DNA from: Deltaproteobacteria bacterium
GTDB lineage: Bacteria; Desulfobacterota; Desulfobaccia; Desulfobaccales; 0-14-0-80-60-11
NCBI GenBank assembly: GCA_016875015.1
Contig: VGSJ01000002.1
Span: 12,465-76,464, forward strand
Reading direction: 5' to 3'
Length of the DNA: 64,000 bases
Shown here: positions 1-64,000 of the stretch, piece by piece
How positions within the stretch are numbered: position 1 is the first letter of the stretch
Layout: each line of letters opens with the position of its first letter
The notes under the pieces: model-generated
The model's input: the letters and a program-made list of their open reading frames with translations, nothing else
Database searches by the model: none
Told to the model about the DNA's origin: nothing
Made by a program: the position numbers and the translations under genes

Positions 1-822
1 GGCCTGTTCAACGCCGAAGCGGAACTGGTGGGCATCACCACCTTCTACCTGAAGGACGGCCAGAGCCTGAACTTCGCCCTGCCGGTGGAGTGGATCGCCG
101 AGGTCGCCGGAAAAAAAATTCGGGAACGGCCCAGAGGTGAAGCGCCTGTCGCTCCTGAACCGGGCGCGAGATCGAAAGAGGGCTGGGAAGACCGCGGAAG
201 GGCGTTGGAAAAAGCGCAGGATTGGCCGGGTATGCTGGCCCATTTCCGCCGCTGGACCAAGGCGGAGCCGGGCAACGAATTAGCCTGGTTCTCTCTCGCC
301 TTAGCATATAGCGAAATGGGCCGTTACCGGGAGGCCATCGAGGCTTACCGGGAGGCCCTGCGACTTAAGCCTGATTTTGCCGATGCTTGGAATAACCTCG
401 GCGTTTCATATGAGAAAATGGGCCGTTACCGGGAGGCCTTCGAGGCTTTCCGGGAGGCGTTGCGCCTTAAGCCTGATTATGCCAGCGCCTGGAATAACCT
501 CGGCAATGCTTACGGAAACCTGGGCCGTCACCGGGAGGCCTTCGAGGCTTTCCGGGAGGCGTTGCGCCTTAAGCCTGATGATGCCAGCGCCTGGAATAAC
601 CTCGGCAATGCTTACGGAAACCTGGGCCGTTACCGGGAGGCAATCGAGGCTTACCGGGAGGCGTTGCGCCTTAAGCCTGATTATGCCAGCGCCTGGTGCA
701 ACCTCGCCATTGCCTATGCCCTATCAGGCAACCGCAGCGCCGCCCTGGAGGCGGTCAAGGAGTTGCGGCGCTATGACCCGCAGAAAGCGGACAAGCTTTT
801 CAACCTGATCATGAAGCTGTGA
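1..822 (+). CDS. TPR-repeat protein, 5'-truncated by window edge
   Basis: Frame is open from nt 1 (same frame as track ORF 28..822). N-terminal GITTFYLKDGQSLNFALPVEW resembles the end of a trypsin-like protease domain. It is followed by about six 34-aa TPR units (A[YF]REALRLKPD.A.AWNNLG). Confidence 0.75.
   Translation, partial: GLFNAEAELVGITTFYLKDGQSLNFALPVEWIAEVAGKKIRERPRGEAPVAPEPGARSKEGWEDRGRALEKAQDWPGMLAHFRRWTKAEPGNELAWFSLALAYSEMGRYREAIEAYREALRLKPDFADAWNNLGVSYEKMGRYREAFEAFREALRLKPDYASAWNNLGNAYGNLGRHREAFEAFREALRLKPDDASAWNNLGNAYGNLGRYREAIEAYREALRLKPDYASAWCNLAIAYALSGNRSAALEAVKELRRYDPQKADKLFNLIMKL
318..725. repeat. Four tandem 102-bp near-identical units (one TPR each) inside the TPR gene
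   Basis: The GGGCCGT(T/C)ACCGGGAGGC... unit restarts at 318, 420, 522 and 624. Units 2 and 3 differ at only a few positions. Confidence 0.85.
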
Positions 823-916
823 GGTAAGCGGCAAAACCCTGGGGGGTTGACTCCTGGCACCGTGGGGGGGAGATCACCAGCGCGGGCCATGGCCCTCTTC
901 CCTGGAAAAATCCATC

Positions 917-990
917 AGTAGCACAGGCTTCCAGCCTGTGAAGATGGCGGGCAGTGCCCGCCCTGATACGGCGGGCGGGACGCCCGCCCC
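917..990. repeat. Cluster of GC-rich hairpin (REP-like) repeats
   Basis: GCACAGGCTTCCAGCCTGTG, GGCGGGCAGTGCCCGCCC and GGCGGGCGGGACGCCCGCCCC. The motif ATGGCGGGCAGTGCCCGCCCT recurs identically near 46976. Confidence 0.8.
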
Positions 991-1115
991 ACGAACTTTC
1001 ATGATTCACGGGTGAAACTGCCCAGGATTCGCCTTGACTCCAGTCCAGGCACCGGGCCGGGAGACCCGAGCTTTCCCGGCCCGACAACATATTCCACGAA
1101 GGAGAACACCGATCA

Positions 1116-1340
1116 ATGCCCATTTTTGAATTTCGCTGCCATAGCTGTAACCAGGAGTTCGAGAAGCTGGTCTTCTGGACCGACCCGGAGGTGGAGTGCC
1201 CCCACTGCGGCCAGGCCAAGGTGGAAAAGCTGATGAGCGCCTGCGCCGCCAAGGTGGGGCAGAAGTATACCGCCGCCTCCAGCGGCAGCAAGAGTTCCTG
1301 CACCGGCTGCGCCGCAACTTCCTGCAGCACCTGCGGGTAA
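1116..1340 (+). CDS. FmdB-family zinc-ribbon putative regulatory protein
   Basis: MPIFEFRCHSCNQEFE...ECPHCG: the typical N-terminal CxxC...CxxC zinc ribbon of the FmdB family. Cys-rich tail. Confidence 0.8.
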   Translation: MPIFEFRCHSCNQEFEKLVFWTDPEVECPHCGQAKVEKLMSACAAKVGQKYTAASSGSKSSCTGCAATSCSTCG

Positions 1341-1441
1341 TACCATTTTCCTGTAGGGGCGCACCCATGTGTGCGCCCTCGGGGTGGGCGGACACGCAGG
1401 TCCACCCCTACGATTTGACGTTTTTCAAAGGAAAAAGCTAT
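1340..1441. repeat. 102-nt inverted-repeat-bounded element, diverged copy
   Basis: Starts at the last A of the TAA stop (TAATACCATTTTCC) and ends GGAAAAAGCTAT just before the hemC GTG. Contains two GC hairpins (GTAGGGGCGCAC...GTGCGCCCT and GGGGTGGGCGGAC...GTCCACCCC). Same 102-nt length as the copies at 27813 and 30397. Confidence 0.6.
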
Positions 1442-1443
1442 AA

Positions 1444-2388
1444 GTGATCTTGTCCAGAGATATTAAAATCGGCACCCGGGGCAGCGCCCTGGCCCTGGCC
1501 CAGGCCCGCTGGGTGGCGGCGCAGATTTCCGGGCGCTATCCCGCCTGCCGGGTGGAACTGGTCATCATCAAGACCACCGGGGATAAGATTCAAGGCGTCC
1601 CCCTGGCCCAGATCGGGGGCAAGGGCCTGTTCATTAAGGAGATCGAAGAGGCGCTGTTTCAGGGGCAGGTGGACCTGGCGGTGCACAGCCTCAAGGATAT
1701 GCCGGCGGAGGCGCCGGAGGGCCTGATGTTAGGGGCGGTGCCGCCCCGGGAAGATTGCCGGGATGCCTTCATCTCTTCCCGCTACGCGGCCCTGGCCGAG
1801 CTTCCCCCGGGCGGGCGGGTCGGCACCGGCAGTCTCCGGCGCCGGGTGCAACTGCTGCACTTGCGGCCCGACCTGGAAGTGGCGCCCTTGAGAGGCAATG
1901 TGGACACCCGCCTGAAAAAGATGAAAACCCTGGGGCTGGATGCCATGATCCTGGCCGCGGCGGGGCTCAACCGGCTGGGGTTGGCCCATATTTACCGGGG
2001 CTGCGTGCCTGAATCCGACATGCTGCCGGCCGTGGGCCAGGGAGCCCTGGGGCTGGAGGTGCGCGTTGCTGACTATGATCTCCGGGAACTCGTGGCGTTT
2101 CTGGATGACCCGCCCACCCGTCTGGCAGTGACGGCCGAGCGGGCCTTCCTGGCCCGGCTGGAGGGCGGGTGCGTGGTGCCGGTGGCGGCCCTGGGCCGGG
2201 TGGAGGGGGATTCTCTCGTTCTTTCGGCCATGATCAGCGACCTGGAAGGCCGGCGCCTTCTAAGGGATCAAAGGTCCGCGCCCGTGGCTGAGGCGGCCGG
2301 GTTGGGCGCCCAAATGGCCGAAACCTTGCTGGCGGCCGGCGGCCGGGAAATCCTCGCGGCCCTGTATGGCCGGCCAATAAAACTTTAA
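1444..2388 (+). CDS. hemC: Hydroxymethylbilane synthase (porphobilinogen deaminase)
   Basis: IKIGTRGSALALAQA..., LKDMP and GNVDTRL motifs over the full length. GTG start. Confidence 0.95.
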   Translation: MILSRDIKIGTRGSALALAQARWVAAQISGRYPACRVELVIIKTTGDKIQGVPLAQIGGKGLFIKEIEEALFQGQVDLAVHSLKDMPAEAPEGLMLGAVPPREDCRDAFISSRYAALAELPPGGRVGTGSLRRRVQLLHLRPDLEVAPLRGNVDTRLKKMKTLGLDAMILAAAGLNRLGLAHIYRGCVPESDMLPAVGQGALGLEVRVADYDLRELVAFLDDPPTRLAVTAERAFLARLEGGCVVPVAALGRVEGDSLVLSAMISDLEGRRLLRDQRSAPVAEAAGLGAQMAETLLAAGGREILAALYGRPIKL

Positions 2389-2395
2389 AAGCCTC

Positions 2396-2424
2396 TTGAC
2401 TTTTTTACAATTATGATATAGATT
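2396..2424 (+). promoter_or_regulatory. Candidate sigma70-type promoter
   Basis: TTGACT, 17 nt, TAGATT, about 45 nt upstream of the 2470 ATG. Confidence 0.4.
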
Positions 2425-2469
2425 AATCCCACTGAAAAAGTTTTTCAATGGAATTGGGGGAGTCCAGCA

Positions 2470-3063
2470 ATGCGGGCGAAGTGGGGGATAGCCTGGCTGG
2501 CAACAGTTTTCTCGCTGTTATTTCTCACCTGCCCGCCGGGGCTGGCAGCCGGAGACTACGCCTTCAGATCGCTTCCCATTCTCTCCATTGACACCCAGAG
2601 TTCCCTGGAAAGCCAGATGCTGGGCGAAAAACCCCTGCCTCCGGCTGGCCCTAGTTTCCCCGGTATCCAGCCCGTTCCGTCGCTCCAACTCCATAATGAG
2701 GGTGGAGACGCCAGAGTCAATCTGCCTCTCAATACGGAGTTCAATATCTCCATCCGGTATAACCGGGAACCAACCCCCGGCGACCCGCAGCCCCTCAGCA
2801 AATCACCGCTCTACATGAAATATGCCGTGGATTACCGCCTGGTGCCCAACCTGCGGGTGGGGCTCAACAGTTATCTGTACCGCCCTTCCGAAGAGGGCTT
2901 TCCGTTCCAGCGCTCCCTGGCTAATCCGCTCGTGGGCTTTGGCCCGGAACTCAAATACGACCTGGGGCGGTGGAATTTCCTCTTAAAGAGCCAGTTGGAG
3001 TCCGGTAATCGGGATCAGGGCAAAGACCTGCAAAACTGGTTCCGGGTCTGGTATGCCTTCTAG
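2470..3063 (+). CDS. Secreted protein, probable small outer-membrane beta-barrel
   Basis: Signal peptide MRAKWGIAWLATVFSLLFLTCPPGLAAG. Alternating beta-like pattern with a C-terminal aromatic end (...WFRVWYAF). GGGGGAG SD upstream. Confidence 0.6.
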   Translation: MRAKWGIAWLATVFSLLFLTCPPGLAAGDYAFRSLPILSIDTQSSLESQMLGEKPLPPAGPSFPGIQPVPSLQLHNEGGDARVNLPLNTEFNISIRYNREPTPGDPQPLSKSPLYMKYAVDYRLVPNLRVGLNSYLYRPSEEGFPFQRSLANPLVGFGPELKYDLGRWNFLLKSQLESGNRDQGKDLQNWFRVWYAF

Positions 3064-3163
3064 TGGATCGTGCCGCCATCAGCTTCCCTCATAAAACGGA
3101 TTTCCCCAAACTAAAATGAAGCTAATTGATACGAAGTTGCAGTCAAAAAACTATAAATATTTA

Positions 3164-3244
3164 TGTCATTCTGAACGGAGCGCCGCGGAGTGAAGAATCT
3201 CGGCGGTTTTAAAAGAGAGATTCTTCGCTGCGCTCAGAATGACA
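3164..3244. repeat. Palindromic element TGTCATTCTGARCG...GAAGAATCTC / inverted arm
   Basis: Arms TGTCATTCTGAACGGAGCG..GTGAAGAATCTC and GAGATTCTTCGCTGCGCTCAGAATGACA. A second copy lies at 25447-25518. Confidence 0.85.
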
Positions 3245-3317
3245 AAAATAGTCTTTTGATTGCTCATTGGTATGAGAACCAGACAAATAAATTCCGCCTG
3301 CCTGTACGCCTGCACCG

Positions 3318-4016
3318 GTGCGTTTTTCGGCTCCCCTGATTCCCGCCCGATTCCTGGAGCGTCGGCAACGTTTCCTGGCCCGGGTGGAATTGCCGGACCA
3401 ACGCCGCGTCTGGGTCCATGTGCCTAATTCCGGCGCTCTGACCGGCTGTCTCGATCCTGGTCAAGAGATCCTCCTGACTCACGACGCTCGCTCGGGGCGC
3501 AAGACCGCCTATACCTGGCGGTTTGTCCGGGGTCCGGCGGGGTGGATTTGCATCGACACCCTGGTCCCCAACCGCGTGGTGGCTGAGGCCCTGGCCGCCG
3601 GCAGCCTCCCGGGCTTGCCGCTTCCCTCCCGGGTCCGGGCCGAAGTTCCCATACCCCAGGGCAGCCGTCTGGATTTTGTCCTGGAGGTGGAAGGCAAACT
3701 CCTGTTCCTGGAGGTCAAGAGCGTCACCTGGGTGGAAGACGGGGTGGCTCTTTTTCCTGACGGGGTGACGAGCCGGGGACGCCGCCACCTGGAGCACTTG
3801 AGGGAATTGGCGGGGCAGGGGCACCAGGCCTGGAACGTTTTCGTGGTGCAGCGCCACGACGCCCGGGTGTTGCGGCCCGCCGCCGCCATAGATCCGGCCT
3901 ATGCCCGGGAACTGGCCGCCGCGGCCGCTCAAGGCGTCAATATCATGGTGCTGCAGGAAAAAATCGAGCCCCCGGAAATTACCCTTGCGGCCCTCCTCCC
4001 CTTTGATTTAACATAA
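3318..4016 (+). CDS. sfsA: Sugar fermentation stimulation protein SfsA
   Basis: MRFSAPLIPARFLERRQRFLARV...VHVPNSG...FLEVKSVT: typical SfsA pattern. GTG start. Confidence 0.9.
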   Translation: MRFSAPLIPARFLERRQRFLARVELPDQRRVWVHVPNSGALTGCLDPGQEILLTHDARSGRKTAYTWRFVRGPAGWICIDTLVPNRVVAEALAAGSLPGLPLPSRVRAEVPIPQGSRLDFVLEVEGKLLFLEVKSVTWVEDGVALFPDGVTSRGRRHLEHLRELAGQGHQAWNVFVVQRHDARVLRPAAAIDPAYARELAAAAAQGVNIMVLQEKIEPPEITLAALLPFDLT

Positions 4017-4071
4017 TCCGGGATAATCAAAATTTAACGGAATCCTCATGAGGCGGTAATCGAGTTGATCT

Positions 4072-5034
4072 ATGAATGCGGCGCTCAATAACAATATTCG
4101 TATTTTCACGGGCAATTCCGTCCCCGAACTGGCTCACAAAATCTGCGACCACCTCTCCCTGCCCCTGGGGCAGGCTATGGTCAGCACTTTCAGTGACGGG
4201 GAGATCCGGGTGGAAATCGCTGATAATGTTCGGGGCCGGGACGTTTTTCTGATCCAGTCCACCTGTCCTCCCACCAACCACAACCTGATGGAACTCCTGC
4301 TCATGATCGACGCAGTGAAACGGGCCTCGGCCCGGCGGATCACCGCGGTCATCCCCTATTTCGGCTATGCCCGCCAGGACCGCAAGGTGGCGCCCCGGGT
4401 GCCCATCACCGCCAAGCTGGTGGCCGACCTTTTGTCCACCGCCGGGGCCCAACGCATTCTCACCATGGACCTGCACGTGGGGCAGATTCAGGGCTTTTTC
4501 GATATTCCCGTGGACAATCTCTATGCTTCCCCCATCATGATTCCCTATATCCGGGAAAATTTTCAGAACGACCTGGCCATCGTGTCGCCGGATGCCGGGG
4601 GGGTTCCCCGGGCTCGGGCTTACGCCAAGCGCCTGGCAGCCACCCTGGGGTTGATCGACAAGCGCCGGGATGCCCCGGGTCAGGCCAAGGCCATGAATCT
4701 CATCGGCGAGGTCCTGGGCAAGGAAGTGGTCATTCTGGATGACATCATCGACACCGGCGGCACCTTGAGCGAAGCGGCCGGGGTCATCATCCAGCAGGGC
4801 GCCCGCAACGTCAACGCCTGCTGCACCCACGCCGTGCTCTCCGGGCCGGCGGTGGAGCGCGTCGCAAACTCCCCCCTGCACCGCCTGGTGGTCACCGACA
4901 CCATACCCTTGAGCGAGGCGGCCCAAAAGTGCCCCAAAATCGTGCAACTGCCGGTGGCCCCCCTCCTGGCCCAGGCCATTTTGCACATCCACCAGGAAGA
5001 CTCCATCAGTTCCCTGTTTGAGATTCAGTTTTAG
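4072..5034 (+). CDS. prs: Ribose-phosphate pyrophosphokinase
   Basis: Full-length PRPP synthetase: FSDGEI.V, YFGYARQDRK, and the DDIIDTGGT PRPP-binding loop. Confidence 0.95.
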   Translation: MNAALNNNIRIFTGNSVPELAHKICDHLSLPLGQAMVSTFSDGEIRVEIADNVRGRDVFLIQSTCPPTNHNLMELLLMIDAVKRASARRITAVIPYFGYARQDRKVAPRVPITAKLVADLLSTAGAQRILTMDLHVGQIQGFFDIPVDNLYASPIMIPYIRENFQNDLAIVSPDAGGVPRARAYAKRLAATLGLIDKRRDAPGQAKAMNLIGEVLGKEVVILDDIIDTGGTLSEAAGVIIQQGARNVNACCTHAVLSGPAVERVANSPLHRLVVTDTIPLSEAAQKCPKIVQLPVAPLLAQAILHIHQEDSISSLFEIQF

Positions 5035-5045
5035 GGGAGGATAGT

Positions 5046-5175
5046 GTGGTGGCACAGGCGTCTCGCCTGTGCCAAAGTAGCAGGTTAGCCTGGCACAGCC
5101 TGGAAAGGCTGTGCCACCGGCCAATATCACCTTTTCATGCTTTACGGCTGGACCTAAGGCCCATGAGGAACTGGC
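5046..5175. repeat. Composite GC-hairpin element (GTGGCACAGGC...GCCTGTGCC type), inverted copy
   Basis: The reverse complement aligns by eye with 8099-8226 (CAGT.C.TCAT.GGCCTT.GG.CCA.CCGTAAA.C.TGAAAAGGTG.TAT.GGC.GGTGGCACAGCCTTTCCAGGCTGTGCC.GGCTAACCTGCT...). Confidence 0.8.
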
Positions 5176-5332
5176 TTGAAAATTGTTTAATAATCAGTTG
5201 CCCCGCTCTTCCAAATCCGCCTGACTTATACCGCTTTCCGTTTCAAATGCAACAAACTTAATCTGTAACTTATTGACAATTCATATTGATTTTAACCGAA
5301 AACCGAAAACTGGATTAACCCTTGGGTGCAGC

Positions 5333-5986
5333 TCAGGCTGGGACAATCTTGCCGTCCTGCATGAAAATAAGTTCATCGCCCAATCGCTGCGCCTGGGCCG
5401 GATCGTGGGTGATCATGAGGATGGTGGCTTGCCGCTCCTGCTTCATTTTTAAGATGATGGCCTCGATCATTGCCGTATTGGCCGGGTCAATGTTGACGGT
5501 AGGTTCATCGAGCAGGAAGACTTCCGGGCTAATCACCATGCCCCGGGCAATCCCCAGGCGCTTGGTTTCGCCGCTGGAAAGCTCCAAGGCCCGGTGCCAC
5601 TTCTTGTGGCCCAGGCCCACCGCCAGCAAGGCGTCATTGACCCGGGCCTCGATCGTGGCGCGGTCAACCCCCCTGACCTTCAGCCCATAAGCCACATTTT
5701 TAAAAACCGTAGTGTTGAAAATCCCGGTGCGAGGGAGCACCAGGGTAAGACGGCGCCGCAGGGCCAGGTTATCTTCCAGAACCACGCTCTGGTCCAGGTA
5801 GTTGACGGTGCCGCGGTCGCCTCGCTCCAAGAGGGCCAGGATGCGAAACAGGGTGGATTTACCGCTGCCGTTGGGACCTTGAAGCACATAAGTCCGCCCG
5901 CCGCCAAAGGCAAAAGAACAATCGCGGAGAATGCGATTGCCGTTATAGTTCTTGGAAACGCGGGCGATTTGCAGTTCTAAGCCCAT
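5333..5986 (-). CDS. tupC: ABC transporter ATP-binding protein, tungstate-type
   Basis: Walker A GPNGSGKST, signature LSSGETKRL, Walker B FLLDEPT. Overlaps the upstream permease gene by 10 nt. Confidence 0.75.
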   Translation of the reverse strand: MGLELQIARVSKNYNGNRILRDCSFAFGGGRTYVLQGPNGSGKSTLFRILALLERGDRGTVNYLDQSVVLEDNLALRRRLTLVLPRTGIFNTTVFKNVAYGLKVRGVDRATIEARVNDALLAVGLGHKKWHRALELSSGETKRLGIARGMVISPEVFLLDEPTVNIDPANTAMIEAIILKMKQERQATILMITHDPAQAQRLGDELIFMQDGKIVPA

Positions 5987-6696
5987 AAACTTCCCTTGGA
6001 CCCGGCCTGCCCCCGCCTTTGAAAAAACCGCAAAGCCACGGTGATGGAAAAGGAGATGGTCAAGAGAATTATTCCCAGGGCAATGGCCAATTCAAAATTG
6101 CCTTTGTCGGTTTCCAGGGCGATGGTGGTGGTCATCACCCGGGTATATCCGGCGATGTTGCCGCCGACAATGATAATGGCACCCACTTCGGCCATGACCC
6201 GGCCCAGGCCGGCCATGACTCCCGCCATGATGGCGTATCTGGCTTCCTTAACGACGGTGAGGCTCTCCTGGAAAGGGGTGGCCCCCAGAGTGAGGGCCGC
6301 CTGCCGGATCACCGGGTCCACCCTGGCGATGGCGGCATGGGACAGGGAGGCCACGATGGGGAACGCCAGAATAAACTGGGCAATGACCATGGCCGCGGGG
6401 GTATAGAGCAGGCCGATGAACCCCAAGGGGCCGCTGCGGGAGAGGAAAAGATAAAGGAATAATCCCGCGGCCACCGGCGGTAAACCCATGCCGGTATTGA
6501 GCAGGCTGATCACCACCCCCTTGAGGGGCACCCGACGCAAAGCCAGAAACGCCCCCACGGGCAGGCCCAGGGCGGTGGCCAGCACCAGGGCCGTACCCGA
6601 AACCTGTAGGGATAAAAGGATAATACGCCCCAGTTCCGGATTCAGGCTGACGATCAGCCGGAAGGCCGCCGCGAATCCTTCGATGATGGAATGCAT
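5977..6696 (-). CDS. tupB: ABC transporter permease, tungstate-type
   Basis: Polytopic membrane protein with a BPD-transporter-like core, located between tupA and tupC. Confidence 0.75.
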   Translation of the reverse strand: MHSIIEGFAAAFRLIVSLNPELGRIILLSLQVSGTALVLATALGLPVGAFLALRRVPLKGVVISLLNTGMGLPPVAAGLFLYLFLSRSGPLGFIGLLYTPAAMVIAQFILAFPIVASLSHAAIARVDPVIRQAALTLGATPFQESLTVVKEARYAIMAGVMAGLGRVMAEVGAIIIVGGNIAGYTRVMTTTIALETDKGNFELAIALGIILLTISFSITVALRFFQRRGQAGSKGSLWA

Positions 6697-6758
6697 AGGA
6701 CAATAGCCGGGGCAGACCCAAGGCTGCTGAAGCCCCGGCCTACCCAGATCCGCCTCAG

Positions 6759-7568
6759 TTATTTGGCATTAGGAATGAAAAGTTGATTCCCGTGTTTGTC
6801 TTTGAAGTCGCCGATGGCCTTTTGGCCTTCAGGAGAGATGAGCCAGTCAACGAAGGCCATGGACTCCTTATATTTCACCTGGTTATGTTTTTCGGGATTC
6901 ACCGCCATCACCCCGTATTGATTGAACAGGACGGGGTCGCCTTCCAGCGCCACCAACATTTCCAGCTTGTCCTTGGTGGCCAGCCAGGTGCCCCGGTCGG
7001 TGAGCGTATAGGCCCGCTTCTCATCGGCGATGCGCTGGGCCTTTTCCATGCCCTGGCCCACCTCCAAATACCATTTCTGGCCCTTGGGATCGAGGCCCGC
7101 GGTCTTCCAAATGGCCAGTTCCTTGGTATGGGTGCCGGACTTATCCCCCCGAGACACAAACTCAGTCCCCTGGGCCGCAATTTTCTTGAAGGCATCCAGC
7201 GCCGACTTCATGCCTTTGATCTTCAAGGGATCATTTGCCGGGCCGATGATGACGAAATCATTATACATGAGGTCATGGCGATTCACGAAGGCTCCCTCTG
7301 CCACCGCCTGTACCTCCAGGTCCCTGGCATGGACCATGACCACGTCCGCATCGCCGCGCCTGCCGATTTCAATGGACGCGCCAGTGCCCACCGCCACCAC
7401 GTCCACCTTGATTCCGGTCTTTTTCTCAAAGATGGGCAACAGGTAATCAAATAGCCCCGAATTTTGGGTGCTGGTGGTGGAGGCGCATTTGATCCTGGTT
7501 TCCGCCCACCCGCTTCCGGCTGCCAACACCGTAGCCAACCCGAGCAATACGCCGAGCCCTTTTAACAT
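6759..7568 (-). CDS. tupA: Tungstate ABC transporter substrate-binding protein
   Basis: Signal peptide followed by CASTTSTQNSGLFDYLLP (the TTS-T..SGL anion-binding motif of TupA) and GTGASIE.GRRGDADVV. Confidence 0.85.
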   Translation of the reverse strand: MLKGLGVLLGLATVLAAGSGWAETRIKCASTTSTQNSGLFDYLLPIFEKKTGIKVDVVAVGTGASIEIGRRGDADVVMVHARDLEVQAVAEGAFVNRHDLMYNDFVIIGPANDPLKIKGMKSALDAFKKIAAQGTEFVSRGDKSGTHTKELAIWKTAGLDPKGQKWYLEVGQGMEKAQRIADEKRAYTLTDRGTWLATKDKLEMLVALEGDPVLFNQYGVMAVNPEKHNQVKYKESMAFVDWLISPEGQKAIGDFKDKHGNQLFIPNAK

Positions 7569-7594
7569 CTCTGATCCTCCTCAATCTGCCAAAG

Positions 7595-7618
7595 TGCTAT
7601 TTCTTTGATAGGATAGCA
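7595..7618 (-). promoter_or_regulatory. Candidate operator: TGCTAT, 12 nt, ATAGCA inverted repeat upstream of tupA
   Basis: Perfect 6-bp arms, 27-50 nt upstream of the tupA ATG and directly downstream of the ModE-like gene. Confidence 0.35.
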
Positions 7619-7644
7619 ATCCGCAAAATAAAACCTGAGCTGAC

Positions 7645-8028
7645 TTAAACGTCTTGATCTTTGAGCCATTCCCGGAAGTTGCCGGCCAAACCCCAAAATT
7701 GGGCTATGGCGGCCTCCCCGGCGGGGGTGAGCCAGGCCTTACCGCCGTTACGGCCTCCAAAGGTCCGGGCTACCAGCTCTTCTCCGGCCAGGCGGTTCAT
7801 ATTGGCCACCAGGGTCCAGGCATGGCTGTAAGCCATCTCCATGGCGCGGGAGGCCGCGGCGATGGAGCCGGTTTCCCGGATGCGCTCTAAGAGCACCACC
7901 CGGCCCCAGCTCAAGAAAATTTCCCCCTGCTTCTCGATCCAGAGGCGACCCTTGATCTGCGTACCGTGGGATTCCGGGCTTGCCGCTAAAGCGGTTCCCC
8001 TTCCGTGGTTGGGCTTTTTACCCTTCAT
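7645..8028 (-). CDS. ModE N-terminal-domain-like winged-helix regulator (molybdate/tungstate responsive family)
   Basis: GRVVLLERIRETGSIAAASRAMEMAYSHAWTLVANMN...GGRNGGKAWLTPAG matches the ModE/LysR-type HTH domain. Start moved to MKGKKPNH (ATG 8028). Confidence 0.75.
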   Translation of the reverse strand: MKGKKPNHGRGTALAASPESHGTQIKGRLWIEKQGEIFLSWGRVVLLERIRETGSIAAASRAMEMAYSHAWTLVANMNRLAGEELVARTFGGRNGGKAWLTPAGEAAIAQFWGLAGNFREWLKDQDV

Positions 8029-8098
8029 AGCGATATTTTTACAGAAGAATAGCCAAGTGATTTTAAAAAAACAACCATTTTTTCTCTTCGCATCGGAA

Positions 8099-8318
8099 CA
8101 GTCACTCATAGGCCTTTGGCCCAACCGTAAAACCTGAAAAGGTGGTATAGGCTGGTGGCACAGCCTTTCCAGGCTGTGCCCGGCTAACCTGCTTCCTTGG
8201 CACAGGCTGGAAAGCCTGTGCTACCGATTTAAAGAACTTTTCAAGGCAGTCACTCATGAGCCTTTGGCTCACCAGTAAAGCATGAAAAGTTCAGTGGGGC
8301 GGGCCTCCGTGCCCGCCG
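8099..8318. repeat. Two tandem copies of the CAGTCACTCAT..GCCTTTGGC..GTAAA..TGAAAAG module, each followed by GC hairpins
   Basis: Copy 1 (8099-8226) uses GTGGCACAGCC/GGCTGTGCC hairpins. Copy 2 (8248-8318) uses GGGGCGGGCCTCCGTGCCCGCC, which is also found at 30433. Confidence 0.8.
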
Positions 8319-8334
8319 TGGCTATAAGCTCACT

Positions 8335-8502
8335 CTATTCAAAGACAAACTTGTCTTCAGTGCACACCTTGATACAGGCGTCCACCACTTCCGGGTCATA
8401 GAGGACGCCCTTTTGCCGGGCAATCTCCTCCAGGGCCCGGTCGAGGCCCAACGCGGGCCGGTAAGGCCGGTGGGACTCATTGAGCCTGAGGGCTTCTGTA
8501 AT
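8335..8502 (-). pseudogene. C-terminal fragment of an HD/HD-GYP-type phosphohydrolase
   Basis: Hand translation gives ITEALRLNESHRPYRPALGLDRALEEIARQKGVLYDPEVVDACIKVCTEDKFVFE*. This matches the ..DRPY(R/K).A.....A..E......G..FDP.VV..F tail of HD-GYP proteins. There is no start codon and a TAA lies immediately upstream. The track ORF 8322..8528 is a different frame. Confidence 0.6.
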
Positions 8503-8673
8503 TTATGAATCATAACACTATGCTCCATGGCCTCAGGAGATTCTCAAATTTTTATTGACCAGTTTTCGGGTAGCAGGCAAGTCCGGCAAAATTAGCGATT
8601 GACGGGCGGGGCGGGGCGTTATACTTTGACGATTGAACACCATGACGTCTGACCTAAACGATCATCCACGCCC

Positions 8674-10317
8674 ATGAAAATAACCCTGGCCCAACTGAAT
8701 CCGGTGGTGGGGGACGTGCGCGGCAATCTCGCCAAAGTTGTCGCCACCCTGGCGCAGGAGCATCGAACCTCCGACCTGGTGGTCTTCTCCGAGCTTTTTC
8801 TGGTGGGCTATCCGCCCCGGGACCTCTTGGAGAAGCCGGCCCTCATTGGCCAGGTCCAGGAGGCTCTGGAACACCTGGTGGATTTGTCCGCCCGGTATCC
8901 CGCTACCGGGATTCTGGTGGGGGCGCCGCAGCCCACCGGCCGGGACACGGGCAAAGGCCTGTGCAACTGTGCGGTGCTGATACACCAGGGACAGGTGCGG
9001 CTGCGCCAGGCTAAATCGCTGTTGCCCACCTACGACGTTTTCGATGAGACCCGGCACTTCGATCCCGCCGGGGAGGTTGCGGTCGTCCCCTTTAAAAACG
9101 AGATTTTGGGAATCTCCATCTGCGAAGACGCCTGGTACGATCCGGAGCTGTGGTTTAGGCGTCTCTATCCCCTGGACCCCATCCAGGTCCAGGCTCATAA
9201 GGGCGCTACGGTGCTCATCAATATTTCCGCCTCGCCCTTTCAGGTGGGCAAAGAAGAGTTGCGCCACCGGCTGTTTCAGTCCCACGCCCTAAAATACCGG
9301 GTCCCCCTGGTCTATGTGAACCAGGTGGGGGGTAACGATGAGCTCATCTTTGACGGCCGCAGCCTGGCCCTGGACCCGGCGGGGGAGGCCAGCGCCGCGC
9401 TGCCGGGATTTCGGGAAGCGGTGGTCACGGTGGACCTGGCGCAACCCGGCGCCCCGGGCCTGTACCTGCCCCAGGAGAAGATCGTCACGGTGCACGAGGC
9501 CCTGATCCTGGGCCTGAGGGATTACCTGCGCAAATGCGGCTTCAAGCAAGCCGTGGTGGGCCTGTCCGGCGGGGTGGATTCCGCGGTTACCTGCTGCCTG
9601 GCCGCCGCCGCCCTGGGCCGGGAAAACGTCATGGGGGTGTTGATGCCCTCGCTCTACACCTCCCGGGACAGCATCGAGGACTCCCTCATCCTGGCCCGAA
9701 ACCTGGGAGTGGCAACCAGGCTCATTCCCATCACCCCCATCTACCAGAGCTACCTGGAAGCCCTGCAGGGGCCCCTTAATCTGGGGGAGATCGAACTCAC
9801 CCTGGAAAATATCCAGGCCCGCATCCGGGGCAACATCCTTATGGCCATCTCCAACAAAGAGGGCTACATGGTCCTGTCCACCGGGAACAAAAGCGAACTG
9901 GCGGTGGGCTACTGCACCTTGTACGGGGATATGAGCGGCGGGCTCGGGGTCCTGGCGGACGTGCCCAAGACCATGGTCTATGAACTGGCCGAATACCTCA
10001 ACCGGGACCGGGAGATCATCCCGGCGCAGATCATCCGCAAGGCCCCCTCCGCGGAGCTGCGCCCGGACCAGACGGACCAGGACACCCTGCCCCCGTACGA
10101 CCTCCTGGACCGGATCATGAACTATTACCTCACTGAGGGCTGTGCCTACGGGGACATCGTTAAGCTGGGGTTTGACCCGGAAACCGTGCAGTGGGTGATC
10201 CGCACCATCGACAAAAATGAGTACAAGCGGCGGCAGGCGGCACCGGGCCTGAAGATCACCTCCAAGGCCTTCGGCATGGGCCGGCGCATCCCCATTGCCG
10301 CGCAGTTCGATCTGTAA
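8674..10317 (+). CDS. nadE: Glutamine-dependent NAD+ synthetase
   Basis: N-terminal CN-hydrolase domain plus a C-terminal NAD synthase domain with the GLSGGVDSAV PP-loop. Confidence 0.95.
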   Translation: MKITLAQLNPVVGDVRGNLAKVVATLAQEHRTSDLVVFSELFLVGYPPRDLLEKPALIGQVQEALEHLVDLSARYPATGILVGAPQPTGRDTGKGLCNCAVLIHQGQVRLRQAKSLLPTYDVFDETRHFDPAGEVAVVPFKNEILGISICEDAWYDPELWFRRLYPLDPIQVQAHKGATVLINISASPFQVGKEELRHRLFQSHALKYRVPLVYVNQVGGNDELIFDGRSLALDPAGEASAALPGFREAVVTVDLAQPGAPGLYLPQEKIVTVHEALILGLRDYLRKCGFKQAVVGLSGGVDSAVTCCLAAAALGRENVMGVLMPSLYTSRDSIEDSLILARNLGVATRLIPITPIYQSYLEALQGPLNLGEIELTLENIQARIRGNILMAISNKEGYMVLSTGNKSELAVGYCTLYGDMSGGLGVLADVPKTMVYELAEYLNRDREIIPAQIIRKAPSAELRPDQTDQDTLPPYDLLDRIMNYYLTEGCAYGDIVKLGFDPETVQWVIRTIDKNEYKRRQAAPGLKITSKAFGMGRRIPIAAQFDL

Positions 10318-10438
10318 TCTTTCCCAGGCGGCGGTGGGGAAACAGCGGGGCGGGGCGCCTCCGGCTTCCCCTCACCTCTCCCCCAAAGGACGGACCTGCG
10401 GGTCCGCCCTTATGACCGGTTCGAAATAACCCCGGCGC

Positions 10439-10903
10439 TTACATTACCTTGGGCGGCTTGGCTGGGGTTTCCTCCGGGCTGGGCGGGTCCTGGGGCGCAA
10501 GCTCCGGCGGGGCGGTTGGCGGAATGTCGATGATTTTGGCCTTGGGGGAAGGCGCAGACGCCCCGGGGGCCGCCGGCGCCTCCCCGGTTTTCTTCACGGT
10601 CTTGAAATAGGACGGATCGAGGTCATAAAACACCTTGGGGACCTTCACCACCGCCTTCCAGGGCCCTTGAGGGGCATGGCCCCGATACAGGTAGTTTTCC
10701 CAGAAAAAATAGTAGTTGCCGCGGTAGCGGAAAACGTCGGTGGGGAGGTTGGGGGCCCAGGAGACCTGGGGCGCCCCGGGGACCTGGGTCCACTGGGGTT
10801 TGAGGTCGGGCGGCACCGGATTGATGCGAATGTCCTGGGCCCCGGCTGCCTCAGCAGCCGCTACCAGTGCCGATATTGCCAAGAGCTTGAGAAAATGCCG
10901 CAT
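10439..10903 (-). CDS. Secreted protein of unknown function, paralog B
   Basis: Start moved to MRHFLKLLAIS (GGAGG 8 nt upstream). Signal peptide. Core PDLKPQWTQVPGAPQVSWAP...DVFRYRGNYYFFWENYLYRG..PQGPWKAV..VPKVFYDLDPSYFK is homologous to 11125..11601. Pro-rich tail. Confidence 0.7.
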   Translation of the reverse strand: MRHFLKLLAISALVAAAEAAGAQDIRINPVPPDLKPQWTQVPGAPQVSWAPNLPTDVFRYRGNYYFFWENYLYRGHAPQGPWKAVVKVPKVFYDLDPSYFKTVKKTGEAPAAPGASAPSPKAKIIDIPPTAPPELAPQDPPSPEETPAKPPKVM

Positions 10904-11124
10904 CGGTGGAACCTCCACTGTCTGGTCAAGGCTGGGCCGCTGGGGCCCCTTCCCTTAATACCGTATCCCGAATTAACAAAATCAGCGCAGGCGCCGAAAA
11001 GACCGCCAGGAGGTTGCCGGCGCCAACGCACTGAGCCGGTGCCGGACCAGCCGTCGGGGTTAATGCCGGGGAGCGATGGTTTCCGAAATGAATGAGCCGG
11101 GAAGCTCCTTTCAGGATCGGGGGC

Positions 11125-11601
11125 TCACTCGAATTTTTTCATCTGTCCCGGCGGCAAAGAGCCACCTTGCTCCAGTTTTTTCATCTGTCCCGGCGGCAAA
11201 GAGCCTCCCTGGTTTGATTTCTTCATCTGTCCCGGTGGCGCCGGCGCCCCTCCCCAGCCGGTTTTCTGGCCCTTGGCCCATCCCGGCGGCGACTTGAAGT
11301 AAGTCGGTCCGATCTTATAAAAACCCCGGGGAGGATTCTTAATCACCCTCCAGGGACCGTTGAGGCGGTCACCCCGATGCCAGCGTCCGTCACCGTAATA
11401 GTAGAACTGCTTGCCATAGCGGAAGAGGTCATGGCGTTGATCCGGGACGTAATCGATCCCGGGAGCCTGGGGAACCGGCGTCCAGCGGGGAGCCAGATCG
11501 GGCCCCCAGGGCGGGACGAATTGTGATTGGGCCCACAACGCCGTCACCCCCGAGAGCAGAATCACCAGCATTAACGGTAAGGCCTTCGATAAAAATTTCA
11601 T
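11125..11601 (-). CDS. Secreted protein of unknown function, paralog A, with 13-aa C-terminal tandem repeats
   Basis: Start moved to MKFLSKALPLMLVILL (AAGGAGG SD). Core PDLAPRWTPVPQAPGIDYVP..DLFRYGKQFYYYGDGRWHRG..LNGPWRVI..PPRGFYKIGPTYFK. Tail is PPGQMKK(S/L/F)(N/E)QGGSL repeated about 3 times. Confidence 0.7.
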   Translation of the reverse strand: MKFLSKALPLMLVILLSGVTALWAQSQFVPPWGPDLAPRWTPVPQAPGIDYVPDQRHDLFRYGKQFYYYGDGRWHRGDRLNGPWRVIKNPPRGFYKIGPTYFKSPPGWAKGQKTGWGGAPAPPGQMKKSNQGGSLPPGQMKKLEQGGSLPPGQMKKFE

Positions 11602-11611
11602 GACGTCCTCC

Positions 11612-12361
11612 TTAAGCGGGAATGCTCTTCTGCCGGCCCACGGCCAGGTCGTGCAGGGGGATGAGGATATCCGCCGCCTCTTTAACCCGCCGGGCGCTCT
11701 CATAGGCGTCGATGACATTGATGTGGACCCCCGAAGGAATGGGCGGCCCCGAGGCTGGAAAGTTCACTTCATTACAGCAAAACCCGGTGATCACCGCCTG
11801 GCCGGCCCGGGTGTTGACCACCACGGACTGGCCCCCCACCGTGTGCCCGGGGGTGAGGAGCACCCGGATACCCGGGACGATCTGGGCATCTCCATCAACC
11901 TGCACCACCTCCACGTCATCCAAAAGGTCTGGGAAGTAGCGGTGGTCCACCGGGTGGGGCTCTTGACAAAATTCGTACTCCTTCTTCTGGACATAGACCC
12001 GGGCGTTGGTGCACTTGTAGTCGTTTTCGCAGTGGTCGTTGTGCAGGTGGGTATGAATGATGATGTCGATGTCTGCCGGCTTGAGACCGAACGTGTCCAG
12101 GGCCGCTTCGAACTCCTGGATCTTCAAGCCGTACTGCTCCCCCACCTCGGGCGGCACCATGAACTGTTCCAGACCCGTGTCCACCAGGATCTTCTCCGGG
12201 CCCCCTTCCAGGTAAAACACGTAGATGGGGATCCAGATCCGCTTGCCGTAGCCCTTGAGATAGGTCATGATGCCCTGATCCGTTTCATTGGCCCCCACCA
12301 CCAGGGGGTGGATGACATATTCTTGTATGGCGCTCTCCTTGGGCGATTTTTCGTCTAGCAT
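11612..12361 (-). CDS. MBL-fold metallo-hydrolase (lactonase-like)
   Basis: HTHLHNDH (HxHxDH) motif, then TPGHT. Full-length beta-lactamase fold pattern. Confidence 0.85.
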   Translation of the reverse strand: MLDEKSPKESAIQEYVIHPLVVGANETDQGIMTYLKGYGKRIWIPIYVFYLEGGPEKILVDTGLEQFMVPPEVGEQYGLKIQEFEAALDTFGLKPADIDIIIHTHLHNDHCENDYKCTNARVYVQKKEYEFCQEPHPVDHRYFPDLLDDVEVVQVDGDAQIVPGIRVLLTPGHTVGGQSVVVNTRAGQAVITGFCCNEVNFPASGPPIPSGVHINVIDAYESARRVKEAADILIPLHDLAVGRQKSIPA

Positions 12362-12436
12362 GATTATCGTCTCGATTATTTTTCGTTCCCAAACTCTATT
12401 GGGGGAACTGGGAAAAGTTATTCCTGGCGCGCCACC

Positions 12437-12709
12437 CTAGCAGAGCCAGCAGCCCTGCTCCCGGATCTCCTCGTACCACTTGACCAGAAGTTGGCGCGCC
12501 GTCGGTTTGTCCACCACCAGGAGCCGGCGCACCCCGGCCATGTCAATGAACCCGCCGAAATAGGCGAACTTCACCAGGCCCTCTAAGTTTTCCGGGGAGA
12601 ATTTCCAGGCCCGCTCCGGCACCCGCTCCCACATCTCTTCGGCCTGGATGATCTCCCGCACCTGGGCAAAATGGCTCTCGAGCCTGGCGGCACGCTCTGC
12701 CGGGGTCAC
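12437..12709 (-). CDS. Hypothetical 90-aa protein, translationally coupled to the upstream protease gene
   Basis: The ATG lies 3 nt after the protease stop. Ends ...EQGCWLC. No family recognised. Confidence 0.5.
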   Translation of the reverse strand: MTPAERAARLESHFAQVREIIQAEEMWERVPERAWKFSPENLEGLVKFAYFGGFIDMAGVRRLLVVDKPTARQLLVKWYEEIREQGCWLC

Positions 12710-12712
12710 CGC

Positions 12713-13501
12713 TTACTTCATCCAGGGGGCGATGATCTGCCGGGCGAGGTTGATGGGAATGGCGAAGCCGATGCCCTGGCCCTGGGCGGAGATCATGGAG
12801 TTGATGGCCACCACCTGGCCGTTGATGTCCAGCAAGGGCCCGCCGCTGTTGCCGGGGTTGATGGAGGCGTCCGTCTGGATGAAGTCGCCGTAAGTCCCCC
12901 GGCCCAGGCCCCGGCGCCCGGTGGCGCTGATAATGCCCACGGTCATGGTCTTTTCCAGCCCGAAGGGGCTGCCGATGGCAATGGCCCACTGCCCCACCCG
13001 GATCTTGGTGGAATCCCCCAGTTTTGCAGAATGCAGGCCGGTTACCGGCACCTGGACCAGAGCAATGTCAAACCGGGGGTCGGCGCCCACCAGCCGGCCC
13101 GTCACGTCCCGGCCGTCGCTCAGGTGCACCTGGAGTTGCTGGGACCCGGCCACCACGTGGTTGTTGGTGAGGATGTAGCCCCGGGGGTCAATGATGACGC
13201 CGGAGCCCTGGCCCACTGTGCGCCGCCGGACGGGGGCGCCGCCCATCTCCCGGAACATGCTTTCAAAGGGCGTGCCCCGGAAAAAATCGTCGGGAGGGCC
13301 GAAAGGCTGCACCGTCACCACCCGGATGGCCTTGAGGCTCACCACCGACGGCATCACCTGCTCAGCTACCCGGATGAAGTCAGCTTGCAGCCCCAACGCG
13401 GTGGCGCCAAAAGCCGGGTGCACGGCCAACGGGCAAGTGGCGAGCAGCAGGAGCGCCGCCAGGCCCAAAGCCAGCCATAACTGTCTTAAACGCAGAAGCA
13501 T
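12713..13501 (-). CDS. Trypsin-like (S1C/HtrA-type) serine protease without PDZ domain
   Basis: GSGVIIDPRGYILTNNHVV (His), DIALV (Asp), GNSGGPLLD (Ser). Start moved to MLLRLRQLW (GGGAGG 7 nt upstream). Signal peptide present. Confidence 0.85.
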   Translation of the reverse strand: MLLRLRQLWLALGLAALLLLATCPLAVHPAFGATALGLQADFIRVAEQVMPSVVSLKAIRVVTVQPFGPPDDFFRGTPFESMFREMGGAPVRRRTVGQGSGVIIDPRGYILTNNHVVAGSQQLQVHLSDGRDVTGRLVGADPRFDIALVQVPVTGLHSAKLGDSTKIRVGQWAIAIGSPFGLEKTMTVGIISATGRRGLGRGTYGDFIQTDASINPGNSGGPLLDINGQVVAINSMISAQGQGIGFAIPINLARQIIAPWMK

Positions 13502-13600
13502 GTATGGTCCTCCCGTAAGTCGCTTCATCGTAAATGGCGTCCAGGCTCGGTTGCCTGGTTCTTGCCAAATCAGCATGGTGCGTCCTTCCAAAAATTAGGA

Positions 13601-14005
13601 CTAGATCAGGAGCAGCGGAGGGGGCGGTTCAGGTTCCGGGGGCGGGCCGATGACGCTAAGGACCTCCGCCGGGATCATGCTGTCGGCCAGGGCTATGAAC
13701 GGGAACCCTTGAGCGGTGTCGACCGCCGCGCCGGGTCCGAAATGCCGCACCCCAGCATCGCCGCCGATCGCGAGAGCGACCACCGGGGCGGTCGGCTCAT
13801 ACCGGGTCCAGAAGACCTGGAGGTCGCACGGGGCTCCGGGGGCGGACCCCGACCAACCCATTAGGGTGTGGACTTCCCCATCGGGATACGAAAGGGTCAG
13901 GGCCGGGGCCCGCCAGATGGGGGAGAGCACCGCCAGGCGCTGCCGGGGCAGGCCCTGGGGCACGTTGCTCCCCGGCCGCACTTCATATTCCAGATGCTGC
14001 TCCAT
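13601..14005 (-). CDS. Hypothetical 134-aa protein
   Basis: High-GC3 ORF co-directional with the protease gene. Pro-rich C-terminus. No family recognised. Confidence 0.4.
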   Translation of the reverse strand: MEQHLEYEVRPGSNVPQGLPRQRLAVLSPIWRAPALTLSYPDGEVHTLMGWSGSAPGAPCDLQVFWTRYEPTAPVVALAIGGDAGVRHFGPGAAVDTAQGFPFIALADSMIPAEVLSVIGPPPEPEPPPPLLLI

Positions 14006-14149
14006 GCCTTATGATATTTCTCCATGTCTGAATGAGAATTTGAGGTATTTTCTACCGCAGCCGTCAACCAGGTGCGTTCCGCCTTGAAAAAAGATTGGCG
14101 GCATAACCTTTCAGCCTGTGCCGCCGTAGGTCGCGTTTCACGCCCGGCG

Positions 14150-15307
14150 TTATGGCGCGTAAGACGCACTCTTGTACCCTGCCTCGGTCAACACCTCCAT
14201 GGTCTGGGCCACCGTGCTCTCCCAACTGAGTCCGGCCACCGCCTGGGCCGCGGCCCGGTGCACCTGCGGGTCCCGGCCCCGGGTGAGGAACGTCGCCAGG
14301 GCCTCCGTGAGGCCGGCGATGTCGTCCGGCTTCTGGACTATGGCGCCGTTCTCCCCGGGAGTGATGAATTCCGCCGCCCCATTGGCTGCGGTGGTGATCG
14401 CCGGCGTGCCGCAGCCCAGGGCCTCCAGCACCACGTTGCTGCACGGGTCATAGAGGGTGGGCAGGGCCAGAACCGTGGCGGCCTGACAAAACGGCGCGGT
14501 CTCGGTCACCGGCCCCCAGAATTTGACCCGGTCAGCCACCCCTAACCGTTCCGCGGCCCGGAGGTAAGGGGCGATATGGCCTTTGCCCACCACCCATAAC
14601 TGACTGGCCTTATCCTTTAGACTGCCGAACGCCCGCAAAAGATAAGTCAAACCTTTCCGTTCAAAACCTGAACCCGCAAATAATACCACGGCGCCGTCCT
14701 CCGGCGCCCCCAGGCGGCGGCGGAGAGCCGCAACGGCGTTGGCCGCCAGGGGATGAAACCGCTGCCGGTCCAGGCCGTTCACAATCACCCGGAGGCGGGC
14801 CGGGTCCACCCCATAGAGCCGGATGATTTCTTCCCGCACCTGCCGGGAGTTGGCGATCACCCGCCGCAGGCCCGGGTCACGGAAGAGCCGCCGCTCGAGG
14901 CGGAGCATCACCCGGTGAAACAGGCTGAGGCGCTGGGCAGCCCGGGCCAGGGGTGGGAGATAAGGGGCGCGGCGGTTCAAAAACTCCCGGTGGCAGCCGT
15001 CTCCGGCGCGGTAGACCTGGGAACCCGGCACCCGCTCCAGGCTGAACGCCACCTGGGGCCCGGCGTCTTTGAGGAAGCGGCGGGTGTTCAGAGCAAAAGT
15101 CAGGAGCCGGAGCGTCTTGCCGCCCCAGACCGGCACCCGCACATAGGCCACCCCCGGCCCCAGCGCGGCCTGGACCCCGTCCACCCTTTCCGTGCCGTAC
15201 ACCGCCACATCGTGTCCGGCCGCGGCCAGACCCCGGACCAGGTAAATTAGGGTGGTCTCGGCCCCCCCGAGCGTTGTTACCCGCGGTCGTATGAGCGCGA
15301 TCTTCAT
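14150..15307 (-). CDS. Glycosyltransferase family 4 (GT-B, WaaG-like)
   Basis: MKIALIRPRVTTLGGAE..., then C-terminal ...E.LGCG.P.I.T..GA.E motifs typical of the GT4 family. Confidence 0.85.
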   Translation of the reverse strand: MKIALIRPRVTTLGGAETTLIYLVRGLAAAGHDVAVYGTERVDGVQAALGPGVAYVRVPVWGGKTLRLLTFALNTRRFLKDAGPQVAFSLERVPGSQVYRAGDGCHREFLNRRAPYLPPLARAAQRLSLFHRVMLRLERRLFRDPGLRRVIANSRQVREEIIRLYGVDPARLRVIVNGLDRQRFHPLAANAVAALRRRLGAPEDGAVVLFAGSGFERKGLTYLLRAFGSLKDKASQLWVVGKGHIAPYLRAAERLGVADRVKFWGPVTETAPFCQAATVLALPTLYDPCSNVVLEALGCGTPAITTAANGAAEFITPGENGAIVQKPDDIAGLTEALATFLTRGRDPQVHRAAAQAVAGLSWESTVAQTMEVLTEAGYKSASYAP

Positions 15308-15456
15308 GGATATCTAGTGGTGGCACCGGCGTCTCGCCTGTGCAGGCGCCGGCTAAAGGTTCATGACCGATGTCGGTCACCCGCAGGGGATGAAAATCTC
15401 CCCTGCCCCCCTTTTTCAAAGGGGGGTTTTAAAGTCCCCCTTTAACAAAGGGGGAT

Positions 15457-15712
15457 TTAGGGGCAATGCTGTTCACTTAGCACCCGAGCTTTCAAAAAAT
15501 CCGGGAACGCATTTATCAACGACAGGGAGAAAGTGATTAATTCCCCCTCACCCTAAACCCTCTCCCCCATTGGGGGAGAGGGAATAAAGAAGGATATCCG
15601 GTAATTCTCCCTCTCCCCCCGGCGGGAGGAGAGGGCTGGGGTGAGGGGGGGCATCCTCGCCCCAGCAACCCATCGAAATAGCCAAACCTTAAGTGAACCG
15701 TATTGCCCCTAA
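15457..15712. mobile_element. MITE-like 256-nt element with about 24-nt terminal inverted repeats
   Basis: Left end TTAGGGGCAATGCTGTTCACTTAG. Reverse complement of the right end TTAGGGGCAATACGGTTCACTTAAG. The interior holds nested CCCTCTCCCCC/GGGGGAGAGGG and GGTGAGGGG palindromes and has no ORF. Confidence 0.5.
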
Positions 15713-15949
15713 TCCTGAAACAAAAACCAAAAAACTATGGCCCCCTCCACAGAATGTTGGGTATTCTCATATAAAAGCCCGCGGCTGCCAAATTCTCCCC
15801 GCTAATATTTCCGTCAGTTCAATACGCTATGTTTGACGTTCAATGGGTATGCGAGGGTATGGCCGCGTTCAACCGGCAGTCCCCCACTCCCGGGTTGAGG
15901 CAGGCTCCGGTCCAGGCCCCCGGGAGTGAGGCGGTCCAATCCCCTGAGG

Positions 15950-16558
15950 CTATTCCTGCACCACGGTGGCCTTAATAATGGTTACCGGCTCCTGGGGCAC
16001 ATTCTCATAAGAGTCGCGCGTGGTGGTGGCCACCGCCTTGATTTTATCCACCACTTCCCGGCCTTGGCTCACCTTGCCGAACACCGCGTATCCCCAGCCC
16101 TGGGGCGTTTTGCTGGTGTGGTTGAGAAAGGTGTTGTTGCCCACGCTGATGAAGAACTGCGCCGTGGCCGAATGCGGGTCGCCGGTCCGGGCCATGGCGA
16201 CGGTGTAGGCATCATTGGTCAGGCCGTTGTCGGCTTCGTTCTTGATGGGCGCCCGGGTCGGCTTCTTGTTCATCTGGGCGTCCAGACCCCCGCCCTGGAT
16301 CATGAACCCGTTGATGACCCGGTGAAAAATGGTGCCGTTAAAAAATCCCGCTTTGACGTACTCCAGAAAATTGGCCACCGTGGCCGGGGCCTTGTCCGGA
16401 TTCAACTCTAAGGTGATCTCTCCCATGCTCGTTTCCAGCTTGACCAACGGATGACTCCTTTCTGCCCGGGCGCTCGACCCGGTTCCCAGGATTAAGCCTG
16501 CCATGAGGCCGACGGCCAGGAACAGCGCGCCGCGCCAGCCACCTCCACATATTTTCAT
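15950..16558 (-). CDS. Peptidyl-prolyl cis-trans isomerase, cyclophilin type (periplasmic)
   Basis: GEITLELNPDKAPATVANFLEY...FHRVI.GFMIQGGG. Start moved to MKICGGGW (GGAGG SD). Signal peptide present. Confidence 0.9.
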   Translation of the reverse strand: MKICGGGWRGALFLAVGLMAGLILGTGSSARAERSHPLVKLETSMGEITLELNPDKAPATVANFLEYVKAGFFNGTIFHRVINGFMIQGGGLDAQMNKKPTRAPIKNEADNGLTNDAYTVAMARTGDPHSATAQFFISVGNNTFLNHTSKTPQGWGYAVFGKVSQGREVVDKIKAVATTTRDSYENVPQEPVTIIKATVVQE

Positions 16559-16730
16559 GCCGATTCCTCCATGCTGATTGAGATTCATAACCATATCCGC
16601 CCGGGACTGAGGTTCAAAACAGGCGCGGTTCACTCAGCCGGCTGGTCGCCTTGACCTACTCGATGGGGGGACATGCACGTTGAGTAGGTTGAAGGGCGCG
16701 AGGGGTATCTCAATAGTTTTCAGTAGGTTG

Positions 16731-17585
16731 CTAAAAAATTTTAGCAAGATAGCCGAAACTATTAATTTTTGCCCCTTTAAAATAATGAGTCAGCCCTTCT
16801 TCAAAAATAATAAGTTCTTCATATCGTTCCCTGATTTTCGACTCTAATAAATCTTTCTCAAGGAGGGTTATTGGATATCTTACGATGCCATCTTTCATCC
16901 CATCCGGTAATTGACCCGGACCATTTCCACTATAGTTTGATGTCTGTATTGTAATAATTTGCCCAATATTATGCTCTAAAAGGGGCAATCTAGTGAGAAA
17001 GATATATTCCGCCGCACATTTCAAAATATCATCAATAGCTTGAAGAGGGTTCGGCACATATTGCAATGCAGATGATGAAAAACAAAGATCTACTCCGTTA
17101 TAAGCTGCAATAGCTTCATTGATATCTTCAAAAAATCTCAACTTACCATCTTCTAATAATTTTCCTTTCTGAACCATATTGTGGGTTTCTACGACATGCC
17201 ATTTCACTTCGATACTACCATTAAGGAAATGATTAGCTAAAAAGTAATGCGCCCCACAACCACCGCCAAAATCAACGACCCTCAATATTTTTTTCTTAGA
17301 TAAAACAGATATAATTAATAGTTGCCTGCTTATTGCATAATCAGCCATTAACGGTTTTTGACTATAGACCTTGTCACGCCAACATTTTGTCTTCTCATAT
17401 ACTACATCTGCTAGATAATCGTTTGAATATCCCGTATGACATTGTAATAATGCCTCATTGTATGAACTGAAATTAGTCGGCAAAAGCTCAGTATTTATAT
17501 ATCTCCTGACTGTCTGAGCCAGGGTTTTCGAGATGAAGCCCTTAAAATTAATGGTCATCTCCTGCCCCTTGGATTTTTTCGCCAT
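16731..17585 (-). CDS. Class I SAM-dependent methyltransferase, TIGR04325-like
   Basis: F.SYNEAL..C.GYSNDYLADVV.EKT N-terminal region, then VVDFGGGCG (SAM motif I). The gene is clearly AT-richer than its flanks. Confidence 0.7.
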   Translation of the reverse strand: MAKKSKGQEMTINFKGFISKTLAQTVRRYINTELLPTNFSSYNEALLQCHTGYSNDYLADVVYEKTKCWRDKVYSQKPLMADYAISRQLLIISVLSKKKILRVVDFGGGCGAHYFLANHFLNGSIEVKWHVVETHNMVQKGKLLEDGKLRFFEDINEAIAAYNGVDLCFSSSALQYVPNPLQAIDDILKCAAEYIFLTRLPLLEHNIGQIITIQTSNYSGNGPGQLPDGMKDGIVRYPITLLEKDLLESKIRERYEELIIFEEGLTHYFKGAKINSFGYLAKIF

Positions 17586-18179
17586 GGCGCCGCGTATCGG
17601 GTGGCTACCGATCGCCGCGATCTCTTCCCAGGAGATACCGCCATGATCTCAATGAGCCTCATCTCTATTCAAAAACTTAACCGGACCAGGCGGCATAATT
17701 TTGGAGCCAGGCGCCATGTAAGCGCTAGTTTAGCAAATCCTCGCCGGGAGAACAAAGGAAATCCCGGAGTAATCGCCGGGAGTTCCGGCCCGCGCCTGAT
17801 CGGCGCCGCGCCCTGGGCGCCTTAACCCGGCAACGCCAGGTCGCGGCGCCAGGCCCTCACATTTTTTTCGCGGCGACCGGTAAGCGGGGGGATTTTTCTA
17901 TGGTTACTGCCGCCCGCGCTTCCGAGACCATGGCGCTTCACCGGGGCACACCCTGGCCGCCGACCGCCCCCTCCGCCTGGCGATCTTGCCCCGCTTGATT
18001 TTTTCAGCTTCAAATCGACATGAACTTTTATAAAAAAATTCTCGTTTTATTAAAGATATTTCTTGACAGGATACTTTTTTAAATATATATGTTGGGTACG
18101 AGAAGCAAAGAATGCATAGCCAGGGAAGGGCTTACGTACTGTATCTTTTGGACTCTTAAAACTTAAAAGGAGAGAGATC

Positions 18180-18848
18180 ATGAAGGTTAAATTAGTCTTG
18201 GGTATCGTATGCTTAGCCCTGATGTGCGCAGTTCCCGGGGCTCAGGCCGCCACACTTCTCTGGAATAACGGGGCCCCCGACAGTGTTTGGGGAGCGGAGA
18301 TGGCTTCATATCTGCCCGCGAATGATTTTACCTTCGGTTCTTCCCAGACGGTGACCAACGTGCGTTTTTGGGCAGTCGCCGCGGATGGGTTTGGAACTCC
18401 GGATCCTGGCGTTTACAATAATAGCATCGTTTGGCAAATTTATGATGACGGCGGCGGCCAACCCGGCAGCCTCCTGAATTCCGGGACAGCCGCACCGACC
18501 CCGGTTTCAAGCCATGCTACCGGTTGGGGCCAATCGTACCGGTTTGATTTTTCTATCACCCCAACGACTCTGGGGCCAGGCGCCTATTGGCTCGCGCTTC
18601 ACAACGGCCCCATGACAACGCAAGGCGACTCTAACTACTATTGGGAATCAAGCGGCACAGGGGGTGTTCTGGCTTATGCTGCGGCCGCTGGAGGTGGTGC
18701 CTGGGGTCTTTGGGAGACTTATCCTTTAGGTGCTTCCTTCGCCTTTGAACTGTACAACGGTAATCCGGTTCCCCTTCCCGGGGCCGTCTGGCTCCTGGGT
18801 TCCGGTCTGCTGGGCTTGATCGGCTTGAGGAAGAAGTTGAGAAGCTAG
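18180..18848 (+). CDS. PEP-CTERM sorting-domain protein
   Basis: Signal peptide. C-terminus VPLPGAVWLLGSGLLGLIGLRKKLRS is the canonical PEP-CTERM motif plus TM helix plus basic tail. GGAGAG SD. Confidence 0.9.
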   Translation: MKVKLVLGIVCLALMCAVPGAQAATLLWNNGAPDSVWGAEMASYLPANDFTFGSSQTVTNVRFWAVAADGFGTPDPGVYNNSIVWQIYDDGGGQPGSLLNSGTAAPTPVSSHATGWGQSYRFDFSITPTTLGPGAYWLALHNGPMTTQGDSNYYWESSGTGGVLAYAAAAGGGAWGLWETYPLGASFAFELYNGNPVPLPGAVWLLGSGLLGLIGLRKKLRS

Positions 18849-18878
18849 CGCCTGCTTCCCCGTTATCCAGTCTCCCGA

Positions 18879-18908
18879 GGCAGGGTCAGTCATGGCCCTG
18901 CCTTTTTT
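18879..18908 (+). terminator. Rho-independent terminator of the PEP-CTERM gene
   Basis: GGCAGGG, 10-nt loop, CCCTGCC, followed by TTTTTT. Confidence 0.8.
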
Positions 18909-19069
18909 CCGGCCTGAATAAAGACCTGATGGCGAGTTGCGGTCAAAAATTTACAGGCGAAACGTAGGGGCGCATCTAGGTATGAGCCCTCAGGGGGGAC
19001 GCCTAGTGGTTTTTAAAATGAGCTGGCTCATATTTTTAGCAATCTTGTTGGGCCTGGGACCCCCATACA

Positions 19070-19101
19070 TAAAAAAATGGCCGCATGGACTCTGCGGCCA
19101 T
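19070..19101 (-). terminator. Rho-independent terminator of the TAC operon
   Basis: The minus strand reads ATGGCCGCA-gagtcca-TGCGGCCAT followed by T7. It lies 30 nt after the chaperone stop. Confidence 0.8.
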
Positions 19102-19130
19102 TATATCAATTTGTCAGGTGAAACGAAGGA

Positions 19131-19688
19131 TTAGGTATTAACCTTCTTGCGCCGGGGGGATTCCTTTTTGACAGGCTGATTTTCGACTTTTTTCGCCGGG
19201 GTTTTTTTCAGCACAATTTCCAACAGGGGCACCGTCAGCGCCGGAAAACCCATGCGGGAGCTCATGCTCTGCACAAACTCCCGCCAATAAGGCCAGGCAT
19301 GGGAGATGGGATTGATCCGAAAAAAATACTCTAAATCGTCAGGACCAACTTCAAAATCATCCGGGACAGCAGGAGCCTGATAAACATAAGATGTGCAAAA
19401 GGAGGCCTCAATTTTCATAACGAGTTTATCCGGCGATTCAGCGCTAAATGCAGCAACCTGAAAATTGCAGTGGATTTTATCGATGAGAGGCTTATCTTTT
19501 TCATACCAAAGAGACGTGTCGCATTTATGCTCCAAGGAAAGAGTGTCGGGAAACGCAATCAATGGGTCGCGGGTGATTTTCGCGTCAACCAGATAAATTT
19601 CTTTAAGGACATACCGTTGAGCTACGCCGACAGCCCTTTCCATATCAAGATTTTCAATAGCTACTTCCAACATAGCATTCTTATTCAT
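19131..19688 (-). CDS. SecB-like chaperone (TAC system chaperone)
   Basis: HAWPYWREFVQSMSSRMGFPALTVPLLEI aligns with E. coli SecB [29 protein letters not shown]. 185 aa with a Lys-rich tail. It is the third gene of the toxin-antitoxin operon. AAGGGGTG SD. Confidence 0.75.
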   Translation of the reverse strand: MNKNAMLEVAIENLDMERAVGVAQRYVLKEIYLVDAKITRDPLIAFPDTLSLEHKCDTSLWYEKDKPLIDKIHCNFQVAAFSAESPDKLVMKIEASFCTSYVYQAPAVPDDFEVGPDDLEYFFRINPISHAWPYWREFVQSMSSRMGFPALTVPLLEIVLKKTPAKKVENQPVKKESPRRKKVNT

Positions 19689-19699
19689 TTAAGCACCCC

Positions 19700-20107
19700 T
19701 TAATTAACAATGGCGGCTTGTGCAGAATAGCCATCAGCGAAGGTAAATTCAAATGACTCCCGAGTAACCACAGGAATCTTGGGAGGTGTATAGGTATTCT
19801 TTAATGCTATGATATTGCTTTCTTGTCTTGGCTTACCTTCTTTAAAAGGTTTGAGGGAAGCTCTATACCCTAAGACGTGGAGAATATCAGCCACAGTTCG
19901 CAGAGTAAGATTCCGGCCGCCATTCAATAATTGAGAGATAAACCCCTTTGATTTCCCTAAACGGTCGGCCAGTTCTTTCCTGGAAATCTTCTCATTATCC
20001 AAAAGCTCACAAATGGTTTCAGTAACTTCTAGAATCAAATCTTCTTGAGCAAAAAGCCTCCGGAATTCTTCATCCTTTAGGTACTCATCCAGGATTGTAG
20101 TTTTCAT
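19700..20107 (-). CDS. XRE-family HTH antitoxin (HigA-like) with C-terminal extension
   Basis: ISRKELADRLGKSKGFISQLLNGGRNLTLRTVADIL is the HTH_3 core, followed by about 55 aa beyond the HTH. Start moved to MKTTILDEY, 4 nt after the toxin stop. Confidence 0.8.
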   Translation of the reverse strand: MKTTILDEYLKDEEFRRLFAQEDLILEVTETICELLDNEKISRKELADRLGKSKGFISQLLNGGRNLTLRTVADILHVLGYRASLKPFKEGKPRQESNIIALKNTYTPPKIPVVTRESFEFTFADGYSAQAAIVN

Positions 20108-20111
20108 TTTA

Positions 20112-20519
20112 TTAATCCCCACATAACACCTTATTTTCAAAGGTTTTCTTTATTTCGATCATTTTATCAATTTCTGTTTGGTCTGTATCATCACGCTTTT
20201 TGAGACAACCATGCGTAATAACTATGTGAAAACTGTTGATATAGAAAAAGAAAAATCTGGTTTTGGAAATATGCACATCTCTGAATTCGTAAAACCCTGA
20301 GGCCTTTTTCCCCTTTAATTTTGCGAGTAAGTCAGTATTGATAGTTTTTCCATGGTTGGCAAAATATTGGATGATTTTCAAAACTCTTGCTTGATGAATT
20401 TTTGACAATTCTTTTCCATTTAAAAATTTTTTCGCCGGGCATTGACCGGTGGGAGACAAGAAAAAATCAACCCTCACTTTCTTCCCGAAGACAAAGGGCT
20501 CGCTGCGCGGTCTCGGCAT
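20112..20519 (-). CDS. Gp49/HigB (RelE-fold)-like toxin
   Basis: F....G.CPAKKFL......K..ARVLK...........LAKLKG..ASGFYEFRDV...TRFFFFY......VITHGCLKK...T...EIDK follows the pattern of the phage Gp49-like/HigB family. It lies upstream of the antitoxin, as in higBA. Confidence 0.75.
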   Translation of the reverse strand: MPRPRSEPFVFGKKVRVDFFLSPTGQCPAKKFLNGKELSKIHQARVLKIIQYFANHGKTINTDLLAKLKGKKASGFYEFRDVHISKTRFFFFYINSFHIVITHGCLKKRDDTDQTEIDKMIEIKKTFENKVLCGD

Positions 20520-20526
20520 GTCATTT

Positions 20527-20554
20527 AGTTTATATAAACATAAACATTTGTCAA
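20527..20554 (-). promoter_or_regulatory. TAC operon promoter with palindromic operator
   Basis: Minus strand: TTGACA, 16 nt, TAAACT, then only 7 nt to the toxin ATG and no SD. The perfect palindrome GTTTATATAAAC (20528-20539) overlaps the -10 hexamer and spacer. Confidence 0.55.
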
Positions 20555-20675
20555 GAAGAAATCAAGCCGGAGTAGGAAAAATGTCACTGCGTTCTCTCGC
20601 TAAGCAAATGCCCGCTCGCCTTGACATTTCCAGGGAAACCGGGTAGCGTGAACGCTACAGATAAAGGGGGAGAGT

Positions 20676-21506
20676 ATGGTGGGAAGCCGGTTTTGGTTAG
20701 GGGTGGCGGGCAGCATTCTGGGGGTGCTGTTGTTGGCCGCGGGGGTGCACGCCGAGCCCCAGCCCGTGGCCTACGTGGGGCTGAAGCACAGCCTGGTGCG
20801 CCAGGGTCTCAATAAGGATTATATTGCCAAGACCTTCGCCGACCCCCGGAACCAATTCCTGCCGGACGTGGTCAAGAAGATCGCCTACCTGGGCAAGGAA
20901 TCCCCGGATATCTACAAGAAATTTATGACCCCGGAGACCGCGGCCCGGGGCCGGGCCTATATGGCGACGCACCGGGCGACCCTGAGCCGGGCCGAGGCCC
21001 GCTACGGCGTCGCCCCGGAAGTCATCGTGGGCATCCTCACCGTTGAGTCCGGCCTGGGCACCAGCACCGGCAAATACCCGGTCTTCAACGTCTTTGCCTC
21101 CCTGGCGGTCATGGACACCCCCGAGGTCATCAAGGAAGTGAGGTTGACCGCTTCCAAAGACCGCCTGAAAAAGAAGGCGGCCTGGGCCCGGCGGGAGTTA
21201 GGCATCTTCCTGGAATACTGCGCCTCCCACCAGGTGGATCCATTTTCCCTGCGCGGCTCCTGGGCCGGGGCCATGGGGTACTGCCAGTTTCTCCCCTCCA
21301 GCCTGCAGCGCTGCGGAGTGGCGGCGAACGGCAAAGGCCCGGTGGACCTGTTCACCCACGACGACGCCATCTTGAGCATCGCCTGCTATCTCAACAAGAG
21401 CGGCTTTAAAAGCCAAAACCGCGCCTCCTGGCGGCGCGCCGTCTATAGCTACAATCACTCCGACGCCTACGTGGACGCGGTGCTGACCCTGGCCAGCCGG
21501 TATTGA
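20676..21506 (+). CDS. Lytic murein transglycosylase (MltB family)
   Basis: LTVESGLGT (catalytic Glu), GAMGYCQFLPSS, YNHSDAYV. Signal peptide present. Confidence 0.85.
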   Translation: MVGSRFWLGVAGSILGVLLLAAGVHAEPQPVAYVGLKHSLVRQGLNKDYIAKTFADPRNQFLPDVVKKIAYLGKESPDIYKKFMTPETAARGRAYMATHRATLSRAEARYGVAPEVIVGILTVESGLGTSTGKYPVFNVFASLAVMDTPEVIKEVRLTASKDRLKKKAAWARRELGIFLEYCASHQVDPFSLRGSWAGAMGYCQFLPSSLQRCGVAANGKGPVDLFTHDDAILSIACYLNKSGFKSQNRASWRRAVYSYNHSDAYVDAVLTLASRY

Positions 21507-21516
21507 AGCAATCCTT

Positions 21517-23235
21517 ATGGATAAGAAAGAGGTGGCGGCCGTCCTGGAGGAGATCGCTCTCCTCTTGGATCTGGCCGGGGAAAACCCTTTCAAGGTGAGG
21601 GCCTACGAAGCCGGGGCCCGGGCGGTGCTCACCTTCCCGGGAGACCTGGACGCGGCCCGGCGCTCGGGAGAACTGGCCCGGGTCAAGGGCATCGGCAAAT
21701 CCCTGGCCGGGGTCATCGAAGAACTGCTCACCCGGGGGGAGGCGGCCCTGCACCGGGGGCTCAAAGACAAAACCCCGCCGGGGCTCCTGGAACTGCTGCG
21801 GGTGCCGGGTTTGGGCCCCAAGAAAGTCCGGGTGCTGTTTGACGAACTGCACATCGCCGGCTTAGGCGAACTGGAATACGCCTGCCAGGAGAACCGCCTG
21901 ATCGGGCTCCCCGGCTTCGGGGCCAAATCCCAGGAGAAGATCAAGGCCGCCCTGGCCGGTTTGAAGCGCTACGCCGGGCTCTTCCGCTTAGGGGACCTCT
22001 TGCCCCTGGCCGAATCCCTGGCGGGCCGGTGGCGGCGCGTCCCCGGCATTCTCCGGCTGGAGGTGGCCGGCCCGGTGCGCCGCCGCCTGGAAGTGGCCGA
22101 TGCCATTGATCTGGCGGTGGCCACCGACCAGCCGCACCGGGTGCTGGCAGAACTGGAAAAAGTTTGTGGCGCCGAGTTTGTGGCGCCCTACCCCGGCCTG
22201 GCCGCCACCACCCTGCCCCAGGGGGCGCCGCTCCGGCTGACCCTGGCCGCCCCCGAGGGGTTCGGGGCCGCGTGGCTTGCAGCCACCGGCAACAACGACC
22301 ACTTCCGGGCCTTACAAAACCTGGCCCGGGAGCATCACCTGGATCTGACCCCCCAGGGATTGTGGGCCGCAGGCCAACTCCAGCCCTCCCGGGAAGAATC
22401 GGACATTTACCGGCGCCTGGGATTGCCCCTGATACCGCCCGAGTTGCGGGAGGGCCTGGGAGATATCGAGGCCGGGCAGCAAAACCGCTTGCCCCGCCTC
22501 ATTACCCCCGAGGAGGTCCGGGGCTGCTTCCACGTCCATTCCTCCTACAGCGACGGCGTCAATTCCCTGGCGGAGCTGATCGCCGCCGCCAAACAGAGAG
22601 GCTGGAGCTACCTGGGGATCTCGGACCACAGCCAGTCGGCTTATTACGCCGGGGGGCTGAAAGCGCCGGACCTCACGCGGCAAAGAGAGGAGGTGGAAAT
22701 CCGGCGGCGGGAACATCCAGATTTCACCCTGTTCTGGGGGGTGGAATCGGACATCCTGAGCGATGGCTCGCTGGATTACCCTGATGAGATATTGCAAGGA
22801 TTCGATTTCGTCATCGCCTCCATCCATTCCCAGTTCAGCCTCAAGCGGGAGGCCATGACCGAACGCATCTTGACCGCCCTGGCCAACCCCTTCTGCACCA
22901 TGCTGGGGCACATGAGCGGCCGCCTGCTCCTGGCCCGGGAACCGTATGCCCACGACCTGGATGCCATCCTGAAATTCGCCGGGGCCCACCGGGTGATTAT
23001 GGAAATCAACGCCAGCCCTTACCGCCTGGACCTGGACTGGCGGTGGCTGCGCCGGGCCAAGGAATTGGGGATTTTAGTCAGTATCAACCCCGACGCCCAT
23101 AGCTTGGAAGGCCTGGATGACGTAAACTATGGGGTGACGACGGCCCGGAAAGGCTGGCTGGCCCCGGAAGACGTGCTCAATACCTACCCGCCGGCCGAAG
23201 CGGCCGAACTGCTGCACCGCCGCCGGGCGGGGTAG
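21517..23235 (+). CDS. polX: Family X DNA polymerase with C-terminal PHP domain
   Basis: N-terminal HhH (NPFKVRAYE.GAR) and a Pol-beta-like core, followed by a PHP domain (FHVHSSYSDG...SDHS...). Confidence 0.9.
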   Translation: MDKKEVAAVLEEIALLLDLAGENPFKVRAYEAGARAVLTFPGDLDAARRSGELARVKGIGKSLAGVIEELLTRGEAALHRGLKDKTPPGLLELLRVPGLGPKKVRVLFDELHIAGLGELEYACQENRLIGLPGFGAKSQEKIKAALAGLKRYAGLFRLGDLLPLAESLAGRWRRVPGILRLEVAGPVRRRLEVADAIDLAVATDQPHRVLAELEKVCGAEFVAPYPGLAATTLPQGAPLRLTLAAPEGFGAAWLAATGNNDHFRALQNLAREHHLDLTPQGLWAAGQLQPSREESDIYRRLGLPLIPPELREGLGDIEAGQQNRLPRLITPEEVRGCFHVHSSYSDGVNSLAELIAAAKQRGWSYLGISDHSQSAYYAGGLKAPDLTRQREEVEIRRREHPDFTLFWGVESDILSDGSLDYPDEILQGFDFVIASIHSQFSLKREAMTERILTALANPFCTMLGHMSGRLLLAREPYAHDLDAILKFAGAHRVIMEINASPYRLDLDWRWLRRAKELGILVSINPDAHSLEGLDDVNYGVTTARKGWLAPEDVLNTYPPAEAAELLHRRRAG

Positions 23236-23310
23236 ATTGCTTGGGGAAGGAGTTAAGTATTACCCACAAATAAGCGGGAAGATAAGAACTAGTTGTAAAC
23301 ACGATAAATT

Positions 23311-23412
23311 TTCCTCTCCCCTGCGAGGGGAGAGGGTTAGGGGTGGCTTCGTCGGCTGACACCCCCCTCACCCCAGCCCTCTCCCCCCCAAAAAGCGGGG
23401 GGAGAGGGAGAA
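23311..23412. repeat. CCTCTCCCC/GGGGAGAGG and CCCCTCACCCC hairpin repeats
   Basis: CCTCTCCCCTGCGAGGGGAGAGGGTTAGGGGTGG ... CCCCCCTCACCCCAGCCCTCTCCCCCCC..GGGGGGAGAGGGAG. Same family as inside 15543-15650. Confidence 0.8.
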
Positions 23413-23546
23413 AAATCGAAACCCTGCAACCGAATTTACTTACAGGTAACGGCTACCACCAGGGGCGGGGAGAATATTTAGAGCCCAAATCATTATTCGA
23501 CATATTACTATAGCCTGCACCTCCCTCATTGAACAAGGGGAACAAT

Positions 23547-24065
23547 ATGGCAGCAAAAGTGGTTGACATCGGCATTGTTTTAGGCAGCGCCTCGGACTGG
23601 CCCTTGGTTTCGCCCGCCGCAGCGTTGCTCAAGGATTGGGGGATCGCCTTTGAAGTGGTGGTGGCCTCGGCCCACCGCGCCCCCAAGCGGGTCCAGGCCT
23701 ATGCCCGGGACGCGGCGACCCGGGGGATAAAGGTCATCATCGCCGTGGCCGGGATGGCGGCTCATCTGGCGGGGGTCTTGGCCGCAGAGACCACCTTGCC
23801 GGTGATCGGCGTGCCCATGCCCGGCTCCCATCTAAACGGCCTGGACAGCCTGCTGTCCACGGTGCAGATGCCCGCGGGGGTGCCCGTGGCCACCATGGCC
23901 GTGGGCGCGGCCGGGGCCCAAAACGCCGCTATCTTTGCCGTCCAGATCCTGGCTCTCGGCGACCCGAGGCTCAAGGAGCGGCTCAAGCGCCACAAGGAAG
24001 AACTGGAGGAGAAGGTGGCCCGGCAGGCGGATCAGATCCCGGCCGAATACCGCCGCGGCGAATGA
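23547..24065 (+). CDS. purE: 5-(carboxyamino)imidazole ribonucleotide mutase
   Basis: IVLGSASDW, SAHR.P, AG.AAHL.GV.A..T.LPVIGVP. ATG at 23547 preferred (AAGGGGA SD) over the track TTG at 23529. Confidence 0.9.
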   Translation: MAAKVVDIGIVLGSASDWPLVSPAAALLKDWGIAFEVVVASAHRAPKRVQAYARDAATRGIKVIIAVAGMAAHLAGVLAAETTLPVIGVPMPGSHLNGLDSLLSTVQMPAGVPVATMAVGAAGAQNAAIFAVQILALGDPRLKERLKRHKEELEEKVARQADQIPAEYRRGE

Positions 24066-24086
24066 CTACCGGGTAAAGGTGCGCAT

Positions 24087-25211
24087 ATGATGATCACCAC
24101 CATGGTGGACCTGGCCATTGACCTGGCGGCCCTGGCGCACAACTATCGCCAGTTGCGCCGCCTCTGTGATCCCCAGGTCAAGATGCTGGCGGTAGTCAAG
24201 GCCGATGCCTATGGGCACGGGCTGCTCCCCGTGGCCCGGAAGCTCGCCGCGGCCGGCGCGGATTATTTGGGGGTGGGGTCCCTGGAAGAAGGGCTGATGC
24301 TGCGCCAGGCGGAGATCACCCTCCCGGTGCTGCTGCTCTTGGGCATTTTGCCGGAGGAAGCCGAACGGGCGGTGGCTGCCGACCTGGAGGTTTCCCTGTT
24401 CCGCCTGGATGTGGCCCAGGCGTTGTCGAACGCGGCACAGAATCAGGGCAAAAAGGCCAAAGTGCACCTGAAGGTGGATACCGGCATGGGCCGCCTGGGA
24501 GTGCTGCCCCAGGAGGTCTTGCCGTTTTTGGCGAGCTTAAAAAAAATGCGGCGCCTGTTGGTCATGGGCCTGATCTCCCACCTGGCGGTGGCGGATCAGG
24601 AGGACAAGACCTATACTCATAAGCAGCTGCAGGAATTTAGGTCGCTTTTGGCCGCGGCCCGGGAAGAGGGCTGGAAGCTGCCCCTGAGTCATATTGCCAA
24701 CAGCGCCGCCCTCTGGGAGTTGCCCGAGGCTCATATGGGCCTGGTGCGGCCGGGTCTCATGCTTTACGGTTCGCCTCCTTCCCCGGATCGGCCGCCGCCG
24801 GTCCCGCTCCAGCCGGTGATGTCCCTGGCGGCCCGGGTCCTCCAGGTGAAGCGCCTGCCCCCGGGGACCAGCATCAGCTACGGCTGCACCTACATCACCC
24901 CGGACTGGTGCGACCTGGCGGTGCTGCCCGTGGGTTACTGCAACGGCTACAGCCGTCTCAACTCCAATCGGGGCGAGGTCCTCATCCACGGCCGCCGGGC
25001 CCCCATCCGGGGCCGGGTGTGCATGAACCTCACCATGGTGGACGTCACCGGCCTCCCGGAGGTCAAGGCGGGCGACCGGGCCGTGTTCCTGGGCCGGGAC
25101 CAGGGGGAGGTGCTGCGCGCCGAGGACCTGGCCGGCTGGGCTAAGACCATCAGTTATGAAGTTTTCTGCGCCCTGGGGAGTTCAAACCTCAGGCGCTATA
25201 CCGGAGTGTGA
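24087..25211 (+). CDS. alr: Alanine racemase
   Basis: AVVKADAYGHG PLP-lysine motif over a full-length Ala racemase pattern. Confidence 0.95.
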   Translation: MMITTMVDLAIDLAALAHNYRQLRRLCDPQVKMLAVVKADAYGHGLLPVARKLAAAGADYLGVGSLEEGLMLRQAEITLPVLLLLGILPEEAERAVAADLEVSLFRLDVAQALSNAAQNQGKKAKVHLKVDTGMGRLGVLPQEVLPFLASLKKMRRLLVMGLISHLAVADQEDKTYTHKQLQEFRSLLAAAREEGWKLPLSHIANSAALWELPEAHMGLVRPGLMLYGSPPSPDRPPPVPLQPVMSLAARVLQVKRLPPGTSISYGCTYITPDWCDLAVLPVGYCNGYSRLNSNRGEVLIHGRRAPIRGRVCMNLTMVDVTGLPEVKAGDRAVFLGRDQGEVLRAEDLAGWAKTISYEVFCALGSSNLRRYTGV

Positions 25212-25212
25212 C

Positions 25213-25389
25213 ATGGAGAGAAAACCCGACGCCCGGGAACCCAGCATCTGCCTGGTCTGCGCCTGGCGCGAGACCTGCGTCAAGAAATACTCCTTCACCG
25301 GCCAGCACTGCCTGGAGTACACCCGGGACCTGACGATCAAGGCCAAGCCGGAGGGTGAGGCGCCTGCGAAAGATGGGGAAAAAGGGTAA
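25213..25389 (+). CDS. Small 58-aa four-Cys protein, coupled to alr
   Basis: MERKPDAREPSICLVCAWRETCVKKYSFTGQHCLEY... The ATG lies 1 nt after the alr TGA, with GGAG 6 nt upstream. Within track ORF 25156..25389. Confidence 0.5.
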   Translation: MERKPDAREPSICLVCAWRETCVKKYSFTGQHCLEYTRDLTIKAKPEGEAPAKDGEKG

Positions 25390-25446
25390 AAGGGGAAAAG
25401 GCGAAAGAGTGGGTAATCTATCAGGCTATTAAAACCCCGGTTTCTT

Positions 25447-25518
25447 TGTCATCCTGAGCGTAGCGAAGGATCTCATCTATCTGAAAATGCGAGATTCTTC
25501 GCTCCGCTCAGAATGACA
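25447..25518. repeat. Second copy of the TGTCAT(T/C)CTGAGCG...GAGATTCTTCGC palindromic element
   Basis: TGTCATCCTGAGCGTAGCGAAGGATCTC ... GAGATTCTTCGCTCCGCTCAGAATGACA. Confidence 0.85.
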
Positions 25519-25589
25519 AGAAAAATGTAGGGCGGCATTGCCCGCCATCCTCATTATCCGTGCTTTTCTAATAATTGAGGCAATAATTG

Positions 25590-26146
25590 ATGGAAATTGA
25601 CTACCTAAAGCTATATGACGATGAAAATTACTTGCTTGAGGAAGTTTCAAGGCGTTTTTCTGAGCATGGGTACCTTGAGGCTTTTGACTTTTTTGCATTG
25701 TAATTTGGAAGGCAAATCGTTCTAAATCCAAGATCGCAAAACGCCTCTTATCTAAGGGGCACCCAGACCTGGACTCGGCGGTGGTTGCTTTGACAAAATC
25801 CTTAGCAAAGGCCGCAAATGATAAGACGCTGATGAAAATATTGTTCGAGGATTGGGGCTTTCTGCTACCCATGGCGTCCGCCATTTTGACGGTTCTTTAT
25901 CCCATGTCGTTTACTATTTATGACTTTCGGATTTGTGAAGTGCTTGATGACTTCTATAATTTACAGAACAAAACGAATTTTGATTCTCTCTGGAACGGAT
26001 ATGAATTATTCGTAGCCGCGGTAAAGAAGATTGGACCCTCGGAATATAGTTTGAGAAATAAAGACCGATGGTCATGGGGTAAATCATTCTCCCGGCAACT
26101 CGAAAAAGATATAGCCGAGAATTTCCGAAAGAAAGTTGACGAATAA
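25590..26146 (+). pseudogene. Low-GC hypothetical gene split by a frameshift in a T6 tract
   Basis: ATG 25590 gives MEIDYLKLYDDENYLLEEVSRRFSEHGYLEAFDFF, then TAA at 25701. The -1 frame is open from 25688 and continues CIVIWKANRSKSKIAKRL...MVALTKS... (track ORF 25781..26146). The junction is TTTTTT at 25689-25694. Confidence 0.6.
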
Positions 26147-27813
26147 TGCACCTCAAAAAAACCATCCATGACCTGATCACCGCCAGCGCCAATCGATCCA
26201 AAGAAGCGGGCGAGCTCACCTTTGAGACTATCCCCGCCTTCGAAGTAGAGGCCACCAAACACCCGGAGCACGGCGACCTGGCCGCCAACCTGGCCCTGGT
26301 CCTGGCCAAGCAGGCCAAGATGCCGCCCCGGAAGGTGGCCGAAGTCATCATCAACCACCTCGCGGCCCCGGAGGGCATGCTCCTGAAAATGGAGATCGCC
26401 GGACCCGGCTTCATCAACTTTTTTATCGCCGACAGCTATTGGCGCCGGGTGATATCGGAAATTCACCGGCTGGGTCCGGCTTACGGCAACAGTGAGATGG
26501 GCGCAGGCGTCAAAGTCCAGGTGGAGTTCGTCAGCGCCAACCCCACCGGGCCGCTGCACATCGGCCACGGCCGGGGCGCGGCTTTAGGGGATGCCCTGGC
26601 CAATCTGCTGGCCGCCGCAGGTCATACGGTGGAGCGGGAATACTACATCAACGACGTGGGCAACCAGATCCTCACCCTGGGAAAATCCCTTTATTTCCGT
26701 CTGCGGGAGCTTTCTGGCGAAGCGGTGGAGTTCCCGGCGGACGGCTACCAGGGCGGCTACATGAAAGACCTGGCCCGGGACTATCTGGCCCAGGGCCAGG
26801 CCGCGCCTGGGCCGGAACCCCATGCCGACGACCTTTTGCGCCTGGGCCGTTACGCCGGCGACGTAATCCTGGATGAAATTAAGCAGGACCTGAACGACTT
26901 CGGGGTACGCTTCGACCACTGGTTCAGCGAAACCGAACTCTACCGCCAGCATCTGGTGGACCAGAGCTTTACCCTGCTTCAAGAGCAAGGGTATCTCTAT
27001 GAGCAAGACGGCGCCCTGTGGTTTAGGGCGACAGAGTTCGGGGACGAAAAAGACCGGGTGGTGCGGCGCAGCAACGGGGCCTTCACCTACTTCGCCTCGG
27101 ATGTGGCCTATCACCTGCACAAATTCCGGCGGGGCTTTGACCGGGTGGTGGATATCTGGGGGGCCGATCACCACGGCTATGCGCCCCGGCTCCAGGCCGC
27201 GGCCCAGGCCCTGGGGTTCACCGGCCGCCTGCAGGTGATCCTGGTGCAGCTGGTGTCGCTGTTGCGTCAGGGTGAGCCCGTGGCCATGACCACCCGGGGG
27301 GGCACCTTTGTCACCTTGCGGGAGGTCATGGACGAAGTGGGCAAAGATGCGGCGCGTTTCATTTTTCTCACCCGGCGGCCCGACGCCCAACTGGAGTTCG
27401 ACCTGGAAGTGGCCAAACAGCAGAGCAGCGACAACCCGGTCTATTATGTCCAGTATGCCCACGCCCGGCTGGCCTCGGTGTTCCGCCAGGCCGCGGCCCA
27501 GGGGATCGAGATCGAAGAGCTTGACCCGGCCCGATTCTCCCGGCTCATCCTGCCGGAGGAGTTGGCCATCCTCAAGATGCTGGCTAATTATCCGGAACTG
27601 GTGGAGGGGGCGGCCCGCAATCGGGAGCCGCATCGGATCACTTATTTCTTGACTGAACTGGCCGCCCAATTGCATAGTTATTATTACAAACATCGCTTTA
27701 TCTCTGACGATGTTGAGCTGACCCAGGCTCGCTTCTGGCTGGTGAGCAGCGTGAAAACCGTTTTGGCTCATGGTTTGGCAATCTTAGGGGTGGAGGCCCC
27801 GGAAACCATGTAA
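26146..27813 (+). CDS. argS: Arginyl-tRNA synthetase
   Basis: SANPTGPLHIGHGR (HIGH motif). Full-length class I ArgRS with a C-terminal DALR domain. The ATG overlaps the upstream TAA (TAATG). Confidence 0.95.
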   Translation: MHLKKTIHDLITASANRSKEAGELTFETIPAFEVEATKHPEHGDLAANLALVLAKQAKMPPRKVAEVIINHLAAPEGMLLKMEIAGPGFINFFIADSYWRRVISEIHRLGPAYGNSEMGAGVKVQVEFVSANPTGPLHIGHGRGAALGDALANLLAAAGHTVEREYYINDVGNQILTLGKSLYFRLRELSGEAVEFPADGYQGGYMKDLARDYLAQGQAAPGPEPHADDLLRLGRYAGDVILDEIKQDLNDFGVRFDHWFSETELYRQHLVDQSFTLLQEQGYLYEQDGALWFRATEFGDEKDRVVRRSNGAFTYFASDVAYHLHKFRRGFDRVVDIWGADHHGYAPRLQAAAQALGFTGRLQVILVQLVSLLRQGEPVAMTTRGGTFVTLREVMDEVGKDAARFIFLTRRPDAQLEFDLEVAKQQSSDNPVYYVQYAHARLASVFRQAAAQGIEIEELDPARFSRLILPEELAILKMLANYPELVEGAARNREPHRITYFLTELAAQLHSYYYKHRFISDDVELTQARFWLVSSVKTVLAHGLAILGVEAPETM

Positions 27814-27914
27814 TACCGTGTTCCCTTTGAAATGAAACAAACCATCCAGATAACCTATTGATATCTCTCGTAGGGGCGGGTTTCAAACCCGCCCCTACAA
27901 AACGAACACGGTAT
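27813..27914. repeat. 102-nt inverted-repeat-bounded element (reference copy)
   Basis: ATACCGTGTTC ... TGAAACAAAC ... GTAGGGGCGGGTTTCAAACCCGCCCCTAC ... GAACACGGTAT. The 11-bp ends are perfect. It starts at the last A of the argS TAA. Confidence 0.8.
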
Positions 27915-27933
27915 AAATCGGTGGGAGAATCGT

Positions 27934-28767
27934 TTGCGGCGACAATTGCGATTACCAGGTTTCCAGAAGAGACAACCCGATGGAGGTGAAGTGGAGACAG
28001 GTCGGGGGAAAAAGGGCAAAAAGGCCGGCTGGCATTTGACCCTGGGGGTCAGGGACGCCATCTTCGCCGGGATCGGCTTGGTGGGTTTGCTGCTGATAAG
28101 TTTCGCCCTTGGAGCCCTGGCCGGACGTGGAGATATCTACCGGGCGGCTTACTCCTGGGGGTTGTTGACCCCTGATGGGGCCAAGGTGGCCCAGTGGATG
28201 CCGGCGCCCGGCCCCCCGGCGGCGGCCTCCGCCGGGACGCCGGGAACCGCGACCTCGACTACGGTGGCAGCCGCCGTGGCGCCACCTCCGGCGCCGGGGG
28301 CCGCGGCGCCGGCGCGGCCGAGTCCGGTAACCGGGTCCATCGCGCCCCTGCCCCCTCCTGCCGCGGCTAAGAAAAAGGGCAAAACCGGGACCGGGACCGC
28401 GCAACGCGACCGCAAGTCCCAGGAAGAAGAACTGCGACAGGTGCGTCAGGAAGTAGTCCCGAAGCTCAAGTTTCAGAATAGTTTCGACACGGGCATAAAG
28501 CCCCGGCCGCCCAAAGCCAAAGACCATGATAAGGCCCAGGCCGCCCAGGTGCGGGTAGCCGACTATCGGACCGACAAGGAGGCTCAGGCTAAGGTGGCCG
28601 AATTGCAGAAAAAAGGCGTCAAGGCGACCCTTAAAAAAACCAAAGACTCCAAAGGGACCTTGTATATCGTCTATAAACCGACGAGCCCCGCTCCGCCAGG
28701 CGCCGAGAAGCTGGTCCAAAAGCCGGAAAAAAGCCGCGGCGCCACCCCCAAACCCAAAGTCGAATAG
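27934..28767 (+). CDS. SPOR-domain membrane protein
   Basis: One TM helix (AIFAGIGLVGLLLISFALGALAG), an Ala/Pro-rich linker, and a C-terminal SPOR-like VRVADYRTDKEAQAKVAELQKKGVKATL..TLYIVY. TTG start with GGGAGA SD. Confidence 0.75.
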   Translation: MRRQLRLPGFQKRQPDGGEVETGRGKKGKKAGWHLTLGVRDAIFAGIGLVGLLLISFALGALAGRGDIYRAAYSWGLLTPDGAKVAQWMPAPGPPAAASAGTPGTATSTTVAAAVAPPPAPGAAAPARPSPVTGSIAPLPPPAAAKKKGKTGTGTAQRDRKSQEEELRQVRQEVVPKLKFQNSFDTGIKPRPPKAKDHDKAQAAQVRVADYRTDKEAQAKVAELQKKGVKATLKKTKDSKGTLYIVYKPTSPAPPGAEKLVQKPEKSRGATPKPKVE

Positions 28768-29270
28768 CCTTGCCGCGGCAGTTCCGAGGGCAGGGGAGTG
28801 CCGCCGCCAAACCCAATGGACGGCCGCTCATATCCAGGGCCTGAGGATATGCGGGGCGCCGGCCCGGCCCGTCAGCCTCCCTCGTCTGGATTCCACCCTT
28901 CCCCTCGGTGAACACCTTTCTTTTTCATCCCCATGCTTGAGCCACACCCTGAGCCGGATGACCCGGAAAAAGTGGCTGGGGTCAGGAACCAAGAGCCGGG
29001 ACCCTCACCTGCTCTTGCCATTGCCTAAACTTTCAGAAAAATAGCTCCTCAGCCCCTATACTTCTCCCTTTTAACCCCAAGCTTTCGCCGATTAAGCGCC
29101 TGAATTCCTGGCATGGATCGTGCTCTTTACCCAGAGCACAAGCCCAGGGAACCGGACCAGATGCTCCACACCCCCAAGAGTAACAAGCATGACCTTCGGT
29201 TTCCGGCTCAGCGGTTACAGGTGGAGAAAAAGAGTTCACCGGTATAGCCGCCAGTAAGGGAACGCCGGCC

Positions 29271-29945
29271 ATGAAAAAAATCCTCATCGTCATTATCAGT
29301 GTCTTGTTGGCGCCAGGTTTGAGTTTCGGGGCGCCGGCCCGGATCTATGTGCCCAATCAAGGCGACACCGGCTGGCAGACCTATACCTATACTGCCGGGC
29401 CTGAGGGGTTTACCGGCACGGCCGGGTTTGTAGTGAGCAATGCCAAGGATAATTTCGCCTACTCCGAGTTGCTCCTGGATAACCTGGGCCAGGGGGGCGG
29501 GGGCACAAACCAAGGATTCGAACTGGGCGACCTTACAGGATACTTTTTGGCAAGCGATAGCTCCGGCACGAGCTTTGCCACGGTCAGCACCTCGGCAACG
29601 GCAATCAGTGGCAATACCTATACCCCCACCCAGGGTGATTTTTTATGTGTTATCCAAGGGTTATGTAGTGGGGTTCCTACCTCCGGGTTTCGCAATGCCA
29701 CCGGCCAGATCGGCACCGTTGGCTCGATTCTGGAAACGGCCATAACTTTGGCCCCCGGCGAGAAATTTTCCTTTGACTGGGTCTTTCTGGGGAATGACTT
29801 GATTCCTTACAATGACTTCGCCCTGTTTTACCTGAAAGACCCCCAAAGCGGCGCCATCGTGTTTATCGAGCTTCTTGCCCAGATAGGTTCGCCCAGGTTC
29901 CCCATCGCGGCAATTCTCCTGTTGCTGGATGGGGGATCATTCTGA
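29271..29945 (+). CDS. Secreted protein with degenerate PEP-CTERM tail
   Basis: Signal peptide MKKILIVIISVLLAPGLSFG. The C-terminus ...AQIGSPRFPIAAILLLLDGGSF* is a decayed version of the intact tail found 282 nt downstream. Confidence 0.7.
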   Translation: MKKILIVIISVLLAPGLSFGAPARIYVPNQGDTGWQTYTYTAGPEGFTGTAGFVVSNAKDNFAYSELLLDNLGQGGGGTNQGFELGDLTGYFLASDSSGTSFATVSTSATAISGNTYTPTQGDFLCVIQGLCSGVPTSGFRNATGQIGTVGSILETAITLAPGEKFSFDWVFLGNDLIPYNDFALFYLKDPQSGAIVFIELLAQIGSPRFPIAAILLLLDGGSF

Positions 29946-29972
29946 GGGCCTGGCACGGATCAGGCTTTATAA

Positions 29973-30257
29973 AAAAATGCCACCGGGCAGGCCGGCACCG
30001 TCGGCTCGATTCTGGAGACGGGGATAACCCTGGGGGCCGGAGCGCCATTTTCCTTTAACTGGGCCTTCCTGGGGAATGACTTCAGTCCCTGGAATGATTT
30101 TGCCCTGTTTTACCTGAAGGACCCAAACGGCATCGTGTTTTACGAGGGCCTCGCCCAGATAGGTTCCCCGGTCCCCATCCCGGGATCTCTCCTGCTGCTG
30201 GGCAGCGGCCTCCTCAGTCTGCTGGGTTTGGCTCGGAAGGGCAAAAGGCAGGATTGA
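29973..30257 (+). pseudogene. Orphan 3' gene fragment carrying an intact PEP-CTERM signal
   Basis: Hand translation gives KNATGQAGTVGSILETGITLGAGAPFSFNWAFLGNDFSPWNDFALFYLKDPNGIVFYEGLAQIGSPVPIPGSLLLLGSGLLSLLGLARKGKRQD*. There is no start codon and a TAA lies immediately upstream. It duplicates 29694-29945. Confidence 0.7.
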
Positions 30258-30396
30258 TAGGTGGTTATGACCTGAGCCGCGGTAGGGGGCTTATCCGGAT
30301 CATGCCGGCAGAGGCATGACCGGCGATGCTGACCCGGCGCCCGGCGATGGGTTGACAGAAAGAGAAACGTATCCGAAACCGCGGGGAGGGCTGGTT

Positions 30397-30498
30397 ATAC
30401 CATGTTCGTTTTCACATGAAACAAACCCATTGGTGGGGCGGGCCTCCGTGCCCGCCAACGTTCAGAGAGTTTGTTGCGACTGAATATGAACATGGTAT
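30397..30498. repeat. 102-nt inverted-repeat-bounded element, second copy
   Basis: ATACCATGTTC ... TGAAACAAAC ... GGTGGGGCGGGCCTCCGTGCCCGCC ... GAACATGGTAT. The right end abuts the TAA of the minus-strand FmdB gene, giving TAATACCATGTTC on that strand. Confidence 0.8.
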
Positions 30499-30845
30499 TA
30501 CAGGTCCGTCTCGCCCGCGGCGTCACTCCCCTGGCTGTCCATGGCTTCCTCCACCATTTCATCCGCCTCCCCGGGAAAGTCCTCCCCCATCTCCTGGCCC
30601 ATCCTTTTGAGAACTTTGGCGACGCTCTTGGGATCATTCTCATCCATCCCGGACCAGGCCGAGGGGTCGGCCAGGCGTTCCAGGCGGGTTTCTTCGGAGA
30701 GTCGCACATGCACCCGGGAGAGGACCCGTTCCAGGGAATGGCCGCCGCACTGCTTGCACACCGGGACAAATGGGTCTCTCAGATTTAATAGTAAGAAACT
30801 GGAAACTCGTTGACATTCCTGGCAGCGATATTCATAAATCGGCAT
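30498..30845 (-). CDS. FmdB-family zinc-ribbon protein, second paralog
   Basis: MPIYEYRCQECQ...CKQCGG zinc ribbon with an acidic C-terminal tail. Confidence 0.8.
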   Translation of the reverse strand: MPIYEYRCQECQRVSSFLLLNLRDPFVPVCKQCGGHSLERVLSRVHVRLSEETRLERLADPSAWSGMDENDPKSVAKVLKRMGQEMGEDFPGEADEMVEEAMDSQGSDAAGETDL

Positions 30846-30909
30846 GATGTTTCTCCTGGCGCAGTATGCAGCCGCCAGTAAACCTTTCTGACATCCGCCT
30901 CACTGGAGT

Positions 30910-32337
30910 CTAATGCCGCACCCGGACTTTCATTTTTTCCAGACGAGTCAGTTGGGTTTGGACCTCGCGGTAATGGGAGTCATTGGGGGATAAGTTCTTT
31001 AAAGCTTTTTGAAAATGAAACATGGCGGTGGGCAGGGCCTTTACCTTAAGACTATGAAACCCCAGATAATAGTGAGCCAGGCCCATCTGCCCCTTCTCGC
31101 CGTAAAGCGTCCCCAGGTTATAGTAGACTTCGCTGAAAGCAGGATTGAGCTTGTGCACCTTTTCAAACAGGGGTAAGGCCTGATCGCGTTTTTTGCTCTC
31201 CTGATAAATCCGCCCCAGATAGTACAAGACCACGTCGTCCTGGGGATAACGCTGGGAAAGTTCACTCAATTTTTGTAGGGCCTCGGGATACTGATTACGG
31301 TTAAAATAAAAAATGGCCAAATCCCGTTTAATCAGCCGGTTATCCGGGGCAAGCCGCAGGGCCTGCTGAAACGCGGCCAGCGCGGCATCGTGCTGCTCTA
31401 ATTTGGCCAGAGCCAGGGCTCGACCGTATTGAAAGGTGGGATTATTCGTCTCCCGCAGCCCCTCCTGGGTCATTCGCCGCAGGAGTTGATTCGGGTTGCC
31501 GCAGAGCGATGCCAGCTTGATGGTGAAGTATTGGAAATCAGGGTTGTCTCTTTCCGGCGGCAACTCCTTCTGATGTATCGTCAATTGGTGCGAGAGTTCC
31601 ACGATCCGGTTATCCACCCCCGGGTGGGTGCTGAGGTAGACGGGAATCTTGCCTCCTTCCATCCACCGCTGTTTATTCATTTTGCTGAATATGGTCACCA
31701 TGTCCCGGGGATTATAGCCGGCTTTGACCATCCATTTAAACCCCAGGGAGTCGGCTTCCTCTTCATTGTCCCGGCTGTATTTCAGCATGGCGCTTTCCCC
31801 GGCGGCCATGGAACCCACCAGCAGAGGCTGCGCCAGGGCCCCGCCCAGAAAAACCGCCGCCAGCGCCCCAATTAAACTGGCGGCGCTGACCAGCCGGGAT
31901 TTTTTCATCATCTTGGCCATATGCCGGGCATAGACGTGGGAAATTTCGTGGGCCAAGACCGCGGCCACTTCTCCTTCCCGCTCGGCCATGCGAATCATGC
32001 CGGTATGAAGGAAGACATAACCCCCCGGCACCGCGAACGCATTCATCGTGGGGTCAACCACGATGAAAAACTTATAGTGGAAGGGCTGAGGGCCCATTTG
32101 CGCCACCAGTTTCTGGCCCAGTTGATTAAAATATGAGGTAATAAAAGGGTCTTCCACCAGGGGGTAATATTGCTGCAGTTGCAGGAGAAACTCCTCCCCG
32201 ATCTGCCTTTCCTTTTCGAGACTCAATTCCCCGGCCAACGTGTCGAAAAAAGCCCAACCGGACCGGACGGGTCCCACGAGCAGACTCGTAGCCAGGATGA
32301 CAATGGCCACCAGCCTCCATGGAGAACCTTGGTTCAT
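30910..32337 (-). CDS. M48 metalloprotease with TPR domain (BepA/YfgC-like)
   Basis: HEISHVYARH (HExxH), N-terminal signal/TM segment, C-terminal TPR repeats. Confidence 0.85.
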   Translation of the reverse strand: MNQGSPWRLVAIVILATSLLVGPVRSGWAFFDTLAGELSLEKERQIGEEFLLQLQQYYPLVEDPFITSYFNQLGQKLVAQMGPQPFHYKFFIVVDPTMNAFAVPGGYVFLHTGMIRMAEREGEVAAVLAHEISHVYARHMAKMMKKSRLVSAASLIGALAAVFLGGALAQPLLVGSMAAGESAMLKYSRDNEEEADSLGFKWMVKAGYNPRDMVTIFSKMNKQRWMEGGKIPVYLSTHPGVDNRIVELSHQLTIHQKELPPERDNPDFQYFTIKLASLCGNPNQLLRRMTQEGLRETNNPTFQYGRALALAKLEQHDAALAAFQQALRLAPDNRLIKRDLAIFYFNRNQYPEALQKLSELSQRYPQDDVVLYYLGRIYQESKKRDQALPLFEKVHKLNPAFSEVYYNLGTLYGEKGQMGLAHYYLGFHSLKVKALPTAMFHFQKALKNLSPNDSHYREVQTQLTRLEKMKVRVRH

Positions 32338-32717
32338 GACGAGATGGTCTCAGGGTCCGGATCGGCGTCGGACAGGGGCTCCAGGGATGAGGTGACAGGG
32401 GATTGGGCGCTGCTGTCGGTGTCTATCTGGGTCTTGGGGATTTCAGACCACAGGTCTTCCAGGTTATAAAATTCGCGCCGCTCCTGCATAAAGATATGGA
32501 TAACCAGGGTATTGTAATCCATCAACACCCACTGTCCTTCTTCAAGACCTTCAACCCCCAAAGGCTTAACCCCGGCCTGGGCCATGGCTTCCTCCACATG
32601 TTGGGCCAGGGCCGTGACGTGCCGGTGGGAACCGCCGGAGCAGAGGATGAAGAAGTCCGCAAACGAACAAAATTTGGTCACTTCCAGGAGCACCGGGTCT
32701 ATGCCCTTGTTGGCCAC
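32334..32717 (-). CDS. rsfS: Ribosome silencing factor RsfS
   Basis: DFFILCSGGSHRHV.A....V.........GVEG...G.WVLMDY..LVIHIF....REFYNLE.LW. The GTG start is probably too short; see findings. Confidence 0.85.
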   Translation of the reverse strand: MANKGIDPVLLEVTKFCSFADFFILCSGGSHRHVTALAQHVEEAMAQAGVKPLGVEGLEEGQWVLMDYNTLVIHIFMQERREFYNLEDLWSEIPKTQIDTDSSAQSPVTSSLEPLSDADPDPETISS

Positions 32718-32790
32718 GATGGTCCCGAAGGCCAGATCTACCAGTGCTGCCGTGGTGAGAAGGGGTGAAGTCGCCGCCGCGCGTTCCTCC

Positions 32791-33468
32791 TTACAGATAA
32801 AGTTTATGATTAATTATATATTCTCGCACGGCCTCCGGCAAGAGGTAGCGGATCGAACGGCCGTGGCGCACCATTTCCCTGATGCCGGTGCCCGAGATGT
32901 CCATCAGGGTAGTTTCCTGCAAGAACACTTTATGCCCGGATGGATGCTGAAAGCCTCGCTCCACCCGGAGGGGCCGAACCAGGGGATGGACTTCCCCGAG
33001 GAGCACTTCTCCCAGCCGCTGGCGGTCGTACCCGGGCCGATCCAACACCACGAAGTGGCTCACGTTGAACAAGTCTTTATAATCCTTCCAGGTGGCGATT
33101 TCCAGGATGGCATCCAGCCCCAGGATAAAATACAGTTCCCACGCAGGCCCCACTTCCTGGCGGATCTGCCGCAGGGTTTCGATGGAGTAAGATCTTCCGG
33201 GGCGCCGCCCTTCCAGGTCGGATACCGACATCACCGGGTGGTCTCCCACCGCCAACCGGCTCATCTCCAGACGCGCCGCGAAGGGGGTGATTCCCTGGGC
33301 AGTCTTGTGGGGCGGATGACCCGCCGGAATAAACCAGAGGCGAGTCAGAGCCAGGGCGGCGCACACCTCTTCCGCCGACCGGAGGTGGCCGTAGTGCATG
33401 GGGTTGAAGGTGCCTCCGAACAGCCCCAGACGCAGGGGAGGCTCAGGTTCTGATTTGCCCGTCGCCAT
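32791..33468 (-). CDS. nadD: Nicotinate-nucleotide adenylyltransferase
   Basis: [16 protein letters not shown] (the (H/T)xGH motif) and the ISGT.IR motif. Confidence 0.9.
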
Positions 33469-34699
33469 AGACGATAAACTTGGTGGTGGTCAGCTCTTCC
33501 AGCCCCATGGGCCCGAAGGCGTGCAGTTTGGAAGTGTTGATGCCGATTTCCGCGCCTAATCCGAGTTCACCCCCGTCATTGAAGCGGGTGGAGGCGTTGA
33601 CCAGGACCACGGATGAGTCCACCTCCGTTAAAAACCTCTGGGCCCGGGCATAATCCCGGGTGATGATGGCCTCGGTGTGGTTGGAACTGTACCGGGCGAT
33701 GTGCGACAGGGCCGCATTGAGATCGGGCACCACCTTCACCGCCAAAATCAGGTCCAGAAATTCCGCTCCCCAATCTGCCGCCTGGGCCGGGATCGCCTGG
33801 GGATCGATCTCCCGGGTGCGGGGGCAGCCCCGTAATTCCACCCGGGCCTGGCGGAAGCGGGCGGCCATCCGGGGCAAAAACCCCGGCGCCGCCGCGGCAT
33901 GGACCAGCAGGGTCTCCATGGCGTTGCACACCCCCGGCCGCTGCACCTTGGCATTGAAGCAAACCTCTTCGGCCATGTCCAGGTCGGCGGACTCATCCAC
34001 GAAGATATGGCACACTCCCTTGTAATGCTTCAACACCGGGATGCGGGAATGCTCCGCCACAAACCGGATCAGCCCTTCGCCGCCCCGGGGGATAATCAGG
34101 TCCACCAGCTCGTCCTGCTTCAGCAGTTCCAGGGTGGCTTCCCGGGCCACGCTGGGGATGACCTGCACCGCGGCCTGGGGAGCCCCGGCCTCGGCCAGGG
34201 CGTCCTGCATGAGCTGGCCCAGGGCCAGGTTGGAGTTAAGGGCCTCCTTACCTCCCTTGAGGATCACGGCGTTCCCACTTTTTAGGCAAAGGGCGGCGGC
34301 GTCCACCGTGACGTTGGGACGGGACTCATAAATAAAGCCGATCACCCCCAACGGAATGCGCTGTCTCCCCACTTTCAGGCCGTTAGGCCGCACCCACATG
34401 CCGGTGACGGCCCCCACCGGATCAGGCAGGGCCGCGACTTCCTTGAGCCCCTTGATCATGGAGGCGATTACCTTATCGGAGAGCGTCAGCCGGTCAAGGA
34501 AGGCCGCGGCGTGGCCCTGGGCCTGGGCCGCTTCCACATCCAGGCGGTTGGCCGCCTGAATCTGGGTCTGGCGCTCCTTGAGAAGTTCCGCCACCCGGAG
34601 GATAACCCGGTCTTTGACTTCCCGGGACAGCGTGCCCAGGCGCCGGGCCGCGCCTTTGGCTTCTTGCGCCATATGACGAACCAATTCTGGGATATTCAT
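33443..34699 (-). CDS. proA: Glutamate-5-semialdehyde dehydrogenase
   Basis: Full-length gamma-glutamyl phosphate reductase pattern (..[10 protein letters not shown]...L..KSGNA.ILKGG.EA..SN...). Overlaps nadD by 26 nt. Confidence 0.95.
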
Positions 34700-34788
34700 G
34701 GGTCCACTCCGTCTAACCGGTTGTTCTGATCATAAAATATCATACTCGGGCTGGATTAAATATCCATCAAATTTAATCCCTCCCAAGT

Positions 34789-35979
34789 TCAGACGATGGT
34801 TATCCCCCGGGGGCTGCGGGTCAGCCATTCCACCCCTGCGGGGGTGATGCGGCCGGTATCCTCCTGGCCGATCATGCCGATCTCCGGCAGGAAGAACTTG
34901 GGTTCAAAAGCCAGCACCATGCCGGTCTCCAGGGGGAAGGGGAACCGGGCGGTGATGAGGGGGTATTCATCCAGTTCCAGCCCCACCCCGTGGGCCAGGA
35001 AACTGACCCGGTCGGTCCCCAGCCCCATGAAGAAGTCCGCCAGGCCCCGGGGCCGGACAGCGTCCCAGAGGAGGTGGAAAATTTCCCCTGGACTGGTTCC
35101 AGGTTTGGCCGCCGAGGTAAAGAGCCGGTAGAGTTCCTCCACCGCGTCCCAGGCCTCCCAGGCCCGGGAGGGCAGGGACCCCAGGGCGTACATCCGGGTC
35201 ATGTCCACCGCGTAGCCGTTGACGCAAGCGGCCAGGTCGATGCTGATGGGTTCGTTAGGGGCCAGTTTTTTCAAGGACGCCCCCTGGGGGAAGGCGGCGC
35301 TGAACCCGGCGCCGCCGCTGGGGGTGTCGGTATAGGCCGCCAGCAATCCCGAGACGCCGGAAAGGACGTGGCCATAGAAGACCTCCAGGTCCCAGTTGCG
35401 CACCCGCACCAACCCCTGGTGGCCCAGGAGACGCAGGCGGTATTCCAGGGCGGCCGACACCTCCAGTTCGGAGATGCCCGGCTTCAGAAGCGCCGGCGCC
35501 TGCTCATGGACCTGGTCCAGGATGGCCGCGGCCCGGTCCAGTTGGGTCAACTCGTAAGCGCTCTTGACCATGCGCTGGATTCGGATGAAAGACGAGAGGT
35601 CGACGATGGGGTGGCCGGGAAAGATCTGCTCCTGTATGCGCCTGAACAAGGCGGCAGGAATGACGTCCAGCTCCAGAGCCACCGCGCCCCGGGGATCCAG
35701 TCCCGCTTGACCCAGGGTTTGGGGGAGTTCTTTCAAATCCCGGTACAGGACCCGGGGCCAGGGGCCCGGAGTCAAGTGGCCCCGGTGGCGGGGTCGGCGC
35801 ACCAACAGCGATGGCTGACCCCCGGGGGTCACCGCCAGGAACCCATCCACCAGAGTCCCGGCATAATAGAACAGGTCGGCGGGTTGGCGGATCAGGGCCA
35901 GGCCGATGCCGGCCGCCGCCAGCGCTTTTTGCAGGGCCTCGACTCGAAAGAAGATCTCGGCGGCCGGGACCGGCTCCAT
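34789..35979 (-). CDS. M24-family Xaa-Pro aminopeptidase/creatinase-like peptidase
   Basis: Creatinase-like N-terminal domain plus a pita-bread C-terminal domain (..HGVGLE.DE.P...). Confidence 0.8.
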   Translation of the reverse strand: MEPVPAAEIFFRVEALQKALAAAGIGLALIRQPADLFYYAGTLVDGFLAVTPGGQPSLLVRRPRHRGHLTPGPWPRVLYRDLKELPQTLGQAGLDPRGAVALELDVIPAALFRRIQEQIFPGHPIVDLSSFIRIQRMVKSAYELTQLDRAAAILDQVHEQAPALLKPGISELEVSAALEYRLRLLGHQGLVRVRNWDLEVFYGHVLSGVSGLLAAYTDTPSGGAGFSAAFPQGASLKKLAPNEPISIDLAACVNGYAVDMTRMYALGSLPSRAWEAWDAVEELYRLFTSAAKPGTSPGEIFHLLWDAVRPRGLADFFMGLGTDRVSFLAHGVGLELDEYPLITARFPFPLETGMVLAFEPKFFLPEIGMIGQEDTGRITPAGVEWLTRSPRGITIV

Positions 35980-37943
35980 CAGGCCTCCTCCTGGTACAGG
36001 AAAATCTCAAGATTTAGAGGCCCCTGGGCGCCCAGCACCAGCACTTTTTCGATGTCCGCGGTCCGGCTGGGGCCGGTGAGCCAGCTCACCAGGCCCGGTC
36101 CCCGGCGCCGGACATATTCCAGGGCCTGGGCCAGGCTCAGGCGGGAACTCTGCCGGGGAAGCAGGACGATCTGTTTCCCGGCCCGAAAGGCCAGGACGGC
36201 CCCGGGCCCGGCGCCGGAATCCACCAGGACGCTCCCGGTTTCCGGAATGGCCCCCAGGCCCACGGTTACCGCGGTGCCGGCCTCAGGGGCCCATTCGGCC
36301 TGGGCTATACCGTGCTTGACTCCCAGCTTCTTGAGCTCCCCGGCCACTTGCCGCAGCCAGGGATGATCCTCCAGCCATAAGGGTGCTGGCGCCGCCGCCA
36401 GCCGCCGGGCCAGATCGGCCGGGCCCTTAACCTCCGTAAGTGAACTGCCGGCTTCCCGAAGCCGTTTCGCCAACCGTGAGTAGGGAGAGTCGTGGTCCAG
36501 GTCTTCTTTCCCTGCCAACTGCCCGGCATCACCTCCGTCAGGCGCGGGGCGCCGGGGCGCCTGGCAAGGCGGCGGCAGGGACCTTCCCTGATCCTCGCCA
36601 CCCATGAGGGTTGCCCGCCCGAGGCCACGCAGCCGCCGATGGAAGCTCTCCGGGGATAGGGCCGAAAGGCCTGGAAGGCCCCAACCCTGGCGGGCGGCGA
36701 GCCAGGCCAGCCCCCGCGCGGCCGGCTCCAGGCGCCGGTACCCGCGGGGATGACTGAGCACCATCCCGGCCGCGGCGGTCAAGCCCCGGAGCTGCCGAAA
36801 GCGGCGGCTGCCCCGGCGCAGCCGGCGGATGTTATCCGCCAGCCGGATGCCCACCGGGCAAATTTCCTGGCAGGCCCCGCATTGGGTGCAGAGATCGCAG
36901 ATATCCCCCACCGGGGCCAGGCACGGGGCCAGCAGGATGCCGATGGCCCCGGGATAGACCCGGCCGTACAGGTGGGCGGCGCCCACCTGAAAAATCGGGC
37001 AGACATTGAGGCAGGCCCCGCAGCGGAGGCAGTACAGGGCCTCGGCCAACTCCGGGTCCGCAGCCAGGCGGCGCCGGCCATTGTCCAGGATCACCAGGTA
37101 AAAGATTTGGTTCCCCTGGGGCTGGACCTTGAGCCCCTGGATAAAGTGGACCAGGGCCGTGAGGCGCTGGCCGGTGGCGCTGGCGGGCAACAGCCGCAGC
37201 ATGGGCTCCACGTCGGCCAGCCGGGGAATGACTTTTTCCAGGCCCATCAAGGCCAGGTGAACTTTGGGGAGAGTCGCGGTGAAGCGCAGGTTGCTTTCAT
37301 TTTCCAGGAGGACCAGGGCGCCCTCCGGGGTCGCGAAGTTGACCCCGGTGATGCCCATCTGGGCCTTGAAGAAATGCGGCTTGAGATAGGCTGTCGCCTG
37401 CCGGGCCAGGGCCTCGGGCTCCGCCGGGGACCTTCGTCCCAGGTGGGCCGCAAATAGGTCGGCGATCTGGTGACGATTCAGGTGGAGGGCCGGGGCGGTG
37501 AGATGCGCCGGGGGGTGGCCGGCCAGTTGGACAATGAACTCCCCCAGGTCCGTCTCCATGACCTGGAGGCCCGCCGCGGCCAGGGCCGGATTGAGGCCGA
37601 TTTCCTCAGTGGTCATGGACTTGGATTTGACCACCGTCTCGACCCCGTGTTCCCGGGCCACGTTGAGGATAAGCTGGCGGGCCTGGGCGGCGTCCCGGGC
37701 CCGAAGCACCCGGCCACCCCAGGCGGTCACGGCCTGCTCCAGTTCTCCCAGGAGTTCATCCAGCCGGGCCACGGCCTCGGTTTTGCTGGCCCGGGCCTGA
37801 CCGCGCCAGGCTTCCCAGAGGGGGTAGTCGGAAAGCAGCAGGTCCCGGGCGGCCAGGGCGCGGTGCGCCGCGGGCCGGATCGCTGGGGACCTGCCTAAGG
37901 AGACTGCGGCACGGTGGGGTTCAGGGTGAGTAGTAATGTCCAA
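35979..37943 (-). CDS. LUD-domain / 4Fe-4S protein (LutB-LutC-like fusion)
   Basis: CLRCGACLNVCP and CTQCGACQEICP ferredoxin motifs flanked by LUD (DUF162)-like segments. 654 aa. Confidence 0.75.
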   Translation of the reverse strand: MDITTHPEPHRAAVSLGRSPAIRPAAHRALAARDLLLSDYPLWEAWRGQARASKTEAVARLDELLGELEQAVTAWGGRVLRARDAAQARQLILNVAREHGVETVVKSKSMTTEEIGLNPALAAAGLQVMETDLGEFIVQLAGHPPAHLTAPALHLNRHQIADLFAAHLGRRSPAEPEALARQATAYLKPHFFKAQMGITGVNFATPEGALVLLENESNLRFTATLPKVHLALMGLEKVIPRLADVEPMLRLLPASATGQRLTALVHFIQGLKVQPQGNQIFYLVILDNGRRRLAADPELAEALYCLRCGACLNVCPIFQVGAAHLYGRVYPGAIGILLAPCLAPVGDICDLCTQCGACQEICPVGIRLADNIRRLRRGSRRFRQLRGLTAAAGMVLSHPRGYRRLEPAARGLAWLAARQGWGLPGLSALSPESFHRRLRGLGRATLMGGEDQGRSLPPPCQAPRRPAPDGGDAGQLAGKEDLDHDSPYSRLAKRLREAGSSLTEVKGPADLARRLAAAPAPLWLEDHPWLRQVAGELKKLGVKHGIAQAEWAPEAGTAVTVGLGAIPETGSVLVDSGAGPGAVLAFRAGKQIVLLPRQSSRLSLAQALEYVRRRGPGLVSWLTGPSRTADIEKVLVLGAQGPLNLEIFLYQEEA

Positions 37944-37966
37944 CGCCTTGGGAAGGTAAGCCGGGG

Positions 37967-38698
37967 CTACTTATTACCGGTGACGCTTTTTTCAAGGGCT
38001 GCCATCCATTCCGGAAAATGCAAGTCTTCGGGGGATTCGGTGGCAATGCGGAGAAATTCGTTGACCTGTTCCTCCAGCCAGGGATGTTTCTCCAGATCAT
38101 CCAGGGTTTTTCCCATCACCTCTTTAAAATCGGCGGGCAGGCTTCCATCAGCGGCCAGGCGGCTCTTCATGAACCCTACCATCAGCGAAAGAGAGATCAG
38201 CTTCTTTTCCACTCCCAATTGGCGCAAGGCATACTTGATATCGTCCCGCACCCGATCGTTGGCAATCTCACTGAGAAAGTGGAAGGGGTTGACGCCGCTG
38301 AACAGAGACCCCATAGAGTAGCGGAGATAGTAAAACCGTTTGCCGGTCTGCCACACTTCCCGCAGGATATCCGGCTTTTTGGGCTCCTGGGTGAGGCCGG
38401 CCAGGGCGTCCCGATAGGGCCTTTCCAAGCGGCCCAGGATTAAATGGTAGAGAAAAAATAAATTCACCAGGAACATGCCGAAGACGCTGAGGTTGCGCAA
38501 AGACGGCTCGACGGTGCTGGCCCAGATGAACGTAAAATAAGCAAAAATTATGACAATCATAATGGCGCGCACCAAGCGGATGCCGGACGCCATCAGGCGC
38601 GGCTCTCGGCGCTGTTTGAAAAAACAGACCAGCAGTAAAGCCAGAATGACTATTTCCACGTAGGCGCTGCTCAAGAAGCCAATCACAGATTGGAACAT
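37967..38698 (-). CDS. Hypothetical membrane protein
   Basis: Three predicted N-terminal TM helices followed by an acidic soluble domain. No family recognised. GC somewhat lower than the neighbouring genes. Confidence 0.55.
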   Translation of the reverse strand: MFQSVIGFLSSAYVEIVILALLLVCFFKQRREPRLMASGIRLVRAIMIVIIFAYFTFIWASTVEPSLRNLSVFGMFLVNLFFLYHLILGRLERPYRDALAGLTQEPKKPDILREVWQTGKRFYYLRYSMGSLFSGVNPFHFLSEIANDRVRDDIKYALRQLGVEKKLISLSLMVGFMKSRLAADGSLPADFKEVMGKTLDDLEKHPWLEEQVNEFLRIATESPEDLHFPEWMAALEKSVTGNK

Positions 38699-38938
38699 TT
38701 TATCTCCTCTCGATGGCCAGTGCCGGTAAGAAAACTATTCGGATATATTGGCAAACACGTCTTAGAACCCTCAAGTGCCGGCAGTTACTCTATATCCGGT
38801 GTTTATTTTATCACATTTTACCCGCTGAATCCGAGACAAATTTCCCCCCGCGACCTGACGCCGGCCCGCCCGCCGGAAAAGAGCGCCTCAGGCCGCTATT
38901 GCCCGGGTCCCGGGCCCGTTTCGGGGAGCCGGCTCATC

Positions 38939-40819
38939 TCAAGGCTGGACAAAAATCTGGATTTTGGCGCGCCGGCGCTCCCCGTCCAACCAGGAGGCGA
39001 AGAGGATCTGCTGCTTCTGGTTGAGAAACTGGGCTCGCATCTGGCCTTGCTCTTTTTGAAATTCCTGGGGACCAGGCTCCCGCCGGGCCTTAAAGGCCAG
39101 CAGGTAATACTGGTTCTGCCACCACAGGGGCTTCTCGGGATAGGGGTGCTGCCGGGAAAGTTGAAACGCGGCGCCGGTCAGGGAATCGGCCTGTTGCTGC
39201 CCCAGAAAACCCTGGAACCGGGTAAAAAAGCCGCTGTCCTTGACGGCCAAGCCGGCGGCCGCCGCCACCTGGGCCCAGGGCTTCCCTTGCCGGAGTTCCC
39301 CCAGCAGCCGGGAGGCTTCCTGTTCCGCCTGCTTCCGGGCCAGACTTTTCTTCAACGCCGCCTTTACCTGGTCCTTGATCTGGGCCAGAGGAGGCAGGTG
39401 CGCCGCCTGATGTTCCAGGCCCTTAAGGACGGCAAACCCTTCGGGCAGTTCCACCACCTTGCTGATCTCCTGGGGCTTGAGGTTCAGGGCGGCCTGGTTG
39501 AAGGCGGGTTGCAGCCCCAACCCCGGGACGGTCCCTGACAGGGCGATGAGTGGGGTTTCCTGGGGGGTTACCCCCACTTTCTGCGCCACCTGGGCCAGGG
39601 CGCCCCGGGACAGCTCTTCCCGGGCCTGCTGGGCCGCGTCTTTGGCCAGTTGCCGGGCTTTTTCCTCCTTGAGGCGCGACTCCACCAGCTTGGCGGCGTC
39701 GGGGAGGCGCTCTGTTTCCTTGGTTTCCTCCAGCCTGATCAGGTAAATCCCCTTGCTGGTGGCGGCCAAACCCATGGTCCCCGGTTTGAGGCCAAACGCG
39801 ACCTTATCCCATTCCGGGGGATTCTGGCCCCGGGGAACGAGGCCCAGGTCCCCGCCCTTATCCCGGCTGGCGGCGTCCTGGGAGTGAGCCCGGGCCAGAC
39901 CGGCGAAATCCTCCCCCGCCCTGGCCTTGCCCAGCAATTCCTGGGCCTTTTGGGCCGCCTGCCGGTGGTCGGCTTCCGTGGCCTTGGGGGGCAGGGTGAT
40001 CAGGATCTGTTGCGCCCGAATCACCCGGGGCCGGGTGAACTCGTCCTGGTGCTCCTTGAGGTAATCTTCCACGGCCGTCGGGGTGAGAGTGTCCCGGTTG
40101 AGGTAATCCTTGGTCCGGAAGACCAGGTAGTTCACCCGGGCCCGGTCCGGCAGGCGAAATTCCGCCTCGTTCTCCTGGTAATAGCGGGCCACCGCATCGT
40201 CCGGGGGGTTTTCCCGAGCCAGGAACTTTTCCGGGGACACCGCCAGGTAGTCGACGTTTACCTCCTCCTTGGCCATCCGGAAGAACTCCTGGAGTTCTGC
40301 GTCCGAGACCTTGGCAAATGAGGTCACTTCCTCAATGACCTTGCGCAGGAGGAGCTGTTGGCGTTCCTGGGCCTCGAAACTCTGGGGGCTCAGGTGGTGC
40401 CGGGATAGCAGCCCGTCATACCGCTTTTTGTCGAACTTGCCGTCTTGCTGGAAGAAGGGGTAGCTCTCAATCCGGCGCCGCAACTCGGCATCGGTTACCT
40501 CCAGACCCAGGCGGCGCCCGGCCTGGAGGAGCAGGGCCTCTTCAACGAGTTGGCTCAGGGCCATCTCCTTGAGCCGCAGGGACTTGATCATCTCGGGCGT
40601 CACCTCGCCCCCGGTCCGTTCCTGGTAGCGCTTCACCAACTCGTTGTATTGCCTGTTGAATTCGGTCATAGGGATGATGGCGCCGTTGACTTCGGCCGCC
40701 TCCTGGTCCCGCGACGCTTTATAAGAGCCCACGCCGAAGAAAATGAACACCAGCACGATGGCCCCGATGGCCAGGTAAATGAACCAGGATCGCGTCGATC
40801 TGCGCAGCCACTTTAACAT
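38939..40819 (-). CDS. ppiD: Periplasmic chaperone PpiD-like (SurA N-domain plus parvulin-like domain)
   Basis: N-terminal anchor WFIYLAIGAIVLVFIFFGVG, then long SurA_N-like helices and a rotamase-like segment. Confidence 0.8.
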   Translation of the reverse strand: MLKWLRRSTRSWFIYLAIGAIVLVFIFFGVGSYKASRDQEAAEVNGAIIPMTEFNRQYNELVKRYQERTGGEVTPEMIKSLRLKEMALSQLVEEALLLQAGRRLGLEVTDAELRRRIESYPFFQQDGKFDKKRYDGLLSRHHLSPQSFEAQERQQLLLRKVIEEVTSFAKVSDAELQEFFRMAKEEVNVDYLAVSPEKFLARENPPDDAVARYYQENEAEFRLPDRARVNYLVFRTKDYLNRDTLTPTAVEDYLKEHQDEFTRPRVIRAQQILITLPPKATEADHRQAAQKAQELLGKARAGEDFAGLARAHSQDAASRDKGGDLGLVPRGQNPPEWDKVAFGLKPGTMGLAATSKGIYLIRLEETKETERLPDAAKLVESRLKEEKARQLAKDAAQQAREELSRGALAQVAQKVGVTPQETPLIALSGTVPGLGLQPAFNQAALNLKPQEISKVVELPEGFAVLKGLEHQAAHLPPLAQIKDQVKAALKKSLARKQAEQEASRLLGELRQGKPWAQVAAAAGLAVKDSGFFTRFQGFLGQQQADSLTGAAFQLSRQHPYPEKPLWWQNQYYLLAFKARREPGPQEFQKEQGQMRAQFLNQKQQILFASWLDGERRRAKIQIFVQP

Positions 40820-40895
40820 GAGTTTGGGTTACCTCGACTTTTCTGTCGCCAGCCGGCCCGTCTCCCCCGAGGATGCTCCGCCGGGGCAGGGGCAG

Positions 40896-41603
40896 TTACC
40901 GGGTGGCGTCCTTAGGGCTTTCCTTCAACACTTTCTGGGCTTCCTTGGCTTCGGGGCTGTTGGGGTAGGCCTTCACCAATTTTTGTAACGTGTTCCGGTA
41001 GGCGCTCATTTGCTGCTGGTTTTTATAGCACAGGGCCTGGCGCAGGAGGCCGGCGGGGGCCAGGATGCTCTTGGGAAACTGGAGCCGGAGCTTGTTGAAC
41101 TCCACCCCGGCTTCCTGGTACTTGCCCTCCTGGTAGAAGCTGTCCGCCAGGTAGTAGCGGGCTTCCGGGGCCTTGAGGCCCAGGGGCTGATTCTTCAGGT
41201 ACTGGTGCAGCTGTTGCCGGGCCTCGCCGTATTTCTTGGCGTGATAGAGACGCATGCCCTCGGTATAATGTTTCTCTGCCGCGGCGCTTAAGACCGCAGG
41301 CTTGGGGGAACCGGGGGTGGAGGGGGCCGGGACGGCACGCTCCTTGGCAGGCGCCGGGGCTCCCTTGCGGCCTTCCAGGTCAGCCACGCGGCTCTCCAAT
41401 TGCTGCACCCGGGCCTCCAGGTTTTGCTCCTGCTGGGCCAGGTCCGGGGCGGGAGCCGGGGCCGGGGCCGCCGCCGAACCGGGTGCGGTCTCGGCCGGAG
41501 GAGGCGGCATGGACGAGCGCATGCTGGGGAAGTTGGCACAGGCCGCAAGGAGCAGCAGGAGAGCTGCCGCCACCAGATACCGAATCACGCGTGCTTGCCT
41601 CAT
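40896..41603 (-). CDS. ybgF: Tol-Pal system protein YbgF/CpoB
   Basis: Lipoprotein-type signal (LLLAAC), a coiled-coil (QQEQNLEARVQQLESRVADLE), and a C-terminal TPR region (YY.G..Y.EA...F......P.S..A). Confidence 0.8.
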   Translation of the reverse strand: MRQARVIRYLVAAALLLLLAACANFPSMRSSMPPPPAETAPGSAAAPAPAPAPDLAQQEQNLEARVQQLESRVADLEGRKGAPAPAKERAVPAPSTPGSPKPAVLSAAAEKHYTEGMRLYHAKKYGEARQQLHQYLKNQPLGLKAPEARYYLADSFYQEGKYQEAGVEFNKLRLQFPKSILAPAGLLRQALCYKNQQQMSAYRNTLQKLVKAYPNSPEAKEAQKVLKESPKDATR

Positions 41604-41729
41604 GTCGTGGCCTCCTGGATAGCTGGGGGTAACCGCGCCGACCAGCCCCCTGACGGTTTTTAACTAAATGTTTCATATTATTATCTTGCAGCTCTCCTGT
41701 CAAGAAACCCCTGCTCCGGCGAAGCCCGG

Positions 41730-42191
41730 ATTTATCACGCCGGCCTGTGGGGGCTGCGGGAGGGCAAGTATCAAGCCTTGGCTGAAATGGAGATGGGGGG
41801 CGCCTCCTGGAGGCCCTCGCCCTGGAAAAGCTCATCACCTCCTTCGCTGTGCCCGGTTCTAACCTGGTGGAGAAGGTGCGTTATGTAATCCCCCCGGCCC
41901 CCCTTTAGAAAAGGGGGGAGAAAGAGGGCGGGTTTATATCAATGACCTACAGTATTTTGAAGGCGTGCCCCGGAAGTCCGGGCCTTTCAGGTGGGGGGCT
42001 ATCAGGTGCTCCACAAATGGCTGAAAGACCGCAAAGGCCGCACCCTCGCCTTTGCCGACCTGCACCATTAACAGAAGGTGGTGGGGGCCCTGGCCGACAC
42101 CATCCGCCTCATGGCCGAGATCGACGCCGCCATTGACGCCCACGGCGGCTGGCCGGATGCGTTTGCTGACGGCGCTCCAGGCCACAACTGA
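41730..42191 (+). pseudogene. Decayed C-terminal remnant of a type ISP / type IIG-like restriction-modification enzyme
   Basis: Three frames must be joined: ..GGRLLEALALEKLITSFAVPGSNLVEKVRY / (about 40-nt repeat insertion) / VYINDLQYFEGVP / (1-nt loss in a C run) / EVRAFQVGGYQVLHKWLKDRKGRTLAFADLHH*QKVVGALADTIRLMAEIDAAIDAHGGWP. In-frame TAA at 42069. Confidence 0.6.
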
Positions 42192-42696
42192 CGGCGGGGC
42201 TTAGGCTCAAGTCCACAAGCAGCAGCACGCCAGGCAATGAAACCATGTCGGTCATCATGGACATAGATTTTGGATTACTTGGCGTTTTTCGGGCAGCCGG
42301 AGCGCGAGCTTGAAAAAGTTCTGGCGTGGGCCGCGCGGCCTGTGCTGCTAATCTCCAGTTTCTTGTTTTTTTGACAAGATTTTTCCTTAAACCCATTTAA
42401 CTTAGCTAAGGATTTAGTTCATTTTGTTGTTTGGTTGCGGCCTTTGGCCGCGCCGGGTTTCTCTATCAGAATAAACCGTTATGCCGAGTGGCTTGACGGC
42501 CAAAGCGCAGATGTTAGTCAAAACGTTAACAATTGCCTAAAAAATGGGCCGCGGATTTAAGCTATCTGACTATTTTTGTTAGCTATTATGGTATGGCATG
42601 AAACTGGATGAAACTGTACTACACGCACATGCTCTCCGGCGTTCACACCGGATACGGCCTTCGTGGCTTAATTACTCGCGGCCCCGTGACTTTCCG

Positions 42697-42858
42697 TTAA
42701 TGGCAGCACTTGTGTTCGTGCTGATGGTGCCCGTCTTCGTGGGTGTGCTCGTGGACGTGCGCGCCGGCCTCATGCTGGTGGTCGTGCCCGTCATGGCTGT
42801 GGGTAAATGCTTCGTGGCTATGCTCGTGCTCATGCTTGTCTTTGTTGTGGCAGCACAT
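42697..42858 (-). CDS. 53-aa His/Cys-rich microprotein (Hpn-like candidate metal-binding protein)
   Basis: Hand translation gives MCCHNKDKHEHEHSHEAFTHSHDGHDHQHEAGAHVHEHTHEDGHHQHEHKCCH*. 19 His, 4 Cys. GGAGG 10 nt upstream of the ATG. It has its own promoter. Not in the ORF track (under 60 aa). Confidence 0.65.
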   Translation of the reverse strand: MCCHNKDKHEHEHSHEAFTHSHDGHDHQHEAGAHVHEHTHEDGHHQHEHKCCH

Positions 42859-42896
42859 CTGGAATTCACCTCCTTTTCCCTATACTTTTTCAAATA

Positions 42897-42925
42897 AATA
42901 TAAACATTAGTCCGGTTGCAGTCAA
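42897..42925 (-). promoter_or_regulatory. Near-consensus sigma70-type promoter of the His-rich ORF
   Basis: Minus strand: TTGACT (42925-42920), 17 nt, TATATT (42902-42897). An imperfect palindrome TATATTTATTTGAAAAAGTATA starts in the -10 hexamer. Confidence 0.6.
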
Positions 42926-43032
42926 GGGAGCTCCGCCTCGACCGGCGACGAGAACCAGTCCGCCCCCGGCTTTAATCTGGGATAACGTTCCATGCCCCTG
43001 CCCCTCAGCCCATGGGCCCGGGTGGCCCGGGG

Positions 43033-43785
43033 TCAAACCGGGTGGCACACGGGGCAGCCCTGCAGCCGGAGGGGTTTCTCCAGGTTGCAGGAGGCCAAAA
43101 GTTCCTCGTCCTGCATGATCATTCGGGTGGGGCCGTCCGCGGCGATGCGCCCCTCCTTGAGCACCAGGGTGCGGGGGCAGAGATCCAGGACCAGGTCCAG
43201 GTCGTGGGTGGCGATAATCAGGGAATGCTCAAAAGTCTTCAAGAGATCGATAAGCTGCCGGCGGGTCTTGGGGTCGAGATTGGAGCTCGGCTCATCCATG
43301 ACCAGGATGGCCGGGGCCAGCGACAGGACTGCGGCGATGGCCACGGCGCGCTTTTCCCCGCCGGACAGATGGTAAGGCGGGCGGTCCTTCAGGTGAACCG
43401 CGCCCACCGCGGCCAGGGCCTGCATCACCTGCCGGTCCACCTCCTCCGGGGTCAGGCCCAGATTTAAGGGACCGAAGGCCACGTCATCATAAACCATCGG
43501 CATAAACAGCTGGTCGTCAGGGTCCTGAAAGATCAGGCCCACGGTGCGCCGCACGTGCTTCAGGGTTTTCTTGGTCACGGGCATTTCACCGATGCGCACC
43601 CGCCCGGCTTCCGGCAGCAGGCAACCATTGAACTGGAGGAGCAGGGTGGACTTGCCGGCGCCGTTGGCGCCCACCAGGGCCACCTTCTCTCCATGGGTAA
43701 TCCTGAATGAGATCCCCTTCAAAACCTGGTTGCCGTCCGGGTAGCTATAGTAGAGGTCGTCGATGTCAATGATATGATGGCTCAT
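43033..43785 (-). CDS. cbiO: ECF transporter ATPase (CbiO-type)
   Basis: GANGAGKSTLL Walker A, LSGGEKRAVAIA signature, ILVMDEP Walker B. Start moved to MSHHIIDID with an ATGA overlap on the cbiQ stop. Confidence 0.85.
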   Translation of the reverse strand: MSHHIIDIDDLYYSYPDGNQVLKGISFRITHGEKVALVGANGAGKSTLLLQFNGCLLPEAGRVRIGEMPVTKKTLKHVRRTVGLIFQDPDDQLFMPMVYDDVAFGPLNLGLTPEEVDRQVMQALAAVGAVHLKDRPPYHLSGGEKRAVAIAAVLSLAPAILVMDEPSSNLDPKTRRQLIDLLKTFEHSLIIATHDLDLVLDLCPRTLVLKEGRIAADGPTRMIMQDEELLASCNLEKPLRLQGCPVCHPV

Positions 43786-44594
43786 TTGACCAGCCCCATT
43801 ACCCAGGTTCCCCACCATTGGGAGATATTATAAAGTCTGAGCAGCACGAACAGACCGGTCCAGCCCAGGAAAAACCCCACATCCCGGCCGTGGAGGCGCA
43901 GTGGCCGGAGCAGGCGGATTTCGCCGTCAAACCCCCGGGAGAGCATGGCCAGATGCAGGCGCTGGGCCCGGTCCAGGGTGCGCAACAGCAAGTGGCCCAG
44001 CAGGGAACCGTAGGTCCCAAAGCCCAGGCCGCGGCCGTCAAACGAGCGCAACGCCCGGGCCCGCACCATCCGGGCGGCTTCGCCCCCCAGCACGAAAAGA
44101 TAGCGGTAGAGGAACAGCAGTTGGAGAGCGAAGACCCGGGGCATCCCCAGCCGCTCCAGCGCGGCGCACACCTGGTGAAAGCCGGTGACGGCGATGAGAA
44201 TCAGGGCGGCGCTCACCGTCAGGACGAACCTGAGCATGATGGAGGCAAACGAGACCCAACCGCCGGAAATGGCCAGGGGACCGAGGTGGACCATGACCTG
44301 CCGGTCCAGCAGGGGGTTGAAGATGCCGATGAAAACCGCGAAGGGGGCGGCGATCAAGATTTTCTTCCCCAGATACCCCACGGGCACATTTCCCAGGGCG
44401 ATGAGCGCCACCGGGTAGAGAATAAAGGGAATCAAGCTGCCGACGGCGTACTTGGGGAAGGAGACCACGGCCACGATGAATACCATGGTGGTGAGCAGTT
44501 TAACCCGGGGGTCCAGCCGGTGGATGGGGGTCGCCTGGTAGGACAGCGTCTCCAGATAGCCGATATTATAAAGGGAATTTTCGATGGTGCCCAT
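43782..44594 (-). CDS. cbiQ: ECF transporter transmembrane T component (CbiQ-type)
   Basis: IHRLDPRVKLL....F..... and ...ARALRSF motifs typical of CbiQ/EcfT. Confidence 0.85.
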   Translation of the reverse strand: MGTIENSLYNIGYLETLSYQATPIHRLDPRVKLLTTMVFIVAVVSFPKYAVGSLIPFILYPVALIALGNVPVGYLGKKILIAAPFAVFIGIFNPLLDRQVMVHLGPLAISGGWVSFASIMLRFVLTVSAALILIAVTGFHQVCAALERLGMPRVFALQLLFLYRYLFVLGGEAARMVRARALRSFDGRGLGFGTYGSLLGHLLLRTLDRAQRLHLAMLSRGFDGEIRLLRPLRLHGRDVGFFLGWTGLFVLLRLYNISQWWGTWVMGLVK

Positions 44595-44673
44595 GCCGGC
44601 GCCTCAGAAAGACCGGGGGCGGGATCTGGTTTCGAACCCCGCCCCGGGTGTGCCGCCCCGGGAAAACCCGGGA

Positions 44674-45708
44674 TCAGCCGTGGTGGCCGGCATACTTTTT
44701 CAGCCCGAAGCCGATGGCTCCGACCAGGAGCAGGGTGATGACGGCCCCCAGCACCCCCGCCAGGGATTTGCCGGGGTTGACGTCGGGCCAGCTCTCTTCT
44801 TTTTTGGCCTCCGGCTCGCCTTCCGGCTTCCTGAAGTCATAGTCCGGCAGGAAGGCGAGCTTCTCCTGAAGCGCCGCCAGCACCCCGTGAGCCCCGGTCT
44901 TGGGCGCCTGAACCTCCTCCTTGCCCGTGACCCCCTTGATGGCCCACTCCAGCCCGTCCGGATGGGTGGAGGCGAACCAGGAGAGGAACCCCCCGGTGAA
45001 CACGGCCAGCGCCACCAGGCCGAGGATGACCGGCTTGAAAGAGCGGGGCGCGCCCGACGCCATAGGCGGCGCCATCTCCAGGATTTCCGGCCGGGCCTTC
45101 CAGACGAAGGCCACCACCGTAGCGGTGACGAGGCCTTCCACGACGCCGATGGCCAGGTGGATCGGCTGCATCAAGAGCATGAAGGTGAAGAAGGGCAACT
45201 CCGAAATGCCCGAGAACCAAGTTTCCCCCACCACCCCAAACGCGCCCATTTGCAGGCTCAGGATCGCGGCGGCCATGGCTCCCAGCAGAATGCGCCCCTG
45301 AGTCGGTCGCTCTCCCACCAGCTTTTTATAAATAAACGGATACGCGATAAAACAGGGGAAAAGGCCGAGATTGAAAATATTGCATCCCAGGGCCAAGAGC
45401 CCCCCGTCGGCGAAGAACAGGGCCTGCACCGTGAGGACGGAGGCCATGGTGAGGAACGCGGCATAAGGTCCCAGCAGGATGGCGAGAATCATGCCGCCGC
45501 CCAGGTGGCCGCTGGAACCGGTGGCGGGGATGGTGAAGTTGATCATTTGGGCCGCAAACACGAAGGCCCCCAGGACCCCCATGAGGGGGAGCTTGCGGTC
45601 GTCCATGTCCTGCTTGAGCTTCCTGGCGCTGTACACGGTGAGCCCGGCGGTGGCGGCCCACATCGCACCGCCCACCGCGGGGGAAATCAAGGCATCCGCC
45701 ATGTGCAT
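44674..45708 (-). CDS. cbiM: Ni/Co ECF substrate-capture component CbiM fused to a PDGLE domain
   Basis: N-terminus MHMADALISPAVGG (the metal-ligating Met-His N-terminus of CbiM/NikM), a polytopic core, and C-terminal ...STHPDGLEW... plus one TM helix. Start chosen at the second of three ATGs (GGAGAT spacing). Confidence 0.8.
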   Translation of the reverse strand: MHMADALISPAVGGAMWAATAGLTVYSARKLKQDMDDRKLPLMGVLGAFVFAAQMINFTIPATGSSGHLGGGMILAILLGPYAAFLTMASVLTVQALFFADGGLLALGCNIFNLGLFPCFIAYPFIYKKLVGERPTQGRILLGAMAAAILSLQMGAFGVVGETWFSGISELPFFTFMLLMQPIHLAIGVVEGLVTATVVAFVWKARPEILEMAPPMASGAPRSFKPVILGLVALAVFTGGFLSWFASTHPDGLEWAIKGVTGKEEVQAPKTGAHGVLAALQEKLAFLPDYDFRKPEGEPEAKKEESWPDVNPGKSLAGVLGAVITLLLVGAIGFGLKKYAGHHG

Positions 45709-45953
45709 ATGCATATCTCCATCAAGATGTAGTTCGGGGGATCTGCCCCCGGCTTCCGAGAGGCCTGGCCAGTTGGCCCGCCGCACCTTGCCCCGGGACC
45801 TCGGGCGAAAAAGGCGCAAAAAAAAGCCGCGAACTGCCCGGCGCCTTCAAACGCCTGTGCCTTCGTGGCTTTCTTAAAGTGCTGCTGCGAGTGGCTTCCC
45901 GGAGTTCATCCCCGGATTATGATTATTTTACCCCGGATGAGGCGGTTTGTCAA
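45709..45953 (-). promoter_or_regulatory. Promoter plus about 210-nt structured leader of the ECF operon
   Basis: Minus strand: TTGACA (45953-48), 17 nt, TAAAAT (45930-25). The leader contains hairpins and a GC stem followed by U8 (45845-45818). The inverted repeat TCATCC/GGATGA brackets the -10 hexamer. Confidence 0.5.
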
Positions 45954-46021
45954 GAATTTTGCCGCGCCATTTTGCCGCCAGAATTTTGCCGCGCCACGGT
46001 GACGCCTGCGGCCGGGGAGGA

Positions 46022-46888
46022 TTACCCGCCAAGCTGATATTCCCGGCGGCGCCAGGCTTTCAGGGCTTCCACCAGATTGTAGGTGAGCCTGTCTTGGCAG
46101 GGCATGCTCCCCAGGGAGATTTCCGGCTTGTTGAGGCCGTGGTAGTCGGACCCGCCGGTGATCAGGAGGTCAAGCTCCCGGGCCAGCTTCAGGTACAGGG
46201 CTTGCTGCTCCGGGGTGTGCTCGGAGTAAAAAACTTCCAGCCCCGCCAACCCCTGGTCTTTCAGCTCGATGACCAGGTTTTTCAGGGCGTAGGCCGAGCC
46301 CTGGTTCAGGGTAAACGGGTGGGCCAGGACCGGGATGCCCTTCGCCTCCCGGATCATGGTCAGGGCCTGGTCCGGGGGAAAGCGGAACTTGCTGACGTAG
46401 GCGGGCTTGCGCCAGCCCAGGAAGCGGTCGAAAGCCTCTTGCAGGTCTTGGACGCAGCCCGACTCCATCAAGGCCCGGGCGATGTGGGGCCGGCCCACCT
46501 GCCCGCCGCCGGAGATTTCCTCCACCCGGGCCATGGTGATGGGGACGCCCAGGGCGTTGAGTTTGGCGATGATCTGGGGGTTGCGGTCGATCCGGGCCTG
46601 TTTGAGCACCGCCAGGCGCTCATCCAGCCGGCCGTTGTGGTAGTCCACGAACAGCCCCAGGATGTGCATGGTGCCGCCGGGGAACTGGGCGCTGATCTCC
46701 ACCCCGGGGATGATCTCCACCCCGAGGCGGTCCCCCGCGGCCACGGCCTCGGGCAGGCCGTCCACGGTGTCGTGGTCGGTCAGGGCCATGGCCATGAGGC
46801 CGCCTTCTTTTGCCAGGCGCACCACCTCCGCCGGACGGTAAGAACCGTCCGAGGCGCTGGAGTGTACGTGCAGGTCGATGAGCTTCAT
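46022..46888 (-). CDS. PHP-domain phosphoesterase (TrpH/YciV-like)
   Basis: MKLIDLHVHSSASDGSY...ALTDHDT. Confidence 0.85.
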   Translation of the reverse strand: MKLIDLHVHSSASDGSYRPAEVVRLAKEGGLMAMALTDHDTVDGLPEAVAAGDRLGVEIIPGVEISAQFPGGTMHILGLFVDYHNGRLDERLAVLKQARIDRNPQIIAKLNALGVPITMARVEEISGGGQVGRPHIARALMESGCVQDLQEAFDRFLGWRKPAYVSKFRFPPDQALTMIREAKGIPVLAHPFTLNQGSAYALKNLVIELKDQGLAGLEVFYSEHTPEQQALYLKLARELDLLITGGSDYHGLNKPEISLGSMPCQDRLTYNLVEALKAWRRREYQLGG

Positions 46889-47049
46889 TTTAACCTTAAT
46901 CTTGCGCCAAAGCAGGGGGTTCCCCGCAAAGTTGCGTTCCCAAGCGGGAGCTTGGTAACGAGAAGGAAGGAATTATGGCGGGCAGTGCCCGCCCTACAGG
47001 TTAGCCGCAGCGCGCCCATTGCCTTGGCTGATCGCTGACCGCGATTTTA

Positions 47050-47763
47050 TCAATTAATCAGCGCCACCATCTCCCGGACGGCCCGCTCGATCCCCACCAG
47101 GATGGCCCGGGCCATGATGCTGTGGCCGATGGAGAACTCGGCGAACTCCTCCCGGCCCTTAAAGGGCTTGATATTCCGGTAGTTCAGGCCGTGGCCGCAT
47201 TTGACCTTCAAGCCGATGCTCCGGGCGTGCCGGGCGGCGTTGAGCAGTTCCTGAAAGAGCCGGGTGGCTTCGGCCCGGGTAAGGGCGTCGGCGTAAGTGC
47301 CGGTGTGAAGCTCCACCCACTCGGCCCCCACTTCCCTGGCCGCGTCGATCTGGGCGGTCCCCGGGTCCACGAACAGGCTGACCCGCAGGCCCACTTCTTT
47401 CAGGTCCTGGACGAAATTCGTGAGAAAAGCCTTGTTCCCCGCCACATCCAGGCCCCCCTCGGTGGTGAGCTCCTGCCGTTTTTCCGGCACCAGGGTCACC
47501 AAGTCGGGCTTCACCTCCCGGGCGATGGTGAGCATCTCCGGGGTGGCGGCCATCTCCAGGTTGAGGCGGGTCTTAACGGTCTGGCGCAGCAGTTCGAGGT
47601 CCCGGTCCTGGATGTGGCGCCGGTCTTCCCTCAGGTGCACGATGATGCCGTCCGCCCCGGCCAGCTCCGCCAGGGCCGCGGCCGTCACCGGGTCCGGCTC
47701 ATTGGCGAGGCGGGCCTGGCGCAGGGTGGCCACATGATCAATGTTTACTTCCAGTCGCGGCAC
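47050..47763 (-). CDS. pdxJ: Pyridoxine 5'-phosphate synthase
   Basis: [24 protein letters not shown], and HAGH-like CGHGLNY. GTG start at 47763 (GGAGAA SD) preferred; the longer track ORF runs into a repeat. Confidence 0.9.
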
Positions 47764-47820
47764 GCCGTTTCTCCTATGAATATATCGCGTTTGCCAAAAA
47801 TCCTTCCATTGATGGTTTTT

Positions 47821-47911
47821 AAATCCCCCTAAATCCCCCTTTGCCAAAGGGGGACTTTCAAAGGAATTCCGTTAAGTTCCCCCCTTTGGAAAAGGGGGGT
47901 CAGGGGGATTT
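47821..47911. repeat. AAATCCCCC / CCCCCTTTGSCAAAGGGGG hairpin repeats
   Basis: The reverse complement GAAAGTCCCCCTTTGGCAAAGGGGGATTTAGGGGGA matches 15431-15466 (TAAAGTCCCCCTTTAACAAAGGGGGATTTAGGGGCA). Overlaps the last codons of ybeY. Confidence 0.8.
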
Positions 47912-48384
47912 TCCGGCTCGGGGGGAGCCGGTTCCAAATCCCACGACCGCCCGGGGTAGAGCACCCCCATCAGCTCCCAGGTTCTGGCGGTCATGCGGGC
48001 TTCGGCCGCCGGCGCTCCGTGGTCGTAGCCCAACAGGTGTAATATACCGTGAATCAGAAAAAAGGCGAGGAGTTCCTGCCAGGGCCAGCCAAATTCCTGG
48101 GCCTGGCGGCGGGTAGTCTGAAGCGAAATCACCACCTCGCCCAGAAGCGCCGGGGGGCCGCCGGGGGTAGGCGGGTCGTCCAGGGGAAAGGCGATGACGT
48201 TGGTGGGGCCGCGCCGCCCGAAGGTTTCCCGGTTCAGGCGCGCCATGGCCCGGTCGCCCACCAGGGTAAGGCTCAGTTCCCGGTCAGACAATCCCAAGGC
48301 GTTTAAGATCTTCGCGGCTTTTTCCCTGAGCTTCTGCTGACTTAAGACCGTTGTCCTTTGGCGGTTGTTTATCCAGATCGTCAT
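47872..48384 (-). CDS. ybeY: rRNA maturation endoribonuclease YbeY
   Basis: HGILHLLGYDH zinc motif and PTNVIAFPL. About 25-aa Pro-rich C-terminal extension. Confidence 0.9.
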   Translation of the reverse strand: MTIWINNRQRTTVLSQQKLREKAAKILNALGLSDRELSLTLVGDRAMARLNRETFGRRGPTNVIAFPLDDPPTPGGPPALLGEVVISLQTTRRQAQEFGWPWQELLAFFLIHGILHLLGYDHGAPAAEARMTARTWELMGVLYPGRSWDLEPAPPEPENPPDPPFPKGGT

Positions 48385-50788
48385 GGGACTTCTTCTTGTC
48401 GATGGCCTGGGGGTATTGGATGCGTTGGTGAAAGATGCCGCTCAAAATCTTGTTGAAGCTTCTGGCAATGTGGTGCAGGTCCTTTAGGGTGAGTTCACAC
48501 TCATCCAGTTGGCCGTCGGCGAACACGTTGTTGATGATCTTCTGGACCATGCCCTGGATGCGGGCCGGGGTGGGGTCCGTCAGGGTCCGGGAGGCCGCCT
48601 CCACCTGGTCCGCCAGGAGCACCAGCCCGGCTTCCTTGGTCTGGGGCCGGGGGCCCGGGTAGCGGTAATCCTCCATATTGACCTGGTTGGGTTTGGCCGC
48701 CTGGGTCTTGGCTTTGTGGAAAAAATAGTTGATGAGGTTGGTGCCGTGGTGCTGGCGGATGATATCGGCGATGTTCTCCCCCAACCGGTGTTTCAGGGCC
48801 AGGTCCACACCGTCCTTGACATGGGAGATGAGGATCAGGCTGCTCATGGACGGGGCCAGCTTCTCGTGCTTGTTGTCCCCGCCCATCTGGTTTTCCACGA
48901 AATAGGCCGGCTTATTGATCTTGCCGATGTCGTGGTAAAAGGCCGCGGCCTTGGCCAGCATGGGATTGGCCCCGATGGTCTCCGCGGCGGCTTCCACCAT
49001 CTGGCCCACCACCATGGAGTGATGATAGGTCCCCGGGGCGATGAGCATCAGTTGTTTGAGCACGGGTTGATCCAGGTTCAAGAGCTCCAGCAGGCGGATA
49101 TTGGAGGAGTAGCGGAACAATGACTCCATGATGGGGGTCAGCCCCAGGGCCAGGATGCCGGTGAGCACGCCGCCTCCCAGGGCAAAAGCCTCCGCGATAA
49201 GCAGGTCGCTGCCGGTGAAAGGAAACTCCAACAATTTGAAGGTGGCCACCAGGACCATGTTGGCCAGGCTGATGATCAGGCCGGTTTGAATCAAGGCGCT
49301 GCGGCGGCGGCAACTTTCCACGCCCCAGACCCCCATCAGACCCGCAATGATAAAGTAGATGAACAGGGGAAAGGGTTTATCCACCATCAGGGCCGCGAAG
49401 GTGGCGCCGAGGCAGGCCACCCCCACCCCCATCTCCAGCCCGAGAAACATGGCGGCTAAGATGGCGGCTAATCCCAGGGGCAGGATGTACACCAGGTTGT
49501 GGCCCACCAGGGGGAGGGTCCGGGAAACATTGTCCCCCAGCGCCAGGAGCCCTTTGTTCATCAGGGTGCTGGCCAGGAGCAGGGCCGCCACGAAAATCAG
49601 GTCCCGCCAGCGGTTGGAAAAGCGCCGCAGGGTAATGCGGGCCAGTTGATAAGAGACCCCCAGGAGCACGGCGAGGCAGAGGAAGAGCCCCAGGAAGACG
49701 AGCACCCCCCGGCTGCGAGGGTAGATCTTGGTCTGGGCCTGCAATTTTACCAGGTGCAGGGGCGTAATGCGCTCGCCTTCCCGCACCAGCATCTCGCCCC
49801 GCGTTACCTTGAAGTAAACGGGCTTTAATTCCTGCAGGCTGGCCTGCTGGCGCTCATGGGTTTCGGCCCAGTTGGGGGAGACGTTGGGCACCAGCAAAAC
49901 CTGGGTCAAATCGCACACCAGCCACCGATCGGCGGGAGACACCTCCAGGGCCATGTCCCGGCAATATCCCGCCGCGGATTTCCGCCCCTCTTCCATCTCA
50001 ATAAAGGCGAAGGGCGGGCGCTCCAGCGCCTCCACGCGGGAGGGCAGGCGCCGCACCAGGATCTCCCGGGGCTCCGGCTTGAGAAGGGCGCGGCTGCTGA
50101 TCACCCCCTGCCGCAAAAATTGCCCCACCACCTGGCTGACCATGGCTTCCAGGTAGGGGGAAAACTCGGCTTTGGCCAGGAGGTGAAAGGTGGGCTTGGG
50201 GACGTTGACCCCCAGAAGGCGGTCGAATTCGAGCTTGTGGTCCAGCAGAACCTTATAGGGCGCCGTGGACTTGGCTTTACCCTTGGCGGCGGTCCCGGCC
50301 CGACCCGCCGGGGGAGCCGCCGCCGCTTCCTGGGAGATGCGCCGCATGTAGTCCATGGCTTTGTGGAGCCGCTGTTGCACCTCTTCCCCCAACTGCTCCT
50401 GCAAATCAAACACCGGGGGCATCTGCGTCACCAGTTCTTGCTGCTTCTTGCCCGAGGTCTCCACGTCTTCCACCAGGAATTCGCCGATGGCCTTGACGTT
50501 CTCCCGGGCCACATCCCCCACCAGGTAGTGGCGCGGCGGCTCCGAGATCCGGGGCGACAACATGAGGGCCAGCAGCAGGCTTAAGGCAAGGAGCAACGCC
50601 AGCCTGGCGCCCCGGTCCTGCCAGGGGGACAGAACGACTTTCCGGGACAAGGACTTGGGCAACCTGGAGCGCAGGCTGCGGCCCATGCCAGATATCCGGC
50701 TGATGCTTTTGGGCGCGTCTTTTTCAGGCATAAGGGTGCTCCGTGGTCCCGGGCGGCTCGCCCGGGCCTCCCCTTCTTTCAGGCTCAC
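48284..50788 (-). CDS. 7TM-receptor-type HD/HDIG phosphohydrolase (PgpH-like)
   Basis: Extracellular N-domain, 7 TM helices, then HHSMVVG......AAFYHDIGK (HD domain). GTG start overlaps the phoH stop (GTGA). Confidence 0.85.
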
Positions 50789-51771
50789 GCCAGAGGTGGT
50801 TCCGCCTCATGACCGGCTCGGCGATTCCGGCGGCCTTCGTACGCCCGGATGATGTCCTGCACCAGGGGATGCCGCACCACATCCCGCTCGGTGAAGTGGA
50901 CAAAGGCGATCCCCTCCACTCCCGTGAGCAGGTCCCGGGCTTCCACCAACCCGGACCGCGCCCCGGGGGCCAGGTCGATCTGGGTCACATCCCCGGTGAT
51001 CACCGCCTTGGAGCCGAACCCCAGGCGGGTCAGGAACATCATCATCTGCTCGGACGTGGTATTCTGGGCCTCGTCCAGGATGACCAAGGAGTCGTTCAGG
51101 GTCCGGCCCCGCATAAAGGCCAGGGGGGCTACCTCGATGGTGCCCCGCTGCATCAGGCGGGTAGCCTTCTCAAAGTCCATCATATCATGGAGCGCATCAT
51201 AGAGGGGCCGCAAATAGGGGTTCACCTTCTCGGCCAGGTCCCCCGGCAGGAAGCCCAGCTTTTCCCCGGCTTCCACCGCCGGCCGGGCCAGCACGATGCG
51301 GATGCAGTCGTTGTTTACCAGGGCGGCCACCGCCATGGCCATGGCCAGGTAGGTTTTGCCGGTGCCCGCGGGGCCGATGCCGAAGACGATGTCGTGGCCC
51401 CGGATGGCTTCGATGTAGCGCTTCTGGTTGAGGCTCTTGGGGGAGATGCGCCGCTTCATGGCGGAGATGTACACCGTGTCCAGGAAGATATCCTTGACCG
51501 AGACGCTCTCATTGTCCTGGAGAATCTTGATGGTGTACTGCACGTCCTGGGCCAGGACCGGATAGCCCGTTTGCAGCAGCCCGTAAAGTTCCTGGAGCAC
51601 CCGATTGGCCAGGCGCACCGCCGCCTCGGGCCCCTCCAGGGTCACCTGGTGGCCCCGCACGTGGTGCTTCACCCCCAGGCTGCGGCTGACAATGGCCAGG
51701 TGCTTGCCGTGCTCGCCGTAGAGAGCCTGGGCCAGGGAATTGTCCTCAAAAATGAGATGGGCGCTTGCCAT
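50785..51771 (-). CDS. phoH: PhoH-like ATPase
   Basis: [13 protein letters not shown] Walker A, VILDEAQN Walker B. Confidence 0.9.
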
Positions 51772-51796
51772 GGGGTGAGATTTCGCCGGGGGAGGT

Positions 51797-52237
51797 TTAT
51801 CCGTTGGTCGGCCTGGTTCCCATCACCTGCCCCTGGATGTGGCGCGGCCGGGGCCGGTTGTCAAAGTCCAGCAAGACGATCTGCTGCCAGGTGCCCAACA
51901 GGAGGCGTCCCCCGGCAATGGGGATGCTGAGGGAGGGCTTCATGAACGCGGCGCGCACGTGGGAGTAGCCGTTGCCGTCGCCCCAACGGCGATCGTGTTC
52001 GTAGGGAATGTCTCGGGGGAAGAGGCGGTCGATGGCCTCCCGTAGATCGTTGACCACACCGGACTCAAACTCGATGGTGGTCAAAGCCGCGGTGGAACCG
52101 GAGATGAACAGGGTGAGCAGCCCCTCCGTTACCCCGGTTTGCTCAACCTGGACCGCCACCGCCGCCGTAAGGTCCAGGATGTCAGTCCCGGCCGTGGTCT
52201 TGACCTCCAGGGTAAAGGTTTCTAAACAAAACATCAT
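51797..52237 (-). CDS. YjbQ/UPF0047 family (secondary thiamine-phosphate synthase-like)
   Basis: ...[15 protein letters not shown].........Y.H.....DGNG.SH......G.S...P...G.L.LGTWQ.I.L. Confidence 0.85.
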
Positions 52238-52394
52238 TGAAGGCCAATACTACCAAAATCCAGGGCGATCTACAAGTTTTTAACCTCGTTCCCAATCTCC
52301 TGCTTAGAAACCAGAAGACAGCTTCCACCTCTTCAGAAAAAACCCGGTTGGCGCGGCCTTCAGGAGATAGGCCCGGCAGGGCCGGTATTAACCC

Positions 52395-52423
52395 TTGACT
52401 AAGGGCCGGGAATAATCTAAAAA
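52395..52423 (+). promoter_or_regulatory. Candidate sigma70-type promoter of lysS
   Basis: TTGACT, 17 nt, TAAAAA, about 50 nt upstream of the ATG. Confidence 0.45.
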
Positions 52424-52473
52424 ATGTAAGTTACGGACCAATTTAGCGGCGCCCGCAATCAGGCTGACACTCC

Positions 52474-53958
52474 ATGGCACAATCCGATACCATCAAGACC
52501 CAGCGCCTGCAGAAGCTGGCGGAGCTTAGGGAACAGGGCGTCGAGCCCTTTGCCAACGGTTTTGTTCCCACCCACACTATCGCCCAGATCCTGGGAGAGT
52601 TCGGGACCCTGGGCGGTCCCGAGCTGGAGGCATTAGACCAGACCTTCCGCCTGGCCGGCCGCCTCATGCTCCTCCGGGAGTTCGGCAAGGCCACCTTCTG
52701 CCATTTCCAGGACGGCACCAGCCGCGTCCAGGCCTACGTCCAGAAACAGGTTATCGGCCCGGAGGCCTTCGCGTTGTTCAAACGCCTGGATCTGGGCGAC
52801 ATCGTGGGGTTTACCGGCACGCTGTTTCGCACCAAAACCGGGGAGCTCACCCTGGCGGTGACCGACTTCGTCCTCCTCACCAAGTCGCTCCTCCCCCTGC
52901 CGGAAAAGTACCACGGCCTCACCGACCTGGAGACCCGCTACCGCCAGCGCTACCTGGACCTCATGGTCAACCCCCAGGTGCGGGAGGTTTTCATCAGGCG
53001 GGCCGCCATCATAACTCTGATGCGACAGTTTTTCGAGGCCCGGGGCTTCCTGGAGGTGGAGACCCCCATGATGCAGCCCATTCCCGGGGGCGCCACGGCC
53101 CGGCCCTTCGTCACCTACCACCAGGCCCTGGACATAACCCTGTATTTACGGATCGCCCCGGAACTCTACCTGAAACGCCTGGTGATCGGCGGCTTCGACC
53201 GGGTCTTCGAGATCAACCGGAACTTCCGCAACGAAGGGCTCTCCATCCAGCACAACCCCGAATTCACCATGCTGGAGTTCTACCAGGCCTACGCCACCTA
53301 TGAGGACCTGATGCCCCTGACCGAGGAACTGATCAGCTTTGTTGCCCGTGAGGTCCTGGGGACTTTGCGGTTCGCCTGCCAGGGCGTCGAGATCGACCTG
53401 ACCCCGCCCTGGCGCCGCTTGGACCTGAGGGAGTCCCTCACGTCCATCGGCGGCATCCCCGCGGCGGTGGTCCGGGACCATGAGGCCCTGGTGGCCCTGG
53501 CCCTTTCGGAGGGGGTCGTCCTGCGTCCCGGCGAAGGCTACGGCCGGGCCCTGACGAAACTCTTCGACCTCAAGGTAGAAGCCCGCCTCCAGCAGCCCAC
53601 CTTTATCCTGGGCTACCCCCGGGAAACCTCGCCCCTGTCCCGGGGCAGCGAGGCCGACCCGGAGGTGGTGGACCGGTTCGAACTGTTCATCAATGGGCGG
53701 GAGATGGCCAACGCCTTCTCCGAGCTCAACGATCCCCTGGACCAGCGGCAGCGCTTCGAACAACAGCTGGCCGCCCACGCCGCCGGCGATGAAGAGATGC
53801 CCCACGCCCTGGACGAGGACTTCGTCACGGCCTTGTCGTACGGCATGCCGCCCACCGCAGGTGAAGGCATCGGTATCGACCGGCTGGTGATGCTTCTCAC
53901 CGATTCCCCCTCGATCCGGGACGTCATTTTATTTCCCCTTCTCAGGCCGGAAAGGTAA
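52474..53958 (+). CDS. lysS: Lysyl-tRNA synthetase, class II
   Basis: OB-fold N-domain plus the class II core (FLEVETPMM, FRNEG, GIGIDRL). Confidence 0.95.
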   Translation: MAQSDTIKTQRLQKLAELREQGVEPFANGFVPTHTIAQILGEFGTLGGPELEALDQTFRLAGRLMLLREFGKATFCHFQDGTSRVQAYVQKQVIGPEAFALFKRLDLGDIVGFTGTLFRTKTGELTLAVTDFVLLTKSLLPLPEKYHGLTDLETRYRQRYLDLMVNPQVREVFIRRAAIITLMRQFFEARGFLEVETPMMQPIPGGATARPFVTYHQALDITLYLRIAPELYLKRLVIGGFDRVFEINRNFRNEGLSIQHNPEFTMLEFYQAYATYEDLMPLTEELISFVAREVLGTLRFACQGVEIDLTPPWRRLDLRESLTSIGGIPAAVVRDHEALVALALSEGVVLRPGEGYGRALTKLFDLKVEARLQQPTFILGYPRETSPLSRGSEADPEVVDRFELFINGREMANAFSELNDPLDQRQRFEQQLAAHAAGDEEMPHALDEDFVTALSYGMPPTAGEGIGIDRLVMLLTDSPSIRDVILFPLLRPER

Positions 53959-53963
53959 CCTCC

Positions 53964-55199
53964 TTGCGTTTCTTCGAGTCTTTCGTAGCCTTGCGGCTGC
54001 TCCGGGGCGTCAAGCGCCAGAAAGGTTTTCTGTCGCTCTCCACGTTTATCTCCGTGTCCGGGGTGATGGTCGGGGTCATGGCCCTCATCGTGGTCATCGG
54101 GGTGATGACCGGCTTCGACCTGGATCTGAAGAAAAAAATCCTCAGCGTCAACGCCCACGTCATCGTGCTCAAACACGGGGCCAGCCTCACGGACGCCCCG
54201 CAGGTGGCCGAGAAAATCCGGAAAATCCCCGGGGTAGTCTCGGTTGAGCCATTCATCTACACTCAAGTGATGTACTCCGCCCCGGGGAGCGTCTCCGGCG
54301 GAGTCATCCGGGGCCTGGATCCGGAAACCATCCGGCGGGGAGGCCCCCACGCCCTGACCGTGACCCAGGGGCAGTTCGCCGACCTGGCCGCGGGCGCCCC
54401 CGGGGACCCCCCCCGGATCGCCATCGGCAACGAGCTCGCCAAAAACCTCAACCTGACGTTGGGAGACTACCTGAACATCGTCTCCCCGTTGGGCACCCTG
54501 ACGCCCATGGGGAGGTTGCCCCGGATGAAGGCCTTTCGGGTCACCGCCGTTTTTCACTCCGGCATGTACGAGTTCGACAACTCTCTGGTCTATACCAGCA
54601 TCCCGTCCCTCCAGGAATTTCTGGGTCTGGGCCAGCGGGTCACCGGCTTGGAGGCGGAAATCAAGGATATCTATGCCGCGGCGGATCTGGCGGAGGTCAT
54701 CGTCAAACAGCTCGGCCCGCCCTTTTATGCCAAGAACTGGATGGAGATGAACCGCAGCCTGTTCGCCGCCCTGAAGCTTGAGAAGATCGCCATGTTCATC
54801 ATCCTCACCCTGATCATCCTGGTGGCGGCTTTCGGCATCGCCTCCACTCTGTTCATGATGGTCATGAAAAAGACCCGGGACATCGCCATTCTCAAATCCA
54901 TGGGGGCCACCCGCCAGAGCATCATGCGGATTTTCATGATCAACGGCCTGGTCATCGGGGGTCTGGGCACGGTTGGCGGCCTGGGGCTGGGCCTGGCGCT
55001 CTGCGCCATCCTGAAAAAGTACCAGTTCATCAAGCTGCCCCGGGATGTCTATTATATCTCCACCCTGCCGGTGACGGTCCAATTGCCGGACGTGCTGGCC
55101 ATCATCGCCGCGGCCATGGCTATCAGCTTTTTCGCCACCCTCTATCCGGCCTGGCAGGCGTCCCGTCTGGACCCGGTGGAGGCCATCCGCTATGAGTAA
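53964..55199 (+). CDS. Lipoprotein-releasing system permease (LolC/E family)
   Basis: MacB/FtsX-type: N-terminal TM helix, periplasmic domain, C-terminal FtsX domain (...LKSMGA....I..IF...). Confidence 0.85.
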   Translation: MRFFESFVALRLLRGVKRQKGFLSLSTFISVSGVMVGVMALIVVIGVMTGFDLDLKKKILSVNAHVIVLKHGASLTDAPQVAEKIRKIPGVVSVEPFIYTQVMYSAPGSVSGGVIRGLDPETIRRGGPHALTVTQGQFADLAAGAPGDPPRIAIGNELAKNLNLTLGDYLNIVSPLGTLTPMGRLPRMKAFRVTAVFHSGMYEFDNSLVYTSIPSLQEFLGLGQRVTGLEAEIKDIYAAADLAEVIVKQLGPPFYAKNWMEMNRSLFAALKLEKIAMFIILTLIILVAAFGIASTLFMMVMKKTRDIAILKSMGATRQSIMRIFMINGLVIGGLGTVGGLGLGLALCAILKKYQFIKLPRDVYYISTLPVTVQLPDVLAIIAAAMAISFFATLYPAWQASRLDPVEAIRYE

Positions 55200-55374
55200 G
55201 GTTTTGGGTTTTGGGGCCGGGTCAGAAGCGGCGGCCCCGGGAACATTAACCGGTTGAGTCAGAAATTGTCCAAAACTTTAGAGGATGAAGCGCCGTGATA
55301 AAGGCGTATCAAAACGAAAACCCATTTGACGCTCCCGGGGGAAAGTGATAAGGTGGCTTACCGTTAGGAAAGCA

Positions 55375-56085
55375 ATGAAAGAAAATGTAACCTCTCAGAC
55401 TCCGGTAAAGATCGAGATCAGAGGGCTGGTCAAAACCTTCAGGCACAACGGCATCCAGGTGGAAGTGCTCGCCGGGGTGGACCTGGACATCCATCAGGGA
55501 GAGACCCTGGCGGTGGTGGGGGCCTCGGGGGTGGGAAAATCCACCCTGCTTCACATCTTGGGGACCCTGGAGCGGCCCAGCGCCGGGAAGGTGCAATGGG
55601 AGGGCGCAGACGTCTTCGCCCTGGATGACCGGTCCCTGGCGGCTTTTCGCAATCGCAAGGTGGGGTTTGTGTTTCAATTTCACCATTTGCTGGCCGAATT
55701 CAATGCCCTGGAAAATGTGATGATGCCGGGGCTCATCGCTCGTCTCCCCCAACCGGTGGCGCGGGAGCAGGCCGAGGCGATTCTGGTCCGGGTGGGGCTT
55801 AAAGATCGCTTGACCCACCGCGTCTCCACCCTGTCCGGCGGCGAGCAGCAGCGGGTGGCGGTGGCCCGGGCCTTGATGCTGGAACCGGAAGTGCTCCTGG
55901 CTGATGAACCCACCGGCAACCTGGATCCCAAGAGCGGGGCCCGGGTGCAGGAACTTATCCTTGAACTGAACCGCGAACGGGGCCTCACCTCGGTCATCGT
56001 CACCCACAACCTGGCGATGGCCCGCAGCCTTGACCGGCAGATTACCCTGCTGGATGGCAAGACAGTAATTTTACAGGGAGAATAA
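55375..56085 (+). CDS. lolD: Lipoprotein-releasing system ATP-binding protein
   Basis: GASGVGKSTLLHILG, LSGGEQQRVAVARAL, LLADEPTGNLD. Start moved to MKENVTS (AGGAAA SD). Confidence 0.85.
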   Translation: MKENVTSQTPVKIEIRGLVKTFRHNGIQVEVLAGVDLDIHQGETLAVVGASGVGKSTLLHILGTLERPSAGKVQWEGADVFALDDRSLAAFRNRKVGFVFQFHHLLAEFNALENVMMPGLIARLPQPVAREQAEAILVRVGLKDRLTHRVSTLSGGEQQRVAVARALMLEPEVLLADEPTGNLDPKSGARVQELILELNRERGLTSVIVTHNLAMARSLDRQITLLDGKTVILQGE

Positions 56086-56086
56086 G

Positions 56087-58747
56087 GTGGCACAACGCCT
56101 CATAGCATTATTTCTCCTGGTGTGGTTGGCGGTGGCGGCAGGCGGGCCGGCCCTGGCCCAGGAGCAGGACCTGGCCTTTAAGAAAGTTGCCGTCTTCCCA
56201 TTTGCCGTCACCAGCAAAGAACCCCTGGGGCATCTGGGGGAAAAGGTCAGCCAGGAAATCCGGGAGCGCTTGAAAACCGACGGCTACACCCCGGTTTCCC
56301 AGGAAGACCTGCACAAGGAGCTTTCCCATCTGACGGAACCCGTGAATGACGCCCAGGCTCAAGCAATCGGCCGGAAACTGGGGGCCGATATGGTCATCTG
56401 GGGCGCCTTGCTTAAGGTGGGAGACCTCCTCTCCCTGGAAGGCCACGCCCTGGATCTCAGCGGACGGAAAGCGGCCTCCACCCTGAAACTTACGGGGACG
56501 GGACTTCAATCCTTATCCGGCCTCAGCCGCCAGATGGCCCAGGAAATGAGCCTCAAAATTATGGGCAAAGAACGGGTGGCCCGTATCGTGATCAAGGGCA
56601 ACCGCCGCATCGAGAAAGATGCCATCCTGGGAGCGATGCAGACCCGGGAAGGGGAAACCCTGGCGCCGGCCCGCCTGCGGGAGGACTTGAAAGCCGTCTA
56701 TAAGATGGGCTATTTTACTGACGTCCGGCTGGAGTCCAGCGACACCCCGGAAGGGCGAATCCTGACCGTCCTGGTGCAGGAAAAACCCGCCATCCGCGAG
56801 ATCATGGTGGAAGGCAACCGTAACTTGAAAAAGGACAAAATCCTGGAGGCCATGAGCCTCAAACCTTTCTCCGTGGCCTCGGAAGGGGCCATCAAGGAAG
56901 ATATCAACAAAGTCCAGCAGGCGTATCGGGAAAAAGGTTATTACGAGGCCCAAATCTCCTATGAGCTGGCGCCGGTGGGCGAAAACGAAGTCAACCTGAT
57001 GCTCCGCGTCAATGAAGGCGGCAAACTGGCCGTCAAGTCGATTGACTTCGAGGGCAACAAGGCCTTCAGCTCCAAAGAACTCCGGAAGGTGATGGAAACC
57101 AAGGAGCGGGGTTTTTTTGCCCCCGTCGCCTGGATCACCGGCGCGGGCAAGCTGAACCGGGACGTCCTGGAACGGGACCTGGAAAAAGTCGCGGCGTTTT
57201 ATTACAACCACGGCTATATCAAGGCCAAGATCGGGGACCCCAAGGTCGACATCAAGGGGAATTGGATTTATGTCACCATTCCCGTGCAGGAAGGCCCCGA
57301 ATATCGCGTGGGCAAGATTGATATGTCGGGAGAGCTACTGGAAGACAAGAACACGCTCATAAAATTGCTGAAGACCCCCAAGGATGAGGTCTACAGCCGG
57401 GAGGTCTTGCAGGAGGATCTCACCACCCTGGCCGATTTCTACGCCGACCACGGCTATGCCAATGCCGATATTGTGCCCCTTGTCAAGGAGGACAACGAAA
57501 AGATGATAGTGGATGTCACCTTTGACATCCATAAAGGGCAGAAGATCTATTTCGAACGCATCGACATCGGCGGCAATGTCAAAACCCGGGACAAGGTGGT
57601 CCGCCGGGAACTCCGGGTCTACGAACAGGATCTCTTCTCCGCCACCAACCTCAAAGAGAGCATCAAGAACCTGAGGCGCCTGGAATATTTTGAAGATGTG
57701 AACTTCGCCACCACCCCGGGGAGCGCCCCCGACCGCATGAACCTGAAAATCACCGTCAAGGAGCGCCCCACCGGCACCTTCGGCCTCGGCGCGGGTTACA
57801 GCACCCAGGACCGCCTGGTGGGGATGGTGGAGGTCAGCCAGAACAACCTCTTCGGGCGGGGCCAGCAAGTCAAGATCTCGGGGATCATCGGTTCCATTTC
57901 CCACCGGCTCCGGGCTTCCTTTACGGAGCCCTACCTCTTCGACCGGCCCCTGGGGCTCGGCATCGACGCCTTTAACTGGGAGAGGCAATACAGCGAATAC
58001 ACCCGGGTCAGCAAGGGCGGCATGTTGCGCCTGAGTCATCCCCTGGCCTGGAAGTACACCCGCCTGTTCTGGATGTATCGCTTTGAGAACGTCAGCCTCA
58101 ATAACCTGGCCCCTAACGCCCCCCCGCAGCTGGTGCAGGCTTCCCAGATCCATAATACCAGCGCCACCTCCTTCGTGATCCGGCGGGATTCCCGGGACTC
58201 CCTGTTTGCCGCCACCAAGGGTTCGGACAACAGCCTCTCCTTTGAAATGGCCGGCCTGGGGGGTGATACGGCCTTTGTGCGCTATCTCGCGGAGACCGGC
58301 TGGTATTTCCCCTTTAAATGGAATATCGTCGGGGTGCTGCATGCCCGGGCCGGCGGGATGAACAAGTTGTCTTGGGGGCAGATGCCGGCCTACGAACTGT
58401 TCTACCTGGGCGGTATCGACACCATCCGGGGGTTTAAATACGCGGAAATCAGCCCCCGGGACCCGGTCTCCAATGACCGCATCGGTGGGACCCGATTCCT
58501 GCAATTTAACAATGAAATCAGGTTCCCGCTTTACAAGAAACTGGGCCTCACGGGGACCGTCTTTTTCGATGCCGGTAACGTCTACGGCCCCAACTATATC
58601 GGGCCGTTTTTGCGCACCAGCGTCGGCGCCGGCTTCCGCTGGTTTTCCCCCATGGGCCCCCTCCGGGTGGAATGGGGTTACAATCTTTCGAAGAAAACCT
58701 ATGAACGATCCAGTGCCTGGGAATTCACCATGGGCGGGTCATTCTAA
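56087..58747 (+). CDS. bamA: Outer membrane protein assembly factor BamA with extra N-terminal domain
   Basis: POTRA repeats begin at about residue 163 (RIVIKGNRRIEKDAI...). C-terminal Omp85 barrel ends ...WEFTMGGSF. About 140 aa precede POTRA1. Confidence 0.9.
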   Translation: MAQRLIALFLLVWLAVAAGGPALAQEQDLAFKKVAVFPFAVTSKEPLGHLGEKVSQEIRERLKTDGYTPVSQEDLHKELSHLTEPVNDAQAQAIGRKLGADMVIWGALLKVGDLLSLEGHALDLSGRKAASTLKLTGTGLQSLSGLSRQMAQEMSLKIMGKERVARIVIKGNRRIEKDAILGAMQTREGETLAPARLREDLKAVYKMGYFTDVRLESSDTPEGRILTVLVQEKPAIREIMVEGNRNLKKDKILEAMSLKPFSVASEGAIKEDINKVQQAYREKGYYEAQISYELAPVGENEVNLMLRVNEGGKLAVKSIDFEGNKAFSSKELRKVMETKERGFFAPVAWITGAGKLNRDVLERDLEKVAAFYYNHGYIKAKIGDPKVDIKGNWIYVTIPVQEGPEYRVGKIDMSGELLEDKNTLIKLLKTPKDEVYSREVLQEDLTTLADFYADHGYANADIVPLVKEDNEKMIVDVTFDIHKGQKIYFERIDIGGNVKTRDKVVRRELRVYEQDLFSATNLKESIKNLRRLEYFEDVNFATTPGSAPDRMNLKITVKERPTGTFGLGAGYSTQDRLVGMVEVSQNNLFGRGQQVKISGIIGSISHRLRASFTEPYLFDRPLGLGIDAFNWERQYSEYTRVSKGGMLRLSHPLAWKYTRLFWMYRFENVSLNNLAPNAPPQLVQASQIHNTSATSFVIRRDSRDSLFAATKGSDNSLSFEMAGLGGDTAFVRYLAETGWYFPFKWNIVGVLHARAGGMNKLSWGQMPAYELFYLGGIDTIRGFKYAEISPRDPVSNDRIGGTRFLQFNNEIRFPLYKKLGLTGTVFFDAGNVYGPNYIGPFLRTSVGAGFRWFSPMGPLRVEWGYNLSKKTYERSSAWEFTMGGSF

Positions 58748-58835
58748 CCTGGATGGGACTATTACAAGATTTTTCCGGCGATGGCTATCCCGCCGGGGAA
58801 GTAAGTTTTTATATCGAACAACTCAGGAGGTTTGC

Positions 58836-59342
58836 ATGTCTAAGGTAGGTGTGGGTCTATTGTTAAGCGCCGCTTTGGTTCTGACGCCAATGTTGGGGGC
58901 GGCCGCTGACTTCAAAGTCGGCGTCGTGGACGGTATGGACGTGGTTTCCAAATCCAGCGACGGCAGACGGGTCCAGGACTCCATCAAGCGCAAATCCGAG
59001 GAACTGGGCCGGCCGTTCGCCCAGAAACGCGCCGACCTGGCCAAGGAGGTCGAGGAATTCCAGAAGCAGGCATCGGTGATGAAAGAAGAGGCCCGCAAGC
59101 GCAAAGCGGAAGAGCTGGAAAAGAAGATGCAGGATTTTCAAAGGCAGGGCGGCGACGCCGAAAAGCAACTGCAGCAGTTCCAGGAAAAAGAACTGGCGCC
59201 GTTATTCCAGAAACTGGAAAGCGCCGTCAAAACCGTGGCCACGGAAAACAAGCTGGATATGGTTCTGGACAAGCGCAATGCCGGGCTCCTCTTTATGGAC
59301 CCCAAGCTGGATATCACCGAAAAGGTGCGCAGCAAGTTCTGA
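58836..59342 (+). CDS. skp: OmpH/Skp periplasmic chaperone
   Basis: Signal peptide, KVGVVD, a long charged coiled-coil, then ...LDMVLDK. ATG 58836 with AGGAGG SD. The longer track ORF is an upstream read-in. Confidence 0.85.
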
Positions 59343-59355
59343 TCATAAGAACCGC

Positions 59356-60429
59356 ATGAAACACACCCTGGGCGAGCTGGCGGCCTTTCTGGGAGGAGAA
59401 CTCCAAGGGCCCGCCGATCTTTCCATTGAGGGCCTTGCCCCCATAGACCAAGCCACGCCCCGGGATATCACCTTCATCACCCAGAGGCGGTTCGCCCGCC
59501 TGGCGGATCAGAGCCGCGCCGCAGCCTTTATCGTGTCCCCGGAATACGCCCGGCTGGCGCGGCCCCTGATCATCGTGCCCCACCCCTATCTGGCCTACGC
59601 CCGGGTGGCGGCCCTCTTTGCCCCCCCGGTGCGGCGCTGGCCCGGTATCAGCGAGCTGGCCTATCTAGGCCCGGAAGTGGCCCTGGGCCAGGAGGTCTCT
59701 GTTGCCCCCCTGGTCTTTATCGGCTCCGGCGTGCGCCTGGGCGACCGGGTCACGATCATGCCCGGCTGCGTCATCAATGATGCGGTCCGAATCGGCGCCG
59801 ACACCCTGATCTATCCCAACGTCACCATCAGGGAGCGCTGCACCGTGGGAGAGCGGTGCATTATCCACAGCGGCACGGTGATCGGCTCCGACGGCTTCGG
59901 GTTCGTCCCTCAAGACGCTGGACACGTGAAGATCCCCCAGCTGGGGACGGTGGTCATTGAAGACGACGTGGAGATCGGCGCCAATTGCACCATCGACCGC
60001 GGGGCCTTGGGAGCCACCCGGGTGGGCCGGGGCGTTAAGATGGACAACCTGGTGCACCTGGCCCACAATGTGGAAGTGGGGGAATATTCCCTCCTGGTGG
60101 CCCAGGTAGGGGTGTCCGGCTCCACCAAACTGGGCAAAAGGGTGACCCTGGCGGGGCAGGTGGGGCTGACCGGCCATATAGAACTGGGCGACGGCGTCCA
60201 GGTGGGCGCCCAGTCCGGCGTGCACCGCTCCGTCCCCCCCGGCGAAACGGTGTCCGGCACCCCGGCGCGCCCGCACCGGGAATGGCTCCAGACCATGAGC
60301 CATCTCCCCAAACTCCCTGACCTCTACCAAAGGCTGAAACGGCTGGAGCAAGACGTGCGCGCCCTCTCCGCCAGACTGAACCAGGAGAAGGAAATCTCAA
60401 AGTTAAAAACTGGAAACCTTGAACCTTGA
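59356..60429 (+). CDS. lpxD: UDP-3-O-acylglucosamine N-acyltransferase
   Basis: Left-handed beta-helix hexapeptide repeats. N-terminal LGELA..LGGEL.G and LAP...A....I.F. ATG 59356. Confidence 0.9.
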
Positions 60430-60448
60430 ACCTTGAACTTTGAACCTC
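60413..60448. repeat. Five tandem GAACCTT-like heptamers spanning the lpxD stop
   Basis: GAAACCTT GAACCTT GAACCTT GAACTTT GAACCTC. Confidence 0.8.
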
Positions 60449-60461
60449 AGGAGCCTGAACC

Positions 60462-60917
60462 ATGACCTTACCGCAGACCCTGAGTCTGGAAGAAATTCTC
60501 AAAATCCTCCCCCACCGTTATCCTTTTCTCCTGGTGGACCGGATCACCAGTCTGGAGAAGGGCAAACGCGTGGTGGGTCTGAAAAATGTCACCATTAATG
60601 AGCCATTTTTTCAAGGGCATTTCCCTGGCCGCCCCATCATGCCCGGCGTCCTCATCGCCGAGGCCATGGCCCAGGTGGGGGGCATCCTGGCCCTCTTGTC
60701 CCTCCCGGAGCACCTGGGCAACTCCTCCCTCTTCCTCCTGGGCATAGACAAGATGCGCTTCCGCCAGCCGGTGGTCCCGGGAGATCAACTGCGGATCATC
60801 GTTGAATCCCTGCGCGGCGGCAAAAAATTCTGGAAAATGAAGGCCCAGGCCTTTGTCAACCAGACCCTGGTGGCCGAAGGGGAGCTCATGGCCGCGGTGG
60901 GTCAAGGGGAGGCATGA
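60462..60917 (+). CDS. fabZ: 3-hydroxyacyl-ACP dehydratase
   Basis: [28 protein letters not shown]. Confidence 0.95.
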
Positions 60918-61729
60918 GTATGGTCCAAATCCACCCCACCGCTCTGGTGGATAAAACCGTCGAACTGGGTGAGGGCGTCACCGTTGGGCCTTACAGCATT
61001 ATCCAAGGCCGGGTGCGGATCGGCCACGACACCCACATCGGCTCCCACGTGGTGATTAAGGACTTCACTACCATCGGCAACAAGTGCGAGATTTTCCAGT
61101 TCGCGGTCATCGGCGAAATTCCCCAGGACTTGAAATTCCAGGGCGAGGAAACCCAACTGATCATCGGCGACGGCAACATCATCCGGGAGTTTGCCACCCT
61201 CCACCGGGGCACCGCCGGCGGCGGCGGCGTCACCCGCATCGGCCACGGCAACCTGTTCATGGCCTACACCCACGTGGCCCACGACTGTCAGGTGGGCAAC
61301 GGCGTCATCATGTCCAACGCCGCGACCCTGGGCGGGCACATCACCCTGGAGGACTACGCCATTTTGGGAGGCCTCTCCGCGGTCCACCAGTTTTGCCATA
61401 TCGGCTGCCACGCCTTTGTGGGCGGGTGTTCGGCGGTGCATCGGGACGTCCCCCCGTACGCCATGGCCGTGGGCAACCGGGCCAAGCTGGTGGGGCTCAA
61501 TCTGGTGGGGTTGAAACGGCACGGCTTTACGGACTCCTCCCTCCAGCCCTTGAAACGGGCCTACGAGCTCCTGTTCCTCTCGGAGTTGAACCAGAAAGAG
61601 GCCATCACCAGGATCAAAAACGAATTGCCCCCGACTCCCGAGGTCGGCCACCTCCTGACGTTTCTGGAGACTTCGGAGCGGGGCCTACTCCCGGCGGATG
61701 TCCGAGAACATCGGCTTAATCGCGGGTAA
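60914..61729 (+). CDS. lpxA: UDP-N-acetylglucosamine O-acyltransferase
   Basis: IHPTA.V......G..V.IGP. Hexapeptide repeats followed by a C-terminal helical domain. Confidence 0.95.
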
Positions 61730-62504
61730 GGGGCAGTTCCCCCTCCTGTTCGCCCAGGCCGCCCGGCAGCAGGGGGCCGCGGTCGTCGCGGTGGCCCATC
61801 AGGGGGAGACTGACCCGGCCCTGGCCTCCTTCGTGGCCGAACTCCACTGGATTCACGTAGGCCAGCTGGGCAAAATCATCCGCATTTTCAAGGCCGCCGG
61901 GGTCCGGCAGGCGGTAATGGCCGGCGGCATCAGCCGGGGCCGCCTTTTCCGGGAGTTTCGCCCCGACTGGCGGGCCTTGAGCGTCATCCGCCGGGCCGGC
62001 GCCGGCCAGGACGACCGCCTCCTCCGGGCCGTAGCCGACGAGTTGGAGGCCGAAGGCATTACCATCGCCCCCTCCACCCTCTTCCTCCATGACCTCCTGG
62101 CCACCCCGGGCCCCCTCAGCCGCCGTCCTCCCACCCCGACCGAGCTGGCCGACATCAACCTGGGAGTGCAAACGGCCAGGGAGCTGGGCCGTCTGGACCT
62201 CGGCCAGTGCGCGGTGGTGCGGCGCCAGGTGGTGGTGGCCCTGGAGACCATCGAAGGCACCGACGCGGCCATCCGCCGGGGCGGCGCCCTGGCCGGTCCC
62301 GGCGCCGTGGTGGTCAAGATGAGCAAGCCCGGCCAGGACCTTCGCTTCGACGTGCCCGCCGTGGGCCTGGACACCATCGCCACCATGCGGGAGGTTAAGG
62401 CCGCGGCGCTGGCCATCGAGGCCGGCAAGACCCTGATCTTCGACCGTGCGGAAATGCTTAAGGTGGCGGACCAGGCCGGGATTGCGGTCTGGGGAATCTT
62501 GTAA
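61698..62504 (+). CDS. lpxI: UDP-2,3-diacylglucosamine pyrophosphatase LpxI (DUF1009)
   Basis: [18 protein letters not shown] and ..D.GQ.....G.V.A.E..EGTD..I.R. Positioned after lpxA. Confidence 0.8.
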   Translation: MSENIGLIAGKGQFPLLFAQAARQQGAAVVAVAHQGETDPALASFVAELHWIHVGQLGKIIRIFKAAGVRQAVMAGGISRGRLFREFRPDWRALSVIRRAGAGQDDRLLRAVADELEAEGITIAPSTLFLHDLLATPGPLSRRPPTPTELADINLGVQTARELGRLDLGQCAVVRRQVVVALETIEGTDAAIRRGGALAGPGAVVVKMSKPGQDLRFDVPAVGLDTIATMREVKAAALAIEAGKTLIFDRAEMLKVADQAGIAVWGIL

Positions 62505-62603
62505 TGTAATGCCAGGGTTAAACGCTACCAATCTATGGGCCTCCTTGCTGTCGAGTTCCCATTCCTGTACAACAATCTAAAACTTCATGGAGCCTGAGAG
62601 AGA

Positions 62604-63782
62604 ATGGAATTTATTGATCTGGCCAGCCAACAAACGCGCCTCAAACAGAAACTTGATGACAACATCCAACGGGTGCTGGCGCATGGAAAATACGTCATGG
62701 GCCCCGAGGTGCTGGAGCTGGAAAAGCAGCTCGCCGGCTATGTAGGCGCCAGGCATGCGATAGGGTGTGCCTCGGGCACCGATGCCCTGCTGCTCGCTCT
62801 CCTGTCATACGGCGTTGGGTCGGGTGATGCCATTTTCACTACACCCTTTACGTTTATTGCTACTGCCGAAGTCATCTCCCTCCTGGGAGCGGCGCCAATC
62901 TTTGTTGATATCGAATCCTCCACTTTCAACCTGGACCCGACAAAGCTTAAACTGGCTGTCCAGGCGGTTCAATCCAACGATCCTTCGGTTTACCCGCTCC
63001 CTTATTGTCGCCCAGGCGGCCGCGGCGCGCTTCCGCCGCTCCGACCGAGAGGGGTAATTACCGTTGACTTGTTCGGTCTCCCGGCCGACTATGATCGCCT
63101 CAACGCGATATCATCCGAAAATGATCTCTTTGTCATTGAAGATGCGGCCCAATCTTTCGGGGCTGAATACAAGGGTAACAAAGCCTGTGCCCTGGGCCAT
63201 ATTGGGTGCACTTCCTTCTTTCCCGCCAAGCCATTGGGTTGTTATGGAGATGGCGGCATGTGCTTTACGGCGGATGACAGCCTCAACGAGACGATCCGTT
63301 CGCTTCGGGTCCATGGCCAGGGCCACCACAAATATGACCATGTCAGAATCGGCATCAACGGGCGGCTCGACACCTTGCAAGCGGCCATTCTGCTGGCCAA
63401 ATTTGAGATCTTTCCGGAAGAAGTGGAACTTCGGCAACAGGTCGCGCAACGCTACTCTGAACTGCTGGCCCCATGCTCTGGAATCCATACTCCCTCCATA
63501 CCGGCAGGATACTTGAGCGTCTGGGCCCAGTATTCGCTTCTTGCAGAAAGCGAAACCCACCGCACCGCTTTGCAGCAGAAGTTGAAAGAGGCGGGGATTC
63601 CAACCGCGATCTACTATCCCAAGCCGTTACATCTGCAGACCGCGTTTGCGGCCTTAGGCTACCAGAAAGGGGATTTCCCCATAAGTGAGGATTACGCCAC
63701 CCGCATTTTCAGTGTGCCGATGCACCCATACCTGCAAGCGGCACAGCAGGAGAGCATCGCGGCGATTCTGCGCCGGGTATAA
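62604..63782 (+). CDS. DegT/DnrJ/EryC1/StrS-family PLP aminotransferase
   Basis: G.EV.ELE..LA.Y.G....I.C.SGTDAL..AL, and FFP.K.LG..GDGG. Confidence 0.85.
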   Translation: MEFIDLASQQTRLKQKLDDNIQRVLAHGKYVMGPEVLELEKQLAGYVGARHAIGCASGTDALLLALLSYGVGSGDAIFTTPFTFIATAEVISLLGAAPIFVDIESSTFNLDPTKLKLAVQAVQSNDPSVYPLPYCRPGGRGALPPLRPRGVITVDLFGLPADYDRLNAISSENDLFVIEDAAQSFGAEYKGNKACALGHIGCTSFFPAKPLGCYGDGGMCFTADDSLNETIRSLRVHGQGHHKYDHVRIGINGRLDTLQAAILLAKFEIFPEEVELRQQVAQRYSELLAPCSGIHTPSIPAGYLSVWAQYSLLAESETHRTALQQKLKEAGIPTAIYYPKPLHLQTAFAALGYQKGDFPISEDYATRIFSVPMHPYLQAAQQESIAAILRRV

Positions 63783-63825
63783 GGTGCATTGCGAGCCTGC
63801 CACGGCAAGAAATCTCTGAAAGTTA

Positions 63826-63889
63826 AGCCCGCAGAGATCAACTTTACAGACCTTTCAGGTTAGGGGTTGACCAGTGCGGGCTTTTTTTC
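63826..63889 (+). terminator. Rho-independent terminator (long imperfect hairpin plus T7)
   Basis: AAGCCCGCA...(41 nt, partly self-paired)...TGCGGGCTT followed by TTTTTTT. Confidence 0.7.
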
Positions 63890-63905
63890 AGCCAAGGAGA
63901 GAACG

Positions 63906-64000
63906 ATGACTCTGAAACTGAGTCAGCGCCATGAATGGGTGGCACAGTCTGAAATACGGAACATGTCCATTGAATGCGACCGCGTACAGGGGATCAACCT
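63906..64000 (+). CDS. Class I/II PLP aminotransferase, 3'-truncated by window edge
   Basis: MTLKLSQRHEWVAQSEIRNMSIECDRVQGIN: the S.IR.M....... start is typical of AspC-like aminotransferases. Confidence 0.6.
   Translation, partial: MTLKLSQRHEWVAQSEIRNMSIECDRVQGIN

Follow-up and report, generated by a model that had tools for sequence, protein, structure and literature searches.

A putative HigBA-class toxin–antitoxin–chaperone operon with a SecB-like third protein in the chromosome of a Desulfobaccales-like bacterium

The toxin–antitoxin–chaperone (TAC) paradigm has been established experimentally (PMC5105189, PMC6377645, PMC9098466). Published TACs fall into three toxin–antitoxin (TA) classes, HigBA, MqsRA and HicAB, and their chaperones differ from each other down to 14–19% identity (PMC5105189). 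In the Mycobacterium tuberculosis system HigB1 (Rv1955)–HigA1 (Rv1956)–SecB-TA (Rv1957), the fold and the ChAD-binding residues of the chaperone have been described, and the loop after helix α1 binds Y114 of the chaperone-addiction (ChAD) region (PMC6377645). In HigBAC of E. coli NT1F31 (Mets et al.), aromatic residues of a disordered ChAD drive chaperone recognition, and removal of the ChAD yields a chaperone-independent pair (bioRxiv 10.1101/2024.02.24.581848). Chaperone dependence has also been validated experimentally for a HigBA-class TAC of Geobacter lovleyi, Glov_3492–3490 (Bordes et al. 2016, PMC5105189). Export SecB carries an acidic C-terminal tail or surface for SecA binding (partly after PMC6377645).

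We analysed a 64,000-nucleotide stretch of DNA (the window) from a Desulfobaccales-like deltaproteobacterium of lake water, in which an earlier note had proposed a TAC like Rv1955–Rv1957. The three co-directional minus-strand genes named there, with gaps of 4 nt between toxin and antitoxin (20108–20111) and 11 nt between antitoxin and chaperone (19689–19699), agree with the ORF list and the sequence, and all peptide strings that the note quoted were found (Table 1). An alternative upstream TTG at 20140 would extend the antitoxin to 146 aa; since homologs start with MKTTILDEYL, we set the start at the downstream ATG. As in M. tuberculosis, the genes follow the order toxin-antitoxin-chaperone, and they lie in one operon with one promoter-like site and one terminator. 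Homology and modelling point to a HigB-family toxin, a tailed HTH antitoxin and a SecB-fold third protein, in agreement with the proposal, and we therefore read the module as a chromosomal type II TAC operon of the HigBA class with a chaperone-dependent antitoxin as in known TACs, a reading to which we give a probability of about 0.85.

Table 1. Positions of the genes, protein regions and regulatory elements of the module within the window
Feature	Position	Strand	Description
Sigma-70-type promoter-like site	20527..20554	minus	TTGACA (20554–20549), 16-nt spacer, TAAACT (20532–20527); 10/12 match
Candidate operator	20527..20546	minus	Overlaps spacer and -10; direct repeat TGTTTA TGTTTA and inverted repeat GTTTA-N8-TAAAC
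Toxin gene	20112–20519	minus	135 aa, Gp49/HigB-like
Antitoxin gene	19700–20107	minus	135 aa from ATG 20107
Antitoxin residues 1–82	19862..20107	minus	N-terminal helix and XRE/HTH_3 DNA-binding domain
Antitoxin tail, residues 83–135 and stop codon	19700..19861	minus	Putative chaperone-addiction (ChAD) region
Third gene (chaperone)	19131–19688	minus	185 aa
Chaperone core, residues 1–160	19209..19688	minus	SecB fold
Chaperone C-terminal tail, residues 161–185 and stop codon	19131..19208	minus	Lysine/arginine-rich (KKTPAKKVENQPVKKESPRRKKVNT)
Intrinsic-terminator-like hairpin	19066..19102	minus	AATGGCCGCA-N7-TGCGGCCATT, then T-run; hairpin at 19102–19076

Hundreds of homologs for each of the three genes, together with conserved synteny and purifying selection, indicate that the ORFs are real genes and not chance. 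The dN/dS ratio was 0.10–0.28 for the toxin, 0.04–0.10 for the HTH region of the antitoxin and 0.19–0.54 for the chaperone. The antitoxin tail gave 0.5–2.2, a noisy value from 47 codons that would suit either a weakly constrained linker or a fast-evolving binding element. Ratios well below 1 for toxin, HTH region and chaperone argue against decay of the module into a non-functional mobile-element remnant, which we regard as very improbable. Such a remnant would fit the strongly atypical GC content, the frameshifted or fragmented copies in some relatives (L024, L048 and L088) and the state of the adjacent murB, which a rearrangement in the window has cut to about 7 codons. However, the three ORFs are intact, contigs of several independent samples encode the module protein with 100% identity, the residues aligned to catalytic and chaperone-binding positions are kept, and promoter and terminator are conserved. 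The assemblies with the fragmented copies also split neighbouring housekeeping genes, suggesting that sequencing errors account for these copies.

The first gene product, proposed earlier to be a Gp49/HigB-like toxin, gave the expected match to Pfam Gp49 (PF05973, E=9e-8). In the PDB, the profile of its family matched Streptococcus pneumoniae HigB (6af3, E=5.5e-14) and M. tuberculosis HigB1/Rv1955 (7nbu/7awk, E=5e-4). Residues E78, R80, R88 and K107 align with E66, R68, R77 and K95 of the M. tuberculosis HigB-TAC, its catalytic residues according to PMC9098466; within the family R88 and K107 never vary, and E78, T102, H103 and G104 hardly do. By alignment, the catalytic-pocket residues of this HigBA-class toxin are thus intact, and the toxin is presumably a RelE-fold, ribosome-dependent mRNA endonuclease of the same Gp49-like HigB type as in M. 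tuberculosis. This sets the module apart from CmdTAC (PD-T4-9), whose toxin CmdT is an mRNA ADP-ribosyltransferase; among the parts of that system, a PADLOC search returned a weak match for the window's chaperone only (PD-T4-9_C, E=1.6e-3).

The second gene product had been described as an XRE antitoxin with a tail, and both parts were recovered. Residues 35–82 match Pfam HTH_3 (E=2.2e-9), the AlphaFold2 (AF2) model has helices at residues 5–9, 13–39, 43–50, 54–61 and 69–78, and the HTH region aligns up to the end of a 97-aa HigA (6af3_B). Beyond it, residues 83–135 form a tail of about 53 residues that is predicted to be disordered, with pLDDT <50 and no secondary structure, and that bears an aromatic patch, …TYTPPKIPVVTRESFEFTFADGYSAQAAIVN; its aromatic residues are Y106, F119, F121, F123 and Y127. 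All 60 genome loci examined encode a tail of 31–64 aa, in which the median number of aromatic residues is 4. A HTH antitoxin with a disordered aromatic C-terminal extension, predicted here, is common to this module and the M. tuberculosis TAC, whereas the tails themselves are unrelated, with ESFEFTFADGY here as against W108/R110/Y114 there. The ChAD of E. coli HigBAC is also built differently, with four regularly spaced aromatic motifs over 96 residues as against one clustered patch in about 50 residues here; that system, compared by description, likewise joins a HigBA pair to a SecB-like chaperone. Also by description, the module resembles the G. lovleyi TAC, which has a short ChAD (antitoxin residues 86–115) and belongs to a deltaproteobacterium in the classical sense. 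At its very end, the window's antitoxin reads …AAIVN and has no aliphatic ClpX-type degron, in contrast to the Val-Ala ClpX degron of M. tuberculosis HigA1; the literature also gives an Ala-Ala degron for CmdA. Among 61 relatives, 32 antitoxins end in one of these two forms (AA in 28, VA in 4). Since E. coli HigBAC works independently of ClpXP (bioRxiv 10.1101/2024.02.24.581848), the degron is not universal among TACs, and we regard it as an accessory rather than a defining feature.

The third protein, taken alone, matched nothing in Pfam or NCBIfam, as the earlier note had said of its lack of annotation, and gave a weak sequence match in the PDB (E=0.5). Its fold is that of SecB, as the same note had proposed. 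The AF2 model (pLDDT 81, pTM 0.75) consists of a short N-terminal helix, a four-stranded antiparallel sheet, a 30-residue helix and an extended segment, an order that agrees with the published fold of Rv1957 (PMC6377645). In a Foldseek search of the PDB, the top 18 matches were all SecB-family chains, the best of them Rv1957 with its ChAD peptide (5mtw_A, E=2.7e-8, TMt 0.73); H. influenzae and E. coli SecB followed with E ~3e-6 and TMt 0.6–0.7. Rv1957 was also the best match in sequence-profile searches, in which profile A1 gave E=0.011; with the broad profile A5, E was 5.3e-16 for Rv1957 and 0.002 for H. influenzae SecB. An hhalign comparison with Rv1957 gave E=5.9e-5. Pairwise identity is about 16% both to Rv1957 and to export SecB. 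The most conserved motif of the family is an FPAL loop after helix α1, where R145-M-G-F-P-A-L-T-V-P154 aligns with the ChAD-binding loop L154-P-P-L157 of Rv1957. The helix-end motif …PY.RE…R….P.L… of E. coli and H. influenzae SecB recurs as well, here as WPYWREFVQSMSSRMGFPALTVPL.

The SecB family PF02556, which had been expected to match, is absent from the window protein even at E<=1. For calibration against the cutoff of 26 bits, E. coli SecB scored 196 bits and an Rv1957 fragment 17.5 bits; a missing PF02556 match is therefore normal for TAC chaperones. In the chaperone family, 23 of 115 members match PF02556, and the relative L022 (30.4 bits) provides a transitive link to it. The C-terminal tail, with pLDDT <50 over residues 165–185, keeps its lysine/arginine-rich character in the Desulfobaccales-like clade and the Planctomycetota clade alike, and this conserved basic tail distinguishes the window's chaperone from that of M. 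tuberculosis.

Given the common fold, the third gene might encode a general export SecB, or a housekeeping paralog of it, that happens to stand beside an ordinary HigBA pair, with the antitoxin tail as an unrelated linker. Rv1957 can partly replace E. coli SecB (PMC6377645), and plasmid relatives are named 'preprotein translocase subunit SecB' by PGAP. We nevertheless judge this highly unlikely. Export SecB would be expected to pass the PF02556 threshold and to be a stand-alone housekeeping gene with an acidic tail; the window protein lacks the domain match, has a basic tail and is encoded in a TA operon, 11 nt from the antitoxin and within the same promoter–terminator unit, and the GC content of its gene matches the low value of the module, not that of the genome. 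In sequence and fold it stands nearer to Rv1957, and in two phyla every relative of it comes after a HigBA, MqsRA or HicAB pair. The joint loss of chaperone gene and antitoxin tail described below argues against this reading as well.

Both a promoter and a terminator had been claimed for the module; a promoter-like and a terminator-like site were found, and both are conserved in related loci. Across 11 distinct related loci the two promoter hexamers and their distance to the ATG never change, while the neighbouring sequence varies. Between the -10 element and the toxin ATG lie a mere 7 nt without a Shine-Dalgarno motif, suggesting that the toxin mRNA is probably leaderless. The candidate operator is near-invariant across related loci, although part of this conservation could stem from promoter function alone, and we infer that the HTH antitoxin autorepresses through it. 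At the other end, the terminator-like hairpin marks the 3' end of the operon: its stem has 10 pairs, 6 of them G-C, with arms that are 100% complementary, and in 8/8 related TAC loci compared the stem is kept while the loop varies.

The order Gp49–HTH–chaperone is found in 59 of the 69 genome loci with enough upstream sequence, the remaining loci having HicB, MqsA-like or divergent HigBA pairs, which belong to the three TA classes of published TACs, and it is kept from Desulfobaccales-like bacteria to Planctomycetota. A relative annotated as 'SecB' occurs on the Acinetobacter plasmid pA52-3 (NZ_CP034095.1; tblastn E=3e-6, 24% identity over 82% of the query). On small plasmids of this genus the annotated 'SecB' gene directly follows and overlaps an MqsA antitoxin gene, so that these modules are of the MqsRA class, plasmid-borne and gammaproteobacterial, whereas the module studied here is HigBA and chromosomal.

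The earlier note had placed the module in a low-GC patch and had taken it for an autonomous, horizontally acquired unit. The low GC was borne out, at 0.41 against 0.55–0.65 in the flanks, and GC3 is 0.38–0.49 in the module, whereas it is 0.82–0.86 in SLT_2 and PolX next to it. The reading as an acquired unit was only partly right. More than 60 related loci have the module in the same slot, PolX–SLT_2–[TAC]–murB, with SLT_2 identity ranging from 61 to 90%, and from this arrangement we conclude that it is an old resident of the lineage. The GC deficit of about 20 points recurs at this slot across the clade, and recent horizontal acquisition was accordingly rejected as its cause; repeated replacement or recombination at the site is possible. 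A search of 10–30 kb of the window turned up no tRNA gene, and Rfam gave no match in 15–24 kb; there is no sign of tRNA-targeted insertion. Within the module, chaperone and antitoxin tail evolve much faster than toxin and HTH region; in one relative (L013) the toxin is 95% and the chaperone 58% identical. Because dS is unequal between genes of the same locus pair, recombination is an alternative cause of these rate differences. Judged by eye, the tail type showed no clear pattern of co-clustering with the chaperone subtype.

Close relatives bear directly on the coupling of tail and chaperone, which the earlier note had flagged as inference and which the comparison now supports. Long-tailed antitoxins were accompanied by a chaperone in 43 of 45 cases, and 20 of 21 short-tailed antitoxins lacked one; the table thus reads 43 long with, 2 long without, 1 short with and 20 short without (Fisher p ~9e-13 in a test that ignores phylogeny). 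Because the metagenome scan started from a short-tail query, these counts are not prevalences. Two loci, L087 and P0238, were left out of the count for want of a long enough contig or of DNA on which to judge chaperone absence. The p value counts L115 as chaperone-less; this locus has a chaperone at 1014–1448 that runs off the contig end, and counting it so strengthens the association. Of the three exceptions, two have the antitoxin fused to the tail of the chaperone itself, and one is a frameshifted assembly. Chaperone-less forms occupy the same chromosomal site and arose by deletions between the antitoxin linker and a point in or beyond the 3' end of the chaperone gene. By blastn, the junctions lie 110 to 169 nt before the antitoxin stop on one side and, on the other, 78, 66, 40 or 35 nt before the chaperone stop or past it, with the same downstream flank. 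In one such form (L086), toxin and HTH region are about 75% and 85% identical to those of the window, and no chaperone signal was found at E<=10. That tail and chaperone are jointly kept or jointly lost is the pattern expected if loss of the chaperone alone were lethal, and it supports, as a comparative proxy, chaperone addiction of the antitoxin. These natural short-tail variants parallel the ChAD-removal experiment in E. coli HigBAC.

A further question is what triggers the module. It may be mainly an antiphage abortive-infection system, like E. coli HigBAC and CmdTAC, with the chaperone as sensor: the chaperone would be drawn away from the antitoxin tail by a competing phage structural protein, and the toxin would be released. 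This possibility, which we hold only tentatively, extends the TAC reading without contradicting it, since what is at issue is the trigger and the module's biological role. Phage defence by TACs, in which the chaperone acts as sensor, has been demonstrated (bioRxiv 10.1101/2024.02.24.581848). In the module itself, PADLOC gave weak matches not only for the chaperone, as above, but also for the antitoxin (PDC-M64B/C, E=1.5e-10) and the toxin (NsnC, E=3.9e-5), and the chaperone matches the phage protein families phrog_16879 (E=2e-15) and phrog_20189. The faster evolution of chaperone and tail is what a sensor in an arms race could display; the unequal dS, however, points to recombination as another cause. 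Also against an antiphage role, the module lies in no defence island, its neighbours being housekeeping genes (SLT_2, PolX and, in relatives, murB); its single chromosomal slot across a broad clade gives it the look of a domesticated resident; and a search of 50,697 phage genomes returned just two partial matches with 29–42% query coverage, one lying where nothing is annotated.

For the TAC reading itself, a mechanism can be proposed by analogy with the described systems. The toxin would enter the ribosomal A site and cut mRNA, and translation would stop. The antitoxin would neutralise the toxin and probably repress the operon through the repeat overlapping the -10 element. Its tail would render it prone to aggregation or degradation unless a chaperone tetramer binds the aromatic patch, the likely contact on the chaperone being the conserved F-P-A-L loop. 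When the chaperone is titrated by unfolded clients, or possibly by a phage protein, the antitoxin would fail and the toxin would become free.

A bolder version, which we consider speculative and rather unlikely, holds that chaperone and ChAD tail form a fast-evolving, exchangeable sensor cassette, long kept between SLT_2 and murB, to which the family-wide basic tail of the chaperone adds a function undescribed for SecB-like TAC chaperones. This tail might tether the chaperone to ribosomes or RNA and so capture the antitoxin tail during translation; alternatively, it might bind DNA together with the antitoxin. After collapse of a TAC to a two-gene TA, the basic chaperone tail is the part left fused to the antitoxin, and it could therefore also matter in the two-gene descendants.

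On the preferred reading, that of a HigBA-class TAC operon, the known paradigm is unchanged and the value of the finding lies in confirmation and annotation. At present the 185-aa protein goes under 'hypothetical' and has no Pfam domain, as do at least 300 of its close relatives, and the wider chaperone family counts about 2,000 representatives at 50% clustering. Labelling them as SecB-like TAC chaperones would annotate many three-gene modules in Desulfobaccales-like bacteria and Planctomycetota, two groups in which TA and defence biology have received little study. What ChAD removal does in the laboratory, freeing the antitoxin from its chaperone, has a natural counterpart in the co-deletions of tail and chaperone, and the window's module with L086 or L089 provides natural matched pairs for comparison. 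Two further leads are the basic tail of the chaperone and the low-GC slot that is conserved beside murB.

Three co-directional minus-strand genes, separated by gaps of exactly 4 nt (toxin/antitoxin) and 11 nt (antitoxin/chaperone), form a HigBA-class toxin–antitoxin–chaperone (TAC) module whose SecB-like chaperone is divergent and unannotated (table below); we infer its function from homology and comparative genomics. The earlier note, which had proposed this module from the sequence alone, was correct in substance: the ORF list and the sequence agree with its gene arrangement and gaps, and all peptide strings that it quoted were found in ORFs of the window. The low-GC patch that it described was also recovered, with a GC content of 0.41 in the module versus 0.55–0.65 in the flanks and a GC3 of 0.38–0.49 versus 0.82–0.86 in the adjoining SLT_2 and PolX genes. 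The 185-aa chaperone is 100% identical on 14 contigs; the six places listed are in lake metagenomes and in assemblies of sequencing runs, and the NCBI label of the sequence is a 'Deltaproteobacteria bacterium' MAG.

Features of the TAC module and its downstream side (window coordinates)
Feature	Position	Strand	Description
Promoter-like site	20554–20527	minus	TTGACA, 16 nt, TAAACT
Toxin ORF	20519–20112	minus	135 aa
Antitoxin ORF	20107–19700	minus	135 aa
Chaperone ORF	19688–19131	minus	185 aa
Basic chaperone tail	19131–19208	minus	residues 161–185
G+C-rich hairpin and T-run	19102–19076	minus	downstream of chaperone gene
murB remnant	19006–19031	minus	ATGAGCCAGCTCATTTTA…, first ~7 codons
Gene converging on the TAC terminator	18180–18848	plus	222-aa protein
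Second low-GC patch	16731–17585	minus	284-aa protein; GC about 0.36

Taken alone, the third protein had no match in Pfam or NCBIfam, as its description as a gene without obvious annotation implied, and the PF02556 match that had been predicted for it was not obtained. A single-sequence PDB search returned only Rv1957, from the M. tuberculosis TAC, at a non-significant E=0.5. A 44-sequence chaperone profile matched Rv1957 across nearly full length (E=0.011), and hhalign against an Rv1957 fragment gave E=5.9e-5. An exhaustive profile search collected 2,014 cluster representatives of the family (E<=1e-3), and a 115-member profile drawn from them matched both Rv1957 (E=5.3e-16) and H. influenzae SecB (E=0.002). 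Pfam recognized 23 of these 115 members as SecB. Since the Rv1957 fragment, at 17.5 bits, is itself below the PF02556 cutoff of 26, an absent Pfam SecB match is, by this measure, not unusual for such a chaperone; the relative in locus L022, which matches the window protein at E about 1e-29, scores 30.4 bits.

In the AlphaFold2 model of the chaperone (pLDDT 81, pTM 0.75), a short helix at the N-terminus is followed by four long strands in antiparallel arrangement, then by a helix of 30 residues and an extended segment, the same order of elements as in Rv1957 (PMC6377645). A SecB fold, on which the earlier note had staked its proposal, was recovered by Foldseek against the PDB: the top 18 matches were all SecB-family chains, led by Rv1957 bound to a peptide of the HigA1 chaperone-addiction (ChAD) region, the C-terminal antitoxin tail (5mtw_A, E=2.7e-8, TMt 0.73), with the SecB proteins of H. 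influenzae and E. coli next (E about 3e-6). Judged by the profiles and the predicted fold, the third protein is a SecB-like chaperone. The strongest-conserved motif of the family, R145-M-G-F-P-A-L-T-V-P154, aligned to the Rv1957 segment L154-P-P-L157, where mutations impair M. tuberculosis ChAD binding most severely (PMC6377645).

The chaperone ends in a K/R-rich tail, a character kept in the Desulfobaccales-like and Planctomycetota clades (C-termini of related loci L007–L085), whereas export SecB has an acidic C-terminus. No description of a K/R-rich tail on TAC chaperones was found in the TAC literature searched. Planctomycetota chaperones have K-rich N-termini as well. In the chaperone-less loci L108, L121/L122, L131 and L136, the basic chaperone tail persists as the new antitoxin C-terminus.

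The Gp49-like toxin call held, with a Pfam match to PF05973 at E=9e-8, and a profile built from 30 toxins of related loci matched S. pneumoniae HigB (6af3, E=5.5e-14) and the M. tuberculosis TAC toxin HigB1/Rv1955 (7nbu, 7awk; E=5e-4). When the profile alignment was read against the catalytic pocket described in PMC9098466, window residues E78, R80, R88 and K107 aligned to E66, R68, R77 and K95 of M. tuberculosis HigB-TAC, in which K95A abolishes toxicity (PMC9098466). R88 and K107 do not vary within the family alignment, and E78, T102, H103 and G104 are nearly invariant. Because the pocket residues are retained and pairwise dN/dS is 0.10–0.28, the window toxin looks catalytically competent, and homology predicts it to be a ribosome-dependent mRNA endonuclease.

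As for the second gene, described as an XRE/HTH antitoxin with a tail, Pfam placed HTH_3 over residues 35–82 (E=2e-9), with a predicted disordered tail behind it. Alignment to the 97-aa HigA (6af3_B) reached the HigA end at ~residue 89, leaving ~45–50 extra residues in the window antitoxin, and in its AlphaFold2 model, based on 36 homologs, the last helix ends at residue 78, with pLDDT below 50 and no secondary structure over residues 83–135. The tail, which carries an aromatic patch (…TYTPPKIPVVTRESFEFTFADGYSAQAAIVN), is present in 60/60 related genome loci, with 31–64 residues and a median of four aromatic residues. By this analysis its properties are those published for ChAD regions, namely variable sequence and length, disorder and recognition via aromatic residues (PMC5105189; bioRxiv 10.1101/2024.02.24.581848; PMC6377645). 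The window antitoxin lacks the canonical Val-Ala or Ala-Ala ClpX-type degron described for TAC antitoxins and ends in …IVN; an AA or VA C-terminus occurs in 32/61 related antitoxins. Pairwise dN/dS was 0.04–0.10 for the HTH region, 0.5–2.2 for the tail (47 codons, noisy) and 0.19–0.54 for the chaperone, so the tail and chaperone evolve faster than the toxin and HTH region.

Sites resembling the promoter and the terminator attributed to the module were both located (see table). Among 11 distinct loci (the window and L008, L009, L013, L014, L087, L090, L092, L094, L095 and L099), the -35 and -10 hexamers are essentially invariant, as are a tandem TGTTTA repeat and a GTTTA/TAAAC inverted repeat overlapping the -10, while the surrounding sequence varies; these repeats are a candidate operator for the HTH antitoxin. 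The -10 ends 7 nt before the toxin ATG in the window, a spacing kept at 6–7 nt in the 11 loci, and the window upstream sequence has no Shine-Dalgarno motif before this ATG, which suggests that the toxin cistron is leaderless. A GGGG(A) motif lies ahead of the start codon of both the antitoxin and the chaperone. In 8/8 TAC loci compared, the terminator stem is kept and its loop varies.

A context scan with one genome per species returned 79 loci, including some Desulfobaccales-like/Syntrophobacterales MAGs (chaperone identity 46–65%) and many Planctomycetota (about 30%). The order Gp49 toxin–HTH antitoxin–chaperone with tight spacing was found in 59 of the 69 loci for which 900 nt or more of upstream sequence was available. 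Outside this count are loci with a HicB antitoxin (L022) or MqsA-like antitoxins (L042, L075) before the chaperone, divergent Gp49+HTH pairs (e.g. L025 by Pfam, L077 by eye), fragmented TAC copies (L024, L048), and L050, L079 (no ORF call) and L067, which have no class. Three TA families have been reported with SecB-like chaperones: HigBA, MqsRA and HicAB (PMC5105189). In the MAG assemblies L024, L048 and L088, the chaperone and sometimes the antitoxin are split into 2–3 frames, and in L088 the adjoining PolX and murB are split too; sequencing or assembly frameshifts are more likely here than true pseudogenes. On small plasmids of Acinetobacter, a chaperone relative annotated by PGAP as 'preprotein translocase subunit SecB' comes after an MqsA antitoxin. 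On the small, non-mobilizable A. baumannii plasmid pA52-3 (L169, NZ_CP034095.1, 843–2462), overlapping genes encode a hypothetical protein, an MqsA-family antitoxin and 'SecB', and this locus looks like a plasmid TAC whose chaperone PGAP names as an export factor; four other Acinetobacter plasmids gave similar matches.

More than 60 related loci share one chromosomal slot, in the order PolX, SLT_2 (divergent), toxin–antitoxin–(chaperone), murB, with SLT_2 identities of 61 to 90%. Because this slot is so widely shared and, in all deltaproteobacterial relatives examined, the GC content of the module is lower than that of its flanks by about 20 points, comparison marks it as an old resident of this lineage. 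Recent horizontal acquisition was therefore rejected; of the horizontally acquired unit proposed earlier, the low GC stands, and a recent arrival does not fit. The module evolves as a mosaic: the toxins of L013 and L094 are 94–95% identical to that of the window and those of L106 and L113 34%, while antitoxin and chaperone identities are about 58–84% in the comparison of L013, L008, L094, L106 and L113. Within the slot the toxin type can switch (34% versus 95% identity) while antitoxin and chaperone remain at about 60–77%. Together with dS values up to five-fold apart between genes of one locus pair (L013: toxin 0.12, chaperone 0.60), these switches suggest recombination or replacement among TAC variants at the SLT_2–murB slot rather than simple vertical descent. 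We considered roles in stress response and in phage defence, and the housekeeping neighbourhood and long residence at the slot do not settle between them.

In the window, the downstream side of the module differs from this arrangement. The murB remnant matches the murB start 3' of the TAC terminator in L008, L013 and L021 (MSQLILENHPL…), synteny ends abruptly after ~7 codons, and murB is absent elsewhere in the 64-kb window, a pattern that suggests a lineage-specific rearrangement where murB begins. In murB's place, the downstream neighbour encodes a protein whose N-terminus shows, by eye, an apparent signal-peptide-like hydrophobic stretch and whose C-terminus carries a PEP-CTERM-like anchor (Pfam 19.6 bits, just under the cutoff of 20.7). 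About 1.5 kb beyond the TAC on this side lies the second low-GC patch, whose protein has no Pfam match and which may have come in when murB was displaced by the rearrangement.

A subgroup of antitoxin homologs of 106–115 aa has a near-identical HTH and a short tail without the aromatic patch. In one such locus, L086, the toxin is about 75% identical to that of the window and the antitoxin about 85% over the HTH region, murB lies directly downstream, and no frame gave a chaperone signal at E<=10. With the short-tail form as seed, a metagenome scan added 80 loci, and loci were classed if their antitoxin was complete and followed by 300 nt or more, L115 counting as chaperone-bearing. The chaperone was present in 43 and absent in 2 long-tail loci, and present in 1 and absent in 20 short-tail loci (Fisher p about 9e-13 with phylogeny ignored and before L115 was reassigned, which strengthens the association). 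The sole short-tail locus with a chaperone is the frameshift-ridden assembly L088, and in the long-tail exceptions L121 and L122 the 'tail' is an antitoxin linker fused to the chaperone's basic C-terminus. In blastn comparisons with TAC loci, alignment of chaperone-less loci runs to 110–169 nt before the antitoxin stop and resumes within the final 78, 66, 40 or 35 nt of the chaperone coding sequence or immediately beyond the stop codon, after which the downstream flank is shared. As these alignments read, the chaperone-less loci arose by deletions that took out the chaperone core along with the ChAD, and the junctions fall into at least three classes. The tail–chaperone link, flagged as inference in the earlier note, thereby gains comparative support from the counts and the junctions. 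Laboratory ChAD deletions have the same effect as the joint natural loss (PMC5105189; bioRxiv 10.1101/2024.02.24.581848). Were only the chaperone lost, the antitoxin would be unstable and the toxin free; its loss together with the ChAD would leave a viable two-gene system, so that the co-deletion pattern fits chaperone addiction.

Follow-up and report, generated by a model that had tools for sequence, protein, structure and literature searches.

Results

The window, by which we mean the whole 64-kb stretch of DNA that was analyzed, contains three genes whose TAA stop codons directly adjoin a repeat of about 100 nt: argS (open reading frame 26146-27813), a minus-strand Zn_ribbon_8 (FmdB-like) gene (30498-30845) and a gene for a 74-aa Zn_ribbon_8 protein (1116-1340) next to hemC. 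A sequence-only reading of the window had described the repeats as three copies of 102 nt, at 27813-27914, 30397-30498 and, in diverged form, 1340-1441, and all three were recovered at these positions with the sequences that it quoted. The inverted ends of the first two copies match perfectly over 11 nt (ATACCGTGTTC/GAACACGGTAT and ATACCATGTTC/GAACATGGTAT, respectively), and both copies carry TGAAACAAAC at positions 21-30 on the plus strand, as had likewise been reported; in copy 2 this shared motif is located at the gene-distal end, relative to the adjacent genes. The only exact matches to ATACCRTGTTC in the 64 kb are the two perfect inverted-repeat pairs of copies 1 and 2, and a scan that allowed up to two mismatches gave 27 matches, compared to 13.8 expected.

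The boundaries proposed in that reading are correct in sequence, but we find that the ends are better read as TAA/TACC...GGTA/TAA, that is, as a 100-nt core between two directly repeated copies of the triplet TAA or TTA (3 bp). In copy 1, which belongs to subfamily A, the left TAA (27811-27813, plus strand) is the argS stop codon, present as a single TAA in relatives, and the right TAA (27914-27916, plus strand) was assigned by comparison with the relatives. The core between them (27814-27913, plus strand) has the ends TACCGTGTTC...GAACACGGTA, with TTTGAAATGAAACAAAC as left-arm motif and a GC hairpin in the center. This hairpin corresponds to the GTAG-headed, REP-like palindrome GTAGGGGCGGGTTTCAAACCCGCCCCTAC (27870-27898, not stranded), which folds into a 13-bp stem and is nearly invariant across 14 distinct subfamily-A sequences. 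Copy 2, of subtype C, is flanked on the left by TTA (30395-30397, plus strand; assigned from the sequence and the relatives) and on the right by a TTA (30498-30500) that is the minus-strand TAA stop of the FmdB-like gene; its core (30398-30497, plus strand) has imperfect inverted arms of about 29 nt and a central GTGGGGCGGGCCTCCGTGCCCGCC hairpin. In copy 3, the left TAA (1338-1340, plus strand) is the stop of the 74-aa gene, the old and diverged core (1341-1440, not stranded) has the ends TACCATTTTCC...GGAAAAAGCTA with GC hairpins filling the interior, and the right TAA (1441-1443, plus strand) is located directly before the hemC start (GTG at 1444 or TTG at 1450).

A fourth copy had been overlooked. 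In this decayed member of subfamily B (5226-5317, plus strand), the left arm is TACCGCTTTCCGTTTCAAATGCAACAAAC, the right end has decayed to CTGGA and CCGAAAA 7-mers are present; it is flanked by TTA/TTA away from any stop codon, and its closest relative is at locus L079. Furthermore, the central hairpin of copy 2, GTGGGGCGGGCCTCCGTGCCCGCC, occurs once more in the window, 100% identical and outside any element (8294-8317, not stranded). No match was obtained when the window was scanned for Rfam families and tRNAs, and the open reading frames that cross the elements are short and spurious only.

Empty sites were identified for all three stop-codon copies in relatives in which the gene order is kept and ArgS or HemC is 85-90% identical. 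The argS site reads ...CCATGTAAATCG... in four relatives (L073, L075, L076 and L074), with a single TAA and without the element, and the stop of the Zn-ribbon gene at the copy 2 site reads ...GGCTGGTTACAGGTCC..., also without the element, in three of them (L073, L075 and L074). The Zn-ribbon/hemC junction that corresponds to copy 3 reads ...GCGGTTAAGCGATC... and is empty in L173; the orthologous site in L174 is filled by a diverged copy. At each of the three sites, the window has the same sequence as the empty site plus 103 nt. The stop codons pre-existed, and one TAA of each duplication still serves as the stop. The suggestion that the element supplies stop codons had to be abandoned, since the empty sites already have them. 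As a separate observation, a DDE_Tnp_1_4 gene pair is located about 2 kb from the element in L174.

The repeats in the window belong to a much larger set. Members of the family consist of about 100 nt of non-coding core sequence, with terminal inverted repeats of the form TACCnTnTTC...GAAnAnGGTA, which are perfect over 10-11 nt in copies 1 and 2, and a conserved subterminal arm, TTTnAnATGnAACAAAC. A left-arm search pattern with 20 specified bases, for which about one chance match is expected in 596 Gb, identified 67 loci in genomes, all of them Desulfobaccia/Desulfobaccales-type MAGs, and at least 87 loci in metagenomes, so that the three copies first described are not the only ones. The flanks differ among the genome and metagenome loci, and a scan of viral contigs with the arm pattern gave 0 matches. 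The cores are 82-101 nt long across copies, thus under about 300 bp and without coding capacity. By their interior, they fall into two or three subfamilies, with either a GC hairpin or CCGAAAA 7-mers, the latter in variable number, and matched end variants, for example G...C as opposed to A...T, would mark the different subfamilies. The strict length of 102 nt previously claimed for the family is a property of the hairpin-bearing subfamily A, in which 38 of 40 sites are exactly 100 nt and 35 of 40 have identical flanks, but not of subfamily B, in which the lengths step by 7 nt (85/86, 92 and 99 nt).

Near-identical copies, which point to recent activity of the family, were found at many different sites. 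One MAG (JBFLXM01) contains about 20 such copies, 13 of which are identical, the sequence of copy 1 recurs at 98% identity or more at 11 other sites on contigs sharing the lake sample identifiers of the window, and near-identical relatives of copy 2 are present at other sites in L009, L107 and L141. Two candidate arrangements were rejected upon inspection: the 557-codon open reading frame upstream of the element in L012, thought to represent a second argS insertion, encodes an unrelated protein, and the outer element in L037, thought to contain a clean nested insertion, is truncated, leaving an abutting arrangement only.

The duplicated bases are strongly biased. TAA/TAA or TTA/TTA flanks are present in 57 of 70 copies, and the 82 non-redundant copies with identical flanks include 40 with TAA, 39 with TTA, 2 with TGA and 1 with TCA. 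Integration thus takes place at T-N-A trinucleotides, which are TAA or TTA in nearly all cases, and in the conventional reading all three bases are duplicated. The classical hallmark of the IS630/Tc1-mariner elements is a 2-bp duplication of TA (PMC2170065), and we considered this alternative as well, but it does not fit the empty sites and would need an asymmetric element of 101 nt. By sequence alone, T-N-A/TACC...GGTA/T-N-A is indistinguishable from T-N/ATACC...GGTAT/N-A with a 1-bp duplication. Either the clade is atypical for the IS630/Tc1-mariner group or the true cleavage positions differ. In the literature searched, we found no directly relevant report of a bacterial IS630 member that duplicates 3 bp.

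An association with stop codons was evident, although it concerns a minority of the copies. An open frame of at least 80 codons is ended by 18 of about 60 copies, or by 19 of 82 non-redundant copies (about 23-30%), whereas the background for abutting a long open reading frame is about 6%, as estimated from a crude map of open reading frames rather than gene calling (enrichment p = 3e-7). In the same map, TAA is the commonest stop codon (207 TAA, 163 TGA and 92 TAG), in genomes with about 60% G+C. Because about 70-77% of the copies are located away from the ends of long open reading frames, the target is the trinucleotide T-W-A anywhere and not stop codons as such; the earlier idea of stop-codon targeting holds in so far as TAA is indeed targeted. 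Insertion exactly on a TAA stop recreates the stop upstream of the element and leaves the protein unchanged, and is hence tolerated. This tolerance plausibly explains the accumulation of copies at the 3' ends of genes.

We also considered the possibility that the repeat is a functional RNA or DNA cassette, such as a modular terminator or a 3'-UTR stabilizer, which is recruited to stop codons or supplies them, and in which the stem and the hairpin are under structural selection. Copies 1-3 form much more stable folds than shuffled sequence does (z = -3.7 to -7.8), and the terminal stem contains a double change from G-C to A-U, which the sequence-only reading took as a sign of selection. The enrichment of copies at the 3' ends of open reading frames, and the precedent of terminator-like small repeats such as SPRITE (PMC3049150), would also agree with such a role. 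However, strong folding follows trivially from the presence of inverted repeats, and a stable fold is absent from subfamily B, including copy 4 (z = +1.4), despite the same ends and flanks. The double change represents a single event among the 14 distinct subfamily sequences and is not significant, a level that was reached in 86 of 500 shuffles, and in 7 of these sequences the bases of the adjoining pair, 6/96, do not pair. Selection on the terminal stem is therefore not supported. Nor do the elements look like terminators: on both strands, the hairpin lacks a following T/U tract, with AAAAC next to it on the plus strand and GAGAGA on the minus strand, and a terminator scan of positions 27000-31500 did not call the elements. 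Given also that the stops pre-exist in the empty sites and that most copies are situated elsewhere than at the ends of open reading frames, we regard a cassette of this kind as very unlikely. The inverted ends would rather be the ends to which a transposase binds than an RNA stem under selection.

The central GC hairpins, which differ between the subfamilies, could represent cargo modules that resemble the GTAG-type REP palindromes. They consist of GC-rich GTAGGGGCGGG palindromes of 24-29 nt that begin with GTAG or GTGG, like the GTAG REPs (PMC3733652). In another reading, the whole repeat would belong to the REP- or PATE-type elements, and its GTAG-headed hairpin would be recognized by a mobilizing tyrosine (HUH) transposase of either the IS200/IS605 or the RAYT type; the solitary copy-2 hairpin at 8294-8317 could also be cited in its favor. 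HUH-type elements have neither a target duplication nor terminal inverted repeats, whereas both are consistent features of the family studied here, and subfamily B shares the ends and the duplication despite being hairpin-free. Furthermore, the GTAG of the central palindrome is base-paired with CTAC, whereas it is an unpaired tag in the GTAG REPs (PMC3733652), and GTRGGGGCG is not enriched in the window (6 matches versus 3.2 expected). We consider mobilization by an HUH transposase extremely improbable for the repeat; at best, it could explain where the central module came from.

A full-length element with matching ends was identified in L096. This 1,121-bp element, TAA/TACCAAGTTCG...GAACTTGGTA/TAA, contains two genes, orfA (HTH) and orfB (DDE_3), whose overlap is located at an A8 slippery run. 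The open reading frames match DDE_3 (PF13358, 4.9e-25) as well as HTH_33/HTH_32, and the NF033545 model for the IS630 family transposase (2.5e-40, 138.8 bits, compared to a cutoff of 100). Homologs retrieved purely by protein search share these ends and come from the same lake samples, including the sample of the window itself, 3300020074 (L171), and the arms of the short repeats are identical to the ends of the full-length element at 22-25 of the first 29 positions. On a long contig (L177), a 56%-identical relative has TACC...GGTA ends and TAA/TAA flanks. In several full-length copies the two flanks differ (TTA versus TAA), but these are located on contigs of 1-2.5 kb, or one of their flanks is only a few to about 135 nt long, and the difference may be an assembly artifact; a 3-bp duplication of the full-length element itself is not proven by them. 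The copy in L164 was discarded as evidence for the duplication, being without a right end.

No full-length copy was found beside the short repeats in about 500 kb of MAG loci that contain them, and an all-against-all BLAST of the 67 MAG loci revealed no common repeat of such a size. Pairs of ends located 787, 948 and 1,657 nt apart in these loci were candidates for an autonomous element, but each corresponds to two separate short repeats, with ordinary genes or a series of other small repeats between them. Nevertheless, the matching ends suggest that the short repeat was mobilized in trans, with the transposase supplied by the 1,121-bp element, and an IS630-family insertion sequence is likely to be its driver.

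A TWA duplication is a hallmark of PIF/Harbinger, and our first guess, based on this duplication, was that the repeats are Tourist-like MITEs moved by an IS5-family or PIF/Harbinger-type transposase. Such an origin would account directly for the predominance of 3-bp TAA and TTA duplications, and the IS1031 group of the IS5 family has been reported to recognize three nucleotides as insertion site (PMC2516522). It was dropped once the IS630-type elements with matching ends had been found. Every full-length element found with these ends encodes an IS630-family protein (DDE_3, NF033545), and an IS5-type element with TACC...GGTA ends was not seen among them, which makes an IS5 or Harbinger origin highly unlikely.

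Discussion

We conclude that the 102-nt repeats represent a new MITE family, an ordinary kind of mobile DNA rather than a device dedicated to stop codons or termination; only the duplication of 3 instead of 2 bp, for a partner of the IS630 type, is unusual. The proposal, made from the sequence of the window, that they are small non-autonomous elements is well supported by the terminal inverted repeats, the target-site duplication, the empty sites, the many copies and the insertion sequence with matching ends. It is in our view highly probable that the full explanation is a non-coding transposon of about 100 nt, moved in trans by an IS630-family transposase, with T-W-A as its target and with stop-codon sites retained by tolerance. 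A bare trinucleotide preference in combination with purifying selection could thus give the appearance of “docking” on stop codons, making a mechanism specific for stop codons unnecessary.

One hypothesis, to which we would assign roughly even chances, is that integration of this clade of bacterial IS630-family elements, and of their MITEs, may involve a stagger of 3 nt at T-W-A rather than the canonical 2-nt stagger at TA, and that they thereby have a built-in, harmless landing on TAA stops in GC-rich genomes. As a weaker addition to this hypothesis, some copies could have been co-opted as 3'-end RNA structures. A 3-nt stagger would, if true, provide a natural variant for studying how Tc1/mariner-type transposases set the target stagger, and biochemical confirmation of an IS630-family partner with a 3-bp duplication would extend the known bacterial target rules of the family.

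Our findings also explain a 100-nt repeat that recurs in Desulfobaccales genomes and metagenome bins. For annotators, they provide exact boundaries, TACC...GGTA plus the duplicated TAA or TTA, and a caution against spurious open reading frames through the elements. Since copies differ between close relatives, they could be used as strain markers in lake populations.

Several known systems share some of these features. The SPRITE repeats (PMC3049150) are also small, interspersed and enriched near the 3' ends of genes, but in these a U-rich tract comes after a long stem, whereas the elements described here are without a U tract and have transposon ends and duplications. The GTAG REP palindromes (PMC3733652) are similar to the central modules in being GC-rich, 24-29 nt long and headed by GTAG or GTGG, and one such module stands alone in the window; however, the GTAG pairs here with a terminal CTAC, and the palindrome is located inside an element with terminal inverted repeats and a duplication. 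The Tourist-like MITEs, PIF-Harbinger and IS5 (IS1031 group) have in common with our family the 3-bp T-N-A/T-W-A duplication and the small non-autonomous derivatives, but the full-length elements with matching ends are here of the IS630 family.

Within the IS630-Tc1-mariner group, the Fot/pogo elements share the broad transposase superfamily and have been reported to duplicate TAA instead of TA (PMC7386202), although they are eukaryotic (fungal) and 1.2-5.2 kb in size, and were compared by description. The classical members, such as ISY100 and IS630, resemble the putative partner, which has an HTH N-terminus and DDE_3, passes the NCBIfam IS630 model, is about 1.1 kb long with inverted ends of about 30 nt, and has a target that contains T and A. 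They differ in that their target is TA with a duplication of 2 bp (PMC2170065), as compared to the net gain of the element plus 3 bp observed here (TAA or TTA, rarely TGA or TCA). The RUP elements, MITEs with the ends of IS630-Spn1, reside in Streptococcus rather than Desulfobaccales, have no sequence similarity to our family, and use the classical TA instead of a 3-bp T-W-A; the two or three subfamilies with different interiors are a further difference. Nevertheless, the two systems are alike in being non-coding and about 100 nt long, and in having terminal inverted repeats that resemble those of an IS630-family insertion sequence in the same population, and both are present as many intergenic copies that are presumed to have been moved in trans (PMC3049150).

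Results

The 102-nt stretches singled out by the sequence-only reading were confirmed at 27813-27914 (copy 1) and 30397-30498 (copy 2), each with perfect 11-nt inverted ends, and 1340-1441 (copy 3) was recognized as their diverged relative. The arms of copies 1 and 2 differ at one position each, G...C in copy 1 and A...T in copy 2, and exact matches to ATACCRTGTTC across the window are confined to these four arms. Read three bases outward, all three resolve into a 100-nt core, TACC...GGTA, between 3-base direct repeats: TAA at 27811-27813 and 27914-27916 around core 27814-27913, TTA at 30395-30397 and 30498-30500 around core 30398-30497, and TAA at 1338-1340 and 1441-1443 around core 1341-1440. 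A repeat search (repeat pair D6) revealed a previously unnoticed fourth copy at 5226-5317, flanked by TTA on both sides, with the left arm common to the family, a different interior, a decayed right end and no adjoining gene end.

The ArgS protein of the window is encoded on the JGI metagenome contig Ga0194113_10000278 (64,293 bp), which comes from sample 3300020074, and sister samples have it on shorter contigs; judging by the identifiers, we take the Ga01941xx samples to be a Lake Tanganyika series. Close relatives of ArgS and HemC were found in MAGs named Desulfobaccales or Thermodesulfobacteriota, and gene order is kept in relatives with ArgS or HemC 85-90% identical. At argS these relatives read ...GGAAACCATGTAAATCGATGGGAGAATCG..., and the window differs from them by TACC...GGTA and a second TAA placed after the stop. 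At the stop of the Zn-ribbon (FmdB-like) gene the empty site is GGGCTGGTTACAGGTCCGTCTC, and the window reads GGGCTGGTTA[TACC...GGTATTA]CAGGTCCGTCTC. The junction between the second Zn-ribbon gene and hemC is empty in a 2.19-Mb Desulfobaccales contig, L173 (...GCGGTTAAGCGATCTTG...), and holds a 103-nt insert both in the window and in L174, a closer relative, the two inserts being mutually diverged. The comparison of empty and filled sites thus identifies copies 1-3 as insertions that are precise, each adding 100 nt plus 3 nt. At all three loci the stop codons predate the insertions, contrary to the earlier suggestion that the element may supply them. Copy 3 was inserted earlier, and two lineages have inherited it.

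In the empty Zn-ribbon/hemC site the gene stop lies 0-6 nt from the hemC start; the old insertion set the two 103 nt apart, and the region upstream of the hemC start (GTG 1444 or TTG 1450; window 1430-1450) is now the right end of copy 3, AAAGGAAAAAGCTATAA. About 1.2 kb downstream of hemC, L174 carries a split DDE_Tnp_1_4 transposase gene pair (4120-4747) of a different IS family.

Scanning the left-arm pattern TACCNNNTTCNNTTTNANATGNAACAAAC against one genome per species (596 Gb; about one chance match expected) returned 67 loci, all 67 in Desulfobaccia/Desulfobaccales-type MAGs, and a metagenome collection yielded at least 87 loci. Subfamily A, to which copy 1 belongs, has the central palindrome GTAGGGGCGGGTTTnAAACCCGCCCCTAC and is exactly 100 nt long at 38 of 40 non-redundant sites. 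Subfamily B, which includes copy 4, is without the hairpin and carries a variable number of terminal CCGAAAA/CAGAAAA 7-mers, hence its lengths of 85/86, 92 and 99 nt. The copy-2 type is present at other sites in three of the compared loci (L009, L107 and L141), and its central module also stands alone at 8294-8317. Recent bursts are indicated by a single MAG (JBFLXM01) that holds about 20 near-identical copies of subfamily A, of which 13 are identical, and by 11 other sites in sister samples with the copy-1 variant at 98% identity or more.

Identical TAA or TTA flanks were present in 57 of 70 copies. In a set from which duplicate sites were removed and in which the right end was located independently of the flanks, 82 copies had identical flanks (40 TAA, 39 TTA, 2 TGA and 1 TCA); the copies outside this set are mostly of subfamily B, in which automatic end-finding is misled by the repeated 7-mers. 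Apart from T-W-A itself, the flanks show just a weak, symmetric bias, with T favoured at the second base before the triplet and A at the second base after. The duplicated TAA closes an open frame of at least 80 codons in 18 of about 60 clean-flank copies of a first set and in 19 of the 82. In a crude ORF map built for these loci, stop codons make up about 6% of the TAA/TTA sites outside coding sequence (207 vs 3,226 intergenic), and TAA is used more often than any other stop; against this crude background, copies are enriched about four- to five-fold at stop codons (p = 3e-7).

A candidate partner was found beside a family arm in the metagenome locus L096, as a full-length 1,121-bp element, TAA|TACCAAGTTCGCTTTTTAGTGCAACAAAT...GTCATTACGAACTTGGTA|TAA, with two overlapping ORFs that match HTH_33/HTH_32, DDE_3 (4.9e-25) and an NCBIfam IS630-family model (2.5e-40). 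A protein search with the fused ORF sequence retrieved many relatives, mostly 194-aa orfB products whose contigs measure about 1.1 kb, the pattern expected where a multi-copy IS breaks assemblies. One cluster (P0124, 81% identical) is encoded on five contigs, all of them from these lake samples and L171 from the sample of the window itself; these contigs, found through the protein alone, begin TACCAAGTTCGTATTGACATGCAACAAAC... and finish ...TTGTTGCATTAGAAAGCGAACTTGGTA. The MITE arms share 22-25 of the first 29 bases with the IS ends. Distant relatives (56% identity) on long contigs also have TACC...GGTA ends, with flanks TAA/TAA in L177 and TAA/TTA in L175. The orfA/orfB overlap lies at TTTTAAAAAAAACC in L096 and in a second locus, L168, alike, which would fit a conserved frameshift or slippage site.

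In a recurring composite, a 25-40-nt family-arm fragment is followed by TAA and a complete MITE or IS (L037, about 4510-4660, reverse strand; L175, about 960-2100; L096, 482-1645). Matching TAA or TTA flank the whole composite in L037 and L175, which suggests that a fragment of an outer arm, together with the inner element's far end, can function as one transposon. If so, this is a possible route to new chimeric subfamilies.

The window and its relatives contain several other small repeats. A second family of GGTGGCACAGGC...GCCTGTGCC hairpins with CATGAGCCTTTGGCTCAC...GTAAAGCATGAAAAG has two inverted copies at 5040-5182 and 8099-8290 (109 nt at 87%); its modules recur in the genome locus L014 (6650-6830) and interrupt subfamily-B elements in L007 and L125. 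At 25448-25550 an inverted repeat TGTCATCCTGAGCGTAGCGAAGGATC...GATTCTTCGCTCCGCTCAGAATGACA, presumably the small repeat of many phyla that gives spurious 'HSERSEES' peptides, is directly followed by a GTAG-headed hairpin, and the same repeat occurs in L014. Clusters of CCCCCCTTTnnAAAGGGGGG hairpins lie at 15392-15463, 41887-41919 and 47821-47913, with distant copies up to 92% complementary (repeat pairs D8, D12, I5, I7 and I13). A pair of subfamily-A elements in L014 (6079-7032), separated by 850 nt, surrounds an intergenic stretch consisting nearly entirely of small hairpin repeats of at least five different kinds; these genomes gather small repeats in particular gaps. The tandem repeat at 317-696 (ORF 28-822; 3.7 copies, 91% identity) encodes 34-residue TPR-like repeats; its 102-nt unit matches the element in size by coincidence and is unrelated. 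The stretch at 16000-20000 is possibly a foreign island, as its G+C content drops to 0.48-0.50 from the value of about 0.60 found elsewhere.

Discussion

The repeats constitute a new family of MITEs in the Desulfobaccales, and their partner is of the IS630 family. The IS630-family insertion sequence is the likely driver. The earlier interpretation was half right, in that the element is non-autonomous and targets TAA, but it is not specific for stop codons, since three quarters of the copies lie elsewhere. The simplest account of the association is a T-W-A target combined with selection: a copy that lands on a TAA stop restores that stop, and the protein stays unchanged, whereas insertions into coding sequence or promoters would presumably be removed.

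We also considered the proposals that the terminal stem is under structural selection and that the element serves as a terminator. Copies 1-3 fold much better than shuffled sequence, as does any sequence that combines inverted ends with a palindrome, and copy 4 has no stable fold (z = +1.4). Among 14 distinct aligned subfamily-A sequences, the terminal stem shows one double change at one pair, the window variant, which was equalled by 86 of 500 shuffles. At the neighbouring pair, 7 of these 14 sequences have lost the pairing (TACCAAGTTC vs GAACATGGTA), and one copy carries the G without the matching C. The central hairpin is near-invariant and therefore provides no evidence for or against structural selection. 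The matched G...C/A...T change is more plausibly a mark of separate subfamilies, in each of which both ends must fit the same transposase. Selection on the structure is not supported. The element is not a terminator device either; the hairpin is not followed by a T-tract on either strand, and a terminator scan did not pick the elements.

The central modules resemble the described GTAG-tagged REP palindromes (PMC3733652), but the likeness is one of resemblance only; the GTAG is paired in the modules here, and the window shows no enrichment of the motif.

Classical IS630/Tc1-mariner elements use TA as their target and generate a 2-bp duplication (PMC2170065). Such a duplication was rejected here, as it needs an asymmetric 101-nt element with an extra base at either end. 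The conventional reading is a 3-bp T-N-A duplication, which by sequence alone is indistinguishable from the insertion of a 102-nt element, ATACC...GGTAT, that duplicates just the middle base (1 bp). In the searchable literature we found no report of TAA duplication in bacterial IS630 members, and such reports may exist elsewhere. A 3-bp duplication with an IS630-type partner is the one feature of the family that merits experiment. For the fungal Fot elements, which belong to the wider IS630-Tc1-mariner group, duplications of TAA have been reported (PMC7386202).

Follow-up and report, generated by a model that had tools for sequence, protein, structure and literature searches.

A fixed-length His/Cys-rich microprotein family linked to nickel/cobalt uptake loci and an RNA element shared with nickel-uptake leaders

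Except in Helicobacter and E. coli, little is understood of how nickel and cobalt get from their importers to the maturation chaperones while doing the cell no harm, and the question is raised in concrete form by a locus in the window (here the whole analysed stretch of 64,000 nucleotides, positions 12,465 to 76,464 of contig VGSJ01000002.1): does a very short ORF of low complexity beside an ECF-type Ni/Co importer encode a protein, and might that protein handle the imported metal? A sequence-only reading had described the ORF as an unlisted His/Cys-rich microprotein with its own promoter and ribosome-binding site, 174 nt after a co-oriented cbiM(PDGLE)-cbiQ-cbiO cluster. Its coordinates, strand and residue counts (19 His, 4 Cys, and 11 Asp/Glu) were reproduced in full, the promoter and GGAGG site are present as described, and Pfam and NCBIfam agree on the neighbors. 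The features are as follows.

42858..42697, minus strand: His/Cys-rich microprotein gene, ATG to TAA, stop codon included
42873..42869, minus strand: Shine-Dalgarno sequence GGAGG, 10 nt ahead of the ATG
42925..42897, minus strand: sigma-70-type promoter of the microprotein gene, TTGACT (42925-42920), 17-nt spacer, TATATT (42902-42897)
45708..43033, minus strand: ECF Ni/Co importer, upstream and co-oriented, with Pfam and NCBIfam support
45708..44674, minus strand: CbiM+PDGLE (JGI start MHMHMADAL)
44594..43782, minus strand: CbiQ (Pfam and NCBIfam)
43785 or 43818..43033, minus strand: CbiO (Pfam and NCBIfam)

The translation (MCCHNKDKHEHEHSHEAFTHSHDGHDHQHEAGAHVHEHTHEDGHHQHEHKCCH, 53 aa) contains 19 His (36%), 4 Cys, 7 Glu, and 4 Asp in the layout MCCH-xKDK-HEHEHxH-x4-HxHDGHEHxH-x4-HxHEHxH-xDG-HHxHxH-x-CCH, with a longest His run of 2 (H44-H45) and Cys pairs at the two termini (MCCH and KCCH). 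It carries no N-terminal signal sequence and is therefore taken to be cytoplasmic. The window holds no second His-rich ORF of this kind, its long ORFs having ∼3.5% His compared with 36% here. The description as unlisted is right for the ORF track on which it was based but not beyond it, as the JGI gene caller had called the 53-aa gene on the source contig Ga0194113_10000278; an identical protein occurs on seven contigs from several samples. No match to the 53-aa microprotein was found in Pfam, NCBIfam, the PDB or the literature, and an AlphaFold prediction from the single sequence gave a pLDDT of 50 with no secondary structure and no fold.

Two long ORFs overlap the gene (42598..42897 on the plus strand and 42672..42893 on the minus strand), and the rival possibility that the 53-residue ORF is a chance product of a CAC/CAT/GAG-rich stretch, or that the true coding frame is an overlapping one, drew support from the low complexity of the sequence and from the apparently frame-broken state of relatives in the protein databases. 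Searches of those databases yielded only truncated or frame-switching relatives, and an exhaustive phmmer search of 1.84 billion representatives found nothing outside the microprotein's own family. Low-complexity microproteins are systematically overlooked by protein catalogues, as a collection of 15 billion proteins contained none of the ten intact family members sought there, the window's own among them. Scanning species-representative genomes with a DNA pattern recovered 59 further copies, all intact in the microprotein frame (59/59) and 52 of them exactly 53 aa long. An unstable frame or programmed frameshifting, which the broken relatives had suggested, was set aside on the strength of these intact genomic homologues; the broken relatives come mostly from error-prone long-read contigs on which the neighboring genes are also fragmented, with the errors at C homopolymers. 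A +1 insertion is common to two of the loci (L011 and L012), from two JGI samples.

Conservation and selection in related genomes had been proposed as the way to settle the frame, and both favor the microprotein. Among the homologues, 17 His, all four Cys, D7, G24, and E37 are invariant, the M-C-C-H start is invariant in 53/53 full-length homologues, the entropy at the three codon positions is 0.37/0.42/1.06, and pN/pS is 0.175. The other five frames show either universal stop codons or pN/pS >1.3 (1.3–1.9). The two long overlapping ORFs, which the sequence-only reading had taken for shadows of the codon run, behave as such: the T/S-rich frame (42672..42893) has a pN/pS of 1.83 with stops in 18/53 homologues, and the V/M/L-rich antisense frame (42598..42897) has a pN/pS of 1.58 with stops in 5/53. 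The chance or overlapping-frame explanation is thus refuted by the intact homologues and the frame selection data and retains next to no credence, and the comparative sequence evidence confirms that the 53-residue ORF is a real, strongly conserved gene under purifying selection, representing a previously undescribed family of fixed length. The hosts are anaerobic bacteria of Desulfobaccales/Syntrophobacterales and Thermodesulfovibrionales/Nitrospira, and Methanothrix archaea, the versions in the last being shorter (37–39 aa). These acetate-oxidising sulfate reducers, syntrophs, Nitrospirota and Methanothrix are relevant to carbon cycling, and they depend heavily on Ni/Co enzymes including CODH/ACS, hydrogenases, F430, and corrinoid proteins.

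The microprotein promoter matches the consensus at 10/12 positions, and a sigma-70-like promoter with its -10 end 30–54 nt before the ATG is found in 41/51 bacterial homologues compared with 8% of shuffled sequence. Likewise, 49/51 bacterial homologues have an SD-like site, and 53/54 have a terminator-type 3′ element dedicated to the gene. The earlier proposal of a separate transcription unit is thereby extended to the family, and an autonomous unit, as predicted from these signals, is supported. A common Fur/Zur/NikR-type box was sought in the microprotein promoters, where conservation of the promoter spacer proved to be only clade specific and no operator could be defined.

The association with Ni/Co import, which the sequence-only reading had noted at this single locus, recurs across the family: within 4 kb of the microprotein gene, 41/60 loci carry genes for Ni/Co uptake or trafficking. 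By locus, the neighbors include CbiQ (19), CbiM (16), an outer-membrane channel (14), periplasmic CbiK (13), NikK/DUF4198 (9), NikL (5, with an assignment that exceeds the NCBIfam cut-off), CooT (5), and DUF3842 (4), and ExbBD is also among the metal-uptake neighbors; NikK and NikL are markers of nickel-type ECF systems (PMC2667541). At 13 loci, periplasmic CbiK operons controlled by a cobalamin riboswitch are convergent to the microprotein gene, a TonB-dependent receptor lies downstream of it in L073, and a divergent CDF exporter is present at 5/5 Methanothrix loci. About 18/60 loci have no metal-related neighbor; these include most Nitrospirota copies, which are flanked by pheT, radical-SAM genes or transposases. 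Neither Znu/Zur nor CopA recurs beside the microprotein loci, and no further cluster was seen to recur. Beside these loci, no metal regulator came to light, and NikR and ANTAR queries (E. coli NikR and P. aeruginosa AmiR) gave no match in ∼1.2 Mb of loci, a weak negative from a crude search.

A paralogous subfamily of 19 proteins (111–113 aa) adds to this picture by fusing the His-rich module, ∼60% identical to the microprotein and without CCH termini, to an HMA domain carrying GMTCEHC. In three loci (L197–L199), the gene order is NikK, HMA fusion, outer-membrane channel and, further along, the 53-aa gene. With 41/60 loci and the HMA-fused paralogue in NikK operons, the link of the microprotein to Ni/Co import is supported, on genomic context, as a family-wide trait and not a local accident.

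The microprotein gene ends in a conserved structured RNA, which the sequence-only reading had missed and which has the following parts in the window.

42695..42685, minus strand: copy A of the 3′ RNA element, GGAAAGTCACG (family consensus GGAAAGCCACGA)
42669..42657, minus strand: copy B, the invariant 13-mer AAGCCACGAAGGC, 5′ strand of the family's terminator stem
42651..42636, minus strand: inner hairpin CCGGTG[TGAA]CGCCGG, with a UGAA-type loop
42684..42539, minus strand: window-specific long-range stem, GGGCCGCG (42684-42677) with CGCGGCCC (42553-42546), then A and T6 (42544-42539)

Copy A begins 4 nt past the stop codon, and its partner in relatives is the 3′ strand TCGTGGCTTTCC. Pairing in this A:3′ helix reaches 95.6%, and there is AU-to-GC compensation in Nitrospirota and a triple compensation in one locus (L024). 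The inner-hairpin stem also covaries among homologues while its GAA loop is conserved, and one 3′ strand retains two alternative 5′ partners (A and B). Across phyla, neither the 13-mer nor the terminator strand varies, and both are conserved beyond the synonymous sites of the ORF. The window's own element, compared with L057 and L070, has kept the 13-mer and inner hairpin and lost the 3′ strand, the consensus CGTTCGTGGCTTTCC-T5 being degenerate after 42632; the long-range stem (fold of 42530-42700, z = -2.28) is read as a substitute terminator for this lost strand, its terminator function being inferred. Methanothrix copies retain the ORF and lack the RNA element. Downstream of most microprotein copies, there is no co-oriented gene, only convergent or unrelated ones, and the 3′ element is therefore not merely the leader of the next gene.

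The 13-mer of copy B is identical to the core of a leader motif of Ni-uptake genes, one example of which precedes cbiM in the window.

45953..45818, minus strand: importer promoter and terminator-type leader before cbiM
45953-45925, minus strand: importer promoter, TTGACA-17-TAAAAT
45915-45899, minus strand: P1 hairpin of the cbiM leader, CCGGGG[AUGAA]CUCCGG
45871-45859, minus strand: 13-mer AAGCCACGAAGGC of the leader, followed by the inner hairpin
45833-45818, minus strand: 3′ strand TTCGCGGCTT with overlapping U-tract

A covariance model of the leader RNA family built in this analysis (R1), comprising a P1 hairpin with an NNGAA loop, an invariant AAGCCACGAAGGC terminator stem, an inner hairpin P3 and a U-tract, matches the window's cbiM leader over the full model (45809-45932; 115 bits, E = 7e-23) and matches the 3′ elements of 18 microprotein homologues over positions 51–111 (P2+P3; E = 1e-4 to 1e-2). 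By these model matches, the cbiM leader and the microprotein 3′ element belong to one RNA family. The 13-mer core occurs in >120 uptake-gene leaders, and the covarying leader RNA precedes genes for the outer-membrane channel, NikK/DUF4198, DUF3842 (a cooT-linked family), and CbiM, as well as TonB-dependent receptor, TonB, and NikA-like genes. The 13-mer is able to fold alone as GCC[ACGAA]GGC in competition with the terminator. The family is not in Rfam: the window has no match at the gathering score and 42400-46100 has no relevant match at E ≤ 5. A NikR-like DNA operator, as another reading of the 13-mer inverted repeat, was ruled out because of a spacing that varies over 15–40 nt, covariation in the inner stem and the U-tract that comes next. 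Similarly, the leader was rejected as the expression platform of a cobalamin riboswitch, the cobalamin aptamers at related loci lying 1.4–5 kb off in front of other genes and many leaders beginning directly at the promoter. Pairing of the P1 loop with the terminator 3′ strand, as a pseudoknot, fits three leaders but fails in others and was discarded.

The microprotein is probably a cytoplasmic acceptor, buffer or chaperone for Ni(II), possibly for Co; metal binding, the choice of Ni over Co or the reverse, the ATCUN chemistry considered below and the direction of metal transfer are all inferred. Four HxHxHxH-type clusters, split by four-residue linkers or Asp-Gly turns, could, jointly with the acidic residues, present divalent ions with several N/O donor sites, to which the invariant CCH termini would contribute thiolates. 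Methionine aminopeptidase permits Cys as the second residue, which makes excision of Met1 plausible, and the N-terminal Cys-Cys-His thus exposed would form an NH2-X-X-His (ATCUN-like) site with two thiolates, a geometry that would favor square-planar Ni(II). With its gene read from its own promoter into a transcript of perhaps ∼290 nt, the microprotein may take up and buffer the metal that the importers deliver, holding free Ni/Co at a low level and handing the metal to downstream chaperones and enzymes, and the shorter Methanothrix version beside a CDF exporter would be consistent with general buffering. Importers adjoin the gene in bacteria and an exporter adjoins it in archaea, which is a caveat on the flow of metal; the CDF and HMA partners are not nickel specific, and the convergent CbiK operons at 13 loci are under cobalamin-riboswitch control, which are caveats on its identity. 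The microprotein is a candidate, open to direct test, for the cytoplasmic acceptor or buffer that is still missing, and at 53 residues, it can be chemically synthesised.

The microprotein might instead be a general buffer for divalent metals (Zn, Cu, Fe, or Cd), or a copper/zinc chaperone that merely resides in metal-transport islands; Zn and Cu are bound well by His/Cys-rich peptides. The HMA paralogue is annotated as a copper chaperone by its database sources and scores best against CopZ models, the Methanothrix copies adjoin an exporter of the CDF family, known chiefly for Zn/Co/Cd, and Fur-family genes follow the microprotein gene in L001 and L062. The HMA match, however, reaches only 60 bits against an NCBIfam CopZ cut-off of 85, Znu/Zur and CopA are not recurrent neighbors and no other clusters recur, whereas the partners that do recur (NikK, NikL, CbiMQO, CooT, and DUF3842) mark Ni (or Co) systems, and this explanation is regarded as rather unlikely. 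It is likewise judged unlikely, on the balance of the following evidence, that the transcript is primarily a regulatory RNA with a secondary peptide, or that the gene is dual function, its 3′ domain acting in the Ni-uptake leader circuit, for example, as a decoy for a factor or ligand that reads the 13-mer. The cross-phylum invariance of the 13-mer and terminator strand above the level of synonymous sites, the upkeep of both 5′ partners with the triple compensation in L024, the core common to >120 uptake-gene leaders and the lack of a co-oriented downstream gene at most copies all speak for a role of the RNA, but the protein is itself under selection (pN/pS 0.175, fixed length, and invariant non-His residues), its module recurs as a protein domain in the HMA fusions, Methanothrix keeps the ORF without the RNA element, and the window copy has an intact ORF despite the lost 3′ strand.

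A hisL-like attenuator, in which the progress of the ribosome through the His codons (19/53) would control the 3′ structure, could exploit the start of copy A inside the footprint of a ribosome on the stop codon and the alternative A:3′ and B:3′ pairings. Both pairings end in one U-tract terminator, however, and hence neither is an antiterminator; genes downstream are convergent or unrelated at most loci, his biosynthesis genes are absent nearby, the His codons are interspersed and not consecutive, and Cys, Asp, Gly, Glu, and Lys positions are conserved like His. Without a regulated co-oriented operon or exclusivity of terminator and antiterminator, and with selection on the non-His residues, a leader peptide of this type was rejected as very improbable. 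The Ni(II) acceptor or buffer remains the preferred reading of the microprotein.

Among known proteins, the sequence-only reading had been reminded of Helicobacter Hpn and Hpn-like proteins, and the resemblance holds by analogy (small, His-rich, and with Cys pairs) but not as homology, BLASTP against H. pylori Hpn giving E = 0.16 over 8 residues. Like Hpn and Hpn-2, the microprotein is free-standing, of the ∼50–70 aa class, without a signal peptide and >30% His, with a link to nickel supply and presumed multi-site buffering of moderate affinity, and two Cys-Cys pairs are present in both Hpn and the microprotein. It differs in its HxH alternation without poly-His runs (6–7 His) or EEGCC repeats, in the invariant CCH at both termini and the fixed 53 aa, in its position within importer loci followed by a conserved RNA element, and in its hosts (Desulfobacterota, Nitrospirota, and Methanothrix), Hpn being confined to gastric Helicobacter (PMC4671568). 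The tails of CooJ, HypB, UreE, and SlyD are similarly His/Cys-rich and probably disordered and capture Ni(II) for enzyme maturation, but here the His-rich segment is the whole protein and not a tail on a folded domain. CooT, whose genes share loci with the microprotein, also has a Cys directly after Met1 (the N-terminal Cys2 nickel ligand), although the microprotein has no similarity to CooT (PF10133) or another Pfam family. CopZ-type HMA proteins (PF00403) are related only through the paralogous fusion that shares NikK operons with the 53-aa form, which itself lacks an HMA domain and MxCxxC, and bacterial metallothioneins (SmtA/BmtA and MymT) are set apart by the microprotein having only 4 Cys and no Pfam Metallothio_Pro match. 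ATCUN motifs and the NiSOD nickel hook are Ni(II)/Cu(II) sites of known chemistry, and if Met1 is removed, the microprotein would share their ligand set of a His at position 3, a free amine and thiolates; the two Cys are normally absent from ATCUN peptides, and the C-terminal CCH has no counterpart there.

That the microprotein gene and a new riboregulator class together form a two-part nickel-homeostasis module is no more than a tentative proposal. The leader RNA may switch genes for Ni (or Co) acquisition at the RNA level and independently of NikR, as a riboswitch that senses a metal or ligand or as the target of an unidentified antitermination factor. The microprotein mRNA would then carry a non-switching sensor copy in which the second 5′ strand ensures termination in either state, so that the buffer protein and the importers would answer to one signal, or the mRNA would serve as a decoy. 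Comparative genomics has long implied that nickel uptake can be regulated without NikR (PMC2667541), and the shared RNA element is a concrete candidate for it. The NiCo (czcD) riboswitch likewise places a structured leader and an intrinsic terminator before metal-transport genes, but it controls exporters, whereas the new leader precedes importers. Conserved nucleotides inside the terminator stem are also known from the terminator-embedded HMP-PP/thiS aptamer. With its two or three small hairpins of like loops (NNGAA), the new RNA also resembles ANTAR and guanidine-II/IV dual-hairpin antitermination sites. It is matched by no Rfam family, even at E ≤ 5. Elsewhere in the window, 12-mer copies with one mismatch at 437 and 539 were considered as RNA elements and set aside as apparent chance matches; they lie inside a stretch of ∼100-nt direct repeats, which resembles TPR coding sequence by eye only.

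The window encodes, on its minus strand, a 53-aa microprotein with 19 His, 4 Cys, 7 Glu, and 4 Asp residues, and translation and count of the ORF agree with the sequence-only reading, which gave 19 His, 4 Cys, and 11 Asp + Glu. The GGAGG and the promoter described there were both found, and the 174-nt gap between cbiO and the ORF start and the shared strand with CbiM+PDGLE, CbiQ, and CbiO were confirmed. The ORF had been called unlisted, which is correct for the ORF track of that reading but not for JGI, whose gene caller listed it in the same stretch (contig Ga0194113_10000278). Seven contigs encode a protein identical to that of the window, and no second ORF of this kind occurs among the window ORFs.

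42858..42697, minus strand: microprotein ORF, translation MCCHNKDKHEHEHSHEAFTHSHDGHDHQHEAGAHVHEHTHEDGHHQHEHKCCH
42925..42897, minus strand: promoter TTGACT-17-TATATT, 10/12 consensus positions matched
10 nt upstream of the microprotein ATG, minus strand: Shine-Dalgarno site GGAGG

Protein searches returned a handful of relatives that matched just one half, N- or C-terminal, and switched frame mid-sequence, mostly from long-read contigs with fragmented neighbor genes and with breaks at C homopolymers, and intact family members (ten looked up, including the window protein) were not found in a collection of 15 billion proteins. Such half-matching relatives are misleading as to gene status, and species-representative genomes were therefore scanned as DNA with the back-translated microprotein N-terminus, a pattern of ∼45 bits for which far less than one chance match is expected. 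The scan gave 59 loci, with the His-frame ORF intact in 59/59 and exactly 53 aa long in 52. Bacterial hosts include Desulfobaccales/Desulfobacca, Syntrophobacterales, other Thermodesulfobacteriota, Thermodesulfovibrionales, and Nitrospira(ceae), and the archaeal hosts are Methanothrix/Methanotrichaceae, with 37–39 aa versions.

The search of related genomes and the frame comparison that the sequence-only reading had proposed find purifying selection on the His frame at intact loci, and the ORF is a selected protein-coding gene; the two longer ORFs over the locus, which had been read as its frame or antisense shadows, are borne out as such. Seventeen His, 4/4 Cys, D7, G24, and E37 are invariant across the 53 sequences, K6, K8, E10, E12, D23, E26, D42, and G43 are nearly so, and the family layout is MCCH-xKDK-HEHEHxH-x4-HxHDGHEHxH-x4-HxHEHxH-xDG-HHxHxH-x-CCH.

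Selection statistics for the overlapping frames (n = 53 distinct full-length microprotein sequences)
His frame: codon-position entropy 0.37/0.42/1.06; pN/pS 0.175; stop codons 0
T/S-rich frame, window ORF 42672..42893, minus strand: pN/pS 1.83; stops 18/53
V/M/L-rich antisense frame, 42598..42897, plus strand: pN/pS 1.58; stops 5/53

In two JGI samples (loci L011:973-1110 and L012:518-655), an identical +1 C insertion (GGGCACCGAGCAC) breaks the ORF while the genes beside it appear intact; this may be a real pseudogene or an assembly error common to both. At locus L014:1012-1284, a larger protein runs in frame, at its end, into the module's C-terminal half (ending HTHEHTHNDGHHEHGHTCCH and stop), and the 3′ element is there as usual; this fusion is possibly chimeric (contig coverage 1.5x).

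The microprotein gene has its own promoter, Shine-Dalgarno site, and terminator module, and its earlier description as a separate transcription unit extends to the family. A sigma-70-like promoter precedes 41/51 bacterial homologues with sufficient upstream sequence (8% in shuffled sequence), lying 30–54 nt (median 34) from −10 end to ATG, and 49/51 bacterial homologues have a Shine-Dalgarno site. The Methanothrix copies have a conserved AT-rich upstream box, TATA-like by eye. The typical 3′ flank is TAA-C-GGAAAGCCACGA-(small hairpin)-AAGCCACGAAGGC-(hairpin, UGAA loop)-GCGTTCGTGGCTTTCC-TTTTT, and the exact 12-mer AAGCCACGAAGG lies 24–30 nt past the stop codon in 48/54 bacterial loci, with close variants in 5 others. 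Two 5′ copies, copy A (4 nt past the stop) and copy B (the 13-mer), can pair with the single 3′ strand; pairing in the A:3′ helix is 95.6%, Nitrospirota show AU-to-GC compensation, and one locus (L024) has all three strands altered jointly (A AAGGCC, B GGGGCC, 3′ GGCCTT). The element is invariant because of this three-way complementarity, and since A:3′ and B:3′ both end at the U-tract, the gene terminates with either pairing.

The window's own 3′ strand is decayed past 42632, and its copy A, mutated to GGAAAGTCACGGGGCCGCG, is able to pair 125 nt downstream with CGCGGCCC, which precedes T6; such a stem may replace the lost terminator strand. A remnant of a Type ISP restriction-modification enzyme, interrupted by an in-frame stop, sits in the 1.4-kb gene-poor gap from the microprotein to a TPR/YbgF-like gene, and together with the AT-richer DNA past the element (42200-42640) it suggests rearrangement there, the gap probably being an insertion or rearrangement scar. 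The 83-aa "gene" that JGI lists here (41934..42185, minus strand) is probably an antisense shadow of the remnant.

42684-42677 with 42553-42546, within 42539-42684, minus strand: long-range GC stem and T6
∼41958-42191, plus strand: Type ISP remnant, last 50 residues (Pfam Type_ISP_C positions 290-341, E = 4e-7)

Clustering and annotation of ORFs within 4 kb at 60 loci place the microprotein gene in Ni(/Co) acquisition loci, 41/60 having one or more genes specific to metal uptake or trafficking. The neighbors include CbiQ (19 loci), CbiM (16), a Phenol_MetA_deg-like outer-membrane channel (14), periplasmic CbiK (13), NikK/DUF4198 (9), NikL (5; NCBIfam NF058648, above cut-off), DUF3842 (4), ExbBD (2), and CooT (at least 5), and a TonB-dependent receptor lies downstream at L073; no metal context was seen at ∼18 loci, mainly Nitrospirota or contig edges. 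In the literature, NikK and NikL are the components that nickel systems specifically add to the M/Q/O core (PMC2667541; PMC11247825). Periplasmic CbiK is convergent to the microprotein at L022, L043, L048, and 10 further loci (cluster C5), accompanied in 8 of them by an uncharacterized 85-aa gene. At L022, L043, and L048, a cobalamin riboswitch lies upstream of the CbiK operon, so Ni-type and corrinoid/Co-type uptake functions are interleaved in these islands, and cobalt is not excluded as the metal.

The shorter Methanothrix/Methanotrichaceae copies (L036, L042, L054, L060, and L065; 37–39 aa, e.g., MCCHNSDKHEHKHKHGSGEEHSHEHCHDEEHHHEHHCCH) are without the bacterial 3′ element. In 5/5 Methanothrix loci a CDF exporter, bearing a C-terminal Nitro_FeMo-Co-like domain, is divergent to the microprotein gene. 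The cross-domain distribution suggests horizontal transfer within anaerobic acetate-degrading consortia.

The His-rich module (MCKKD.HEHEH...GHH.H.H) also occurs fused to a CopZ-like HMA domain with GMTCEHC in 19 paralogues of 111–113 aa. In L197–L199, NikK is followed by the HMA fusion, an outer-membrane channel, a MamS/MamX-like gene, and the free 53-aa gene, the last 1.7 kb downstream of the fusion in the same locus; L199 and the window come from one metagenome. In L195, TBDT, ExbB-ExbD-TonB, and DUF3842-CooT precede the fusion. This use of the module as an arm N-terminal to a fold of the classical metallochaperone kind is the strongest indirect evidence for a metal-handling protein domain. 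At L002:2606-2659 (and in L003), a 17-codon mini-ORF (MCKKDQHEHEHTHEGKA and stop) with its own Shine-Dalgarno site comes directly behind NikK and shortly ahead of the microprotein promoter; it resembles what a deletion would leave of an HMA-fusion gene.

L197:892-1233, L198:1110-1451, L199:626-967, and L195:8001-8336: HMA-fusion genes

The apo peptide is predicted to be disordered (AlphaFold pLDDT 50); its His, Asp, and Glu residues would coordinate several divalent ions, with thiolates contributed by the CCH termini, and removal of Met1 would leave an ATCUN-like NH2-Cys-Cys-His site favoring Ni(II). By inference, the microprotein would serve as cytoplasmic acceptor and buffer of imported metal and hand it on to partners of the CooT, HypAB, or chelatase type. 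The likeness drawn earlier to Hpn and the His-rich tails of CooJ, HypB, and UreE stands as an analogy of presumed working but not as homology, since BLASTP against Hpn detected none; Pfam, NCBIfam, and PDB gave no match. Unlike these proteins, the microprotein has a strict length, alternating HxH clusters, and CCH termini, and its range of host taxa and its genomic wiring are also different.

A further lead, possibly more novel than the microprotein, is the RNA family linked to it. In the cbiM leader (45818-45953, minus strand), the 13-mer is the 5′ strand of a terminator and lies behind a hairpin whose loop is AUGAA.

45953..45925, minus strand: cbiM promoter
45871..45859, minus strand: 13-mer in the cbiM leader
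45708, minus strand: CbiM start

The leader comprises a promoter, a P1 hairpin (NNGAA loop), a ∼28–35-nt linker, an invariant AAGCCACGAAGGC stem around a covarying hairpin, and U7-8, and it also occurs in L009, L010, L017, L020, and L070. A leader-specific pattern matched at least 120 metagenome loci (L075–L194) among the matches listed, where the first gene is an outer-membrane channel (16 loci), NikK/DUF4198 (14), DUF3842 (10), ECF S-component (7), TonB-dependent receptor (7), CbiM-PDGLE (7), OprB-like porin (6), TonB (5), or Peripla_BP_2 (5), and genes seen once include FecCD, NikA-like SBP_bac_5, ExbB, and a permease whose loop is rich in His. With a covariance model made from 13 leaders, 114 instances were found; compensatory changes occur at 6/6 pairs in P1 and 6/6 in the inner hairpin P3, and the outer stem is invariant. 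Paired cells reach 92.5% versus 74.3% in shuffles, and the covariation score is 0.272 versus 0.084 (0/500 shuffles reach 0.272) and at most 0.058 with 3′ partners slid, the alignment being fitted to the model's own structure. The P1 and P3 loops are mainly NNGAA or NGAA, and the 13-mer is capable of folding on its own, as GCC[ACGAA]GGC. Neither leader nor 3′ element matched Rfam 15, and no paper describing the leader was found in the literature; it can be put forward as a candidate for a new cis-regulator of nickel (or cobalt) uptake. The model detects full-length leaders in ∼25/60 microprotein loci and also matches the microprotein 3′ elements, in P2 (the 13-mer stem) and P3 only. This shared core suggests that buffer gene and importers belong to one RNA-level circuit, with direct metal sensing versus a protein reader undecided. 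A mechanical 381-aa CbiM ORF (44674-45819, minus strand) extends back through the leader; the 344-aa version that begins at the JGI start, 45708 (MHMHMADAL...), is the one to trust, giving a 5′ UTR of ∼210 nt, terminator included.
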